A stretch of DNA of 62,991 bases, filler included, from Licmophora abbreviata (GCA_900291995.1; 17 parts of 17 records of this genome joined end to end with filler, not necessarily neighbours in it); one strand, 5' to 3'. Shown: positions 1 to 62,991, counted from the first letter of the whole stretch. The notes: generated from the letters alone by a model not told the origin. Numbers and translations are program-made.

Positions 1-1027
1 GTTCGGGCAGGACATACGTTTCCGGCAGACCCATCAGCAGCGCGGCTTCGCGCGTGGATAGAAGGCGCGACCGCACCTTGTTGCCATCGACCACCATGAT
101 CGTCTGGCGGCTCGAGCCGCCAGCGGGCGTGCGCAGGCATCCCGCGATCTGATCGAACCGCACCTCTGCACGTTGCCGCTTCACGCCATCCACGTCAGCG
201 CGTGTGCGCCTGTAGATCGTTCCGACAACGCGCTCCTCGCACTCCTTTGCCGCTTCGACCTTCTTGCGATTGTGATCGGTCATAAGGTCGAGCAGGTATT
301 TCGTCTCGGCCTTCGTATGCCATTTCACACCCGTCGGGTTGTCCTCGATCAGAGATGCGAGGTTCGTGTTGCGTGCGGGTGGTGTGGGCAGATTCCACCA
401 GCGCCATCGTGACGCAGCGGCCTGCGACAGCAGGTTGCAACCCTCGATGAGCGCGGGCGGGTGCCACATAGCGCTTGGTCCATCCGCAACGTGCGCATCC
501 GGTATCACCTGATCAGGGCGCACGCCGATCATGAAGAAGCGTGGGCGCGATTGGGGTAGAAAGTGTACCGCATCGACGACTACCGCGCCAAACCGATACC
601 CGAGGCCAGAAAACGCAGCGGCGAGCGTCGCGAAGTCTCGGCCGCCGTTGCTTGTGATCGCGCCATAGACGTTCTCAAGCGCTATGATCTTGGGGCCGCG
701 CCCGTCCTTGTGCAGTGCGCGCATCAGCTTCCAGAACGGTTTGAACATGCCCGAACGCTTGCCCGCTAGGCCCGCCCCGTTGCCAGCGAGTGAAAGATCC
801 TGACAAGGGAAGGACGCCCAAACCAAATCAGGTGAACCGGGCAAATCTTCTAATGTGACCTTAGCGACATCCCTCAAAAGCAATTCTTCGCCGCCGTCGT
901 GGTTGACCCGATAGCTGGTAGCTTTCTTGGCGTCTATGTCGTTTGCGAAAAGGCAGCGCCAGCCGGAGCCAAGACCATATCCAGCCATGCCGCCGCCAGC
1001 AAAAAAATCGTAGTAAGTGTGACGCAT
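1..1027 (-). CDS. DNA (cytosine-5)-methyltransferase, 3' end runs off the window
   Basis: Manual translation from ATG 1027: MRHTYYDFFAGGG (motif I), WASFPCQDLS (motif IV, catalytic PC), ALENV (motif VI), PQSRPRFF (motif VIII), RLLSTREAALLMGLP (motif IX). Absent from the ORF track because there is no stop inside the window. Confidence 0.95.
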   Translation of the reverse strand, partial: MRHTYYDFFAGGGMAGYGLGSGWRCLFANDIDAKKATSYRVNHDGGEELLLRDVAKVTLEDLPGSPDLVWASFPCQDLSLAGNGAGLAGKRSGMFKPFWKLMRALHKDGRGPKIIALENVYGAITSNGGRDFATLAAAFSGLGYRFGAVVVDAVHFLPQSRPRFFMIGVRPDQVIPDAHVADGPSAMWHPPALIEGCNLLSQAAASRWRWWNLPTPPARNTNLASLIEDNPTGVKWHTKAETKYLLDLMTDHNRKKVEAAKECEERVVGTIYRRTRADVDGVKRQRAEVRFDQIAGCLRTPAGGSSRQTIMVVDGNKVRSRLLSTREAALLMGLPETYVLPE

Positions 1028-1223
1028 GGTAACCTCAGCCCAACATCTTGTGCTTTTGTAGCATGACCGTAGAACGGTTAACAACGTATTTGCCTAGTCG
1101 ATCAAAGGCGCGAAAGGCCACCAACATTCCGCGGTCTGGGACACTTGAATGACCCGCTACTGTTAAACTAGGCTCGTAGCGACTGCCATTCTCGTCGGCT
1201 GGCTCCGACGACCGAAATTCTAT

Positions 1224-2075
1224 GTGAAAGATGAAATGTCCCGCGAAGAGTCTTTGCCCTGCAGGCACAGAGGTGCACCGCCTGAAGAAATTGTTCAGCT
1301 GGTGGTCGACCTAATCCAGGGCATCTCGAATGATGAAGATTACCTATACCGTAGGGGGCTGACCAAGACTGACTATGAACTGGCATTGCCGACGGCGGTA
1401 GAAAGACTTAGGGGCAGCACGGCTGCGAAATCAGCAGACCGACGGAATTATCTTTTGGCCATAATTAGGCATCTAGAAAGAACAGGTTTAATAAGTTCAT
1501 TTGAAAAACCTGAATATGGTAAAGATACAGTTTATCGCCTGGATACCAGAGAGGCCGGCAAAATAGCCATTATTCAGAAAGGGTGCCCGGACGGAGCTCA
1601 CAGTAGTACTGCTTGGGCAGTACCGGAATGGGCCAATGAAACATATCTTTGGTGGGTATGTCCGAGCTTAAGGTCAGAGCCGGGTGAGCACGTGGCGAAA
1701 GGTGTAAATCGTCTAAAGAAGAAGTTCTTTTCAGAAGATTCAAAAACACTTAGTGGATTGATCTTTCAGAGCGAACTTTGCGGCACCGACCTGCGCCCGT
1801 GTCCAAAATCAAGCCACTCCATAAGTATTGATGGCTCTCTTGTGCCGCCACCGTGCATTTGGGTTTTGCCAGATAGATCTCCTGAAGGCGTACACAATTG
1901 GGAAGGCGCGATCGAGCGGCAGTTTCCAAGATTACTTCTTAGAGCATTTGGTATCGACGATGAGCGCAGTAATGTGTTCGTGGGGCATATAGGTTTCGTG
2001 GAAAAAGGAGCAAAGAGCCGGTTTAAGATTGTTTCTCGTTATGGAGAAGCACGAACAACCAGCTATCGCGGATAA
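1224..2075 (+). CDS. Hypothetical protein, possible divergent restriction-endonuclease-like partner of the MTase
   Basis: 283-aa ORF divergent from the MTase; AIIQKGCPDG segment and Cys-rich LCGTDLRPCPK..PPPC; first gene of a tightly packed operon. Function is inferred. Confidence 0.55.
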   Translation: MKDEMSREESLPCRHRGAPPEEIVQLVVDLIQGISNDEDYLYRRGLTKTDYELALPTAVERLRGSTAAKSADRRNYLLAIIRHLERTGLISSFEKPEYGKDTVYRLDTREAGKIAIIQKGCPDGAHSSTAWAVPEWANETYLWWVCPSLRSEPGEHVAKGVNRLKKKFFSEDSKTLSGLIFQSELCGTDLRPCPKSSHSISIDGSLVPPPCIWVLPDRSPEGVHNWEGAIERQFPRLLLRAFGIDDERSNVFVGHIGFVEKGAKSRFKIVSRYGEARTTSYRG

Positions 2076-2076
2076 C

Positions 2077-3396
2077 ATGAACAATCCAGTTATCGATCAG
2101 GACCGCTATCAACACCTAAATGCAAAGGTCAGCGCAAGCACGCGGAAGGCTCTCCTTCCAGCGTGGTCGCGGCCTGAAAAAGAGTTGCCGTTGGTCGACT
2201 TAGAAGTTGGTTGGGTGAGGTTTTCGACGCTCAATCACAGAACGAAGGCCGAGCAGATGCGTATGGCGTCGAAGCAAGGTGTCCTTGACTTATTCTCCAG
2301 CGATCCGCTCGGCGATCACGCACAAGAACTACAATACGACATTCTTAGGGGCCAACATGGGTTCGAAGACCTGAAGGCGGATCTCCGAGAGCGGGGACAG
2401 CAGGAGCCCGCGATCGTCACCTGCGAGGGTGTTCTGATTAATGGAAACCGCAGATCTGCTGCCTTGCGCACACTGTACCTAGAGGAACAACATTCTCCCT
2501 CGCGATATGTGCGATGCTTGGTCTTGCCGCATGATGCCACGACTGACGAGATCGTTGATCTCGAAACCGAGTTGCAAATCGCAAGGGATTTTCGAGAAGA
2601 GTACTCTTGGGTAAACGAAGCGCTCTTGATCGAAGAGATTTTTAACCGCGAGGACCAAAACTGGGAGCGCGTAGCGTCACGAATGCATATGGAGGTCCCC
2701 GCAGTTAGGATACAGTTCGAGAAATTGCAGCAACTTCATCAGCTAGTCGCACTTTCAGGGGGAGCAAAATTCCATGCTGACTTTTCTGAGAACCAGTCAG
2801 CCTTTGAGGAGCTAGCGAAACACATAAGGGGTAAACCTGCGGCAGAAGCAAATTCCGTACGGGAAGCCTACTTCTTGGGAACCCTAGCCGGCGTCGAATA
2901 CAGGACACTACGTCATTTGCGTCGAGACGATGCGGCAACACTTATTCGAAAAGAACTTGAGCATGATCCAAGCATAGCCGCGCTTATTTCAGATTTCCAA
3001 GTTGAACAAAAGGAAAGTGATGGCGACCTTCTGGATGATGTCTTGGGTGAACCGGACGAGGTCAATGGGAACCTTTCCGGAATTCTTTCCTTTTTCGCCA
3101 CGAAGGGGCGAGACGACGTAGTCGATCTTCCAACCGGAAGATCTGTCGCAGTTGATGATCTAATGGGATCAGTCAATGCAGCAGTCAATGCGGCGGCGCA
3201 GGAAGCAAACGAGGAAGACCGCGACAATAAGAACCTGAATGCGCCCATAAATCGAATCTCTTCGGCCATAGAAAACCTTCGGCGAGCTGGCGCAGCACTA
3301 GAGAAAGCGCGTGCTATACCTGATTGGAACGAGAATGAATTCGAGAAAAAAATTGAGGAACTTGAAGCTGAGGTCGCAAGTTTGAAGTCCCTCTAA
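2077..3396 (+). CDS. ParB/Srx N-terminal domain protein with long helical, acidic C-terminus
   Basis: LKADLRERGQQEPAIVTCEGVLINGNRRSAAL fits the ParB/Srx GxxRxxA nucleotide-binding motif. ATG 2077 lies just after the upstream stop (2075). Confidence 0.8.
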   Translation: MNNPVIDQDRYQHLNAKVSASTRKALLPAWSRPEKELPLVDLEVGWVRFSTLNHRTKAEQMRMASKQGVLDLFSSDPLGDHAQELQYDILRGQHGFEDLKADLRERGQQEPAIVTCEGVLINGNRRSAALRTLYLEEQHSPSRYVRCLVLPHDATTDEIVDLETELQIARDFREEYSWVNEALLIEEIFNREDQNWERVASRMHMEVPAVRIQFEKLQQLHQLVALSGGAKFHADFSENQSAFEELAKHIRGKPAAEANSVREAYFLGTLAGVEYRTLRHLRRDDAATLIRKELEHDPSIAALISDFQVEQKESDGDLLDDVLGEPDEVNGNLSGILSFFATKGRDDVVDLPTGRSVAVDDLMGSVNAAVNAAAQEANEEDRDNKNLNAPINRISSAIENLRRAGAALEKARAIPDWNENEFEKKIEELEAEVASLKSL

Positions 3397-5336
3397 TGAT
3401 TACGCTTGAAATCTACCAGCAAGATCGTCCCAGGGTCGTTATTGAAAGAGGTGCCGACACAAACCCGGGCGCATGGGCGAGGTTGCAGGAAGCGCTTGCC
3501 AGGGGTGTTCTCTCGGGTTCCGACAAACGCTCTGTTGTTCACCCTGATGTGCTGTTTTCCGAACTAAACACGCTCAGAGAAGTTCGAAGCACATTTGCGG
3601 AAAAGATTCAGTTTGGGCCCAACCTCCAAGCACAGCTGAAATCAATAGCTGCCGATCGGAAGTCATTGAGTGATTTTCTTGAGGACTCCGAAAAAGGTGA
3701 TTCAGAGATGGTCGATTTAACGGCCGAGTTGAGTGCTGCTGGATTCAAGAGGACACTCAAAGAATTCCAGATGGAGAACTTATCTCAGATTCTTACTTTG
3801 CCTCACGCGGCGGACTTCTCTGTACCGGGTGCAGGGAAGACTACAGTCGCGCTGGCCGCGTATTCGCTGCTTCGGGCGCGTGGCGAGGTCGAGCAGCTCC
3901 TTGTGATTGCGCCGCTTGCAGCGTTCGGTGCATGGCAGGACGACTCCGTTGAGTGCTTTTCCGTCGCGCCGAAGATTGTAACTTATGGCGGAGCAAATAC
4001 AGCCATTCCGAGCGATACAGAGATCTTGCTGGTGAACTATAATAGAGTGGCTAGCGACTATGATNNNNNNNNNNNNNNNNNNNNNNNNNNNNNNNNNNNN
4101 NNNNNNNNTTAATTAATTAANNNNNNNNNNNNNNNNNNNNNNNNNNNNNNNNNNNNNNNNNNNNCGCATCGAATCAAACGTGGTGGGTCAGGCGTCTACG
4201 GTCGTGCGGTTCTAGACTTGGCATATCTTGCGAGAAGGCGTGATGTTTTGACAGGTACGCCTGCACCGCAAGGTGCGTCAGACGTCGTTGCGCTGGTTCA
4301 GTTTATGTATCCAGGGCAGGATAGAAGAATTCTGCCAGATTCGACCTACAATGAGCGAGAAGGCCGGGATCCAAGCGTTCTGGCGGAAACTCAGTCTGCA
4401 CTAGCTCGATTTTTTGTCCGAACCGCCAAGAGCCGTCTTGAGCTTCCACCAACGTCGTTCAATGTTGTCCAACGTCCTATGGGCCAGATCCAATCAGCCG
4501 TATACGACGCGTTGGTTGGACGCTACCGTTCTGCATTCATGTTGGACCGGAGCGGGCGTCACAACATGCAGCGGCTTGGCCGGATTGTCATGTATCTCTT
4601 GGAGGCTGCCACGAATCCGATGCTGCTCACAGCAGGATCCGACGAGGCAGACGATCCGAGCTTTGTCCACCCACCGTTAGACGTAAGTGGGGACGAACCG
4701 CTGCAGGAACTCCTTCAGGAATACAGCTCCTTTGAAACACCTTGGAAGTATGAAGAAGTTCAGAAGATCGTCTCACGTGAGGCAGCATCTGGTCAGAAAG
4801 TTCTGATCTGGTCGAGCTTTGTAAGGAACCTGAAATACCTGAAGATACTGCTTTCCGAGTTCAATCCGGCCATGGTGCACGGAGGCGTTCCGTCCGCTGC
4901 AGGCGCTGGTTTGGGCGTTCTTACAAGAGAGGAAGAATTCAACAGGTTTCGCCATGACAGCGATTGCTGTGTTCTGTTGGCAAATCCTGCTGCTTGTGGC
5001 GAGGGTGTAAGCCTTCACCATTGGTGTCATCACGCGGTCTATTTGGACCGCAGTTTCAACGCCGGTCATTTCTTGCAGAGCCAAGACCGCATCCATCGCT
5101 TGGGGCTCAACGAGGGCACACAGACATCGTTTACCCTTTTGATCAGTGAGGGGACAATCGATGAGTCCGTGGATGCTAGGCTTAGGGAAAAAGTAGAGGC
5201 GCTGGCCACCTTGATGAACGATCCAGGTCTGGTTTCCGTCGCACTTCCTGCAGCCGACGTTGGAGAAGATGGGCAGCCGGCCTTTGAAGACGATTTGTCT
5301 GCAATCGTCTCACATCTAGAAACACAGAATGACTAG
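3396..5336 (+). CDS. SNF2-family (SF2) helicase/translocase, split by an assembly gap
   Basis: Walker A SVPGAGKT, motif Ia LVIAPL; HRIKR right after the gap (DExH falls at the gap); motif III LTGTP; C-terminal ACGEGVSL and QSQDRIHRLG. TAATG overlap with the upstream gene. Confidence 0.9.
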
Positions 5337-6216
5337 CGTTCCTAGCAAAGGATTTTGTCATGCGGTGTTCCTCCTATTGCATGCAGCAAGGCTCAATGAG
5401 CTGAACAATACTGCAGATTGGATACAAGCTGCTCGAACCCGGCAAACAATTATGGCTTCCGCGCTCAATTTGGATGTCGTTGCCCAAAATCTGATCGAAG
5501 TTGCGCTTGTCAGCTCTAGGCCGCAGATTGAATTTTCTGAGGATTGGACCCAGGTCGGAACCAAAGCCGACTACGATGTATTTCTTCAAATCGCCACAAT
5601 TATACTTATGCGCCGCCCGCCATTATGGATTTCATCTTGTTTCGTACGAGGCGCTTTTCATCCAGAGTTTATCCCTACGGGTGATTTCGATGCCCTGCAT
5701 TGGATGGGAGATGACTTGGAGCCTGTCCTAAGAGAAGTTCATTACCAAAATCGCAAGGACAAAGATGACTTGATGAAAAAGGAGCTCGGGCTTCTTGGAG
5801 AACTCTTTGTTGTGGAACTACTTTCGAAAACTGGGCACGCGGTTAGACATGTCTCTCAAATTTCCGACAGCTATGGATACGACATTGAAAGCGAGAAGTC
5901 AGGGAAGAAAAAGTATTGGGAGGTGAAATCTTGCACCGATTTCACAAAAGATCGATTTTTCGTATCGCGAAATGAAGTCCGAAAGGCGAAAGCGCTTGGC
6001 CCATCTTGGTGTGTACTTCAGGTAGTATTTCGCAACGGAATAAGCCCTTTGGCAAAGGCGTCCGGGTCTGATGTAGTGGAGCTTCGTGAGCTACCTTCCA
6101 ATGAATTAGTGAGTATTTGTCCAAGCGAATCAGAACAATTTGACTGGATAGAGTCAGCGGTTGTTCGACCTGCATTGAGCTCTTGGGTGGCACCATCTGT
6201 TTCCCCGAAGTTCTGA
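5329..6216 (+). CDS. DUF3883 (NOV C-terminal, PD-(D/E)xK) nuclease domain protein
   Basis: GLLGELFV...HVSQISDSYGYDI...WEVKS...FFVSRNE is the DUF3883 pattern; start overlaps the helicase end by 8 bp. Confidence 0.85.
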   Translation: MTSVPSKGFCHAVFLLLHAARLNELNNTADWIQAARTRQTIMASALNLDVVAQNLIEVALVSSRPQIEFSEDWTQVGTKADYDVFLQIATIILMRRPPLWISSCFVRGAFHPEFIPTGDFDALHWMGDDLEPVLREVHYQNRKDKDDLMKKELGLLGELFVVELLSKTGHAVRHVSQISDSYGYDIESEKSGKKKYWEVKSCTDFTKDRFFVSRNEVRKAKALGPSWCVLQVVFRNGISPLAKASGSDVVELRELPSNELVSICPSESEQFDWIESAVVRPALSSWVAPSVSPKF

Positions 6217-6547
6217 AAGCAGTTGATCACTCAAAAAGAGAAAAATAGTCCCGACCGGGATCACCTCTTCATTGCATCGCGATCCAGAATTACTCGTGAA
6301 GCCGGGAATCGGCTGGAACGCCGACCCAGCGCCATTTGAGCTTTGCTTTGGATCTTGAAGTATTCTCGAAAAAACCCGTGTCCCCGCTGCTCCTGCGCGT
6401 AATGTATTGACTTGAAACATGCTTTTCTCTTGACCAGATCATGATTGATGATCTCGGGTGGAAACTATGTCATCATTGTTGACGTTTTTGCCGGAGGACG
6501 GAGAGACGCGAGGGGTGTGGGTCGCCTTTCCCCTGCTTCCGCAAACA

Positions 6548-6810
6548 TTCCCGGGATTGCCCGGGATTGAAACCGAATCCCGGTCTTCTAACCCATTGAG
6601 CGAACGCCCAATTCCGGGATTGACCTGCTTGACGGGATTGAATGTTACTTTTCCCTGCTGTCCCGGTCTGCATCAGACCACGCCTCTCGCCTCTGATCGC
6701 CACGATCTGCCCCGTCAATCCCGGCAAGCCCGGAATTGCATTGCCAATCAAGCGCATAGAAAACCCCGCCACGGACAGTGGCAGGGCAAAACCCGGGAAC
6801 ATCCCGGGAA
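6548..6810. repeat. Iteron-like CCGGGATTG direct and inverted repeat cluster, putative element origin
   Basis: (C)CGGGATTG at 6551, 6561, 6614 and 6633; inverted CAATCCCGG at 6716; CCCGGGAA at 6792 and 6803; directly downstream of the replication gene. Confidence 0.65.
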
Positions 6811-6811
6811 A

Positions 6812-7339
6812 TCAGAACGGGATGTCTTCTTTCTCGACCTTGCCGCGTTCGAGAACGTACCGCTCAAGCGCGTCTGCATTGCCGCCATTCGGATCGACCT
6901 CGACATGCTCGGCCGTGTCAGGTTCATAGGCTACCCACGCATCCGGCCCGTCATATGCCTGCCCCGTGATACTCGACACCATCGCCCGCAACTCGGGCAA
7001 AGGCGGCATCCGCAACCCGTCATAGTCCGTGCGCTTCGTGATGACCGGCGTGATGACGCCATTGCTATCCGCCCGCATGTCCACGCGCTTGATCTTCACG
7101 CAGCCCGTGGCAGAGGTCGCACCGAAGCGATGCCGCAGGTCGTTGGCGAGTGACTGAGGCGATGACCACTTGCCGCCGCGCTCTTTGACCCGCTCGAACA
7201 TCGCGCCCGAGGCAACACGGCCATCCCCGCGCAGGTCGTCGGGGCAGGCACCCGTCGTGACCATGTGGATCAGCACCTGCAACAGCGGGTCGGACGATAC
7301 CTTGTCCTCCGCCTTCGCCTCCGTGAAGTGCGGGAATCC
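6812..7339 (-). CDS. C-terminal part of the element primase/helicase replication protein (after gap)
   Basis: Open frame from the gap to stop 6812, same strand as and downstream of the primase; ends KEDIPF. Continuity across the gap is inferred. Confidence 0.55.
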   Translation of the reverse strand, partial: GFPHFTEAKAEDKVSSDPLLQVLIHMVTTGACPDDLRGDGRVASGAMFERVKERGGKWSSPQSLANDLRHRFGATSATGCVKIKRVDMRADSNGVITPVITKRTDYDGLRMPPLPELRAMVSSITGQAYDGPDAWVAYEPDTAEHVEVDPNGGNADALERYVLERGKVEKEDIPF

Positions 7340-7439
7340 NNNNNNNNNNNNNNNNNNNNNNNNNNNNNNNNNNNNNNNNNNNNTTAATTAATTAANNNNN
7401 NNNNNNNNNNNNNNNNNNNNNNNNNNNNNNNNNNNNNNN

Positions 7440-8471
7440 TTCGACTTTGCCCTCGACGTTCATCAGCGCCCATTCGTCGTTGAACGCGTCGAGGTCGTTG
7501 TCGGACACCTTCTTTTTCTTCCCCGGCCACGGCCCGCGATACCCGTGCCGCGTCGCGATGCGCCAGAACGATAGTGGCGAATATTTCTTCGGCTTGAACC
7601 CGTCCCACTGGTCTTCATCACCTGGCCGGAACTTGTCCGATGTCTTGGTCCATTCGACCCAGCGGTCGCGCGCCCAGCGGTCATCCTTGCCGAATGCGGC
7701 GACGAGGGCGAGGCCAGCAGCGCCCCACTTCGCATAGTCGTCCGCGGGATAATTCTTGATGAAGCAGTCGAATGCGGCGTCCTTGTCCCCGCCTTCGATG
7801 TTCTGTGGCTCGACGACGTGTTCCGCGACCGGCACGAACTCGAAGGTCAGGTCGTCGAGGGAGCATTCTTCCAGCGTCTCGACCGAACCGTTGCGGACGC
7901 GGCGCATGGGCACAGATTTGCGCCCGCACGGGATCGCCACGTTCTGATGCTCGTCGCCCTTGGGCAGCACCTCGACGCCATGCTCGATATGGGACAGCTT
8001 GCCCCGAGCATCGAGTTTCTTCTTGTTGAGCGCGCCCGAGGCGACCGGGATGAACTTCTCATGGTCGCTATCGACGGAGGCAAGAACGTCTTTGGCGAGG
8101 CCCCACAGCGATTTCTGCGTGTGCGCTTCCTCGAAGAACATCCAGATGTGGAAACCATACCCGCCGCCGGAGCGGAAGATCAGGTGCGGGATGCCGTGTC
8201 CATCTAGAGCGGTGGCGACGGCCATCGTCGGCCCGAACGCGATGCCTTCTTTGCTATGGTCGTCGAAGTCAAGGACGAGGCAATGCGACTTGCCCTCGGT
8301 CGTCAGATACATACCGCGCGCCGTTCCGCCCTTGAGGTGCGCTGCGATGTCCTCGGGAGCCAAAGCCCGCGCGACTTTGCGGTATTTGAACTTGCCATCC
8401 TTACGGTCAAGCCATCCTTCAGTGTGCGCCTCTTGGTTCCCGAGCGCGATGATCTTTTCGATGATTTCCAT
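7440..8471 (-). CDS. Archaeo-eukaryotic primase (TOTE-primase-like) with PriCT-2 domain, truncated by gap
   Basis: AHLKG..GMY...CLVLDFDDH and FRSGGGYGFHIWMFF (AEP DxD and SxxxxxH motifs); DYAKW..AGLAL...WVEWT..SDKF (PriCT-2). GGAGAG RBS before ATG 8471. Confidence 0.8.
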
Positions 8472-8620
8472 TCTTCTCTCCATAGTCGGAGAGCGACGGA
8501 TGGGCTCCTTACATTCCGGTTGGGCGCATACAGGCGGGCGACTATGATGATGTCGCAATCGCTTGTGGTAGGGCGTTGTTTCCAGTCGGAATGTCGGGGC
8601 GGCCATCAGGTCGCCCCGTT

Positions 8621-8863
8621 TTAGATTTCCGTCTTGCCCTGCACCCAAGCGTCCACGTCGGCGCGGCGATAGCGAACCCAGCGTTCCGTCGGCTGGCAGT
8701 ATCGCGGGCCACCGCCTTCCTTGCGCATCTGGTAGAGGCGTTCGGCGGAACACTTGAGATAGACCGCGCATTCCTGCGTGGTCATCAGTTCAGGCGGGTT
8801 CGCCCGAACAACGATTTCTTTGATTTCGTCGAGTTTCGACTCGAGTGACGAGAGGTCGGTCAT
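8621..8863 (-). CDS. Excisionase/AlpA-like helix-turn-helix protein
   Basis: LMTTQECAVYLKCSAERLYQMR..GGGPRY...VRYRRADVDAWV, typical HTH_17 pattern. Confidence 0.85.
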   Translation of the reverse strand: MTDLSSLESKLDEIKEIVVRANPPELMTTQECAVYLKCSAERLYQMRKEGGGPRYCQPTERWVRYRRADVDAWVQGKTEI

Positions 8864-9009
8864 GAGGCCACCAATGTTGAGTTGGTGCCAGATGACTGCG
8901 CGGCGTTCCCTCTTCGTCGGTCGGGGCGTCGCCCCAGTCGCTACCTTCCGCGCAGCCTCACGCGTCGGAGGCCAATGTTCCCGACGCGAGGAGGCGTGAT
9001 GGGTCTAAT

Positions 9010-10327
9010 TTACGTTCCAGTTGGGCGCATTTCAATCACGGAAGAAGGTGACGATTTGCACCGCGACATGATGTAGGCGGAAACCTTGTTCGCCGCATCA
9101 CGTTGCGAGTCGAGATCGGGCACGCCGTAATGGCCGAGCATGGCGATCTCCTTGCCGGTGAGGTTTTGACCGTTCAGCCAGCGTTGCAGGTGGTAGGGGA
9201 TCACGACAGACATCGCGGCCTCGTTCCACAGATGGCGAACATCGCCGGGGGCGGTCAGCGGCAGGCGGTCGAGAACGTCTAGATGGCCGCGCTTGCCTTT
9301 GATGCGGCGCACGGACGGGAACACCCAGTCGCTTGAATGCATGTCCCGCACACGCTGGAACACCGACCGCGCATAGTCGGAGATGGCGACGGTGCGTCCG
9401 TTCTCGTCGCGCTTGAGGCGGGCGAACGTGACGGTGCCATTTTCGAGATCGACCTGCGACCAAGTCAGTTCGCGCAGGACGTTCTCGCGGCAACCCATGT
9501 GCCAGCGCAATTCCCAGCAGGCGCGCTTGATCGGGTTTTCAATCGCCACGACCTCCTTCCAGCGTTCGGCCCAGTCGATGTCGNNNNNNNNNNNNNNNNN
9601 NNNNNNNNNNNNNNNNNNNNNNNNNNNTTAATTAATTAANNNNNNNNNNNNNNNNNNNNNNNNNNNNNNNNNNNNNNNNNNNNATGTCACGCTTCGGCTG
9701 CTTCGTGATGTCGGTCAGCGTGGGGATCGGCAGCACAACGGCGTGGACCTTGCAGGCATGGCGCAGCGTCGCGCCGATCACAGCATGGGCACGATAGGCG
9801 GCGTGCGGACGGTCCTTCTGCAAGGCGTTCAGGTGTTGGTTGATGTTGCGCGTCGGCAGCTTGTCGATCTGCACATCTGCCCATTTGGCGAGGTGAAGGC
9901 GAAACGTGCGGCGGTATTCGTCGGCGGTGTCTGCCTGCATCCGGCTCTTGCCCGAGAAGCGCGGGCCGGTCTGATGCGTCAGATAGGCGTCGAGCGCGTC
10001 GGCAAGGTTCGGCAGGGGCATTTCCTCCTCGACCGCCTTAACCGCCTTCTCTGCGCGGCTCATGAACTCTCCGGCGTCCATCTCCGACTTGACCTCGGAC
10101 GCGATCCGCCATGCCTCGTCTCGCTTCATGTTCGGGAATTGTCCGATCTTCACTTGCCGCGACTTCTGCGCCGCGCCGTCCCACTTCGATGCGTACCACG
10201 TCTTCGTGCCGCCCGACGTGACGGACAGGCGCAGCCCGCGATAGGTTTTGTCCGAATACCATTCCGTCTTCGACAGCGGTTTGATCCGCTGGATCGCGCT
10301 GTCGGTGAAGGTCATTGTCGTCGCCAT
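9010..10327 (-). CDS. Tyrosine recombinase/integrase with N-terminal arm-binding domain, split by gap
   Basis: N-terminal YSDKTYRGLRLSVTSGGTKTW..KIGQFP (DUF4102-type arm domain); catalytic region GCRENVLRELTWSQVDL, WVFPS, GDVRH, GHY; adjacent to the att site. Confidence 0.9.
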
Positions 10328-10464
10328 GCGTCGCTCCTGTTTTCGAGAAAATTCGAGAACACGTTACGATCCACTTGGGCAGACGCCAACCGAAGATCAA
10401 AGTAAGTAACTGATTTTGTTATGAGTTTTGACGGACATCATATCCAGTTGGATGAGGCCGAGCG

Positions 10465-10511
10465 CATTCGTAATGATGGGGTCGGGGGTTCGAGTCCCTT
10501 CAGCGGCACCA
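10465..10511 (+). other. att site: 3' half of tRNA-Thr(CGT), not a complete tRNA
   Basis: CATTCGTAATG anticodon arm, GGGGGTTCGAGTCCCTT T arm, CAGCGGCACCA acceptor end; the complementary 5' GCCGCTG and D arm are missing. Confidence 0.85.
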
Positions 10512-10606
10512 CTGTCTCATCCAATGACATCCAAAACACCTTGGTTTATAGGGGTTTTTGCGATGTCATATTGTCATATGACGTTCGGCCCGCTTCGGTA
10601 GGATGC

Positions 10607-10820
10607 CCCTATCCGATGGGTCCGCGTCAAATCCTTTACGCCTTCGAAATCGCGGCTAAGATGACGCTGCAGCTGGTGGCCGTCTGTGCCGCGGCAGGGG
10701 TGATCGTGGGTGTCATCGCCCTGACCGGGATCAGAACGCGGTTCTCGTCGATGCTGCTTGGACTTGCTGACCAGAATCAGGCGATTGCCCTGTTTTTTGC
10801 AATGATAGTGTCGATTATTC

Positions 10821-10853
<33 letters not shown>

Positions 10854-11371
10854 CGACGACCGCGGCCTATGCCGTCGCGGCCAGTGTGATCGGACCGGGT
10901 CTGGTGCAGCTTGGCGTCCCGCCACTGACCGCGCATTTCTTCATTTTCTACTACGCGGTCATGTCCGCGATCACGCCGCCGGTTGCCCTTGCCGCCTATG
11001 CCGGTGCCGCGATCGCACAGTCAGACCCGACGAAGACCAGCGTGGAAAGTTTCCGTATCGGGCTTGCCGCCTTCGTGGTGCCTTTCATGTTCTTCTCGTC
11101 GCCTGCGCTTCTAATGGACGGAAGCTGGTTCGAAGTGATCCATGTCGTCATATCTGCCTTGTTGGGGATTTATCTGCTGTCTTCGGCGGTGCAGGGCTGG
11201 TTCTTCGGCCTGCTCTCGATGCCCTTGCGCGGGTTCCTTCTGGCTGCCGCCTTGTCGATGATCGCACAAGGCTGGTTTACCGATGTGATAGGTCTTGGCG
11301 TGGCACTCGGCATCTGGCTTTTGCAGAAGAAGCTGGTCGATCCCAACAAGGTCATCCGTGGCGCTGACTGA
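10607..11371 (+). pseudogene. 5'-truncated TRAP transporter fused permease (4TM/12TM type)
   Basis: LGMGMPTTAAY, AHFFIFYYAVMSAITPPVALAAYAGA, AAFVVPFMF motifs; only the last ~250 aa are present; the ORF-track N-terminus is just att/tRNA sequence. Confidence 0.8.
10823..10852 (+). repeat. (GGCATG)5 microsatellite in the TRAP remnant
   Basis: Five exact copies encoding (GM)5; this family usually has GMGMP. Confidence 0.9.
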
Positions 11372-11741
11372 TCTTGAGATTTAAACCGACGCCCGCTCCT
11401 CGATCCGTTCGCAGGGGCCGGCGGGCGTTTTTCCGTCTGGCGCGCTTGTCGCCAAGAGCTGCAATTCCATCCGCTGGCGGGCAGCACTTCAATTCGGAGA
11501 CAACCGTCGCACGTCTAAGCCTGCGGCGGATTATACACCAGAGCAGCCTGACCCGCTCAATGCATGGTGCGACTGCCGGGGGTATTCAGGCGAGATCGCG
11601 AAATAATACAATTGATATCCGACGTGCCAATTTAAAACACCGAATCCCTTGAGCACACGACGTCTCCTCAGCCGTTTCTCCACCCCGTGACCCCAACGAT
11701 GCTCATTCGCCGCCGCCCTCTTTTCGTGCGAAGTTTAATCG

Positions 11742-11757
11742 TTAAACCCACGGTAAC
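11742..11757 (+). promoter_or_regulatory. CtrA-like box upstream of motB
   Basis: TTAA-ACCCACG-GTAAC versus consensus TTAA-N7-TTAAC; similar boxes at 12752-12766, 14372-14386 and 15111-15126. Confidence 0.55.
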
Positions 11758-11805
11758 ACCTTCTCCGCTATCCCTGTCCTCGGGTGAGTTGAAAAGGTGG
11801 TGAAG

Positions 11806-12679
11806 ATGGCAGCGTCTGGCGATAACGCCGCGCCGGTCATCATCAAACGGAAGAAAGTCATTTCTGGCGACGGGCATCACGGTGGTGCCTGGAAGGTCGC
11901 TTACGCCGATTTCGTGACGGCGATGATGGCATTTTTCCTGTTGATGTGGCTGTTGAACGCGACGACGGAAAAGCAAAGAAAAGGCATCGCGGACTATTTC
12001 AGTCCGACAGTGCCCATCAACCGCATCTCAGGGGGCGGTGACGGGAATTTTGGCGGCGAAAGCGTGTTCTCCGAAATGACCCTGCCTCAGAACGGTAATG
12101 GCGCCACCAATCAGCGCCCAGCAGACTCCAGTCAGTCGCGCGGCGAAACCGGCGTGTCCCAAGACACGGCAACCGCATCGGGATCAGGCTCTAACGTCGC
12201 CCGGCAAATGGCCAATGATGCGAAGTTCGACAAGGTGCAGGATCTTCTCAAGGGTCAGTCTGGCGAAAGTGCGGTGTCGCCTGAAATCATGCGGCACATA
12301 CTGACCCGGGTGACCGACGAAGGCCTCGTGATCGAGCTCTTCGATCTCAAAGATGCGAGACTGTTTATGCCCGAAAGCCATGCACCCACCCCTCTCTTAC
12401 TGCAATTGGCGCAGCTGGTGGTGACGNNNNNNNNNNNNNNNNNNNNNNNNNNNNNNNNNNNNNNNNNNNNTTAATTAATTAANNNNNNNNNNNNNNNNNN
12501 NNNNNNNNNNNNNNNNNNNNNNNNNNGACGCCATGCGCAACCTCATGCAGGACGCCGGGATAAGGTCCGACCGCATGAGCCGCGTCACCGGCCATGCCGA
12601 CCGTGAGCCGGTTCTGTCCGACAAAATGGCTCTTCGCAACAACAGGCTGGAGGTGATCCTGCTGCGATCCGACGACTGA
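11806..12679 (+). CDS. motB: Flagellar motor protein MotB (OmpA-like C-terminus), split by gap
   Basis: HHGGAWKVAYADFVTAMMAFFLLMWL; after the gap VTGHADREP...NNRLEVILLR. Confidence 0.9.
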
Positions 12680-12823
12680 CGCTCGTAAATCGCTTCGCTT
12701 CTTGTCGACCCTCACGGGAGGCTCGAAAGGTTTTCGAGCGGATTTTATCTGTTCACCTGCCATTAAATGGATCTGCGCCATGCTGCATCGCGAAACCTCT
12801 CGATGCAGCAGAAAGGCGTATCC

Positions 12824-14088
12824 ATGACGATTTCCTCTTCCCTCAATGCCGGTGTTGCGGGGCTGGCCTCCAATGCAACGCGACTGGCCGCCATCTCCGA
12901 CAACATCTCAAACTCGGCCACCTATGGTTACAAACGTGTGGAAACCGATTTCCAGTCGCTCGTGATCTCGTCGAATGGTGGCAGCTATTCCGCGGGCGGC
13001 GTCCGCTCCATCACGCAGCGACTGATCGATGAAAGCGGATCCTTGGTCTCGACCTCGAATCCGACCGATCTTGCCGTGCGTGGGCGCGGCATGCTGCCCG
13101 TGGCGTCGATCAGTCAGATCGATGCAGGCAACGGTGAACCGCAGATGTTGCTGACGACAACCGGCTCGTTCCGCACCGACGCTCAGGGGCGTCTGATGAC
13201 CGGGACAGGCCTTGTGCTGTTGGGATGGCCTGCCGGCCCTGACGGGACCGTGCCGGAATTTCCCCGTGACACCAGCGATGGGCTGGAACCCGTCCGCATC
13301 AACGTCAATCAGCTGACGGGTGAACCGACCACCGAAATCAATCTGGGCGTCAACCTTCCCGCCACCGAGACCGAGGCGGGATCGACTGGTGACAGCCGCC
13401 AGCTTTCGGTCGAATATTTCGACAATCTCGGTAAATCCGAGAATATCCTCGTTGAATTCAGCCCCTCTGTCCCCGCCACCGGATCTTCCAACGCATGGAC
13501 TGTGACGATGCGCGATTCCGCTCAGGCGGGAGCCGTGATCGGCGAATACTCACTACAATTCGATGATGCGCGCGCCTCGGGTGGCACCCTTCAGTCGGTG
13601 ACGACCGTTTCGGGCGGCGCCTTCAACAACCCAACAGGCAGTGTGATCGTGAACGTCGCGGGCGGTCCGATGGAAATCCGCATTGGCCAACTCGGCACCT
13701 CCACGGGCATCTCGCAACTGTCCAACAGTTTTGCGCCCCTCTCGATCTCCAAGGATGGCTCACCGGTTGGCAACATGGTCTCGGTCAACGTGGATCCGAA
13801 CGGCTTTGTTCATGCCTCCTTCGATACCGGTATTACCAAGATCATCTATCAGGTGCCGCTGGTCGATTTGCCGAATCCCAATGGCATGGTCTCACTCGAC
13901 AAGCAGACCTTCATGCCTTCGCCAAATAGCGGCTCGTTTTTCCTGTGGAACGCCGGTGACGGCCCGACCGGGGATGTGGTGGCCTTCGCCCGTGAGGAAT
14001 CCGCCACCGATGTCGCGGGCGAGTTGACCGACATGATTCAAACCCAGCGCGCCTATTCGTCGAACGCCAAGGTCATTCAGACCGTCGA
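12824..14088 (+). pseudogene. flgE: Flagellar hook protein FlgE lacking its last residues, fused to antisense flagellin sequence
   Basis: SLNAGVAGL..ISDNISNSATYGYK N-terminus; EESATDVAGELTDMIQTQRAYSSNAKVIQTV, then homology stops and the frame reads on to 14386 through unrelated sequence. Confidence 0.85.
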
Positions 14089-14217
14089 ATTGTCCTTGGC
14101 CTGGCCAATTTCCTTGCCGGTCGAGATCATATTCTGGGTGTTCGCCAGGTTCTTGTTGACGGATTGCAGCGTTTGCAGCGCGACCATGGCGCTGTTGTTG
14201 GTCAAAATACTGGACAT
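14077..14217 (-). pseudogene. fliC: Flagellin 5' fragment (about 44 codons)
   Basis: MSSILTNNSAMVALQTLQSVNKNLANTQNMISTGKEIGQAKDNS is an alphaproteobacterial flagellin N-terminus; AAGGA RBS; stops two codons after the flgE junction. Confidence 0.9.
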
Positions 14218-14425
14218 AGCTTGTTCCTTTAGCCTGTGGTGCTTTGCACCAGTTGCGTCCCGCCCCCGTGGGAGACGGCTATGGCGTCTTTCTGACGTAT
14301 GCGGCTGCCGGGTCACCCCCCGAGGCCGCGCCAACCGCTTCCGGCTGCACGATCACCATCGCCGCCAATTGCTAAGGGAATGCTAAATCCGCCTTTCCAT
14401 ATGACCTGCATTTGAGACAACTTGC

Positions 14426-14785
14426 TCAGGCTCGTTTTTCGATCTTGCGCACCACCGCGCCATCGATCGTCTGTCTTTTCCCGCGTTGATCATAGGTCTC
14501 CAGTGCCTGCCGCACTTGCCGCATCGCGGCCATCCGTGCGGCGACCTTTCGGATCCCTTCCAGCGCTCCGTCCAGAAGCTCCTGATTGCGCATCAGCTTT
14601 CTGTGAACCGACTCAAGCTCTGGTCCACGTTCCAGATCGAGCGCATTGAACCTGTCGATCAGCTTTTGTTTGTCCTCGAGAATCGGACCGATCTTTTCCA
14701 GATTGCCGGACAGAAGACTGCTCCGTTCACTCTCCAGAAGATCATCCAGCCGATCAATCAGACCCTGCATGTCATTCGCCGTCAT
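14426..14785 (-). CDS. flgN: Flagellar export chaperone FlgN-like protein
   Basis: LDDLLESER..RNQELL..ETYDQRGK pattern; located between flgJ and flagellin. Confidence 0.7.
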   Translation of the reverse strand: MTANDMQGLIDRLDDLLESERSSLLSGNLEKIGPILEDKQKLIDRFNALDLERGPELESVHRKLMRNQELLDGALEGIRKVAARMAAMRQVRQALETYDQRGKRQTIDGAVVRKIEKRA

Positions 14786-15062
14786 CTTGGGCCTCCATCA
14801 TTGCGCGATAGAACGCCTGCGTCAGACCGATTCCCCCGCTTTTCACCATTTGGTCCGCGATGGCCTGCCTGTGGAAAGAGGCGAAATGATCCTCCGTCTG
14901 TTCGCCGGACAGGCTGTTTTGCTGTGCGCCCAATCCGGTCGATTTGAGCATTTCCGCCAGAAATGTTGCTTCCAGTTTCTGCGCGGCGTCCAGCGCCCTG
15001 GCTTTTTTTTCCGCGCCGGAAGGCCGGGCCATTGACGGGGGAATCGATAAAGGATCAGTCAC
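14772..15062 (-). CDS. flgJ: Rod-binding protein FlgJ (short form)
   Basis: AAQKLEATFLAEMLKS...GGIGL motif. Confidence 0.8.
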   Translation of the reverse strand: MTDPLSIPPSMARPSGAEKKARALDAAQKLEATFLAEMLKSTGLGAQQNSLSGEQTEDHFASFHRQAIADQMVKSGGIGLTQAFYRAMMEAQDDGE

Positions 15063-15174
15063 TGTTTCACCTCAAATTGACGATATTGATGATCATTTCA
15101 CCTCAATCTGGTAAAGATCCGGTAACCAGCAGATGTCATTGTGCGGGCATACTGTGGAAGAAATCCCGGAGATC

Positions 15175-16893
15175 ATGATGATTCTGCCTGATACCGCCTC
15201 CATGCTGGCGGCCGCGCCACGACCCGCCCAAGATCCTGTCAGGATCGGGCTGTCGTCCGATGCCGCGGCACATGCCAGTTTTCAGGTCGTTTTTTCGGAA
15301 TTGTCCGGTGCCATGACCGAGGATGTTCCGGTTGAAGCAGCACCGGCTGATGACATCGCCCCGCTGATTGAGGATGCGTCCACGCCGCCCGAGCCGGACA
15401 TTCCCGAAACCCCAATTCAGCCTGATTCCGGAGTGTCTCTGGCCGCCGATTCGGCGCATGACGCGCGATCGCACGGTAATCCCGTCCCCCCGCGTGATCC
15501 CGGAACAGTCCCGATTGACCCACAAGCAGAGGTCTGGCCTCGTGACGCGCACAGGCCCGTTCTTCCGGCAGATCCACAGATCCGGCCGATCGGCTCCAAT
15601 CAACCCGCCCCAACGCTCCCGGCCATGGCAGATATGTCCGGCCAACCTGCGGTGTCAGTCTCCAATCCGGCTGACGGGTCAGTTTCCAATTCACCTGCTG
15701 CGTTGGTTCCCACGCCCGCTGCCCCGTTGGCGCCCGATCCGTTGGCCTCGTTTGCCCCTGATCCGACTGCCCTGCCAGCCTCCGATCTCGCGCCCGACAC
15801 GGATGCCAAGGGCGATCCTCTCTTGCCGGATCGGGCATCGACCCAAGCTACCCTCTCGCCACCTGCCGGACCGCTTCGATCCGACCATTCCGCGCCCTTC
15901 ACGCCGGACTCGGCTCGCGTGATTGCGCCCCCTGCGCAAGGGCCCGGCCCTGATGCCGCCGCCGCCGTCTCCCTGACCTCGGCGCCCTTGACGCCCCCCC
16001 CGACGCTCAACACGACCGAGGCCCGGTTTGTTATGCCTCCGGCTCCACACGCTCCCCTGCCTGAACCGGTCGCTGCATCGCTGCCGCTCGAGGCAATCAT
16101 CGGTTCTTCCGTCGCGCGCCGACCTTCAGAGCAACCCTCGGGTTCAGGGGCGCCACCCGCGACCCTTGCGCAGCCCATACAGCCCTTCTCGCCCGTTCTG
16201 GCGCCGAAGCCCGATCCGGGCGCAATCGCGTCAAAGGAACGTCTCGCACCAAACGATCCGGTCCAAACCGCGCAGGCGCCTGTCACGCCCCAGATCGCCT
16301 TGCCGACACCTCAGCCGCTTGCCAACCAAGCTGTGCAGCCGTTCTTGGCGCAGCCTGTTCAATCGCTGCCGCAGCCGATCGTTGACGGTTGGAGCGACCC
16401 CCAGACATACGTCTCTGACCCGGCCCAAAATGCCGAAATTCGTCCCGTATCTGACCTGCCCAACGCAGCCCGCGGTTTCCATGACATCCTCCATCGCCCC
16501 GAACTGCCCCGTCAGGTTCTCACGCAACTCGTTGCCGCCATTCAGCGCGCGCCGGGCGAGAAAAATCTGGACCTCACGCTGAACCCTGCCGAACTTGGCC
16601 GCGTGCGTATCAGCCTGACGCCCGGGGATGCCGGGATCGTCGTGACCATCATCGCGGAAAGGCCGGAAACCCTCGATCTGATGCGCCGTCACGCCGAAAC
16701 GCTGGCGCAGGATTTCCTCGGGATGGGGTATGGACGGGCCGAATTCAACTTTGGTCAGACGCCGCAGCACTCCGGACAGCGGGGTGACCCCGGGACCGAC
16801 ACAAGCGACCGCCAAGCCACCGCGCCCGAGCCTCCGGCTCACAGCGTCGCATCTGTCCGCCTCTCGAACGACCGCGTCGATATCAGACTCTAA
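15175..16893 (+). CDS. fliK: Flagellar hook-length control protein FliK
   Basis: Pro/Ala-rich low-complexity body; C-terminal LNPAELGRVRISL...AERPETLDLMRRH. Confidence 0.8.
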   Translation: MMILPDTASMLAAAPRPAQDPVRIGLSSDAAAHASFQVVFSELSGAMTEDVPVEAAPADDIAPLIEDASTPPEPDIPETPIQPDSGVSLAADSAHDARSHGNPVPPRDPGTVPIDPQAEVWPRDAHRPVLPADPQIRPIGSNQPAPTLPAMADMSGQPAVSVSNPADGSVSNSPAALVPTPAAPLAPDPLASFAPDPTALPASDLAPDTDAKGDPLLPDRASTQATLSPPAGPLRSDHSAPFTPDSARVIAPPAQGPGPDAAAAVSLTSAPLTPPPTLNTTEARFVMPPAPHAPLPEPVAASLPLEAIIGSSVARRPSEQPSGSGAPPATLAQPIQPFSPVLAPKPDPGAIASKERLAPNDPVQTAQAPVTPQIALPTPQPLANQAVQPFLAQPVQSLPQPIVDGWSDPQTYVSDPAQNAEIRPVSDLPNAARGFHDILHRPELPRQVLTQLVAAIQRAPGEKNLDLTLNPAELGRVRISLTPGDAGIVVTIIAERPETLDLMRRHAETLAQDFLGMGYGRAEFNFGQTPQHSGQRGDPGTDTSDRQATAPEPPAHSVASVRLSNDRVDIRL

Positions 16894-17006
16894 AGCGTTC
16901 CGCCTTTAACCTGAGGCATCAGCCAAAGGCGGAACGCGTGCAACGATTGAACAAAGCACTGCATTTCGCGAAAATCCCTGAGTCAGGTTTTTCGCGAAAC
17001 GCTTTA
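16890..17006. repeat. MITE/REP-like palindromic element with terminal inverted repeats
   Basis: CTAAAGCGTT...AACGCTTTAG ends; internal hairpins GCGTTCCGCCTTT/AAAGGCGGAACGC and TTTCGCGAAAA/TTTTCGCGAAA. Confidence 0.75.
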
Positions 17007-17112
17007 GAAAGGNNNNNNNNNNNNNNNNNNNNNNNNNNNNNNNNNNNNNNNNNNNNTTAATTAATTAANNNNNNNNNNNNNNNNNNNNNNNNNNNNNNNN
17101 NNNNNNNNNNNN

Positions 17113-17770
17113 TGGGCATCTGGCCGCGCGCCAATTGGCGCCGCGCCTTGTGTTCCGGTGCTCCACGCCTTCGGGCATCTGCCTCGTGCATGAGGATGTG
17201 CCCGGCGCACCGCAGCGGCGCGGTACATTTCTCGTCGCTCGCGCGCTGCACAAATTGCACGCGATCGAACAACCCGCCGGTCTGCGCCAGGCCCCGGATG
17301 GCAGCGACGAACTCGCGGAACAGACTGGGGCCATTCTGTCGGACTGCGCGTCGCCCGCGGCATCGGCCGCCCGCAATCTGGCGCCTCAAGGCAAAGTGCC
17401 GCCCTTGCAGCGCCCGGTCCTTCTGCATGGCGATCCGGTGCCCGACGCCATGATCGTCACCGAAACCGGCTTTTGTTGGGCTGGCCTTGGGTGTGCCGCG
17501 TCTGGCGATCCATGCACGGACCTGGCCCTGTTCCTGTCCCCTGCCATGCAGGTTTTGCGCGGTGCCGCACCGCTTGGCCGGGCCGAACGTGCCGCCTTTC
17601 TGGCCAGCTATCCCTGCCAGCAGACCGTTGCGCGTTACCGGGCGTTGGCACCTTGGTATCACTGGCGCATGCTGGCCTATTGCCTTTGGCGGCATGAACG
17701 CGGCGATGCCTTGGCGCGCCTTGCCGTTCGCGCCGAAGAAACCGGCCTGAAACAGTCTCAAATCGCGTGA
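17113..17770 (+). CDS. Aminoglycoside phosphotransferase-family protein, 5' end in gap
   Basis: VLLHGDPVPDAMIV (APH HGD motif) and GDPCTDLA; the following motifs look degenerate. Confidence 0.6.
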
Positions 17771-17834
17771 CTCGCATCACCGCACCATCGGCGCGGCCCC
17801 CTCGGTTCGACACGAAAAAGCGAAACGCCGATCC

Positions 17835-19367
17835 TCAGATCAGCCAGAACGCGGCAAAGCTCGCCGCTATTCCGGCCGCGGCACCTCCTGCTGCCCACAA
17901 GGCCGGCACCAGACGGTTGGGCGCCGGCGGTGGCGTGTTCGGCGCCGAGCTTCGGATCAGCGCGTTTTCCACGATTCCCGGCAGGCGTGGGCCATAGCGC
18001 ACCAGAACCTCGAGCGTCTTTTGCAGATCCCTTGCCGCCGCGCGTGGTCCGATATTCTTGCGGATGTAATCCTCGACAACCGGGCGGGCGACCTGCCAGA
18101 TGTTGATCTGCGGGCTCAGCGACCGCGCGACGCCCTCGACCACAACCATCGTGCGTTGCAGCAAAATCAGCTCGGTGCGGGTTTCCATCCCGAACCGCTC
18201 GGTCACTTCGAACAGGTAACTCAGCAGCTTTCCCATGGAAATCTTGCTGGCATCCATCCCGAAGATCGGCTCGCCCACTGCGCGCAGCGCCCGTGCGAAA
18301 GCATCCACATCCCGATCCGCGGGCACATAACCGGCTTCGAAATGCACCTCCGCCACGCGGCGATAATCGCGCTTGATGAAGCCATAAAGGATCTCGGCAT
18401 AGACCTTGCGGGTATATTCGTCGATATGGCCCATGATACCGAAATCATAGGCGATGATATCTCCCGAGGCCGCCACCTTCAGGTTGCCCTGATGCATATC
18501 CGCGTGGAAATACCCGTCGCGCAGCGCGTGGCTCAGGAACAGCTGCAGAACCCGTTCTCCCAACTCATCTCGGTTATGGCCCGCGGCATCCAGTGCCGCA
18601 TTATCCCCAAGGGGCAGACCGTCGGCCCAGGTCATCGTCATCACGCGGCGGCCTGACAGCGGCCATTTGATCGCTGGCAGATCGAAGCCCGCATCATTGG
18701 CCGTATTGGCCGCGAATTCCCCTGCTGATGCGGCTTCAAGCCGCAAATCCAGCTCACCCATCACTACGCCTTCGAAATGCGCGATCACATCGGTGGGACG
18801 CAGCCGCCGTGATCCCGGCGACAGGAACTCGATCGTGCGCGCGGCGAAATAAAAGGCGTCGATATCGCGGCGAAACGCCCGTTCGATCCCCGGCCGCAGC
18901 ACCTTGACCGCCACCACCTCACCAGTGGTGCGCAGCTCGGCGCGGTGCACCTGGGCGATTGATGCTGCAGCCACAGGCTCGCTGAAACTGTCGAATACCG
19001 TCTCAACGGGCTGACCCAGTTGTTCGGCCACTTGCCGTTTGGCCTCGGCCACCGAGAAGGGCGGCAGCTTGTCCTGCAGTACACGCAGCTGCGTGGCAAG
19101 CTCGTTACCCACGAGATCGGGCCGCGTCGACAGGATCTGACCGAACTTGATATAGGCCGGCCCCAGTGCCGTGAGCGCCCGCGTCGCGGGCGGCACCGAC
19201 GGATCTCCGCGATAGCCCAGCCACTGAAACGGCCAGGCCAGCACCCGCATCGTCACCCGCACCAAAGGCGGCGCATCGAAGGCGGCCATCACCTGGGCCA
19301 TTGCGCCTGTGCGTTCCAGCGTGGCGCCGGTCACGATCAGCCGCAGGATATTGTGCGGACCCCTCAT
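17835..19367 (-). CDS. ubiB: Ubiquinone biosynthesis kinase-like protein UbiB
   Basis: LGPAYIKFGQILSTRPD, AAASIAQVH, FHADMHQGN; downstream of ubiE. Confidence 0.95.
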   Translation of the reverse strand: MRGPHNILRLIVTGATLERTGAMAQVMAAFDAPPLVRVTMRVLAWPFQWLGYRGDPSVPPATRALTALGPAYIKFGQILSTRPDLVGNELATQLRVLQDKLPPFSVAEAKRQVAEQLGQPVETVFDSFSEPVAAASIAQVHRAELRTTGEVVAVKVLRPGIERAFRRDIDAFYFAARTIEFLSPGSRRLRPTDVIAHFEGVVMGELDLRLEAASAGEFAANTANDAGFDLPAIKWPLSGRRVMTMTWADGLPLGDNAALDAAGHNRDELGERVLQLFLSHALRDGYFHADMHQGNLKVAASGDIIAYDFGIMGHIDEYTRKVYAEILYGFIKRDYRRVAEVHFEAGYVPADRDVDAFARALRAVGEPIFGMDASKISMGKLLSYLFEVTERFGMETRTELILLQRTMVVVEGVARSLSPQINIWQVARPVVEDYIRKNIGPRAAARDLQKTLEVLVRYGPRLPGIVENALIRSSAPNTPPPAPNRLVPALWAAGGAAAGIAASFAAFWLI

Positions 19368-20111
19368 TCAGATCTTCCAGCCGGAATGCAGACAGGCGAT
19401 GCCAAGGCTCAGATTGCGAAACTTCGCGTTTTCGAACCCCGCTGCCCGGACCATCTCCAGAAAGGTCTCCTGATCCGGAAACTTGCGGATCGATTCGACC
19501 AGATACTGATAGCTGTCCCTGTCGCCCGCAATCATCTGCCCCATGCGCGGGATGATGTTGAACGAGTAAAGGTCATAGGCCCATTGCATCAGGTCATTGG
19601 GAATCTGGCTGAACTCCAGCACCATCAGCCGCCCGCCGGGTCTGAGCACGCGAAATGCCTCGTTCAGCGCCTCTTGCGGGCGGGTGACGTTCCTTATGCC
19701 GAAGCTGATCGTGTAGACGTCGAAACTGTTGTCCTCGAAGGGCAGGGCCATCGCGTCGCCCACCATCCAGTCAAGCTGGTCCTCCATCTGTGCAGCCTCG
19801 GCCCGTTTGCGGCCCTCCACCAGCATCGGCTCCGTCAGATCCAGCACCGTCGCATGGCCCGACCCGGCCCGCTTGAGAAACCGAAAGCTGATATCCCCGG
19901 TGCCGCCCGCCACATCCAGCAGCCGCTGACCAGCCCTCGGGGCCAGCCAGTCCATCATCGCATCCTTCCAGACGCGGTGGATGCCAAAGGACATCGCATC
20001 ATTCATCACATCGTATTTCGACGCAACCGAGCCGAAAACGCCCCGCACGCGGCCCGCTTTCTCGCTTTCGGGCACATCCTGGAATCCGAAATGGGTGGTT
20101 TTCTCGTTCAT
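19368..20111 (-). CDS. ubiE: Ubiquinone/menaquinone C-methyltransferase UbiE
   Basis: [39 protein letters not shown]. Confidence 0.97.
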
Positions 20112-20294
20112 TGTCGCGTCCGGACCTTGCCGTTCATTCGTCACGACCTTCTTATAGGGTGCCCGGGGGTGGATACAATGCGCCCCTTTCGCAGNNNNNN
20201 NNNNNNNNNNNNNNNNNNNNNNNNNNNNNNNNNNNNNNTTAATTAATTAANNNNNNNNNNNNNNNNNNNNNNNNNNNNNNNNNNNNNNNNNNNN

Positions 20295-20572
20295 GGATTT
20301 CCCCAAAACGCCGCGCGCGCAACCTGTCTCGGGCGCGTGCCGCCGCGCTGGTTCCGATCATCCGCGACGTGCTGCGCGACGCGATCGAAGCAGGCGGTTC
20401 CTCGCTGCGTGATTTCCGGCAAGCCGACGGCGAACTCGGTTATTTTCAACACAGTTTCGACGTCTACGACCGAGAGGGCGACCCCTGCCGCACCCCCGGC
20501 TGCACCGGCACCATCACCCGCATCGTGCAATCCGGCCGATCCAGCTTCTATTGCACTTTATGCCAAAGATGA
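20295..20572 (+). CDS. mutM: Formamidopyrimidine-DNA glycosylase, C-terminal fragment
   Basis: [12 protein letters not shown]...[14 protein letters not shown]...[12 protein letters not shown] zinc finger; rest in gap. Confidence 0.9.
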
Positions 20573-20637
20573 GGTTGATCCGCGCGCGAACGATGGTAAG
20601 GAATCCGTCCTGACAGAAACAAGCGAAAGCAGATTTC

Positions 20638-21414
20638 ATGGCCTATGAGACGATCATCGTCGAAATAGAAGACCACGTCGCCCTCATCAAACTCAACCGC
20701 CCCGACGCCCTGAACGCGCTCAATGCCCAGCTGATGACCGAGCTGTGCACGGCCCTCAAGGACGCGCAGGCGAATGACAAGGTGCGCTGCATCATCCTGA
20801 CCGGTTCGGACAAGGCCTTCGCCGCCGGCGCCGACATCAAGATGATGAACGAGAAGACCTTCGTCGATGTGTTTTCCGAAGACCTGTTCGGTCCGGAAAG
20901 CGATGCGATCATGCGCGTGCGCAAACCCATCATTGCCGCGGTTTCGGGCTATGCGCTCGGCGGCGGCTGCGAGCTGGCGATGATGTGCGATTTCATCATC
21001 GCGTCCGACACCGCAAAATTCGGCCAGCCCGAGATCAATCTCGGCGTCATGGCGGGTCTTGGCGGAAGCCAGCGTCTGACCCGCTTCATCGGCAAGTCCA
21101 AGGCGATGGACATGAACCTGACGGGCCGTTTCATGGATGCCGAAGAGGCCGAGCGCTCCGGGCTGGTCAGCCGCGTCGTGCCGGTCAAGAAGCTGATGGA
21201 AGAGGCGCGCAGCGCCGCCGACAAGATCGCCGAGAAATCCATGGTCACCGTGATGGCGGTCAAGGAATCGGTGAACCGCTCCTACGAGACGACCCTGCGC
21301 GAGGGTCTCCTGTTCGAGCGTCGCGTCTTTCACTCGCTCTTCGCGACCGAGGATCAGTCCGAAGGCATGGCCGCTTTCATCGAAAAGCGCGAGCCGCAAT
21401 TTCGCGACAAATGA
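20638..21414 (+). CDS. Enoyl-CoA hydratase
   Basis: [30 protein letters not shown]. Confidence 0.95.
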
Positions 21415-21671
21415 CACCAACCGGGCAAGGCCGTTCGCGCGGCCTTGCCCCGGCGCCCGATCGTGGCCCAATGCTGCGACGCTGCCCGCCGGTTTCAAAC
21501 GCGTCCCCTTCAGTTTCGGCTTTGCAATCTTGTCGAACTTGGCTATAGGCCAGCGTCATACATGCGCGTGCGGCCCGCTCTGGCCAGAATCACCTCCGGT
21601 CGATACGTCGCCCGCTCGGGTTGCCTCCGCGCTATAGAGACAATGAAAACCTGACAGAGGTCCGATTCAAA

Positions 21672-21935
21672 ATGGCAAATACGCCCCAGTCCAAAAAACG
21701 CGCTCGTCAAAGCGAAACTCGCCTGACCGTCAACAAAGGACGCCGTTCGCGCATCCGCACCTTCCTCCGCAAGGTCGAAGAAGCGATCGCTTCGGGCGAC
21801 AAGGAAGCCGCCCAAGCCGCCCTGCGCGCGGCTCAGCCTGAACTGATGCGCGGTGTGACCAAGGGTGTGTTCCACAAGAACACCGCGTCGCGTAAAATGT
21901 CGCGTCTTTCCGCCCGCGTGAAGTCGCTCGGCTAA
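21672..21935 (+). CDS. rpsT: 30S ribosomal protein S20
   Basis: [13 protein letters not shown]...[12 protein letters not shown]. Confidence 0.97.
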
Positions 21936-21969
21936 GGCGCCGCGCGCCACATCGCTAAATCATTGATAC

Positions 21970-21999
21970 AAAAGGCGCCGGTCAATCCGGCGCTTTTTT
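21970..21999 (+). terminator. Rho-independent terminator after rpsT
   Basis: GCGCCGG-TCAAT-CCGGCGC stem followed by a T tract. Confidence 0.7.
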
Positions 22000-22412
22000 G
22001 CGTTTGTGGCTTTCGCGAACGGTCCGGAGATTCTTTTGGCCCAAACCTTCTGTCAAGCGCGAAGTTCAGTTGCCCGCGCGCCTTCGGGCTTGGTAGTTTC
22101 CCTGAGCGATTCAAGCTTGGGGGGACAAGTGGCGCAGCGGTTCGGGGACACATCGTGTATGTCTCCCGAGTGTTAGGTGTAAGCCTGCGTCATGTCCGGC
22201 AAGTCTTTGCGCAACATATGCTGAAAACGCGGTATGGGACTGTCCCGCGTAAGTCGGCTGGTTGCGTCCATTTGAATATACGGGTCCGGTCAGGGCCGCT
22301 CTTCCGCTGCAGTTTTTTGCAGCGGGCGGGGTGGCGTTTTGCCTGATTCCCCTCTCGGGTCGCGAGCCATTATGGCGCACAAGAAATGTCGCGATGTCGA
22401 GACGGGGGAAAA

Positions 22413-23834
22413 ATGACGCAGGAACAATGGGGCCAATTAAAGCAGGACCTTCTGAAATCGGTCGGGAAAAACAACTATACCAACTGGATCGAGCCTCTTG
22501 AGCTTGCGGATGTCAACGAAGGCGTCGCCACCTTCAGCGTCCCGACCAGCTTTCTGGGCAATTACGTGTCCCAGAATTTCGGGGATCTCATTCTTTACAA
22601 GATGAACACGTTCGCGCCCGATATCCGCCGGGTGCAGTTTCGTGTCGCCGCCAATTCCGCGGCGCGTCCCGTGATGGCGGCCCCTTCAGGCACGCGCCCG
22701 GATCCGGACGGCGCTGCAGATGCGCCCGCCTCTGCCACCCGGTCCAGCGTGACGACCGATGCCGGTCAACCGCAATCCGCCTCGGATATCCGCCTCAACA
22801 CAGCACCGCTCGATGAAAGATTCACGTTCGACAGTTTCGTGGTCGGCAAGCCCAACGAGCTGGCCCATGCCGCCGCGCGCCGTGTCGCCGAAGGCGGCCC
22901 GGTCACCTTCAACCCGCTCTTTCTTTACGGCGGCGTCGGCCTCGGCAAGACGCACCTGATGCACGCCATCGCCTGGGAGCTGAAACAGCGCAGCCCCGAG
23001 CTGACGGTGCTTTACCTCTCGGCCGAGCAGTTCATGTACCGCTTCGTGCAGGCGCTTCGCGACCGCAAGATGATGGATTTCAAGGAATTGTTTCGCTCGG
23101 TCGATGTGCTGATGGTCGATGACGTGCAGTTCATCGCCGGCAAGGAAAGCACGCAGGAAGAATTCTTTCACACCTTCAATGCGCTCGTGGACCAGAACAA
23201 GCAGATCGTGATCTCCGGCGACCGCGCCCCCGGCGAGATCGCCAATCTCGAAGATCGCATCAAATCGCGCCTGCAATGTGGTCTGGTGGTCGATCTTCAC
23301 CCCACCGACTACGAATTGCGCCTCGGCATCCTGCAGTCCAAATCCGAGCATTACGCCCGCCAATATCCCGATCTCAAGCTGTCCAACGGCGTTCTGGAAT
23401 TCCTCGCCCACCGGATCAGCACCAATGTCCGCGTTCTCGAAGGCGCCCTGACCCGGCTGTTCGCCTTCGCCTCGCTGGTCGGTCACGAGATCACCCTCGA
23501 ACTTACCCAGGATTGCCTTGCCGACATCCTGCGCGCCTCTGAACGCAAGGTCAGCGTCGAGGAAATCCAGCGCCAGGTGGCCGACCACTACAACATCCGC
23601 CTCAGCGAGATGATCGGCCCCAAACGCCTGCGCGCCTTTGCCCGGCCCCGTCAGGTGGCCATGTACCTGTGCAAGCAGATGACCAGCCGGTCGCTGCCGG
23701 AAATCGGCCGGCGCTTCGGCGGCCGCGACCACACCACCGTCATGCACGGCGTCAAGCGGATCGAAGAGTTGCAGATGCAGGACGCGCAGATCGCCGAAGA
23801 CCTCGAAATCCTGCGCCGCACCCTCGAAAGCTAG
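22413..23834 (+). CDS. dnaA: Chromosomal replication initiator DnaA
   Basis: FNPLFLYGGVGLGKTHL, DDVQF, GGRDHTTVMH. Confidence 0.98.
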   Translation: MTQEQWGQLKQDLLKSVGKNNYTNWIEPLELADVNEGVATFSVPTSFLGNYVSQNFGDLILYKMNTFAPDIRRVQFRVAANSAARPVMAAPSGTRPDPDGAADAPASATRSSVTTDAGQPQSASDIRLNTAPLDERFTFDSFVVGKPNELAHAAARRVAEGGPVTFNPLFLYGGVGLGKTHLMHAIAWELKQRSPELTVLYLSAEQFMYRFVQALRDRKMMDFKELFRSVDVLMVDDVQFIAGKESTQEEFFHTFNALVDQNKQIVISGDRAPGEIANLEDRIKSRLQCGLVVDLHPTDYELRLGILQSKSEHYARQYPDLKLSNGVLEFLAHRISTNVRVLEGALTRLFAFASLVGHEITLELTQDCLADILRASERKVSVEEIQRQVADHYNIRLSEMIGPKRLRAFARPRQVAMYLCKQMTSRSLPEIGRRFGGRDHTTVMHGVKRIEELQMQDAQIAEDLEILRRTLES

Positions 23835-24000
23835 GCATCCGCGCCCCTTTGGCAACACCGGCCCCGCCCCTGCGCGGGGCCGCACTTGACCCGTGCCCCA
23901 TTAAGGCCGAAAACGTCAACAAAAGGCTTGAGCCGTAAGGGGATTTTGCTAACGTGCCCCTCCCGGTGTGACGCCGGTATCCTATGCAGGGAGCGAGTGG

Positions 24001-25119
24001 ATGAAACTCAGCATTGAACGCGGCACGCTGCTCAAGGCCGTAGCGCAGGCGCAATCCGTCGTCGAGCGGCGCAACACCATTCCGATCCTTGCCAACGTCC
24101 TCATCGAAGCCGAGGGCGACACCGTGCAGTTCCGCGCCACCGATCTCGATATCGAGGTGGTCGACAAGGCCCCCGCCAAGGTCGAACGCGCCGGCGCCAC
24201 CACCGTCAACGCCGTGATGCTGCACGAGATCGTTCGCAAGCTGCCCGATGGCGCGCTCGTGACCCTGACCGATGACAGCGCCACGGGCCGCCTAACCGTC
24301 GAGGCGGGACGCTCGAACTTCAACCTCGCCACTCTCCCGAAAGAGGATTTCCCGGTGATGGCGTCGTCGGAATATGCCAGCAATTTCAGCGCCCCCGCGC
24401 CTGTGCTGCGTCGCCTTTTCGACAAGTCGAAATTCGCCATTTCCACCGAAGAGACCCGCTATTACCTCAACGGTGTCTACATGCATATCGCGGATGCCGA
24501 AGGCGGCAAGGTGCTGCGCTGCGTGGCCACCGATGGTCACCGTCTTGCGCGCATCGACGCCGATCTGCCCATCGGCGCCGAGGACATGCCCGGCGTGATC
24601 GTGCCCCGTAAAACCGTGGGCGAGCTGCGCAAGCTTCTGGAAGATGACGACATGAAGATCGCCGTCTCGGTCTCAGAAACCAAGGTGCGCTTCGCGACCC
24701 CCGACATCACCCTGACCTCCAAGGTGATCGACGGCACGTTCCCCGACTACACCCGCGTCATTCCACAGGGCAACACCCGCAAGATGGAAGTGGACGCCGC
24801 CGAATTCGCCAAGGCCGTTGACCGTGTGGCCACCGTCAGCTCCGAACGCTCGCGTGCCGTGAAACTGACCCTGGACGAAGACCGCCTCGTCCTGTCCGTC
24901 AACGCCCCCGACAGCGGCGCCGCCGAGGAAGAGCTTGCCGTGGCTTACGGCGATGAACGGCTGGAAATCGGCTTCAACGCCAAATACCTGCTGGAAATCG
25001 CAAGCCAGGTGGATCGTGAAAACGCCGTGTTCATGTTCAACTCTTCGGGCGATCCCACCCTGATGCGCGAAGGCAACGACACCAGCGCCGTCTACGTCGT
25101 CATGCCGATGCGGGTTTAA
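24001..25119 (+). CDS. dnaN: DNA polymerase III beta clamp
   Basis: RRNTIPILANV, ETRYYLNG, VATDGHRL, VVMPMRV. Confidence 0.98.
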   Translation: MKLSIERGTLLKAVAQAQSVVERRNTIPILANVLIEAEGDTVQFRATDLDIEVVDKAPAKVERAGATTVNAVMLHEIVRKLPDGALVTLTDDSATGRLTVEAGRSNFNLATLPKEDFPVMASSEYASNFSAPAPVLRRLFDKSKFAISTEETRYYLNGVYMHIADAEGGKVLRCVATDGHRLARIDADLPIGAEDMPGVIVPRKTVGELRKLLEDDDMKIAVSVSETKVRFATPDITLTSKVIDGTFPDYTRVIPQGNTRKMEVDAAEFAKAVDRVATVSSERSRAVKLTLDEDRLVLSVNAPDSGAAEEELAVAYGDERLEIGFNAKYLLEIASQVDRENAVFMFNSSGDPTLMREGNDTSAVYVVMPMRV

Positions 25120-25145
25120 CCCTGGCTGTCATGCTTCAGAATAAC

Positions 25146-25179
25146 GGGACGGCAAGCGATGCTTTGCCGTCCCTTTTTC
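25146..25179 (+). terminator. Terminator hairpin after dnaN
   Basis: GGGACGGCAA...TTGCCGTCCC followed by TTTTT. Confidence 0.65.
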
Positions 25180-25204
25180 TTGTTCTCTGGACGTAATCGG
25201 GCCG

Positions 25205-26086
25205 ATGGGATCTCTCCACATCTCCAGACTGACGCTCTCGCATTTCCGCTCGCACAAGGGCGCGACGCTCGATGTCGATTCGCGCCCCGTGGCGATTTAC
25301 GGCCCCAATGGCGCGGGCAAGACGAACATCCTCGAAGCGGTATCGCTGTTTTCTCCGGGCCGTGGTCTCCGTCGGGCGGCCGCGCAGGATATGGCCCGCC
25401 GCCCCGAGGCGCTTGGCTGGAAGGTGACCGGTATCCTGCACTCTCTGCATCAGCTCCACGAGGTCGAGTTGTGGTCCGAGGAAGGCGCCGCCCGTCAGAC
25501 CCGGATCGATGGCAAGCCCGCTGCACAGACCGCTCTTGGCCGGATCGCGCGCGTGCTGTGGCTGGTGCCCAGCATGGACCGGCTCTGGATCGAAGGCACC
25601 GAAGGCCGCCGCCGCTTTCTCGATCGCATGACGCTCAGTTTCCGGCCCGATCACGCCGATATCTCGCTGACCTACGAAAAAGCCATGCGCGAACGCAATC
25701 GCCTGCTCAAGGATCAGGTGCGCGATGCGCATTGGTATGTGGCTCTGGAACGGCAATTGGCCGAAACCGGCGCGGCCATTCATGCCAATCGCCTCCATGC
25801 GTTGGATCAGTTGCGCGATGCGCAGGCGGAGGCTGAAACAGCCTTTCCCGCCGCCGACCTCGAGCTGATCTCGACCGAGGTCGACATGCCGGACACCCCC
25901 GCCGATCTGGCCGAGGCGCTGGCCGAAAGCCGGTTTCGCGATCTGGCCGCGGGCCGCACCCTGATCGGGCCGCACCGCGCCGATCTTTACGGGGTCTATG
26001 CGGCCAAGGGCGTGCCCGCGCGCGATTGTTCCACCGGCGAGCAAAAGGCCCTTCTGGTCTCGCTGATCCTCGCCAATGCCCGGGCG
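25205..26086 (+). CDS. recF: DNA replication/repair protein RecF, 3' end in gap
   Basis: GPNGAGKTNILEA, RRRFLDR, GPHRADL, CSTGEQK. Confidence 0.95.
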
Positions 26087-26186
26087 NNNNNNNNNNNNNN
26101 NNNNNNNNNNNNNNNNNNNNNNNNNNNNNNTTAATTAATTAANNNNNNNNNNNNNNNNNNNNNNNNNNNNNNNNNNNNNNNNNNNN

Positions 26187-26408
26187 ATCACGTTGGCGCA
26201 GAACTTCGCAACCGAGGCCGATGTGGATGCCGCATTCGATGCGGCGCTCGCCGCCGGCGCAACCGCGCTGAAGCGTCCTGAAAAGGTGTTCTGGGGTGGC
26301 TATTCGGGCTATGTCGCCGATCCCGATGGCCATGTCTGGGAATTGGCAATGAACCCGTTCTGGACCCTGTCCGACGATGGCAGCCTCAGCTTGACGGCCC
26401 CTGCGTGA
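26187..26408 (+). CDS. VOC/glyoxalase family protein, C-terminal fragment
   Basis: FWGGYSGYVADPDGHVWE motif. Confidence 0.85.
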   Translation: MTLAQNFATEADVDAAFDAALAAGATALKRPEKVFWGGYSGYVADPDGHVWELAMNPFWTLSDDGSLSLTAPA

Positions 26409-27025
26409 CCCTGACCCTGTCCGATCTGGCACTCTATGCCGGTGCGCTTCTGATCCTCTTCCTGACGCCGGGTCCGGTGTGGCTGGCGATGCTGGCGCGG
26501 TCGATGTCGGGGGGCTTTCATGCCGCGTGGCCCTTGGCGCTTGGCGTCGTGGTGGGCGACATGCTCTGGCCGTTTCTGGCCATTCTCGGCGTGACATGGA
26601 TCGTGTCGGTGTTTACCGGTTTCATGATCGCGCTGCAGGTTCTTGCGGTCCTGATGTTCGTCGGCATGGGGGCGCTTTTGATCCGCAATGCCGACCGCTC
26701 CATCGCCGCCGACAGCCGCCTGACCCGCCCCGGCAAATGGGCAGGGTTCATGGCCGGTCTGGCGGCGATCCTCGGCAATCCCAAGGCGATCCTGTTTTAC
26801 ATGGGCGTTTTGCCGGGGTTTTTCGATCTTCAGAGCATCACGCCCCCCGACATCGCCGCGATCGTGTTCTTGTCCTTCGCCGTGCCGCTCGTGGGCAACC
26901 TGTCGCTGGCGCTGTTCGTGGACCGCATCCGCCGGGTGATGAGTTCCCCCGCTGCGATCCGCCGCACGAACGTGATTTCCGGCTGGCTTCTGATCGGCGT
27001 CGGCGTCCTCATCGTCTTCACCTGA
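26405..27025 (+). CDS. LysE family translocator
   Basis: LTPGP and GNPKAILFY motifs; hydrophobic. Confidence 0.9.
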   Translation: MTLTLSDLALYAGALLILFLTPGPVWLAMLARSMSGGFHAAWPLALGVVVGDMLWPFLAILGVTWIVSVFTGFMIALQVLAVLMFVGMGALLIRNADRSIAADSRLTRPGKWAGFMAGLAAILGNPKAILFYMGVLPGFFDLQSITPPDIAAIVFLSFAVPLVGNLSLALFVDRIRRVMSSPAAIRRTNVISGWLLIGVGVLIVFT

Positions 27026-27047
27026 CCCGCTTTTCGGCCCCGGTCGC

Positions 27048-27102
27048 ACCGACGCGGCACCGACACGATACCGACGTCATACCGACGTGATACCGATGCG
27101 GT
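27048..27102. repeat. Five ACCGAY units at 11-bp spacing upstream of gyrB
   Basis: ACCGAC at 27048, 27059, 27070 and 27081; ACCGAT at 27092. Confidence 0.85.
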
Positions 27103-27161
27103 TTTTCGCCCCTCTTCCGCAGACCCGAATTGTCGCCCATAACCACAAAATATTGGGGTAA

Positions 27162-29639
<2,478 letters not shown>

Positions 29640-29736
29640 CATCTCGTCCTGACATCGCGGCACCGATTCAAACGGATGAAACCGGGCCGGGCCTTGCAAG
29701 ATGCAGGCCCGGCCCGGTTGATTTCGGCACCAGGGG

Positions 29737-32109
29737 TCAAGCAACCGAAAGCCGTTCCACCTCTTTGATCAGCGATATCCAGGACCCGCTGTCATAGCGC
29801 CACGCGATCTGGCCCTGATCGTCCATTGCACTCAGCGCAAGCCAGCCATTGTCGAACAGGGCTCTGACATCGGGGTTACGGTCCAGCACAGCGGAAATCG
29901 CCTCGGTCGGGGCTTCCAGTACCACGTGAAGCCGCAAGGGTTCGTGCCGCAAACTGTCCCCATCATGCACGGACTGCCACGGCAGACCGGCGCGCAGCAG
30001 GCCGCCATTACCTTCGACCACACCGATACCGCCGGTGACATTATGGATCAGCTTGTTGCCGGCCCCAAAGGCCTCGGGTGCGACCGATGAACCGTAATAC
30101 TGAAGCGAAATCCAGCTGGCCACGACCACAGGCGCGGTCAGGATCAGTTCCAGCGTGCCAAACCCCTTGTCCGCATGCCAATCGTAACTGTGCAGGAAGC
30201 TGCGCCCCCCAAGGTCCCGCCCGACACTGCGATGCCGCGGTGCCGCGATGAACGCGCTACATCCGGCAAGCCCCCATTCGGGGCGCAGATCCGACCAGTC
30301 GCCGCCCCGCAGCGCAAGTTGCTCGGCATCATTCGCCCGGGGAAGAACCACGGAGCGTTCCAGCCGCGCAAGCGCGCCGGCCTTGGCCAGAACCGCCTTG
30401 AGGTGCTCGATATCCTTGCCATGCTGTGGCATGGCCCGGTCATGAAACAAGGTGACATGATCGGACACAGTATCATGCAGACCGGCCACAAAGACGGTAT
30501 CCTCGGGGATCTCGATCCCCTTGCTGACCAGACCACCGCGCACGACCGGGTCATTCAACAGCGCAGCCAGAAGCCGTGCGTTCACATCGCCTGCATGTCC
30601 TCCGCAAGCGCCGCATTGCAGGGCGCTGGCATGTGGTGCGTTGGTGACCGACGAGCCGTGCCCGGCAATCAAAACCACACGTGCAAAACCTTCGGTCAAC
30701 GACATCGCCCTTAGCACCTGTTCTCCTGCGCCGATCCGAGCCTCGTCAGGCAGATCCACACTCGGTGCGTGGCCATAGCTGACCGCCTTCGCATGCGAGC
30801 GGGAGTCCTTGACGAGCTTGGCCACGTAGAGCGGGCCGGCCGCTTCGACGAAGGCAAAAGCCGACACCGCCGCCATCTTGAAGCGGCCCCAGGCGCGCAC
30901 CGCCCGGCGATGAAGCCTTTCTGCCCAATCCGCATCAGGATCACCCGAAGACACAGACTCCAAACCGGGATTCAGAAGAACAGGCGCCCGCATTTCGACG
31001 ATGTCCGAAGCCTTTGCCCGATGCGCCACGGGCAACCCGAAGAACCCTGCGAAACCGATGGTCTCGACCTCTGGATCGGACTGCTCAAACGCACGCCGGA
31101 ACACCTCGGAGCGGACATCGATACAGAAGGCGGCCTGAATTGCGGGCCGTTCTTCGGTCGCGTCAGGGCTTGGGGTTGCACTGAGTGTCGCGGCAAGCGC
31201 CTCTTCTGACGCCCTGTCGGTGGCATCTTGAAGGGCAGCGTCAAGGATGTGATCTTTGCTCGGCGTCAAGTCTTCGGCATAAGCGGAAAGGGCTTCGTGC
31301 CATTCGGCCTTGACCTTGCCGCCATGGACCTCGTGCAAGGCCGCGTCCCAGACCAGCCGCACCGCCAGCAGATCAAAGCAATTGTCATTGCGTGTGCCAT
31401 CCCGCTCCGCAAGCCACCCTTTGCTGCGGGCAAGCTGCGCCCAACCACCCAGAGTCATCAGCAGCCGATGGAAATAGAGCGGTGCGGATTGTGGCGCGAG
31501 GTCCAGTTTTTCGCACGCCATAGCAAGCGCCATCCGCGGATCATCCGGCATGGCAGCCACATGCGCCGCAAACCCCTGCAGCCCGGCGATACCCGTGCTC
31601 AGATCGCGACTGGCAAACGCGCGCCATGATGCGAACACCCCGCCCTTGGGTGCGGGCCAAAGCGCCTGACCTTCATCGAAGTGCACCGCCGCCCAAAGGC
31701 TGATCCTGTCCGCAACGAAACCGGGCCATTCAATGCCTGTCTCTTGCGCGACAAGATCCGCAACCGTGGGAAGCGCGGTTTCGATCGGTGTGGGTCGCTT
31801 GGCGGCGTCCCGCAGATCGGCCACCGTCACGCCCGCGCTCAATGCCGCAGCCGCAAGATGACCCTCCTTGATCCGGCCGTCTGAGATACGCGCGGCATAG
31901 TCGCTGCGGTCGGGAAAAATGCGGATCCCGGCCGTTTTCGATAGCCGCGCGGCTGTCAGGGCCCGCGAATCGTGTAGCTGTCCGAGGAATGGGTTCACTG
32001 CGACAGTAGCATCCAGCGGAAAGGCTGGAGGAATTTGACCGATTGCGCCTTTTGCGGCGTTGAATAGCTCAAGCGTGGCACCCGGAAAGTTGAGATACTG
32101 AAACGTCAT
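29737..32109 (-). CDS. dabA: DabA / DUF2309 (UPF0753) beta-carbonic-anhydrase-like subunit of an inorganic carbon pump
   Basis: AVNPFLG, FCIDVRSE, GHGS, CGACGG, RPEWGLA, HEPLRL; 790 aa. Confidence 0.92.
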   Translation of the reverse strand: MTFQYLNFPGATLELFNAAKGAIGQIPPAFPLDATVAVNPFLGQLHDSRALTAARLSKTAGIRIFPDRSDYAARISDGRIKEGHLAAAALSAGVTVADLRDAAKRPTPIETALPTVADLVAQETGIEWPGFVADRISLWAAVHFDEGQALWPAPKGGVFASWRAFASRDLSTGIAGLQGFAAHVAAMPDDPRMALAMACEKLDLAPQSAPLYFHRLLMTLGGWAQLARSKGWLAERDGTRNDNCFDLLAVRLVWDAALHEVHGGKVKAEWHEALSAYAEDLTPSKDHILDAALQDATDRASEEALAATLSATPSPDATEERPAIQAAFCIDVRSEVFRRAFEQSDPEVETIGFAGFFGLPVAHRAKASDIVEMRAPVLLNPGLESVSSGDPDADWAERLHRRAVRAWGRFKMAAVSAFAFVEAAGPLYVAKLVKDSRSHAKAVSYGHAPSVDLPDEARIGAGEQVLRAMSLTEGFARVVLIAGHGSSVTNAPHASALQCGACGGHAGDVNARLLAALLNDPVVRGGLVSKGIEIPEDTVFVAGLHDTVSDHVTLFHDRAMPQHGKDIEHLKAVLAKAGALARLERSVVLPRANDAEQLALRGGDWSDLRPEWGLAGCSAFIAAPRHRSVGRDLGGRSFLHSYDWHADKGFGTLELILTAPVVVASWISLQYYGSSVAPEAFGAGNKLIHNVTGGIGVVEGNGGLLRAGLPWQSVHDGDSLRHEPLRLHVVLEAPTEAISAVLDRNPDVRALFDNGWLALSAMDDQGQIAWRYDSGSWISLIKEVERLSVA

Positions 32110-32112
32110 GGT

Positions 32113-33707
32113 TTATCCTTTCTTCGGAGCCCAACGCCCGGTCATCCGGTCGCTGAGTGCATTGAGATAAAGACCGTTCATCAGGTGCACCCGCATACCC
32201 GTCGCGGCGGGATGTCCTGCCCAAAGCGGGAAGGTGGCCTGTGCGATGGCCGCCACGCCAAAGCTTGCAACCGCGAGAACGATCACTGCCCAGATCAGAC
32301 CGTCAGGCACCGGCGGCGGTGGCAGCGTTCCTGCAGACAGGGCCGTGGAGCCGGCCTGAAAGCCGAAATAGGCCAGTGTCGCAAAGCCCGACATCACGGC
32401 TGTGCGCCAGGTCAGTGCCCGAGGTGCCGCATCCGCAAGACCCTGCGCAATCAGATATGCCACGCCGAAGATGAGGATCGCACCAAGCGCAATGGCTTGT
32501 GGCGATTTTTCCCACATCACGAACCCTGCCCCGATACATAGGAAGATCGCCAGCGAGATCGCGAAAGCCTTGGTCACGGCCTTGAGCCCGGGAACAGCGA
32601 CCGGGCCGGGCCTGCGGATCGACGCGACCTGCTCGACAGCACCTCCGGACGCGAGGAAGGCATGGGCCTTGTAAAGCGAATGCGCCACGATATGCAGCAG
32701 CGCCAGCGGGAACAGGGCAAGGCCGATCTGCAACACCATGAACCCCATCTGCGCGCAGGTGGACCATGCCAGCGCCGTCTTGACCGAGGGCTGCGTCAGG
32801 GCGACCGCAGCACCGACCAAGGCGCTGAAGCCACCAATCAAGGCCAGAAGCGCCAGAACGCCCGGAGCCGTCAGCAGGACATCAGCAAAGCGGATCAAGA
32901 GAAAGCCGCCTGCATTGACGACACCGGCATGAAGCAGCGCCGATACCGGCGTGGGGGCTTCCATGACTTCGGTAAGCCAACCATGTGTCGGGATCAGCGC
33001 GGATTTGAACACAGCCGCAACCGACAACAGCGCCGCCGCCAGNNNNNNNNNNNNNNNNNNNNNNNNNNNNNNNNNNNNNNNNNNNNTTAATTAATTAANN
33101 NNNNNNNNNNNNNNNNNNNNNNNNNNNNNNNNNNNNNNNNNNCGGCGGTGCCAAACCCTTGGATCAATATGCCTGCCGCGGCCAGCAGAGCGCCGCTGCC
33201 GATAAGACCGCAGACCGTTTTCTTCCGCGCGGCGCGCTGCGCCTGTTTCCGGTCGGGATAGAACAGCAGCAGCCGGTGCAGGCCCACGCCAACGGCCACC
33301 CATGCAACAACCAGTTGGACAAGATTCCCCGAGGTCACCAGCAGCAGAACGCAGGCCAGGGTGACGGACATGCCGATCATGAAGCGCCCGTGCCGGGCCT
33401 CGCCGTCAAGAGCCGTGCGCGAGAACCGAAGCACCACCCAGCCGACAAATGCAACGGTCAGCGCCATACTGACGCTCACGATATCCGTGCGCACTGAAAG
33501 CCCGGCGCCGCCGACCCCTATGACAGGGCTTGTGCCCGGGCCATTTGCCCAAAGCATGAAGCCTGTCGCCACGCCAACACCAACCGCGACCAGCGCCGCC
33601 CACTCGGGCAGGCGCAGGGACCAATGCGCACGCGGAGCGGGCCTGAGATACTGTGCGAGTGCGGCCATCAAAAGGACGAGCGGGGCAACAAAGGGAAGCA
33701 GCGACAT
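32113..33707 (-). CDS. dabB: DabB, NuoL/ND5-like proton-translocating membrane subunit, split by gap
   Basis: KSALIPTHGWL.EVMEAPTPVSALLHAG, STCAQMGFM, AHSLYKAHAFL; directly upstream of dabA. Confidence 0.9.
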
Positions 33708-33783
33708 GAGAAACCTCCGAAATGATTTCAGCCGGTTTAGCTGCGTTGCGGCATAACTAAAAATACATTGTAAAGCTAATATC

Positions 33784-33800
33784 GTTCTATAAAATGGAAC
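33784..33800. promoter_or_regulatory. Inverted repeat, probable LysR binding site in the dab/lysR divergent promoter
   Basis: GTTC-TATAAAATG-GAAC in an AT-rich intergenic region. Confidence 0.5.
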
Positions 33801-33801
33801 T

Positions 33802-34665
33802 ATGGCGGATTTGAATTATCATCACCTGAGGTATTTCCGGGCCGTGGCGCATGACGGCAACCTGACCCGTACCGCCGAACGCCTGAACCTGTCGCAATCC
33901 GCGCTGTCGACCCAGATCAAGCAGCTCGAAGCGCGTATGGGGCACAAGCTGTTTGAGCGGCAAGGGCGGGGGCTGGCCCTCACCGAAGCGGGGCGGATCG
34001 CGCTGGATCATGCCGACAGGATTTTCACTGCGGGTGATGAGCTTATGGCCACCCTCAACCGCACCGGCGCCGCGCGCCAGCCCATCCGGATCGGCGCCCT
34101 TTCGACACTTTCCAGAAACTTCCAGCTTGAATTTCTACGCCCCATCATAGGGCGGGATGATCTTGATATCATTCTGCGATCCGGTGGCGCGACGGTCCTT
34201 CTCGAGGCGCTGCAATCGCTGACTTTGGATGTTGTGCTGACCACGGAACCGCCGGGGCGCGACGCTTTTTCCGGATTCACTTCGCACCGAATTTCCGAAC
34301 AACGCGTGGGGGTCTACGGAACGGCCCGACGGATGCACCATACGACTTTGGGATCGCTTTTGGCGTCCGAGCCGGTGATCCTTCCCACGGAAAGTTCGAT
34401 CAGGACCGGGTTTGACAGCCTGACCGCGCGTTTGGGTGTGACGGCGCAAATCGCCGCCGAGGTGGATGACATGGCTATGGTCCGCCTTCTGGCCCGCGAG
34501 GATGCGGGCCTTGCCATCACCCCTGCGGTGGTTTTGGCCGATGAGATCGCCAACGGTCTGCTGCAAGCCGCCCCGTTCGATCTGGATATCGTCGAAAGCT
34601 TCTATGCGGTGACGGTCAATCGTAGCTTTCCCAACCCGGTGGTGAAAGACCTGATCGGGCGCTGA
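33802..34665 (+). CDS. LysR family regulator (NhaR-like), divergent from dabBA
   Basis: LNYHHLRYF..GNLTRTAERLNLSQSALSTQIKQLE. Confidence 0.92.
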   Translation: MADLNYHHLRYFRAVAHDGNLTRTAERLNLSQSALSTQIKQLEARMGHKLFERQGRGLALTEAGRIALDHADRIFTAGDELMATLNRTGAARQPIRIGALSTLSRNFQLEFLRPIIGRDDLDIILRSGGATVLLEALQSLTLDVVLTTEPPGRDAFSGFTSHRISEQRVGVYGTARRMHHTTLGSLLASEPVILPTESSIRTGFDSLTARLGVTAQIAAEVDDMAMVRLLAREDAGLAITPAVVLADEIANGLLQAAPFDLDIVESFYAVTVNRSFPNPVVKDLIGR

Positions 34666-34671
34666 CGTGCG

Positions 34672-35690
34672 TCAGGGGATCACCACGATATTGCCGACAT
34701 GGCGCTTTTCCTCGAACGCGGCCTGGGCCTTGACCAGATCGCGCAGCGCATAGGTTTCGGCCAGAAGCGGTTTGATCTCACCGCGTTCGATATATGTGAC
34801 CACATCTGCAAAAATATTGGCCGGTATGACAGTCGATCCAAGAAGCGTCAGATCCCGGAGATAGACCTGTCGCAAGTCCAAAGTCACCTCCGGCCCGCCG
34901 ATCGCCCCCGAGCAGACATAGCGCCCACCGCGTTCCAGAACGCCGATCAACTGGGGCCACAGGGAACCGGCGACCATATCGGCGATAACCGTCACGGCTT
35001 CGTTCCCAAGCGTCAAGCGCAGGTCGTCGGGCGCGCGGGGCAGGATCAGGTCGGGCTCCAGCACGCTGAGCTCCGCGTGTTTTTCTTCGGATGCGAGCGC
35101 GATCACACGCGCTCCGCGTCTTTTGCCCAACTGCACCAAAGCGCTGCCAACCCCGCCCGAGGCACCCGGCACCAGCACCGTATCCCCTGCGCCGACATCA
35201 GCCCGCGCCAACATGGCCTCGGCGGTGGTGTAGCTGCACTGGAACGTGGCCAGTTCCGCGTCGCTCAGCGGGCTGTCCACGATCATCATGTTGCGTGGAT
35301 CGACCCGTGCATACTCGGCGAACCCGCCATCACATTCGCTGCCGAAATACAGTGCGCGATTCATGTCCTCGGGCGCTTTCCAATCGCGTTGCCAACCATC
35401 GATCATGACCCTTTTGCCGATGAGGCTGGGGTCTGTCCTGTCGCCGACCGCTGCGATTGTGCCGACGGCATCAGCCCCTTGGATCAAAGGGAACCGGACC
35501 GGGCGGCCCGACCAGCCGGTCTTTCCATACCACCCGGTGCGGGTATTCACATCGNNNNNNNNNNNNNNNNNNNNNNNNNNNNNNNNNNNNNNNNNNNNTT
35601 AATTAATTAANNNNNNNNNNNNNNNNNNNNNNNNNNNNNNNNNNNNNNNNNNNNAAGGACCATGGCTTTCATCGTCACTGGCAGAAGCAT
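34672..35690 (-). CDS. MDR-superfamily oxidoreductase (quinone reductase/alcohol dehydrogenase-like), split by gap
   Basis: MKAMVL, IQGADAVG, GGFAEY, VLVPGASGGVG. Confidence 0.85.
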
Positions 35691-35843
35691 CCCGCGATAT
35701 TCCCTTGTCTTCGTGTCATGTCGTCGCTTGTCCACGATCAACAGCCATGCTGCGAAGTATAGGGAACCGAGAGCGCCTGAAAACAGGGGCTTGCGCCAAA
35801 TCGGCGCCAAACTGCGTCAGACCGGGCCGTAAGGCCCGGACTG

Positions 35844-37157
35844 TCAGTTGATCGACGAGGTCACACCAGCCGGTTGGCCCACAACCACAAAGGTCAGGCG
35901 CGACGGGTCCAGAAGCTCTTGGGCGACCCGGTTCACATCTTCCAGCGTGACCGCGTTCACCATGTCGTTCCGGTTGGCGATGTAATCCGTGGACAGGCCC
36001 TGCATCTGCATGTTCACGGCAATCCGCGCTATCGGGGCATTGCCGTCGAACCGCAAAGGATAGGCGCCTGTCAGGAAGGTTTTCGCGTTTTCCAATTCTT
36101 CGGCGGTTACCCCGGTATCGCGCATCCGTGCCCATTCCGAACGGATCACGTCGATCGTCTCGGCGATCCGATCATTGGCGGATGCAACGCCCCCCATCCA
36201 CAACTCGGCGCTATCGCGGTCCATGAGGTAGGATGAGATCCCATACGTCAGCCCGCGTTTCTCGCGCACTTCATGCATCAACCGGCTTTCAAACGAGCCT
36301 CCACCAAGAATGTGGTTGAGCACGAAAGCGGGAAAGAAATCGGGATGTTCCTGATCTATGCCGGGTTGCGCAAAAACGGCGACCGCTTGAGGCGTCTCGA
36401 ATTCGACAACCTGAATGCCGCCGGGCAGGTTGAGGTCGGCAACTCCCGGCAACGGCGCGCCTTCGGCTGGCAGATCGAGAAGCAGACCGTCGAGCAAGGC
36501 AACAAGCTCGTCGCGGGTGATGTCACCAACCGCGCTGACGTAAAGCCGGTCGCGGGTCATGGATGCCTGATGGGCGGCAACGATATCCTCGCGGGTCAGG
36601 CTGGCCACGCTTTCCAACGTTCCTGAAAGCGAACTTCCATAGGGATGGTCGCCGAAAACAAGCGCATCGAATGCCGTGCTGGCAATGTCCTGCGGGTCTT
36701 TTTCGCTCGACCTGATGCCGGAATTCACCTGCTCGCGGACACGGTCGATGGCGTCCTGATCGAACCGCGGATCGACAAGGCTCTTGCGTAGGAGGGCAAC
36801 GGCCTGCTCGCGGTTTTCGGTCAGAAATCGCGCCGAAACGCTCAAGGTGTCGTCCGAAATGTCATACCTGAAGGACGCGGCAAGCGCCTCGGTCGCGCGG
36901 GCAAAGGCGCGGGAGTCCATGTCTCCTGCGCCTTCCTCGAGAAGACCGACCATGAGATTGGTGACGCCGCGCTTGCCTTCGGGGTCCAGTGATGCGCCGC
37001 CTCGGAACCGCAATTCAAGCGCGACAAAGGGAATGGAATGATCCTCGACCAACCAGGCGTCGATGCCGCCCGGAGTCGTCACTTCCTCGATCTCGATGGT
37101 CGCCCATGCGGGCATAGCCACGAAAAAAGCGGCGAAGGCAAAAACAAAACGCATCAT
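35844..37157 (-). CDS. M16 peptidase, non-catalytic subunit
   Basis: Signal peptide; SRLMHEVREKRGLTY; no HxxEH motif. Confidence 0.88.
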   Translation of the reverse strand: MMRFVFAFAAFFVAMPAWATIEIEEVTTPGGIDAWLVEDHSIPFVALELRFRGGASLDPEGKRGVTNLMVGLLEEGAGDMDSRAFARATEALAASFRYDISDDTLSVSARFLTENREQAVALLRKSLVDPRFDQDAIDRVREQVNSGIRSSEKDPQDIASTAFDALVFGDHPYGSSLSGTLESVASLTREDIVAAHQASMTRDRLYVSAVGDITRDELVALLDGLLLDLPAEGAPLPGVADLNLPGGIQVVEFETPQAVAVFAQPGIDQEHPDFFPAFVLNHILGGGSFESRLMHEVREKRGLTYGISSYLMDRDSAELWMGGVASANDRIAETIDVIRSEWARMRDTGVTAEELENAKTFLTGAYPLRFDGNAPIARIAVNMQMQGLSTDYIANRNDMVNAVTLEDVNRVAQELLDPSRLTFVVVGQPAGVTSSIN

Positions 37158-38485
37158 TGGGTCACCTCGGGTGCTTTCAGCCATCCGGTTACCGACTTGT
37201 CGCGGTCGAACACCTCGCGTGCGGCCTCGACGATCTGCTCGGGCGTCACGGCCTGCAGGATATCCGGCCAAGCCTGGACATCCTCGACGGTCAGTCCTTG
37301 GGTCAGTGCGCGACCATAGCGATTGGCCAGCTGGCCCACGTCGTCACGTGCGTAGATCTGCGAGGCGCGGACCTGCATCTTGATCCGTTCCAGCTGTTCG
37401 GGATCGACACCGGTTTCGAGGAAGCTGACGATCACTTCGTCCATCGCATCCTCGGCCTGCTGCAAGGTCACACCCGGGGCCGGGACCACGACCATTGTGA
37501 AGGTCGTGTCATCCAATGACGTGCCCCAGTAATATGCCGCTGTATTGACCGCCCGCTGCGTTTCGAACTGCAGCTTTTCTGCCATCAGCGACGTCGTTCC
37601 GCCCCCGAGGATTTCTGCAAGAAGCGTGAGCGCCGCCGCTTTTTCCTGCTCACCGCTGTCGCGTTCGGGCGCAAGATAGGATCGGGTGACATAGGGCTGC
37701 GCCACGCGCGGATCTTCGAAGATCATCCTGCGCTCGGCCATTTGCCTTGGTTCCTGCGGGCGGCTTCGCTCGGGGAGGTCGGGATTTGCCGGGATCTTGC
37801 CGTAATGCGTTTCGGCGAGCGCGCGCACCTCGTCGGGCTGCACGTCGCCGGCGACGATGAGGACGGCATTGTTCGGCGCGTAATTGGTCTTGTAGAAGTC
37901 CAGAGCATCCTCCATCCCGAGATTGGACATCTCATGCTGCCATCCGATGATCGGATCGCCATAGGGATGGTTGAGATATTGCAACGCGCTTTTCTGCTCG
38001 CGGAACAGACTGGCGGGATTGTTTTCGACCCTCTGGTTGCGCTCTTCGATGATGACGTTCAATTCTGTCGCGATATCTTCTTCGGTCAGACGCAGGTTGA
38101 CCATGCGATCACTTTCCATCTGCATCATCAGCCCAAGCCGATCAGAGGCGACGCGCTGAAAATACGCGGTGTAATCATAGCTGGTGAACGCGTTATCAGA
38201 GCCGCCGTTCTTTGCCACAGTCGCCGAAAACTCGCCCGGCTCCAGCGTATCCGTGCCTTTGAAAAGCAGGTGTTCGAGATAATGCGCGATTCCCGATGAT
38301 CCGGGCGGCTCATCCGATGAGCCGGCACGATACCAGACCATATGCACGACGACCGGCGCGCGATGGTCTTCGATCACAACCACATCCATGCCGTTATCCA
38401 GCGTGAAGGAAGTGACCTGATCGGCGGCTACCACCGGGAGTGCGGTCGCAACCATAAGGCTCAAACTGGCAATCAACTGGCGCAT
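37154..38485 (-). CDS. M16 zinc peptidase, catalytic subunit
   Basis: GIAHYLEHLLFKGT (HxxEH), NAFTSYDYTAY. Confidence 0.92.
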   Translation of the reverse strand: MRQLIASLSLMVATALPVVAADQVTSFTLDNGMDVVVIEDHRAPVVVHMVWYRAGSSDEPPGSSGIAHYLEHLLFKGTDTLEPGEFSATVAKNGGSDNAFTSYDYTAYFQRVASDRLGLMMQMESDRMVNLRLTEEDIATELNVIIEERNQRVENNPASLFREQKSALQYLNHPYGDPIIGWQHEMSNLGMEDALDFYKTNYAPNNAVLIVAGDVQPDEVRALAETHYGKIPANPDLPERSRPQEPRQMAERRMIFEDPRVAQPYVTRSYLAPERDSGEQEKAAALTLLAEILGGGTTSLMAEKLQFETQRAVNTAAYYWGTSLDDTTFTMVVVPAPGVTLQQAEDAMDEVIVSFLETGVDPEQLERIKMQVRASQIYARDDVGQLANRYGRALTQGLTVEDVQAWPDILQAVTPEQIVEAAREVFDRDKSVTGWLKAPEVTQ

Positions 38486-38576
38486 CGAGCGTCTCCGTTT
38501 CCCTGCAGGTGTCGCGCAGTAGATACGGTGCCGCGACGGCGAATCAAGCGTCTTGACGCGGATGTGAGCGGCTGCG

Positions 38577-39104
38577 TCAGTCCTCTTTCGGCGGCGCGCT
38601 CGGTGTATCTATGCCGCTGCGGCGTAGGCGTTCTTCTTCGGCGTGGGAATCCAGCCACTGATCCTTGTAGGCGTCGGCATAATTGTCTCGGGGGCCGATG
38701 CGCAGAATGTTGACGCGCCCATAGCTGCGCCGGATATCGGCATCTTCCGCCGCCAGTGCTTCACGAATGGCAGGTTGTGTCCCGTTGCGCGAGGCATAGC
38801 GCAGCAATCCGGCATCCGACGCTGCAGGCGTGGTGACAGCCAATGCAGCCGGGTTTCCGCCAAGTGCGGCCACGCCGTCAGCCTTGGGATCCTGATCGGT
38901 CAGGTTCCGCGTGCCCGGTGTGGGCGCAGGCAGCGCCGTGTAGCTTTCGGGTGTCTGAAGGGGTTTCGAGGGCAAGATCGAAAACTCGTCAGGCCCGTCC
39001 CCGGTATTCGTGATCCGGGTCAGCGTCACATCTTCGCCGCGGTTGCCGCAGGCGGTCAACAGACCCAGTGTGACGATCATTACAGTGCAGCGCGGCAAGA
39101 TCAT
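38577..39104 (-). CDS. DUF3035-like lipoprotein
   Basis: Lipobox LTAC; GPDEFSILPSKPL..LPAPTPG; sits between lspA and the M16 pair. Confidence 0.75.
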   Translation of the reverse strand: MILPRCTVMIVTLGLLTACGNRGEDVTLTRITNTGDGPDEFSILPSKPLQTPESYTALPAPTPGTRNLTDQDPKADGVAALGGNPAALAVTTPAASDAGLLRYASRNGTQPAIREALAAEDADIRRSYGRVNILRIGPRDNYADAYKDQWLDSHAEEERLRRSGIDTPSAPPKED

Positions 39105-39156
39105 TGCCAGTCTCCTTGGATGTCGCCGACAGATGTATCGTATCCTGAGCCCGAGG

Positions 39157-39630
39157 TCACGAGGCGTTTTTCTCGGACGGCGTGAACAGCACCAGCCCGA
39201 TCGCACCGGCAAAAACCGAAATGTCGGCGACATTGAACGCATAGGGATTATTAAGCCCGCAGCAGGACATGTTCAGGAAATCGGCAACCGCACCATAGAT
39301 GATCCTGTCGATCACATTTCCGATCGCGCCGCCCACGAGCAGGCCGGCCGAAATCGCCTGCCAGCGACCACCGGGCTCCCGATAGACCCACCACAGGACC
39401 CCGCCGGAAATGAACAGCGCCACAAGGATCAGCGCCCAACGGGTTGTCGGACTGTCCTGCGACAGCAGACCGAAATTGATCCCGTAATTCCACGCCATGC
39501 GCAAATTCAGATAGGGCGGAAACACGTCGATCGCACCAAGACGCGCAAGGTCGAGACCATGCACGATCCAATACTTGGTCACCTGATCCAGGATGAAGAT
39601 GAAGATCGCAACCCAGAACACCAAACGCAT
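39157..39630 (-). CDS. lspA: Lipoprotein signal peptidase II
   Basis: LDQVTK, WNYGINFG, GGAIGNVIDR, AFNVAD. Confidence 0.95.
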   Translation of the reverse strand: MRLVFWVAIFIFILDQVTKYWIVHGLDLARLGAIDVFPPYLNLRMAWNYGINFGLLSQDSPTTRWALILVALFISGGVLWWVYREPGGRWQAISAGLLVGGAIGNVIDRIIYGAVADFLNMSCCGLNNPYAFNVADISVFAGAIGLVLFTPSEKNAS

Positions 39631-39641
39631 AACCTGTCCCC

Positions 39642-41231
39642 TTAATGCCGGAAATGGCGCATGCCGGTCATGACCATGGCAAGCCCGGCCTCGTCAGCGG
39701 CGGCGATCACCTCGTCGTCCCGCATCGAGCCACCGGGCTGGATCACGGCCGTGGCGCCGGCTTCGGCGGCGGTCAGCAGGCCGTCAGCGAACGGGAAGAA
39801 CGCGTCGGAGGCCACGACGCTGCCTTGGGTCAAGGGGGCGTCGAGGCCCAGTGTCGCGGCCATGTCCTCGGCCTTGCGGGCGGCGATACGGCAACTGTCC
39901 ACACGGCTCATCTGTCCGGCGCCGACACCGACGGTGGCCCCGTCACGGACATAGACGATGGCGTTGGATTTCACATGCTTGGCGACGCGCCAGGCAAACA
40001 GCATATCGGCCATTTCGCGATCCGTCGGCGCGCGTTTGGTCACCACCTTCAGATCGCTTTCCTGCAAGCGGCCATTGTCTTTGTCCTGCACCAGATACCC
40101 ACCCGAGACCTGCCGTAGCATCAGACCCGCCTCGGAGGGATTGGCCAGACCCGGCGTCGTCAGCAGGCGCAGGTTCTTCTTGCTGGCAAAGACGTCCCGA
40201 GCCTCCTGATGGGCGCCGGGCGCGATCACCACCTCGGTGAAGATCTGGCAGATTTCCTCGGCGGTTTCACGATCCAGCGTCATGTTCAACGCGATGATCC
40301 CGCCGAAAGCCGAGGTGCGGTCGCAGTCGAAGGCGCGGGCATAGGCCTCTTTCAACGTCGCGCCACGGGCCACGCCGCAGGGATTGGCGTGTTTGATGAT
40401 CGCGCAGGCCGGACCGTCCTTGGGAAGAAACTCGCTGACCAATTCAAAGGCGGCATCGGTGTCGTTGATGTTGTTGTAGCTCAGCTCCTTGCCCTGATGC
40501 TGGGTGGCGGTGGCCACGCCGGGGCGATTGCTGCCATCCAAGTAGAAGGCAGCGCGCTGATGCGGGTTTTCGCCATAGCGCAGGGTTTGCGCCAGCTTGC
40601 CTGCCACGGCGCGACGGCGCGGCGCTTGCTCGTCCAGGGCGCCCGCCATCCAGGTGGAGACCGCCGCATCATAGGCCCCGGTGCGCGCATAGGCGGTGAG
40701 CGCAAGGCGCTGCCGGAACGCATAGCTTGTCTGCCCGTCATTGGCGGCAAGTTCGTCCAGAAGCGGTTGATAATCCTCAACATCCACGACGACATTGACG
40801 AAGGCGTGGTTCTTGGCCGCGGCACGGATCATTGCGGGACCGCCGATGTCGATATTCTCGATGCAGGTGGCATAATCGGCGCCCTTGGCTACGGTCTCTT
40901 CGAAGGGGTAGAGATTGACCACCAGCAGGTCGATGGGCCGGATGCCATGTGCGGTCATCGCGGCCATGTGCTGATCGTTGTCGCGCAGGGCCAGAAGCCC
41001 GCCATGAACGCCGGGATGCAGGGTCTTCACGCGCCCGTCCATCATCTCGGGGAAGCCGGTGACATCCGCCACATCCCGAACGGTCAGACCGGCCTCGCGC
41101 AGGGTCTTGGCGCTGCCGCCGGTGGACAAAAGCTCGACCCCCCGATCGGCAAGGGCCTGTCCCAGTTCGACCAGTCCGGTCTTGTCGGAAACGGAAAGAA
41201 GGGCTCGGCGCACGGGGGCGAGATCGGTCAT
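39642..41231 (-). CDS. purH: AICAR transformylase/IMP cyclohydrolase
   Basis: [42 protein letters not shown]. Confidence 0.98.
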
Positions 41232-41275
41232 GGGCAGCGGATCCTCGGGTCTGTCTGTGTCAGTCTTGGGTCGGT

Positions 41276-43141
41276 TCACTCGATGTCGGTCACCGGCTCG
41301 GGCGTGTCTTGTGCCAGGTCGCGGATGCCGATTGGCGTCTCCTGCGCCTTGGCGAGTGACCATCTTGTGCGCGTCGCATACTCCATCACGCGACCGGATA
41401 GAACGATTTGTTTGGTCGCACGCGGCTTGAGGCGGTTTTTTTCAAGATAAACACTGGGTTCAAGCGAAAGTTTCACTGTCCCATCGGACCGGAACACCCA
41501 GATCTCACCGCTTTTGAGGGCCATGGACACGGCGGCCCCTCCCATGTCGAGGCTTGCATCCACATCGGGGTGCAGGTGGAACCGGATCTCGAATGTGACG
41601 CCCTGTAGCGTCACCGCATCCATCGCCCTGTCGAAACGGCGGCGGTCGGTTTCGTTGAGCGTCAGCAACATGTCCTCACCGGCCACGCCGCGCCCGTCGA
41701 ATGTCAGATCAAGGCTGCGGGCATGGGTGAGGCCGTGACTGCCGGTATAGCCGTCATGCCCACCCTCGAAGCGGATGCCATCCGAGGCGCGGCTGAGTTT
41801 GACCGGCACGTTTCGGGGGGCGTCGATCAGCAGGGCGTGCCGTTCGGACCCCTTGTTGAGCCGCGCGCTGGACCGGCCGGCAAGGACCAGGGTGGAGNNN
41901 NNNNNNNNNNNNNNNNNNNNNNNNNNNNNNNNNNNNNNNNNTTAATTAATTAANNNNNNNNNNNNNNNNNNNNNNNNNNNNNNNNNNNNNNNNNNNNCCG
42001 GCAAGGACCAGGGTGGAGTGCGACGGTGTGGCGCGGCCTGCGCGGCGCCATTGCAGGCCGAAACTGGCGCCGGAGCCGCAGTTCACGATCAGCGGGCGGC
42101 GGCCCGAGGTCAGCTCGAATGCAAGTGTCGAGGCATGGGCATTGCCCGAAGCCTTGCCCGAAGGAGGCGGCGCGGCGTCCACGATGATCGAGGTTCGACC
42201 GGCGCTGAGACGGGCGTAACCCATTGATAAACCGTCAGGTTGCCGCGTCTTGACGCCGCTGTTGGCAAGCGCGTTGTCGAGCCGACCCTCAAGCCCCTTG
42301 CCGCCGCCATGAAACCGCGCCAGCCCGCCATCGGCATGGCGCAGGGTGCGCAGGGTGGGGCGATGCGTTCGATGGCGGACCAATGCGCCTCGGATGGGGC
42401 GCGCCCCGATTCGCCCAAGGCGACCGAGGCCCATGTCAGAAGGGTGAAAACCTCGAGCAATTCCTCGGGGTTACGGGTGGGTAGGCCACCGGCGTCGTCG
42501 ATCTGGCGGTCGCATTCGCGGGCCAGCGCGGTGACGGCAGGGGCGATATGGGTTTCCATTCCCTCAAGCGACAGTCCGGCATAGACAAGCCCTGTTAACG
42601 CTTCGAATCGCGGCAGGCCGGGGCGCGCCACCTGCCAGCGGCGGCCAAGGAAAATTGTCTGCTGTGCCAAGGACTTGTAAAAGATCTGGGTGCGGTCGGC
42701 GGACTGCCCACTGAGCACGAAAAGCGCGTGATTGATCCAGCGGATCAGCCTGCGCCCCGCCAGATCCGGGGTCCAGCCGGGGCCGCGACCGGCGCCATAG
42801 CGCTCAATCCATGTCCAAAGCCAGTCCTGGGCGCAGGATCGGCAGCGCGGATCGGCGGCGGCGGCCAGATCATCGAGCCAGCCAAAGCCGTGCATCGCAT
42901 CCGCAAAAGCCGCGTCAGGCGGATCGAGATCCCAGATGCTTGTCTCGGGCTGTTGCAAAAGATGGCCGGAAAACAAGAAGTTGCCCGCGGCCAACTGCCT
43001 GCCGCGCGCGAAACTTCCGATGGTGCGGGGTTCGGGCTGTGAGACGAAGGCGGTGATCGGGCGCGACCATGTGGCGCGCCTTGCGGCGACGCGGTTCATG
43101 AGGCGCGTCCAGCGCGCCGACGGGGTGTCGGACTGTAACAT
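41276..43141 (-). CDS. Heparinase II/III-like protein (gap plus one frameshift near 42358)
   Basis: [43 protein letters not shown]; sits between rsmB and purH. Confidence 0.8.
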
Positions 43142-43364
43142 TTACCGTGCCTCTGCACGCTCTTTCTGGCGTTGTGGAGGGAAGTATAGACGCCCGGCCA
43201 AGCCAAGTCACCGACGGATTGCGTGCCGGGCGACGAGTTTCGTACGAGTTGTACGAAACCTGCGCGGGTTTGGGACCAAATTCACCCCCAAGCCGCAGAT
43301 TTGTGTCCATCCCGTACGCAAATCGGCCCAAGCCTGCCCGGATCGGACCCGGATCGGACCCGGA

Positions 43365-44358
43365 TCAGGACGCCGGAGCAAGCCGGAGACAGGCGATGTA
43401 GAAGCCGTCCATCCCGCCCAGCTCGGGCCAGTGATCGGGACGCAGGCGCACCCCGCCCTCGTCGGTGATCCACGCAGGGTCGATCCCCGGCAAACGGGCT
43501 GTGGAGTTGCGATCCACTGACAGGCCGGGATGACGACCGAGCGCCTCGTCAACCTGGCATTCACCTTCGTCCGGTAGAAGCGAGCATGTGCAGAACACCA
43601 GCCGCCCACCCGGCTTGAGAAGGGACAGAGCATGATCCAGCATCGCCGCCTGCAGCGCGATCAGCGCGCCGAACTCGGACCCGTCCTTGGCGAAGGGCAG
43701 ATCGGGATGGCGGCGGATCGTGCCGGTGGCCGAACAGGGTGCATCCAGCAGCACCGCGTCATAGGGGCCGCCCGTATGTTCGAGCGCGTCGCCGGTGATG
43801 CAATTGGCGGAATATCCGCAGCGTTCAAGGTTCTCGCGCACACGGGCCATGCGCTTCTCGGACAGATCAAGCGCCGTCACATCGGCCCCGGCGGCGCAAA
43901 GCTGCAGGGTCTTGCCGCCCGGTGCGGCACAGAGATCCAGAACCGACTCATGCGGTTGGGGGTCCAGCACACGGACGGGCAGGGCGGCGGCGGCATCCTG
44001 CACCCACCAGTCGCCCGACGTATACCCCGGCAACGCCGAGACCTGCCCGGCGTCGGACAGGCCGCACAGAGCCGGTGGGCAAGAGCGTGCCCTGCAGCCG
44101 TTCGGCCAAGGCGGCGGCATCGCCGCGCGCGGTCAGATCGAGCGGCGCACCGGCGAATTGCGCCTGCTCCATNNNNNNNNNNNNNNNNNNNNNNNNNNNN
44201 NNNNNNNNNNNNNNNNTTAATTAATTAANNNNNNNNNNNNNNNNNNNNNNNNNNNNNNNNNNNNNNNNNNNNAGATCGGACATCAGCCGCCCGTCGCCCA
44301 GCACCTGATCGAGCAGATGGACCGCGCTGCGGCGGGCGGACGGTGCGGGCTGTGACAT
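43365..44358 (-). CDS. RsmB/NOP2-family RNA m5C methyltransferase (gap plus frameshift near 44061)
   Basis: WWVQDAAA, LDLCAAPGGKT, LLDAPCSATGTIRRHPD, CTCSL. Confidence 0.88.
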
Positions 44359-44424
44359 CTGGCATCCTTGGCTTGGGGCAAGGCTGGCATATATCAAGGG
44401 GTGAAGAGCAAAGGAACCCCGACG

Positions 44425-44604
44425 ATGAGCGATGACATCTCCGATCTGCCGCCCGCCGCGCAACGCGCCCTGGCCGAGGCCGAGGAACGGCGCCGCAAGG
44501 CCGACGCGCTTGATCTGCCCAAGGAACTTGGCGGGCGGCGCGAAGGGCTTGAGCCCGTGCGCTATGGCGACTGGGAGAAGAAGGGGCTTGCGATAGATTT
44601 CTGA
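44425..44604 (+). CDS. DUF1674 / SDHAF4-like small protein
   Basis: ELGG..GLEPVRYGDWEKKG. Confidence 0.85.
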   Translation: MSDDISDLPPAAQRALAEAEERRRKADALDLPKELGGRREGLEPVRYGDWEKKGLAIDF

Positions 44605-44619
44605 TCGCGGGCCGCGTGC

Positions 44620-44979
44620 CTATTGCAGGCGAAGATCGGCGTAATCGCCGGTTCCCTGATCGGAAATGAAGCGCAGCGTCTGGTTCTTGACCTGAACCGC
44701 CTGACAATTGGCGCCGATCTCGTAATCGCCCCAATAAATGTTGCGGCAGAAATAGCCCGAGCGCCAATCCCAGGCGCCGGTCACGTTACGACCAAAAGCG
44801 CGACCCTTGATCTGGCCATCATCGGTCACGTCGAGCTGGATGCCAAAGCGCGTGAGCTTGCGCCCATCCACCAGCGAGACGAATGTCTTTTCATCCGAGA
44901 TTTGAGAAAAGCCTTCCGCGGAAGCGGGCAGGGGTGCCGCAACGGCAAAGCTCAGAAAAGTGAGGGCACAGAGACGCAT
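44620..44979 (-). CDS. Small secreted hypothetical protein
   Basis: 119 aa with signal peptide; GAWDW..GYFCR. Confidence 0.65.
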   Translation of the reverse strand: MRLCALTFLSFAVAAPLPASAEGFSQISDEKTFVSLVDGRKLTRFGIQLDVTDDGQIKGRAFGRNVTGAWDWRSGYFCRNIYWGDYEIGANCQAVQVKNQTLRFISDQGTGDYADLRLQ

Positions 44980-45048
44980 GATCCACGATCCTTCACGCTA
45001 ACAAACGAGTCGGTCATGCATACTATACGGGTCAGCGCCCCATGCGGA

Positions 45049-45867
45049 TCAATTTTCGTTGAGCCCCAGCACGTCCATCATGTCATATTCGCCGGGTTTG
45101 CGCCCCTGACCCCAGAGGGCCGCCTTGAGCGCGCCGCGCGCGAACACGGCCCGGTCGGTGGCGATGTGGCGCAGGATCACACGCTCGCCGGTGGCGGCGA
45201 ACATCACGTCGTGTTCGCCCACGATATCGCCGCCCCGGATCGCGGAAAATCCGATATCGCCGCGCCGCCGCTTGCCGGTGATCCCGTCGCGGCCCCGATC
45301 CGAGACGTCGTCAAGCCGCACACCGCGCCCAAGGGCCGCCGCCTCGCCGAGCATCAGAGCGGTGCCCGAGGGGGCATCGACCTTCTGATTGTGATGCGCC
45401 TCGATCACCTCGATGTCGAAATCCTCATCGAGCGCCGCAGCGACCTTGCGGGTGAGCTGCACCAGAAGATTGACTCCAAGGCTCATGTTGCCGGCGCGGA
45501 TGATGGTGGCGTGGCGCGCGGCGGCGGCGATGGCGGCGAGATCGTCATCACTGAGACCGGTGGTGCCGATCACATGCACGCAGCGCGCCTGAGCCGCGAT
45601 GCCGGCAAATTCGACGGTGGCGGCGGGGGCGGTGAAATCGATCACCGCATGGGCGCGGGCAAAGGCTTCGAGCGGATCGTCGGTCACGGCGAGATTGATC
45701 GGCGCGCCGCCCATCGCCTCGCCCAGATCGCGACCGATCCACTCATGTCCCGTGCGTTCCAGCGCGCCGACAAGCTGCGCGCGCGGACTGTCGAGCACGG
45801 TGCGGATCAGCATCTGGCCCATGCGCCCCGAGGCGCCGGTGATCACAATGCCGGGCAGGTCTGTCAT
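45049..45867 (-). CDS. dapB: 4-hydroxy-tetrahydrodipicolinate reductase
   Basis: [30 protein letters not shown]. Confidence 0.96.
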
Positions 45868-46017
45868 GTCGCGGTCTCCGGTTGGCAAACGGGTCTGGTG
45901 TCTGGGGGGGTGTGTAACGCGGGCCGGGGGCGGCGCACAATGGGGAACAGGGGGCGGCAAGGGCCGGGCGCGCGCATTCGTCTTGGCAAAGGTCGGCAGA
46001 GCGATTAGATGCGGAGC

Positions 46018-46413
46018 ATGGCAAAGAACAAGTCTCATGATGGTCAGGGCCCTTCTCAGCGCCAGCTTCGCGTGGGCGAGCTTGTGCGCCGGACGCTGTC
46101 GGACCTGCTGATGCGCGGCGATGTGCATGACCCCGAGTTGAACCGCATGTCGGTGACCGTGGGGGAGGTGCGCGTGTCGCCCGATCTCAGGATCGCGACG
46201 GCTTATGTGCTGCCTCTGGGCGGTGACGGGCAGGAGCAGGCGATCGATCTGCTGGCGCGCAACCGGGGCGAATTGCGCCGGCTGATCGGCAAGAAGCTCG
46301 ACCTGAAATATGTGCCCGACCTGCGGTTCCGCATCGACGAGACCTTCGACCGCATGGATGAGACCCGCCGCATGTTCGCCGATGAAAAGGTGCGACGGGA
46401 TGTCGAAAGCTAG
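46018..46413 (+). CDS. rbfA: Ribosome-binding factor A
   Basis: [29 protein letters not shown]. Confidence 0.95.
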
Positions 46414-47149
46414 GACCTTGCGCTGGGCGGCGGTGCTGTGTGCCTTGGCCGGGCCTGCGGCTGCGGTCGAGTGCGCAGCGGTCGAGCATCTGGGGCAATC
46501 CTTCACAGTCTGCACGGTGGACGCGGCATCCGCGGATATGCGGCTGTTCCTGCGCGATGCGGAGACGGGCCGCCCGCTGGCCAGTTTCGGCAATGTCGAG
46601 GAACGGCTGGAGGCGGGGGGCGAGCGTTTGGTATTTGCGATGAACGCGGGCATGTATCACAGCGATCGCCGACCCGTGGGCCATTACGTCGAGGATGGTG
46701 TGGCGCTGGCGCCGGTGATCTCGTCGGCGGGGCCGGGGAATTTCGGGATGCTGCCCAACGGGGTGTTCTGCATCGCGGAGGGCCGCGCCGATGTGGTGGA
46801 AACGCTGCGCTTCATCGAGGAGGCGCCCGCTTGCCGCCATGCCACCCAGTCGGGGCCGATGCTGGTGATCGACGGCGCGCTGCATCCGCGGTTCCTGCCC
46901 GATAGCGACAGCCGCCATGTGCGCAACGGGGTGGGCAGCTCGGGCGATGGGCGCACGGTGTGGTTCGCGATCTCCGAGGCGCCGGTGACCTTCCACGACT
47001 TCGGCACGCTGTTTCGCGATGCGCTGGGGGCAGAGCAGGCGCTTTACTTCGATGGCAGCATCTCGCGGCTCTATGTTCCGGCGCAGAACCGCCATGATGG
47101 CGGCTTCCCGATGGGCCCGATCGTCGGCGTGGTGGTGCCACAGGGCTGA
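46400..47149 (+). CDS. Phosphodiester glycosidase (YigE/NAGPA-like) family protein
   Basis: [30 protein letters not shown]. Confidence 0.85.
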
Positions 47150-47225
47150 TCGGGCACCTGCCGAATTGACAGCGCGCGGGGCTTGGGCTACGCCCGCGCC
47201 TCCACCCCGATTGAAGGACAGGACC

Positions 47226-48161
47226 ATGGCACGCAAACGCAAGGGGCGCGATCTTTCCGGCTGGCTGGTCGTGGACAAGCCCGCAGGGCTGACATCCACC
47301 GCCGTGGTCAACAAGGTGCGCTGGGCGCTGCAGGCGCAAAAGGCGGGGCATGCCGGCACGCTTGATCCCGAGGCAACCGGCGTTCTGGCCGTGGCGCTGG
47401 GCGAGGCCACCAAGACCGTGCCCTATATCACCGAGNNNNNNNNNNNNNNNNNNNNNNNNNNNNNNNNNNNNNNNNNNNNTTAATTAATTAANNNNNNNNN
47501 NNNNNNNNNNNNNNNNNNNNNNNNNNNNNNNNNNNTGATCGCCCAGAGCGACGCGCGCCCCGATGACGCCACCATCAAGGAGGCGCTGCACGGCTTCGTC
47601 GGAGAGATCATGCAGGTGCCCCCGAAATATTCCGCCGTCAAGATCGACGGCCAACGCGCTTATAAACTGGCCCGTGACGGCGAGACGTTCGAGGTCGAGG
47701 CCCGCCCCCTCTGGGTCGAGGAGCTGGTGATGATCGCGCGTCCCGATGCCGATCACGTGGTGCTGGAAATGACCTGCGGCAAGGGCGGCTATGTGCGCGC
47801 GATCGCCCGTGATCTGGGCGCGGCGCTGGGCTGTTTCGGCCATGTCACAAAGCTGCGGCGCATCTGGTCGGGTCCATTCCGCGCCGAGGACGGGCTGAGC
47901 CTCGACGAGATCGACAGGCTGGCCCGCACGCCCGAGCTTGACGCCTTTGTGCGCCCTCTCGAAGAGGGACTGGGCGAGTTGCCCGAACTGCACTGCACCG
48001 ATGTGGGGCTGGCGCGGCTGAAGAACGGCAATCCCGGCATGGTGATCGCCTCGGATGTGGAGTATGGCGAGGAATGCTGGGCCTCTTATGAGGGCCGCGC
48101 GGTTGCGGTTGGCCGCTACAAGGCGGGCGAGCTGCACCCCAGCCGCGTCTTCAACCAGTGA
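47226..48161 (+). CDS. truB: tRNA pseudouridine(55) synthase, split by gap
   Basis: [40 protein letters not shown]. Confidence 0.95.
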
Positions 48162-48748
48162 CCGGGTCAGCCACCGGACCCCAAGGACCCCAGGGACCCC
48201 AGGGGCACGATCCCGGCGGCAAGGTCCGCCTCAAGCTGCCCGACGGGGTGACCGGTGGCGCGCGCTTTTCCGACTGCGGCCGCTACCGCCAGATGCTCAG
48301 CCGCGACTGGACGGCGCCGCGCGCCGTGCCGCGCGCGGTGCTCTTCGTGGGCATGAACCCATCGGTCGCCGCGGCCGAGGTGTCGGACCCGACATGCCAC
48401 CGCGAATTGATCTTCGCCCGCGACTGGGGCTTTACCCGCTATCTCAAGGGCAATGTGCTGGACTGGCGCGCCACCGCGCCACGCGACCTGCCCGCCGATC
48501 CCGATCTCGCCTGCAGCCCGGCCAATATCCCGGCGCTGACCGAGATGGCGCAGGAGGCCGAGCTGATCGTCATGGCCTATGGCAAGCTGCACACCCGCTT
48601 CCAGCCGGTGGTGTGCGCGGTGCTGGCGGCGATGTCGGGCACGGGCAAGCCCATCAAATGCCTCGGTCTGAACAAGGACGGATCGGCAAAGCATCCGCTC
48701 TATCTGCGCAAGGACACGCCGCTGATGGATTTCCCCATCCCGGCCTGA
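48158..48748 (+). CDS. DUF1643 domain protein
   Basis: [19 protein letters not shown]...DPT, RAT.P, HPLY. Confidence 0.85.
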
Positions 48749-48770
48749 GCGCATGTGTCCGACCGTGGAT

Positions 48771-48867
48771 GCCTCCGGCGGGAGTATTTGGGGAACGATG
48801 AAAGCCGCACCGCGCGCGCGCTTCTTCCGGCCTGAAATATCCCGGGGGTTTGGGGGCTGGCCCCCAA
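48771..48867. repeat. Pair of oppositely oriented REP-like units
   Basis: GCCTCCGGCGGGAGTATTTGGGGAACGATGAAA and CTTCTTCCGGCCTGAAATATCCCGGGGGTTTGGGGGCTGGCCCCCAA; a related copy lies at 59068-59117. Confidence 0.65.
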
Positions 48868-48878
48868 TCCGCACCGAC

Positions 48879-48907
48879 GAAAAAGGGCGCCCCGGAAGGC
48901 GCCCTTG
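48879..48907 (-). terminator. Terminator after degP
   Basis: AGGGCGCC/GGCGCCCT stem with A tract on the + strand (T tract on the minus strand). Confidence 0.7.
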
Positions 48908-48927
48908 ATCATTGATCGGCCAAAAGC

Positions 48928-50400
48928 TCAGTTCTCGCTGTCGATCGGCAGCGCCACGAAGCGCGGTTCGCCCGAGCGGCGGATCAGGAGCAGGATGGAT
49001 TTGCGGCCCGCGTCCCGCGCCTCGCTGATGCGGTTCTCGAGATCGCTGATGCTGGCCACGTTCTGCTGACCGGCTTCGGTGATCAGGTCACCCGCCCGCA
49101 CGCCTTTTTCATAGGCTTCCGAGAGGTTGTCCACATCGGTCACGACAAGCCCGGTCACATCCGAGCCGAGGTCGAGCTGGCCACGCAGCTCGTCATCGAG
49201 GGGGCTGATGGTGAGACCCATCATTTCCTGTTCGGAGGGTTCGGCGGGCGTGTCCGGGCCGGGCTGGGCGGTGGGCACGGCGCCTTCGGCGACTTCGCGG
49301 CGGCCGAGCGTGACCTTGAGCGTCTGGGTCTTGCCCTCGCGGAACACGGTGACGCGCACGGCTTTGCCGACCTCGGTGTTGCCGACCTGCCGCACGAGGC
49401 CGCGGGTGTCGTCCACTTGCGTGCCGTCGAAGCTGAGGATCACGTCGCCGGCCTGCATGCCGGCTTCGGAGGCGGGGCCTTCGGGCACGTCTGTGACCAG
49501 CGCGCCGCGCACCTCTTCGAGGCCCATGGCTTCGGCGACGTCCTCGGTCACGTCCTGAATGCGCACGCCGAGCCAGCCGCGGCGGGTTTCGCCGTATTCC
49601 TTGAGCTGGTCGATCACCCGCGTCACCACGTTCGAGGCCATCGAGAAGCCGATCCCGATCGAGCCGCCGGTGGGGGACAGGATCGCGGTGTTCACGCCGA
49701 TCACCTGCGCGTCCATGTTGAACAGCGGGCCGCCGGAATTGCCGCGGTTGATCGCCGCGTCGGTCTGGATGTAGTCGTCATAGGTGCCGCTGAGGGCGCG
49801 GTTGCGCGCCGAGACGATCCCGGCACTGGCCGAGAAACCCTGACCCAGGGGGTTGCCCATGGCCATCACCCAGTCGCCCACGCGGGCGGTGTCGCTGTCG
49901 CCGAAGGTGACGAAAGCCAATGGCTGATCGGCTTTCACCTTGAGCAGGGCGATATCGGTCTTGGGGTCGGTGCCGATCACTTCGGCCACCAGTTCCTCGC
50001 CCGAGAAAAACTCGATGATGATCTCGTCGGCGGCTTCGATCACGTGGTTGTTGGTCACCACGAAGCCGTCTTCGGAGATCACGAAGCCCGAGCCGAGCGC
50101 CGAGCTGCGGCGGGGGCGGTCGCCATCGCCGTTGCGATCGCGGAATTCACGGAAGAAATCCTCGAAGGGGGAGCCTTCGGGCACGATGGGGGAGGGGCCG
50201 GCGCCTTCGGCGACCGTGGTGGAGGTGGTGATGTTGACCACGGCGGGGCTGACCCGGTCGGCCAGATCGGCGAAACTTTCGGGGCGCGCCAGCGCGACGA
50301 GCGTCTGGGCGACGATCAGCGCCATGGTCAGCGCTGTCAGCCAGAGCGCCCGGAGGGCGGAGGGGCTGACTTTGGGGATGGATATGGATTGGCCTGTCAC
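48928..50400 (-). CDS. degP: DegP/HtrA (Do family) serine protease
   Basis: GSGFVI, TNNHV, DIAL, QTDAAINRGNSGGPL, two PDZ domains. Confidence 0.92.
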   Translation of the reverse strand: MTGQSISIPKVSPSALRALWLTALTMALIVAQTLVALARPESFADLADRVSPAVVNITTSTTVAEGAGPSPIVPEGSPFEDFFREFRDRNGDGDRPRRSSALGSGFVISEDGFVVTNNHVIEAADEIIIEFFSGEELVAEVIGTDPKTDIALLKVKADQPLAFVTFGDSDTARVGDWVMAMGNPLGQGFSASAGIVSARNRALSGTYDDYIQTDAAINRGNSGGPLFNMDAQVIGVNTAILSPTGGSIGIGFSMASNVVTRVIDQLKEYGETRRGWLGVRIQDVTEDVAEAMGLEEVRGALVTDVPEGPASEAGMQAGDVILSFDGTQVDDTRGLVRQVGNTEVGKAVRVTVFREGKTQTLKVTLGRREVAEGAVPTAQPGPDTPAEPSEQEMMGLTISPLDDELRGQLDLGSDVTGLVVTDVDNLSEAYEKGVRAGDLITEAGQQNVASISDLENRISEARDAGRKSILLLIRRSGEPRFVALPIDSEN

Positions 50401-50548
50401 AGCGGAATCTCCTTGGCTTTGTCCGGAAGCGCGCGGAACTCTGCCCGCACGCCCTGTGGTCCTATGACCATCATTTAGGCACTGGCCGCGTAAACGCAAA
50501 GATCGCAACACGGTGTCACGGTCATGTGAAAGGCAAGTGAACGGGAAA

Positions 50549-50746
50549 TCAAGCGCCAAGCGTCTTTGCGGCCCAGACCATTGCTACCCCAAGCGCGAGC
50601 GCGATCAGCCCCATCAGGCGGCGCTGATCCTCGGAGAGGGTGGTCAGGGCCAGAAGCATCCGCTCCAAAAGCGAAGGGGCCAGCGCATAGACCAGCCCCT
50701 CCACGATCAGCACCAGCCCGAGGGCCAGAAGCAGCGTTTCGATCAA
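50549..50746 (-). CDS. DUF2065 small membrane protein
   Basis: ALGLVLIVEGL..ALAP; follows hflC. Confidence 0.85.
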   Translation of the reverse strand: MIETLLLALGLVLIVEGLVYALAPSLLERMLLALTTLSEDQRRLMGLIALALGVAMVWAAKTLGA

Positions 50747-51780
50747 TTCGTCACTCCGCTGGCCGCGTCACCGGAACCGGATTGCGATTCTTCTTCCATC
50801 CGCTGGCGTTCCATCTCGGGCAGATCGGGAGAGATCTGCACCTCGGGGGCCATGTCGCGCAGGCTGTCGATGTCGACGCCCAGATTTTCGACCGCGATCA
50901 GGCCGTCGGCGCGCACCGCGTTGAACATCTCGGACAGGAACTCGCTGTCGGGCGAGAAGACCAGCGTGGAGTTGTCACCCTGCAAAGACCGCTCCATTGC
51001 CGAGAGCGAGCGGTAGAAGGTGAAGAACTCGGGGCTGTCACCGAAGGCTTCGGCGTAGATCCGGGTCCGTTCGGCATCGGCTTCACCGCGGGTGATCTCG
51101 GCCTCACGCTCGGCTTGCGAGACGGTTTCGACCACGGTCCGGTCGGCGGCGGCGCGGACGCGCTGGGCGGCCTCGTTACCACGGGCGATTTCGTCGGCGG
51201 CTTCGCGTTCACGCTCGGCGCGCATCCGGGCGAAGGTGGCGTCGAGGTTCTGCTGGGGCAGGTTGGTCTGCTTCAGCCGGACGTCGACAATCTCCAGACC
51301 GAGGCTTTCGGCGCTGGCGCGCGCATTGGCGCGGATGCGGCGGGCCAGATCGCCCCGCTGTGGCGAGAGGATCGTGTCCGATGTGACCTGATCGGCACCC
51401 AGAACCTCGCGGATCTGCGCATTGAGGATCGACGAGAGACGATCCTCGGCGGTGCGGATGCCACCGACGCCCACGGCTTGACGGAACTGGACCACATCGG
51501 TGATCCGGTAGCGCGCGAAGGCATCGACCACCAGGCGGCGGTCATCCGAGGGTGTCACCTCGATCGTGTCGGTGTCGAGCGACAGGATCCGGTCATCGTA
51601 TTTGACGACTTCCTGAATGAGCGGCAGCTTGAAGCCGAGGCCCGGTTCTTCGACGACCTGTTTGATCTGGCCAAACTGGAGGACCAGCGCCTTTTCACGT
51701 TCGTCCACGATAAAGATCGAGGCCATGAAGCCGACGACCGCGATGGCCAGAATCGGCAGAAGCATTGCGGATTTACGCAT
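50743..51780 (-). CDS. hflC: Protease modulator HflC
   Basis: SPFH domain; RMRAERERE, EFFTFYRSL. Confidence 0.93.
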   Translation of the reverse strand: MRKSAMLLPILAIAVVGFMASIFIVDEREKALVLQFGQIKQVVEEPGLGFKLPLIQEVVKYDDRILSLDTDTIEVTPSDDRRLVVDAFARYRITDVVQFRQAVGVGGIRTAEDRLSSILNAQIREVLGADQVTSDTILSPQRGDLARRIRANARASAESLGLEIVDVRLKQTNLPQQNLDATFARMRAEREREAADEIARGNEAAQRVRAAADRTVVETVSQAEREAEITRGEADAERTRIYAEAFGDSPEFFTFYRSLSAMERSLQGDNSTLVFSPDSEFLSEMFNAVRADGLIAVENLGVDIDSLRDMAPEVQISPDLPEMERQRMEEESQSGSGDAASGVTN

Positions 51781-52792
51781 CAGTTCGAGCCCCCGTTGCT
51801 GGAGTTGGACGTGCCGCGACGCAGCTCGTTGAGCGGCAGATAGGGCACGACGCCTTGNNNNNNNNNNNNNNNNNNNNNNNNNNNNNNNNNNNNNNNNNNN
51901 NTTAATTAATTAANNNNNNNNNNNNNNNNNNNNNNNNNNNNNNNNNNNNNNNNNNNNCCTGACGCTGCAGGCGGTCGCGTTCCTGTTCGGCGGCCTGCAC
52001 CTCGCGGAAGGCGTCGATCACTTCGCGTGGGGGGTCTGCCGTATCGAGGTTGACCCGCACGATGTTGATGCCGCTGTCATAGTCGTCCAGCGTTGCCTGG
52101 ATGTTTTCCCGCGCGGTGTCGGCGATCAGACCACGATCCCGGTTGAGAATCGGCGCCAGCGTGCTGGCGGCGATGATCTCGCGCATGACGGATTCGGACA
52201 CCGCCTGTACGGTCAGCTGCGGGTCACGCATGTTGAACAGAAGCTTGGCGGGATCGGAGATGTTCCAGACCACCTGGAAGTCGATATCGACGATGTTTGC
52301 ATCGGTGGTCAGCATGAGGCCATCATTGCCGCTGCGACCGCCGCCCACTTCTTCGGTCCGTTCCGAGGTGACGTTGACGACTTCGTAGGTCATCACGGGC
52401 CAAGGTGCGAAGTTCAGGCCGGGATTGCCGATCGCGGCATATTCGCCCAGAAACAGTTCGACCGACTGCTCTTCGGGTTTCACCGTATAGAAGCTGGCCG
52501 CGCCCCAGAGCACCACGGCGATCACGCCACCAAGCAGGATCGAGCCGCGCCCGAATGCCGGGCCGCCACCGCCGCCCGAGCCACCGGCACCGCCGCCCGT
52601 GCCACCGCCGCGACCGCCCATCAGGACGCGCAGTTGATCCTGGCCCTTCTTGACCAGTTCGTCGATTTCCGGGATCTGCGGGCCGCCGCCTTCGGGGGGT
52701 CTGCGACCGCCCCTGTTGCCACCACGGTTGTCATCCCCGCCGCCGCCTGAATTACCTCCGCCGCCCCAAGGGCCGCCAGATTGTCCAGCCAT
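51780..52792 (-). CDS. hflK: Protease modulator HflK, split by gap
   Basis: Gly-rich N-terminus, MLTTDANIVD, VIDAFREVQAAEQE, VVPYLPL. Confidence 0.93.
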
Positions 52793-52859
52793 GTGTTACC
52801 TTCCTTTACTGTCGTCCCGCCGGGACGTTGTGTCTAACCTGTGCAGCGCGGCGCAAAAA

Positions 52860-54215
52860 TCAAGCGCTGCGCACCGGTTCCCGCATGGTTACGATTTCTT
52901 CGGCCATCGTGGGGTGTACCGCGACGGTCCGGTCGAAATCCTCTTTGGTTGCACCCATTTTGACGGCGATCCCCGCCAGTTGGATCATTTCTCCTGCCCC
53001 GGGCGCGACGATATGACAGCCCAGAACCCGCCGGGTTTCCTGACTGACGATCAATTTCATCAAGACGCGGTCTTCACGTCCTGCGAACGCCTGCTGCATG
53101 GGTTTGAACGAGGTGCAATAGACCTCGATCGGTTCCTGATCGCGGGCCTCTTCCTCGCTCAGGCCGATGGTGCCGAATTCGGGCTGGGTGAAGATCGCCG
53201 TGGGGATCAGCGCGTGATCCACCGGGGTGGGGTTGCCGTTGAACACCGTTTCCACAAAGGCCATGCCCTCGCGGATGGCCACGGGGGTCAGGTTCACGCG
53301 GTCGGTCACGTCGCCGATGGCATAGATCGACGGCACCGAGGTCTGGCTGTAGGCGTCCACCTCGATAGCGCCATTGCGGCCCAGTCTGACGCCCGTGCGC
53401 TCCAGCCCCAGTTCGGGGGTATTGGGCGCGCGGCCGGTGGCGAACATCACCTGATCGAACTGTTTCTCGTCGCCATTGGTGGATTTGACGCGGAAGCCGT
53501 GGTCCAGTTTTTCCATCTCGATGATATTGGTGCCCAGATGCAGCCCCACGCCGTTGCGGATCATCTCTTCGGAAATCAGGCCGCGCGCCTCTTCGTCGAA
53601 GCCGCGCAGGATTTGCGCGCCACGGTAATATTGCGTCACCTCGACGCCCAGACCGTTCAGGATGCAGGCGAATTCACAGGCGATATAGCCGCCGCCGATG
53701 ATGAGCATCGAGCGGGGCAATTCATCGAGATGGAAAATCTCGTTGCTGGTCAGCGCATGTTCGGCACCGGGCAGATCGGGCAGCACCGGCCAGCCGCCGG
53801 TGGCGATCAGGATATGTTTCGCGGTCTTCGTGCCGCCCGAGGCCAGCTCGACCGTGTGGGCGTCGGCCACCGAGGCGCGGGTGTCGAAGGTCTCGACCCC
53901 GCTATTGGCCAGCAAGCGGCGATAGACCCCTTCGAGCCGGTCCAGTTCGGCATGCAGCTTGCCACGAAACGCGGGCCAGTCGAAGCCGCCGGCATGGACG
54001 GTCCAGCCATAGGCCTGCGCATCGGCGATCTGGCCGGGATATTCGCTGGCGAACACCATCAGCTTCTTGGGCACGCAGCCGCGCTGCACACAGGTGCCGC
54101 CATAGCGGTCTTCCTCGGCCAGGGCCACCTTGGCGCCGCCCTGCGCCGCGACACGCGCCGCGCGCACGCCGCCCGAGCCGCCGCCGATCACGAAAAGGTC
54201 GTAGTCGAAAGTCAT
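52860..54215 (-). CDS. gor: Glutathione-disulfide reductase
   Basis: GGGSGG, GGTCVQRGCVPKK, VAVHPTMAEE. Confidence 0.95.
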   Translation of the reverse strand: MTFDYDLFVIGGGSGGVRAARVAAQGGAKVALAEEDRYGGTCVQRGCVPKKLMVFASEYPGQIADAQAYGWTVHAGGFDWPAFRGKLHAELDRLEGVYRRLLANSGVETFDTRASVADAHTVELASGGTKTAKHILIATGGWPVLPDLPGAEHALTSNEIFHLDELPRSMLIIGGGYIACEFACILNGLGVEVTQYYRGAQILRGFDEEARGLISEEMIRNGVGLHLGTNIIEMEKLDHGFRVKSTNGDEKQFDQVMFATGRAPNTPELGLERTGVRLGRNGAIEVDAYSQTSVPSIYAIGDVTDRVNLTPVAIREGMAFVETVFNGNPTPVDHALIPTAIFTQPEFGTIGLSEEEARDQEPIEVYCTSFKPMQQAFAGREDRVLMKLIVSQETRRVLGCHIVAPGAGEMIQLAGIAVKMGATKEDFDRTVAVHPTMAEEIVTMREPVRSA

Positions 54216-54240
54216 GGTCTGCCCTTATTCGGTGTTGGGT

Positions 54241-55029
54241 TCAGTCCTGCAGATCGGAAAACAGATTGTCGGATTCAAGAAAATCCAGACGATCCTCGGC
54301 CACCGTGCCTTCGTTGATGTCGCGGGTTTCCACCCGGCCATCGCCATAGCCCACGATCACGATATCACAGATGTCGATGAACAGCCCGTTTTCCACCACG
54401 CCGGGCATCTGGTTGAGCACCATGGCAAGCTGATTGGGCTTGCCGATCCGGCCCAGATGCAGATCGAGAATGTAATTCCCTTCATCGGTGACGAAAGGCC
54501 GGTCGCCATTCATCCGCAGGGTCGCGTCACGGCCCAGCACATCCATCGAGATCAGCATCTCTTCGACCAGCGACTTGGTGGTTTCCCAGCCGAAGGGGAT
54601 CACCTCGATCGGGAGGGGGAAGGCGCCGAGGGTCTCGACTTCCTTGCCGACATCGGCGATCACGATCATCTGGTCGCTGGCGGTGGCCACGATCTTTTCC
54701 TGCAAGAGCGCGCCGCCGCCGCCCTTTATCAGGTTGAGGCTGGCGTCGAATTCATCGGCGCCGTCGATGGTCAGGTCCAGCCAGCGCGCCTCGTCGAGGC
54801 TGATGACCTCGATGCCGACCTCGCGGGCAAGATCGGCGGTGCGGGTCGATGTGGGCACGCCCTTGATCTTCAGCCCGTCCTCGCGCACCAGCTCGCCCAG
54901 ACAGCGCACCATCCAGGCGGCGGTCGATCCTGTACCCAGCCCGACGCGCATCCCGTCCTCGACATAGTCCACGGAACGTTTGGCGGCGACGAACTTGGCC
55001 TTGTCGATGGGCGACAATTCTCCGGTCAT
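54241..55029 (-). CDS. rpiA: Ribose-5-phosphate isomerase A
   Basis: GLGTGST, DGADE, KGGGGALLQEK, GVVENGLF. Confidence 0.96.
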   Translation of the reverse strand: MTGELSPIDKAKFVAAKRSVDYVEDGMRVGLGTGSTAAWMVRCLGELVREDGLKIKGVPTSTRTADLAREVGIEVISLDEARWLDLTIDGADEFDASLNLIKGGGGALLQEKIVATASDQMIVIADVGKEVETLGAFPLPIEVIPFGWETTKSLVEEMLISMDVLGRDATLRMNGDRPFVTDEGNYILDLHLGRIGKPNQLAMVLNQMPGVVENGLFIDICDIVIVGYGDGRVETRDINEGTVAEDRLDFLESDNLFSDLQD

Positions 55030-55250
55030 GGCAGTGCTCCCCACAGGTTTCGGGGTGTTTATAGGGAAGTTGCGCGCCGGGTGCGAGGGGCAATGACCAC
55101 GATCGGACACCGGAAAACCGGGTGATCGGGGGGCAATCGCTTGCGACAGCGATTGGCGGGGCGTTCGAGGCGCCCTGCACCGTCGCAGCAGCGTCACGGT
55201 CATGTCGGTTTCGGGCTGGCGCGGGGTGGGGCGAACGCTAGGGTGCGGGC

Positions 55251-55955
55251 ATGACACAGACCTATCGTTTGCATTACGCGCCCGACAACGCCTCGCTCAT
55301 CATCCGGCTCGCTCTGGAAGAACTGGGCGTGCCCTATGATACCGCGCTGGTCGACCGCGCCGCACGGGCGCAGCGCGCGCCCGATTACCTGCGGCTCAAT
55401 CCTATGGGGCTGATCCCGGTGCTGGAAACGCCCGATGGCCCGATTTTCGAGACCGGTGCGATCCTGCTGTGGCTGGCCGACCGACATGGCGCCTTGATTC
55501 CCGGCCCCGATGCACCGGGGCGGGGGGCTGCGCTCAAATGGCTGTTCTTCGTGTCCAACACCCTGCACCCCGCCTTGCGCATGACGTTTTATCCCGACGC
55601 CTATACCGACGGCGACGCGGATGAACAGGCCCGGCTGCGCGCCCATGCGCAGGCCCGCATCAAAGGGCATCTGGACAAGCTGGATGTGGCGGCGGGCGAT
55701 CATCCCGATCTGTTCAACGGGGACAGGCCGGGGATCATTGCGCTTTATCTTGGTCCGATCCTGCGCTGGATGGCGCTTTATCCGGAGGATCATACCGGGT
55801 GGTTCGATCTTTATGACTGGCCGCGCCTGCGGGCGCTGGCGCTTGGGCTGGAGCGCCGCACCAGCACAGCCGCCGCCATCCGGGCCGAAGGGCTGGGGCC
55901 GCACCCCTTCAGTGATCCGCAACCCGCCGATCCGCCCGAAGGCAGCGCCACCTGA
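55251..55955 (+). CDS. Glutathione S-transferase family protein
   Basis: LNPMGLIPVL..FETGAILLWLAD. Confidence 0.9.
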   Translation: MTQTYRLHYAPDNASLIIRLALEELGVPYDTALVDRAARAQRAPDYLRLNPMGLIPVLETPDGPIFETGAILLWLADRHGALIPGPDAPGRGAALKWLFFVSNTLHPALRMTFYPDAYTDGDADEQARLRAHAQARIKGHLDKLDVAAGDHPDLFNGDRPGIIALYLGPILRWMALYPEDHTGWFDLYDWPRLRALALGLERRTSTAAAIRAEGLGPHPFSDPQPADPPEGSAT

Positions 55956-56144
55956 CCGGGTGCTGCGCGGTTGAATTTCGGGCAGGGGCGTTAAAATCTG
56001 GGCCGCGCATCGCTACATGAGAGGGATTGGCGCAGATTTGGACGCTTCGGTCGCTTTTGCGCGCGGCGCGGCCTACGCTTCGGGTCATAGAGAGATCGGC
56101 GTCGCTCCAAAGGGCCGCCCGGCACATAGCGCAGGAAGGATCAC

Positions 56145-57518
56145 ATGTTTCTGTCCGTATTCGAGATGTTCAAGGTCGGGATCGGGCCGTCCTCGTCGCA
56201 TACGATGGGGCCGATGGTGGCTGCCGCGCGCTTTCTGGACAAGATGCGCGCCGCCCCCTTCGAGGCGCATGGCCTGCGCGGGTCGCTGCATGGCTCGCTG
56301 GCTTTCACCGGGGTGGGCCATGCCACCGACCGGGCCACGATCCTTGGGCTGGCGGGGTTCCGCCCCGACGATTACGACCACGACAAGGCCGAAGCCGTGC
56401 TTGAGCAGATCCGCGAGACGCATACGCTGCGCCCACCGGGGCTTCCGGAGCTGGCCTTTCATCCCAAGGACGATCTGATCTTCGATTTCGGCCCCAACCT
56501 GCCGGGCCATGCCAACGGGACGATCCTGATGGCCACGGATGCGCAGGGCGATGTGATCCTGCAGGAGACCTATTATTCTATCGGCGGCGGTTTCGTGATG
56601 ACCGAGGGCGAACTGGCCCAAGGGCGCAATACCGACGAGGGTGATCCCGTCCCCTATCCGTTCAAATCCGCTGCCGAGATGCTGGACATGGCGGATCGCT
56701 CGGGCAAGTCCATCGCGCAGATGAAGAAGGCCAACGAGATTTCGCGTGGTGGGCCGGAAAACCTGCGCTCGGGTGTGGCGCGGCTGTGGCAGGTGATGGA
56801 CGACTGCATCGAACGCGGCATGCAGACCGATGGCGAATTGCCCGGTGGGCTGCGGGTGCGCCGCCGCGCCAAGGGGATTCGCGATGCGCTGCTGGCCGAA
56901 CGCGGCACCAACTTGCAGGCGCCGCACAAGATCAACGACTGGATCAGCCTGTATGCCATGGCGGTGAACGAGGAAAACGCCGCCGGCGGGCAGGTGGTGA
57001 CCGCGCCCACCAATGGCGCCGCAGGCGTTGTGCCCGCCGTCATCAAATACTGGCTCGAGCATGTGCCCGGCGCCTCGGAGGCGCAGATCGAGGATTTTCT
57101 TCTGACCGCCGCCGCGATTGGCGGGCTGGTGAAGTACAACGCGTCAATTTCGGGCGCCGAGGCTGGCTGTCAGGCCGAGGTGGGCAGCGCCGCGGCGATG
57201 GGCGCCGCCGGACTGGCCGCCGTGCTGGGCGGCACGCCCGCGCAGATCGAGAACGCCGCCGAGATCGCGCTGGAGCATCACCTTGGGATGACATGCGATC
57301 CGGTCAAGGGGCTGGTGCAGGTGCCTTGCATCGAACGCAACGGGCTGGGCGCGATCAAGGCGGTGTCGGCGGCCTCGCTCGCGCTGCGCGGCGATGGCAC
57401 GCATCTGGTGCCGCTTGATGCCTGTATCGAAACCATGCGCCAGACCGGTGTGGACATGAGCGAGAAATACAAGGAAACCTCGCTTGGGGGGCTGGCCGTC
57501 AACGTGCCCAACTGCTGA
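56145..57518 (+). CDS. sdaA: L-serine ammonia-lyase (Fe-S)
   Basis: [42 protein letters not shown]. Confidence 0.96.
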
Positions 57519-57548
57519 AGGACCGTGCCCCGGTTTGACAGGCTGACG

Positions 57549-57655
57549 TCACAGATCGGGCCAGACCGCGCGCGATGACAAAAGCGCATCGGCGGCGCGT
57601 TCCATCATCGTCTGGGGCAGGATCACCAGCATCTTGGGCGCGGTGATCGACAGGG
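57549..57655 (-). CDS. C-terminal fragment of a gene lost in the gap, possibly thiamine diphosphokinase
   Basis: Reads LSITAPKMLVILPQTMMERAADALLSSRAVWPDL-stop; identity suggested only by weak resemblance and neighbourhood. Confidence 0.3.
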
Positions 57656-57755
57656 NNNNNNNNNNNNNNNNNNNNNNNNNNNNNNNNNNNNNNNNNNNNT
57701 TAATTAATTAANNNNNNNNNNNNNNNNNNNNNNNNNNNNNNNNNNNNNNNNNNNN

Positions 57756-58232
57756 AACGCGCAGACCCATCTGGATCAGATCGTCCACCTCGGCAGCTAT
57801 GCGCGCGAGGCGCTGATGACGGTCCCCGAACCCTCCCGCGTGCTGTTGAGCGCTCATGACGCGTTCGGCTATTTCGGCCGCGCCTATGGGTTCGAGGTGA
57901 TCGGCATTCAGGGCATCTCGACCGAATCCGAGGCCGGCCTGAACCGCATCGGCACGCTTGTCGATCTGCTGGTCACCCGCGATATCCGCGCGGTCTTCGT
58001 CGAAACCTCGGTCTCGGATCGCAACATGCGCGCCCTGATCGAAGGCGCCGCCGCGCGTGGTCACACGGTCGCCATCGGCGGCGAGCTGTTCTCGGACGCG
58101 ATGGGACCGCCCGACACCTATGAAGGCACCTATATGGGCATGATCGACCACAACGCCACCACGATCGCCTCGGCGCTCGGCGGCACGGCTCCCGCCCGTG
58201 GCATGGACGGCAAGCTGAGCGCGGGGCTCTAG
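57756..58232 (+). CDS. Mn/Zn ABC transporter substrate-binding protein, C-terminal part
   Basis: AHDAFGYFGRAYG, FVETSV, GELFSDAMG. Confidence 0.9.
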   Translation, partial: NAQTHLDQIVHLGSYAREALMTVPEPSRVLLSAHDAFGYFGRAYGFEVIGIQGISTESEAGLNRIGTLVDLLVTRDIRAVFVETSVSDRNMRALIEGAAARGHTVAIGGELFSDAMGPPDTYEGTYMGMIDHNATTIASALGGTAPARGMDGKLSAGL

Positions 58233-58235
58233 GCC

Positions 58236-59033
58236 ATGCAGCTTGAACTCGCCCGCCTCGACGGTCAGGCGCCGGGCACCGCCACCACGCCACAGGACAG
58301 TCCCCTGGCTATTCGCGGGCTGACCGTCTCCTATGGCGAAAAACCGGCGGTCTTCTCGGTCGATGCCACGTTCCGGCCCGGCTCGATGACGGCGATCATC
58401 GGCCCCAACGGGGCGGGCAAATCCACGCTGCTCAAATCCGCCCTCGGCATCGTGACGCCGCTTTCGGGTCAGGTGACCTCTTGGGGCCGCCCCCTGAACA
58501 GCCAGCGCCACCGCATCGCCTATGTGCCGCAACGCGCCAGCGTCGACTGGGATTTTCCCACCAATGTACTCGATGTGGTGCTGATGGGGCTTTACCGTGA
58601 TCTGGGGCTTCTCGGCCGGGTCCGCACGCGGCATCTGGAAAAGGCCATGTCGTGCCTCTCGCGTGTCGGCATGGAAGGCTTCGCCGACCGCCAGATCGGC
58701 CAGCTTTCGGGCGGTCAGCAACAGCGGGTCTTCCTCGCCCGTGCGCTCGCCCAGGGCGCCGATCTCTACCTTCTCGATGAACCGCTCGCCGGGGTCGACG
58801 CGGCCACTGAGAAAGCCATCATCGCGGTTCTCAAGGAGCTGCGCGCCTCCGGCTGCACGGTGATCGCCGTGCATCACGATCTGGCCACCGTGACCGACTA
58901 TTTCGATCACGTGTTCCTCATCAACACCACCGCCATCGCCGCAGGCCCCGTGCCCGAGGCCTTCACCGTCGCCAACCTGCACCGCGCCTATGGCGGCCGG
59001 CTGGCGCAGACCCCTGTCGGACCCGTCGCATGA
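58236..59033 (+). CDS. Mn/Zn ABC transporter ATP-binding protein
   Basis: GPNGAGKST, YVPQR, LSGGQQQR, LLDEP, VHHDL. Confidence 0.93.
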   Translation: MQLELARLDGQAPGTATTPQDSPLAIRGLTVSYGEKPAVFSVDATFRPGSMTAIIGPNGAGKSTLLKSALGIVTPLSGQVTSWGRPLNSQRHRIAYVPQRASVDWDFPTNVLDVVLMGLYRDLGLLGRVRTRHLEKAMSCLSRVGMEGFADRQIGQLSGGQQQRVFLARALAQGADLYLLDEPLAGVDAATEKAIIAVLKELRASGCTVIAVHHDLATVTDYFDHVFLINTTAIAAGPVPEAFTVANLHRAYGGRLAQTPVGPVA

Positions 59034-59067
59034 CCGGCGCAACCATCTCCAACCCGGGCGTTTCCCG

Positions 59068-59117
59068 TTTCTTCTGGCTGCAAATATCCCGGGGAGCGCG
59101 AGGGGCTGGCCCCTCGC
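59068..59117. repeat. REP-like unit inside the ABC operon
   Basis: TTTCTTCTGGCTGCAAATATCCCGGGGAGCGCGAGGGGCTGGCCCCTCGC, similar to 48821-48867. Confidence 0.65.
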
Positions 59118-59145
59118 TTCCCCGCCGCTCACCCCGCCGCACGGA

Positions 59146-60438
59146 ATGCTGATCGACGCTCTGACCCTGCAACTGGGCTACAATGCCAGCCTCGTGGCCA
59201 TTGGCGCGGGGCTGCTGGGCATTGCCGCCGGCGCCACCGGCACGTTTCTGTTCCTCGGCAAGCGCGCCCTCGTGAGCGATGCGGTCAGCCATGCGACCCT
59301 GCCCGGCGTGGGGCTTGCCTTCATCCTCATGGTGGCCCTTGGCGGGGACGGGCGCAATCTGCCGGGGCTTCTGGCGGGCTCGGCGCTGTCGGCGGGCCTG
59401 GGGCTGTTATGCGTGAGCTGGCTCACCCGGCGCACCCGGCTCAGCGCGGACGCGGCCATCGGGGCGGTGCTGTCGGTGTTCTTCGGCGCGGGCGTGGTGC
59501 TGCTCACGGTGATCCAGACGATGAGCGGCGGGCGGCAGGCGGGGCTGGATTCCTTCCTGCTGGGCTCGACCGCGGGAATGCTGCGCTCTGACGCGCTGAT
59601 CATCGCCCTCGGGGGCGCGCTGGTGCTCGCTGCGGTGCTGGTGCTGCGCCGGCCCATGGCCCTTGTGGCCTTCGACGCCGAGTTCGCGGCGGCACAGGGC
59701 ATGAATGTCAAACGCATCGATCTTGCGATGATGGGTCTTGCCATGGCGATCACCGTGGTGGGTCTCAAGATGGTCGGGCTCATTCTGATCGTGGCGCTGC
59801 TCATCATCCCGCCGGTGGCTGCGCGCTTCTGGTCCGACCGGGTGGACCGCGTGGTGCTGCTCGCCGGTGCGTTCGGCGGTCTGTCGGGCTATGTCGGCGC
59901 GGCGATCTCGGCCACGGCGCCTGACCTGCCCACGGGGCCCATCATCGTGCTCGTGGCCTTCGGGCTTTTTGCGCTCTCGNNNNNNNNNNNNNNNNNNNNN
60001 NNNNNNNNNNNNNNNNNNNNNNNTTAATTAATTAANNNNNNNNNNNNNNNNNNNNNNNNNNNNNNNNNNNNNNNNNNNNCCGCCCCCGGCCGGGGTGTTC
60101 TGGCCGCTGTGCTGCGCCATCGCCGCTTCCAGACGCGGGTGCATCTGCGCCAGGGGCTTCTGGCGCTGGCGCAGGGCCAGCCGATCTATGAACCCCTGAC
60201 ACTGCGCCTGATGCGGCGCGCGGGCTATGTCCGCGCCGATGGTGTCGCGACCGAGGCGGGCCGCGCAAAGGCCACCCGCGCCGCACTCGACGAGCGCCGC
60301 TGGCAGATGCTGCGCGGCGATCCCCGGCATGAGGCCGCCGCCGCCCGCTATGACGGGCTGACCCCGTTGGAGCGTGTCCTCACCGCCGACCAGATCACTG
60401 AACTGGATCGCGGTCTTGGTCCCGAGGCGGCGCGCTGA
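59146..60438 (+). CDS. Mn/Zn ABC permease with soluble C-terminal extension, split by gap
   Basis: ALVSDAVSHATLPG, AFDAEFA, LPTGPIIV; C-terminal part at 60080-60438. Confidence 0.85.
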
Positions 60439-61364
60439 TGGGCGCGGAATTCGTCTCGCTCTCGCTGACGCCGATGCTGATCGGCATCTGCGCGGCCATT
60501 GCCTGCGCCTTGCCGGGCAATTTCCTGCTGCTGCGCGGGCAGGCCCTGATCGGCGATGCGATCAGCCATGTGGTCCTTCCGGGGATCGTGTTGGCCTTTC
60601 TGGTGACCGGCACGGTGGCGGCCTGGCCGATGATGCTGGGCGCAGGTGCTGCGGCCCTTGTCGCGGTGCTGCTGATCGAGGCGATCCGCCGCCTTGGCCG
60701 GATCGAGCCGGGTGCGGCGATGGGTGTGGTGTTCACCGCGATGTTCGCCGGTGGCGTGCTGCTACTGGAGCAAAGCGATACGTCACAGGTGCATCTTGAT
60801 GTGCAGCACGCGCTTTACGGCAATCTGGAAAGCCTGATCTGGCTCGATGCGACGGGCTGGTCGTCGCTCACCGATCCCGAGGCGCTGCGCGCCCTGCCGC
60901 CGGAATTGCCACGGATCGTGGCGACGCTGGGCTTCGTCATGCTGTTCACCGCCATTCTGTGGCGACCGCTGAAATTGTCGACCTTCGACGAGGGTTTCGC
61001 CCGCACGCTTGGCCTTCCGATCCGGGCCTTGAGCCTTGGGCTGGTGATCGTCGCGGCCATCGCGGCGGTGGCGGCCTTCGATGCGGTGGGTTCGATCATC
61101 GTGATCGCGATGTTCATCTGTCCGCCCGCCGCCGCCCGGCTGATGACCGACCGGCTGGAAGCGCAGATCGGCTGGAGCGTGCTGTTCGCGGCTCTGTCGG
61201 CGGTGCTGGGCTATGTGCTGGCAGGCTACGGCCCGCTTTGGCTCGGCGGGCAGCACGCCATCAGCGCGGCGGGCATGATCGCCACGCTGTCGGGTGTCAT
61301 CCTCGGGCTGGCGGCCCTCTTCGGGCCGCATCGCCACCGTTCGGGCGCCCCGGCGGACGGCTGA
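60438..61364 (+). CDS. Mn/Zn ABC permease
   Basis: ALIGDAISHVVLPG, TFDEGFA, PPAAARL. Confidence 0.92.
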   Translation: MGAEFVSLSLTPMLIGICAAIACALPGNFLLLRGQALIGDAISHVVLPGIVLAFLVTGTVAAWPMMLGAGAAALVAVLLIEAIRRLGRIEPGAAMGVVFTAMFAGGVLLLEQSDTSQVHLDVQHALYGNLESLIWLDATGWSSLTDPEALRALPPELPRIVATLGFVMLFTAILWRPLKLSTFDEGFARTLGLPIRALSLGLVIVAAIAAVAAFDAVGSIIVIAMFICPPAAARLMTDRLEAQIGWSVLFAALSAVLGYVLAGYGPLWLGGQHAISAAGMIATLSGVILGLAALFGPHRHRSGAPADG

Positions 61365-61513
61365 GGCCGCGCGCGGCAGGCCGGCATTCCGCGCGCCTTT
61401 GGCAAGTGGTGGANNNNNNNNNNNNNNNNNNNNNNNNNNNNNNNNNNNNNNNNNNNNTTAATTAATTAANNNNNNNNNNNNNNNNNNNNNNNNNNNNNNN
61501 NNNNNNNNNNNNN

Positions 61514-61844
61514 CGTCGAATTTCGTCAGGCTCCAGAGCATCGTGCAGCGCGTGCCCGAGCGGCAATAGGCCAGGATCGGTCCCGGCATCTCGTCGAGGG
61601 CTGCGCGAAAGGCCTCGGCGGCGTCGGGTGTGACCATGCCCGATACGATCGGCACCCAGCGCATCTCGAGCCCGGCGGCGCGTGCCGCCTCGGCCACCTC
61701 GTCCTGCAGGGGCTGGCCGTAATCCTCGTGATCGGGGCGGTTGCACAGGATCGAGCGAAAGCCGGCGGCCTTGATCTCGGGGATGTCTTCGGGCGCGATC
61801 TGCGGGCTGACCGCGAAGTCTTCGGTGATGCTGCGTATATCCAT
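61514..61844 (-). CDS. TIGR01244 family sulfur transferase/phosphatase-like protein, 3' end in gap
   Basis: VSPQI, ILCNRPDHE, LAYCRSGTR. Confidence 0.88.
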
Positions 61845-61971
61845 CGCGCGTCCTCTCTGGCTGGCTGCTCCATATGCGCCCAGATCGCACGAAATTTCAA
61901 TGCTCCCCCGTCATTGACATTTTCTGGGCTTGCACCAAACCATGTCATGTCAATGACTTAAGGGAACGGTC

Positions 61972-62991
61972 ATGAGAGACGCCTGGGAATTCTGGATCGA
62001 TCGGGGCGGCACGTTCACCGATATTGTGGCGCTTGACCCGAAGGGTCGCGTGCGAACGCACAAGCTTCTGTACGAAAACCCCGATCGCTACCGCGATGCC
62101 GCCGTGCAGGGGATGCGCGAGATCATGGGCGTCAAGGGGCCGTTTCCCAAAGGCGCCATCCGCGCGGTGAAGATGGGCACCACCGTGGCCACCAACGCCT
62201 TGCTCGAGCGCAAGGGCGAGCGGGTTCTCTTGCTCATCACCAAGGGATTCCGCGACCTGCTGAAGATCGGCTATCAGGCCCGGCCACGGCTCTTCGATCT
62301 GCAGATCACCCGGCCCGATCTTCTGTATGAAGAGGTGGTCGAGATGGACGAGAGGCTGGATGCCGATGGTGCGGTGGTCCGGCCGCTTGACCTTGATGAG
62401 CTGCGCATCGCGCTGCACGCCGCATATGACCGGGGCATCCGCGCCGTAGCCATCGCCGGGCTGCACGCCTATCTCAACCCCGAGCATGAACGCCGCGCAG
62501 CCGATCTGGCCGCCGAGATCGGCTTCACCCAGATCACCGCCAGCCATCAGGTCAACCGGCTGGCCAAGCTGGTGGGCGGGGCGATACGGCGGTGGTCGAT
62601 GCCTATCTCTCGCCGATCTTGCGGCGCTATGTCGATCAGGTCGAGGAGGCCCTCGATCTGGGTCGCGCCTGCGAGGCGCTGTTGTTCATGCAATCCTCGG
62701 GCGGGCTGACCGATGCGCGGCTCTTTCAGGGCAAGGATGCCATCCTCAGCGGTCCGGCGGGGGGCATCGTGGGCATGGTCCGCACCGGGCAGGCGGCGGG
62801 GCATGAGCGGCTGATCGGCTTCGACATGGGCGGCACCAGCACCGATGTCAGCCATTATGCCGGCGATTACGAGCGCAGCTTCGACACCGAGGTGGCGGGC
62901 GTGCGCATGCGCGCGCCGATGATGGATATTCACACCGTTGCCGCCGGTGGCGGCAGCATCTGCAAATTCGAGGATGGCCGCTTTCAGGTTG
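61972..62991 (+). CDS. 5-oxoprolinase/hydantoinase (fused type), runs off the window; frameshift near 62577
   Basis: WIDRGGTFTD, MGTTVATNALLERKG; after the shift GDTAVVDAYLSP, SGPAGG, FDMGGTSTD, AAGGGS. Confidence 0.92.

Follow-up and report, generated by a model that had tools for sequence, protein, structure and literature searches.

The question raised by this locus is whether a cytosine-5 DNA methyltransferase (MTase) gene and the four tightly packed genes that diverge from it act together as one defence system and, if so, whether such a system has already been described. Based on the results of this study, the locus is most likely a conserved, unnamed R-M-like variant with a mechanism that we infer below, and it is probably a horizontally mobile, methylase-guarded and NTP-driven restriction-type system of an AbiR-like superfamily.

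Organization of the locus

The window, i.e., the whole stretch of 62,991 nucleotides from Licmophora abbreviata (GCA_900291995.1) that was analysed, includes the following features:

2..1027, minus strand: MTase; ATG at 1027, 3' end cut by the window start
1028..1223, no strand: divergent intergenic region between MTase and operon, 196 bp
1224..2075, plus strand: REase-like protein REL, 283 aa, operon gene 1 (PADLOC REase_II PDLC03501)
2077..3396, plus strand: ParB/Srx-fold protein ParBL, 439 aa; long helical hairpin at the C terminus (AF2 model and Foldseek)
3396..5336, plus strand: SNF2-family helicase/translocase, about 630 aa in relatives (PF00176, PF00271), with filler 4065-4164 inside
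5329..6216, plus strand: NOV_C/DUF3883 PD-(D/E)XK nuclease, 295 aa (PF13020)
7440..8771, minus strand: AEP primase/PriCT-2 gene, mobile-element context (PF22548, E 1.8e-11; PF08707, E 8.9e-7)
9010..10327, minus strand: tyrosine integrase, split by filler 9584-9683 (PF00589 on 9010-9549, Arm-DNA-bind_3 on 9684-10327)

All genes were confirmed at the positions given in the original prediction. The MTase gene has its ATG at 1027 on the minus strand, matches PF00145 and runs off the window start. The tight packing claimed for the other four was seen at every junction: a 1-bp gap separates REL (ending at 2075) from ParBL (starting at 2077), the SNF2 start at 3396 lies within a TAATG and overlaps ParBL by 1 nt, and 8 bp at the SNF2 stop (ATGACTAG) also belong to the NOV_C gene. 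Overlaps between the operon genes of relatives resemble these.

Other claims stood in part. A divergent promoter region of about 200 bp had been proposed; the spacer is there, but a shared promoter is suggested by its geometry only, the sigma-70 consensus scan of 900-6600 having returned 0 promoter-like sites vs 4.2 ± 1.7 in shuffles. A single CCGCGG occurs in this spacer, at 1129-1134. The AT-richness ascribed to the whole block holds for the four operon genes (GC 0.47-0.52 vs 0.56-0.63 further right in the window) but not for the MTase gene (GC 0.61). The integrative element in whose cargo position the block had been placed is plausible because the AEP primase/PriCT-2 gene and the tyrosine integrase are followed, to the right, by the host genes DctM and MotB; the left end of such an element falls outside the window.

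Conservation and variants

Such loci are rare, with 42 related loci found in a pattern scan of 185,579 species genomes and one distant variant among the 401 genomes of a phylum sample. The order REL, ParBL, SNF2 and NOV_C recurs in the 42 loci, which come from at least five phyla (hosts among the Alpha-, Beta- and Gammaproteobacteria, Actinomycetota, Acidobacteriota and Verrucomicrobiota), and the gene set is found on plasmids too. In 41/42 loci REL lies directly upstream of ParBL, separated from it or overlapping it by a few bases; after ParBL come SNF2 (40/42) and NOV_C (39/42), and an MTase gene is present within 10 kb in 40. All five genes co-occur in 38 loci, as would be expected from the original prediction, and the remaining four either run into a contig end or have decayed. 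The pairwise-identity correlations among the five proteins were moderate (Spearman 0.39-0.67) and the MTase was not clearly set apart from the operon. Judged from these arrangements, the four genes form a translationally coupled operon that is passed on as one block in different phyla.

More distant variants differ in the R-M genes. Two loci (L055 and L058) combine an N4/N6 MTase and a BglII/BamHI-like small protein with ParBL, SNF2 and NOV_C; another (L060) carries type III Mod/Res with a ParB-like protein and SNF2; and a third type (L059) consists of dcm, a ParB-like protein, PLD-SNF2, a MutH/Sau3AI-like protein and Vsr. The latter gene set is carried by Lactobacillales plasmids, and their ParB core aligns to that of the window (E 1e-14). 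The ParB core is homologous across the distant variants (E 1e-14 and 4e-8), and a core ParB-SNF2(-nuclease) module is plugged onto different R-M modules in them.

The relatives also bear on the integrity of the SNF2 gene, in which the original prediction had missed the 100-nt filler at 4065-4164 (44 N, TTAATTAATTAA and 44 N); the whole window has 16 fillers of this type. In all 41 relatives carrying both halves of the gene, the halves are separated by exactly 54 nt, and this missing piece encodes the Walker B segment 'VLDEAH'; about 18 codons are hidden by the filler. Public contigs (runs X1 and X2) extend 1.3-4.3 kb beyond both ends of 1-4064. Because the 54-nt spacing is constant in relatives and the contigs run past 4064, the SNF2 gene is most likely whole in the organism.

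Components of the locus

The MTase matched PF00145 (E 4.7e-38), TIGR00675 dcm (124 bits, above the cut-off of 100.65) and, in PADLOC, DruM2/DruM PDLC00028 (457.6 bits) and MTase_II PDLC03243 (305 bits). It is 78-81% identical to the MTases of four related loci (L018, L021, L022 and L037), and across the related loci as a whole the MTases fall into two clades, with identities to it of about 55-80% and about 35%. A second, classical REase stands beside the MTase in at least 30 of the 42 loci and belongs to one of three unrelated families (GIY-YIG in 20, DUF4928 in 7 and PDLC03501-type in 4); in L016 the genes of this M-R pair overlap by 4 bp. Vsr is additionally present in 20/42 loci. The classical REase and Vsr, usual at the methylase of the relatives and overlooked by the original prediction, may constitute an ordinary type II R-M system that uses the same methylase.

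REL matched PADLOC REase_II PDLC03501 (E 1.5e-17) and no Pfam or NCBIfam profile. It is 24% identical to the full-length PDLC03501 REases that adjoin the MTase in L011, L016 and L033, and the MTase-adjacent REL paralogues in the latter two match that profile at 399 and 355 bits. At the level of sequence, REL is thus homologous to the type II REase family classically paired with this MTase clade. K119, D123, E139 and K195 are invariant in 40/40 sequences and are candidate catalytic residues by conservation alone. The best structural matches of the AF2 model (pLDDT 81) were BsmI (Z 6.0) and the BspD6I nuclease domain (Z 5.9), both weak and mixed with Rossmann folds; the fold searches listed no sigma-factor match, with the N-terminal helical part (residues 21-86) barely covered. 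Because the MTase already has a classical REase in at least 30/42 loci, REL would be redundant as a plain REase and is, on this genomic evidence, an extra, operon-specific part and not simply 'the' REase of the MTase. The same pattern, in which REL is coupled to ParBL-SNF2-NOV_C in 41/42 loci, argues against REL acting alone, without NTP-driven partners.

In ParBL, N122-G-N-R-R126 and E163, E165, L166 and Q167 are invariant in 40/40 sequences, and we take the GNRR motif to be the equivalent of the GERR motif of ParB. By sequence, ParBL gave no match in Pfam, PADLOC or PDB. The top Foldseek matches of its AF2 model (pLDDT 84.8) were CTP-bound ParB, Noc, KorB and Spo0J (E 9e-5 to 1e-3, prob 1.0), and the model points to a fold like that of CTP-binding ParB/Noc/KorB. 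The model also matched pNOB8 ParB (5k5d, E 3.7e-3), the structure named for AbiRii in the AbiR passages of a review (PMC13064643).

The Pfam domains PF00176 and PF00271 were found on the C-terminal piece of the window SNF2, and the GAGKT motif is invariant in 42/42 sequences. NOV_C matched PF13020 (E 1.2e-10) and the PADLOC profiles PDC-S36, TmtA and PD-T4-1; its E158, D185, E198-x-K200 and Q231 are invariant in 39/39 sequences, and it carries an additional N-terminal domain of about 150 aa. DUF3883 has been described, in portions of two papers, as a PD-(D/E)XK/REase domain that is fused to SNF2 in R-M operons (PMC3424549, PMC3710099). Candidate active-site residues are conserved in all four operon proteins (39-42 sequences per protein).

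Comparison with known systems

No system in PADLOC v2 matches the locus, and AbiR gave no match in that search either. AbiR has been known since 2000 and its mechanism is not understood. The term 'undescribed' in the original prediction nevertheless has to be withdrawn, as the same logic is found in a system already in the literature, AbiR from Lactococcus lactis pKR223, to judge from the parts of the review that deal with it (PMC13064643). There, the ParB-like AbiRii and the nuclease plus Snf2 protein AbiRiii are described beside a classical type II R-M system; AbiR needs the neighbouring LlaKR2I C5 methylase, is toxic without it and reduces phage DNA replication (PMC13064643). The locus shares with it a ParB-like protein (ParBL, by its model matches to ParB, Noc and KorB). 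An SNF2 ATPase and a nuclease are present as two genes. Of the features of type II R-M systems, the locus has a SAM-dependent MTase (PF00145, TIGR00675) and an adjacent type II REase homologue (REL). As for the dependence on a methylase, the likeness here is one of linkage alone (MTase within 10 kb in 40/42 loci, classical REase in at least 30/42). According to the same passages, the nuclease is the N-terminal domain of the AbiR helicase, whereas it is a separate NOV_C/DUF3883 gene of another nuclease family here, and AbiRi has a sigma70-like fold, whereas the first gene here is the REase-like REL. AbiR was compared by description, with an indirect link through the Lactobacillales ParB-like proteins (E 1e-14 and 4e-8), and by this analogy appears to be the closest described relative of the locus.

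Hma, a relative of Type-1 BREX, resembles the locus in its SNF2 helicase, NOV_C/DUF3883 PD-(D/E)XK nuclease and DNA methylase, as outlined in the portion of PMC11232893 concerned, where the HmaA NOV_C domain is a Mn-dependent nickase with D..ExK residues essential for defence; these residues are invariant in the NOV_C protein here. However, helicase and C-terminal NOV_C are fused in HmaA, whereas they are two genes with an 8-bp overlap here; the HmaB DUF1156 N6 methylase and HmaC DUF499 ATPase had no Pfam/PADLOC match among the six proteins here; and Hma has no ParB-like or REase-like component. The PADLOC HmaA matches were marginal (E 0.0013 on the window SNF2 piece and 8.9e-9 on the intact L018 homologue). 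Type III, type ISP and the LlaI/BsuMI-type McrBC relatives, as far as their accounts extend, likewise distinguish self by a methylase and join a site reader to an NTP motor and to a nuclease acting at a distance from the site. The motor here is SNF2, not Res or McrB, the ParB-fold protein is an obligatory extra, and the part of the reader falls to a type II REase homologue with a gene of its own.

The original prediction had also found no fit to DISARM, BREX, Zorya or Menshen; profile searches agreed, required components being absent for these as well as for Druantia and Hma. In Menshen NsnA, GmrSD, SspE and DndB, a ParB-superfamily NTPase with a DNA-binding domain was proposed as a DNA sensor that switches on a nuclease (PMC12065111, in part). 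These proteins are DUF262-type with a DGxQR motif, whereas ParBL has a partition-type ParB/Noc/KorB fold and matched neither PF03235 nor a PADLOC Nsn profile; the ABC/OLD-type ATPase NsnB and NsnC of Menshen are absent here, with no ABC ATPase in the block. For DISARM, DrmD NF038317 reached 24.8 bits against a cut-off of 610, the DrmD/DrmA helicase-core matches were weak, and genes of the DUF1998 or PLD type were absent. Druantia type II shares the DruM-type cytosine methylase (PDLC00028), but DruE, DruF and DruG gave no match and 1-7400 holds no ORF above 459 aa. For BREX and Zorya, the BrxH and ZorD helicase-core matches were at most 31 bits, and no PglZ, BrxC or ZorAB was found among the six proteins.

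Proposed mechanism and alternatives

The best reading retains the logic of the original prediction, in which host DNA is known as self by its m5C and foreign DNA is attacked by a ParB-like nucleotide switch together with an SNF2 translocase and one or more nucleases. The MTase would methylate a short site on host DNA. REL, a duplicate from the cognate type II REase family of the MTase, would read, and perhaps nick or cut, the unmethylated site on incoming DNA, and would recruit or license ParBL as a nucleotide-gated DNA clamp or switch, the nucleotide probably being CTP or another NTP. The SNF2 ATPase could then move along the DNA carrying the NOV_C nuclease, nicking or degrading it away from the site, so that one recognition event would lead to processive destruction.

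It appears unlikely that two independent systems lie side by side here, i.e., a type II R-M system (C5 MTase and stand-alone REL) and a ParB-SNF2-NOV_C defence system that has a separate trigger independent of methylation, linked by defence-island clustering only. The match of REL to a type II REase profile would fit this, but REL would be redundant as a plain REase, as noted above, and it stays within a few bases of ParBL in 41/42 loci across phyla. The placement of the MTase relative to the operon varies (upstream on the same strand in 17 loci, downstream on the opposite strand in 11, downstream on the same strand in 8 and upstream on the opposite strand in 4), and this, together with the two MTase clades, also fits mere neighbourhood and so counts against the best reading; AbiR, the studied relative, nevertheless depends on a neighbouring methylase (PMC13064643, section on AbiR). 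In L054, a locus on a Streptomyces plasmid, the ParB-SNF2-NOV_C trio has no REase-like gene immediately before it, and in L060 it stands beside a complete type III R-M system; other defence-like genes are frequent in the flanks. However, the distant variants again hold a REase-derived small protein inside the operon.

Quite improbable is a maintenance or addiction module of a mobile element, in which the ParB-like protein and motor would help the island or plasmid to partition or replicate and the nuclease-methylase pair would enforce retention by post-segregational killing. Databases do label the protein 'ParB/RepB/Spo0J family partition protein', but no ParA partner adjoins ParBL among the loci inspected, and a Kozakia plasmid has separate genes for ParA and replication initiator protein A. 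The island here has an integrase and a primase and other loci are on plasmids, yet many are chromosomal with housekeeping flanks (e.g., dnaN and gyrB in L028), and the constant partners are a nuclease and a REase-like protein. The toxicity of AbiR without its methylase is addiction-like, although AbiR also lowers phage DNA replication (PMC13064643, as above). A modification-dependent, type IV-like system against foreign modified DNA, with an MTase belonging only to the neighbouring classical R-M system, is highly improbable: the sensors of modified DNA in GmrSD and SspE are ParB/Srx (DUF262) domains (PMC12065111, in part) and a GmrSD_N gene lies in one flank (L042), but ParBL is not DUF262 and lacks a PF03235 match, the MTase is linked in 40/42 loci, the REase-derived component matches the cognate REase family of the MTase, and AbiR toxicity without methylase is the opposite of type IV logic (PMC13064643, same passages).

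Returning to the methylase-guarded, NTP-driven reading, a bolder form of it is tentative: ParBL could be a CTP- or NTP-gated sliding clamp that is loaded at unmethylated sites by the REase-derived reader and licenses shredding by the SNF2-nuclease, and ParB-SNF2(-nuclease) could be a general 'processivity upgrade' cassette that fits R-M systems of every type, whether type II C5, type II N4/N6 or type III. If this were true, the ParB-CTP clamp principle of chromosome segregation would have been carried into immunity. The methylase-guarded reading, if it holds, would give ParB-type nucleotide switches a new job, provide a mechanistic frame for AbiR and explain why the operon keeps a REase duplicate. 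PADLOC v2 misses such loci except for the MTase/REase pair, and defence inventories therefore undercount them. On the same condition, the locus would stand for a widespread unnamed family that joins a ParB fold of the partition type to an SNF2 motor, a nuclease and ordinary R-M modules; for the ParB-like protein alone, clusters at 50% identity gave 1,491 representatives at an E of 0.001 or less and 895 at 1e-10 or less.

Organization of the gene block

The genes at the start of the window, with their profile matches in parentheses, and the fillers that interrupt it are as follows:

2-1027, minus strand: C5 methyltransferase (MTase; PF00145, E 4.7e-38), continuing past the window start
1224-2075: REase-like protein (REL; PADLOC REase_II PDLC03501, E 1.5e-17)
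2077-3396: ParB-like protein (ParBL; no match in Pfam, NCBIfam or PADLOC and no PDB sequence match)
3396-5336: SNF2 helicase (PF00176 and PF00271 on the C-terminal piece)
5329-6216: NOV_C/DUF3883 protein (PF13020, E 1.2e-10)
4065-4164, 7340-7439, 9584-9683, 12427-12526 ... 61414-61513: fillers, 16 in total

Reading the sequence gave the same junctions as the original prediction, i.e., a divergent spacer of 196 bp between MTase and REL, followed by a 1-bp gap, a TAATG overlap and an 8-bp overlap within the operon. No match to the sigma-70 consensus was found in a promoter scan of positions 900-6600. A single CCGCGG is present in the divergent spacer at 1129-1134.

Seventeen pieces of 1.3-6.9 kb each make up the window, joined into a scaffold by 16 identical 100-nt fillers consisting of 44 N, TTAATTAATTAA and another 44 N. 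Contig 9 of G001, the nearest genome compared, is collinear with the later pieces at 93-96% identity and has 1007, 586 and 321 nt opposite three of the fillers, which are therefore gaps of unknown length. The SNF2, primase and integrase genes all cross fillers and appear broken, which they need not be in fact. The SNF2 gene is present in the coupled order that had been described, but its interruption by the filler at 4065-4164 had been overlooked. It is most likely intact in the organism, because its two halves are exactly 54 nt apart in all 41 relatives having both and because public contigs carrying positions 1-4064 with at most one difference extend 1.3-4.3 kb beyond both ends (the window DNA itself may come from one of the sequencing runs behind these contigs). 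Judging from the relatives, the 18 residues hidden by the filler include the Walker B box VLDEAH.

Conservation and distribution

The four-gene operon (REL, ParBL, SNF2 and NOV_C) is conserved and translationally coupled, with a linked MTase, and the motifs of all four proteins are intact. A search for ParBL relatives returned 484 proteins at E <=0.001 among 8000 candidates scored, the best 120 of which were 54-82% identical; their source names were either "ParB/RepB/Spo0J family partition protein" or hypothetical, and the protein atlas clusters for the query were likewise unnamed or "ParB/RepB/Spo0J" only. Among representatives of 50%-identity clusters, the ParBL profile matched 1,491 at E <=0.001, 895 at <=1e-10 and 139 at <=1e-30.

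The gene set is rare. With a single genome taken for each species (185,579 in all), the pattern scan yielded 42 loci, a lower bound since two peptide patterns were demanded, and a phylum sample of 401 genomes held one distant variant. Only one relative locus was obtained from IMG/VR, and the system is therefore not typically phage-borne. The hosts of the 42 loci belong to the Alpha-, Beta- and Gammaproteobacteria, Actinomycetota, Acidobacteriota (Vicinamibacterales) and Verrucomicrobiota; plasmid-borne copies occur in Kozakia, Azospirillum, Mesorhizobium and Rhizobium.

The co-occurrence of the five genes in other genomes, on which the original prediction could have fallen, was confirmed by tblastn with the window's proteins. 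REL is directly 5' of ParBL in 41 of the 42 loci, SNF2 comes next in 40 and NOV_C next in 39, and a C5 MTase is no more than 10 kb away in 40; all five genes are present in 38/42. Three of the incomplete loci (L010, L022 and L047) stop at contig edges, while the fourth, L050 (1279-6220, near the contig start of an Actinomycetota MAG), carries several frameshifts in REL, ParBL and SNF2 and shows that the system can decay. No locus among the 42 was missing a gene despite having room for it on the contig. When co-inheritance was compared, the pairwise-identity correlations among the five proteins were all 0.39-0.67 and did not set the MTase clearly apart from the operon. The flanks vary between loci. 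Integrases and transposases occur there, as do defence-like genes and some housekeeping genes (dnaN and gyrB, for example); the scan covered 106 of 186 flanking ORFs at least 200 aa long. In one locus (L035, 4230-8978), a 1583-aa DUF4011/SF1 helicase/MTES_1575 REase/DUF3320 protein separates the four-gene operon from the MTase-Vsr-GIY-YIG block.

The REase-like protein and its relation to the MTase

The structural model of REL (pLDDT 81) gave weak matches. The best were the nuclease domains of BsmI and BspD6I (Z 6.0 and 5.9, both weak), and the others were PD-(D/E)XK proteins, including Bse634I, BsaWI and NgoMIV, interspersed with Rossmann folds; Foldseek returned nothing at E <=0.001. REL had no Pfam or NCBIfam match, and the PDB sequence search yielded nothing useful. 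Better evidence for its identity is the homology to the PDLC03501 REases which adjoin the MTase, in full length, in three relatives (L011, L016 and L033). These are 23-24% identical to REL, and those of L016 and L033, which were scanned, scored 399 and 355 bits; that of L016 overlaps the MTase by 4 bp. REL and these REases have K119-G-C-x-D123-G, E139...W143 and C193-P-K195 in common (REL numbering), all of them retained across the 40 REL sequences compared.

REL appears not to be simply the REase of the MTase, because most of the relatives carry a second, classical REase beside the MTase. The MTase is adjoined by a GIY-YIG nuclease in 20 of the 42 loci, by a DUF4928 protein (PADLOC REase_II PDLC03543) in seven and by a PDLC03501 REase in four, one of them a fragment, so that at least one of these is present in at least 30/42. 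No second REase was found within about 4 kb in 12/42 loci, some of which are limited by contig ends or ORF calling. These counts refer to the relatives' loci; the window begins inside the MTase, and a second REase would lie to the left of it. No solved REase could be matched by sequence to the GIY-YIG neighbour. A Vsr gene is near the MTase in 20/42 loci. REL would thus be an additional copy from one REase family, with a fixed place at the head of the operon.

The main rival explanation is that there are two independent systems here which are neighbours only. This was rated as rather unlikely, because even loci which already have a classical REase have REL joined to the operon. Recombination seems to have brought together an MTase and an operon of separate lineages, as indicated by their differing closest relatives and base composition. 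The window MTase shares 78-81% identity with its counterparts in L018, L021, L022 and L037; ParBL comes nearest, at 66%, to those of L009 and L010, both from Mesorhizobium. The block had been described as AT-rich, which holds for the four-gene operon (GC 0.47-0.52) but not for the MTase (GC 0.61).

The ParBL, SNF2 and NOV_C proteins

The fold predicted for ParBL was shown to be CTP-ParB-like. The AF2 model (pLDDT 84.8) matches the CTP-binding proteins ParB, Noc, KorB and Spo0J (Foldseek E 9e-5 to 1e-3, probability 1.0); the TM-scores of these matches are low because the placement of the domains differs. A long helical hairpin is modelled at residues 359-438. At the sequence level, no ParB was found in PDB searches with either the ParBL sequence or the ParBL profile. 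The stretches QQEP..V...G.LINGNRR.AAL and DLETELQ are invariant or almost so among the ParBL relatives, and they may be similar to two ParB boxes, GERRxRA and ENLQR.

The GAGKT motif of SNF2 is invariant in 42/42 sequences, and E158, D185, E198-x-K200 and Q231 of NOV_C in 39/39. None of REL, ParBL, NOV_C and the neighbouring REases could be named from NCBIfam. The invariant residues of NOV_C correspond to the D..ExK..E residues of HmaA, whose NOV_C domain is, according to PMC11232893, a Mn-dependent nickase in which these residues are essential. DUF3883 has been placed in the PD-(D/E)XK superfamily and occurs within R-M operons as a fusion with SNF2 helicases (PMC3424549 and PMC3710099).

Variants of the ParB-SNF2 core

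The ParB-SNF2 core combines with different R-M modules, as is seen in the distant loci:

L055 (Paracoccus plasmid) and L058 (genome G065): N4/N6 MTase (PF01555), BglII/BamHI-like protein of 154-156 aa, ParBL, SNF2 and NOV_C, all in one direction
L054 (Streptomyces plasmid): ParB-like, SNF2 and NOV_C
L059 (L. plantarum plasmid), 2070-9320: divergent dcm; ParB-like, PLD-SNF2 and a MutH/Sau3AI-like REase fragment; then Vsr
L060 (L. lactis plasmid pIBB109_AgSa_3), 4011-12717: complete type III R-M (Mod and Res), then ParB-like, SNF2 and a 201-aa protein

The ParB cores of L059 and L060 matched the window ParBL at E 1e-14 and 4e-8. In L059, the N-terminal domain of SNF2 is PLD/PbeA-like (E 5e-67), and the MutH/Sau3AI-like protein (247 aa) covers no more than the C-terminal half of the type II REase profile that it matches (527 aa). 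In L060, the Mod protein has the EcoP15I C-terminal domain, the ParB-like gene overlaps the type III R-M by 11 nt, and the 201-aa protein had no Pfam match. The ParB-SNF2 pair is found on type III systems too.

Relationship to known systems and proposed mechanism

With PADLOC v2, matches were confined to the MTase, REL (as REase_II), NOV_C (PDC-S36, TmtA and PD-T4-1) and the generic cores of SNF2; ParBL had none. DISARM, Druantia II, Hma, Menshen, BREX and Zorya were rejected since each fails at least one defining feature, and the exclusion of DISARM, BREX, Zorya and Menshen in the original prediction was correct. No published description of the REase-like/ParB/SNF2/DUF3883 set was found in the literature searched, the system-list supplements of PMC12839542 and PMC10853773 being outside its scope. 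The only paper found to name both DUF3883 and ParB does not describe the gene set in its available text (PMC3710099), and a preprint on conjugation immunity was rejected as related, ParB being only a reporter there.

The finding is real and conserved, but "undescribed" was too strong a word for it, because the published AbiR of Lactococcus has ParB-like and Snf2/nuclease proteins and is methylase-dependent. According to PMC13064643, its three genes flank the LlaKR2I R-M, AbiRi being sigma70-like, AbiRii ParB-like, and AbiRiii composed of an endonuclease-like N-terminal domain and a Snf2-type ATPase; AbiR requires the LlaKR2I methylase, is toxic without it, and reduces phage DNA replication. 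Among the loci compared, L059 is probably the nearest look-alike of the AbiR/LlaKR2I locus, and we infer the homology of the window system to AbiR via these Lactobacillales variants. The system is probably best filed as an R-M-like, AbiR-like variant which is not categorically new.

The proposed logic, in which m5C marks self DNA while a ParB-like switch, a translocase and a nuclease act on foreign DNA, was judged sound as an inferred mechanism. An unmethylated site would be read by REL, ParBL would clamp the DNA or act as a switch under nucleotide control, SNF2 would move along the DNA by translocation, and NOV_C would nick or degrade it. The NOV_C nickase of HmaA is needed for defence (PMC11232893).

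Genomic setting

Positions 1-7339 are absent from G001 and are therefore regarded as accessory DNA. The operon is followed by an AEP primase/PriCT-2 gene, a tyrosine integrase and then host genes:

7440-8771, minus strand: AEP primase/PriCT-2 gene (PF22548, E 1.8e-11, and a PriCT-2 match)

The PF22548 domain matched by this island primase, besides PriCT-2, is the AEP domain of the "TOTE conflict system"; the gene may serve the replication of a satellite-like element or belong to a further conflict system. No tRNA genes were found in positions 1-20000. A repeat of about 118 bp, at about 16890-17007 and directly before a filler, recurs more than 40 times across the G001 contigs (83-97% identity); it resembles REP or MITE elements and is likely to be one cause of contig breaks.
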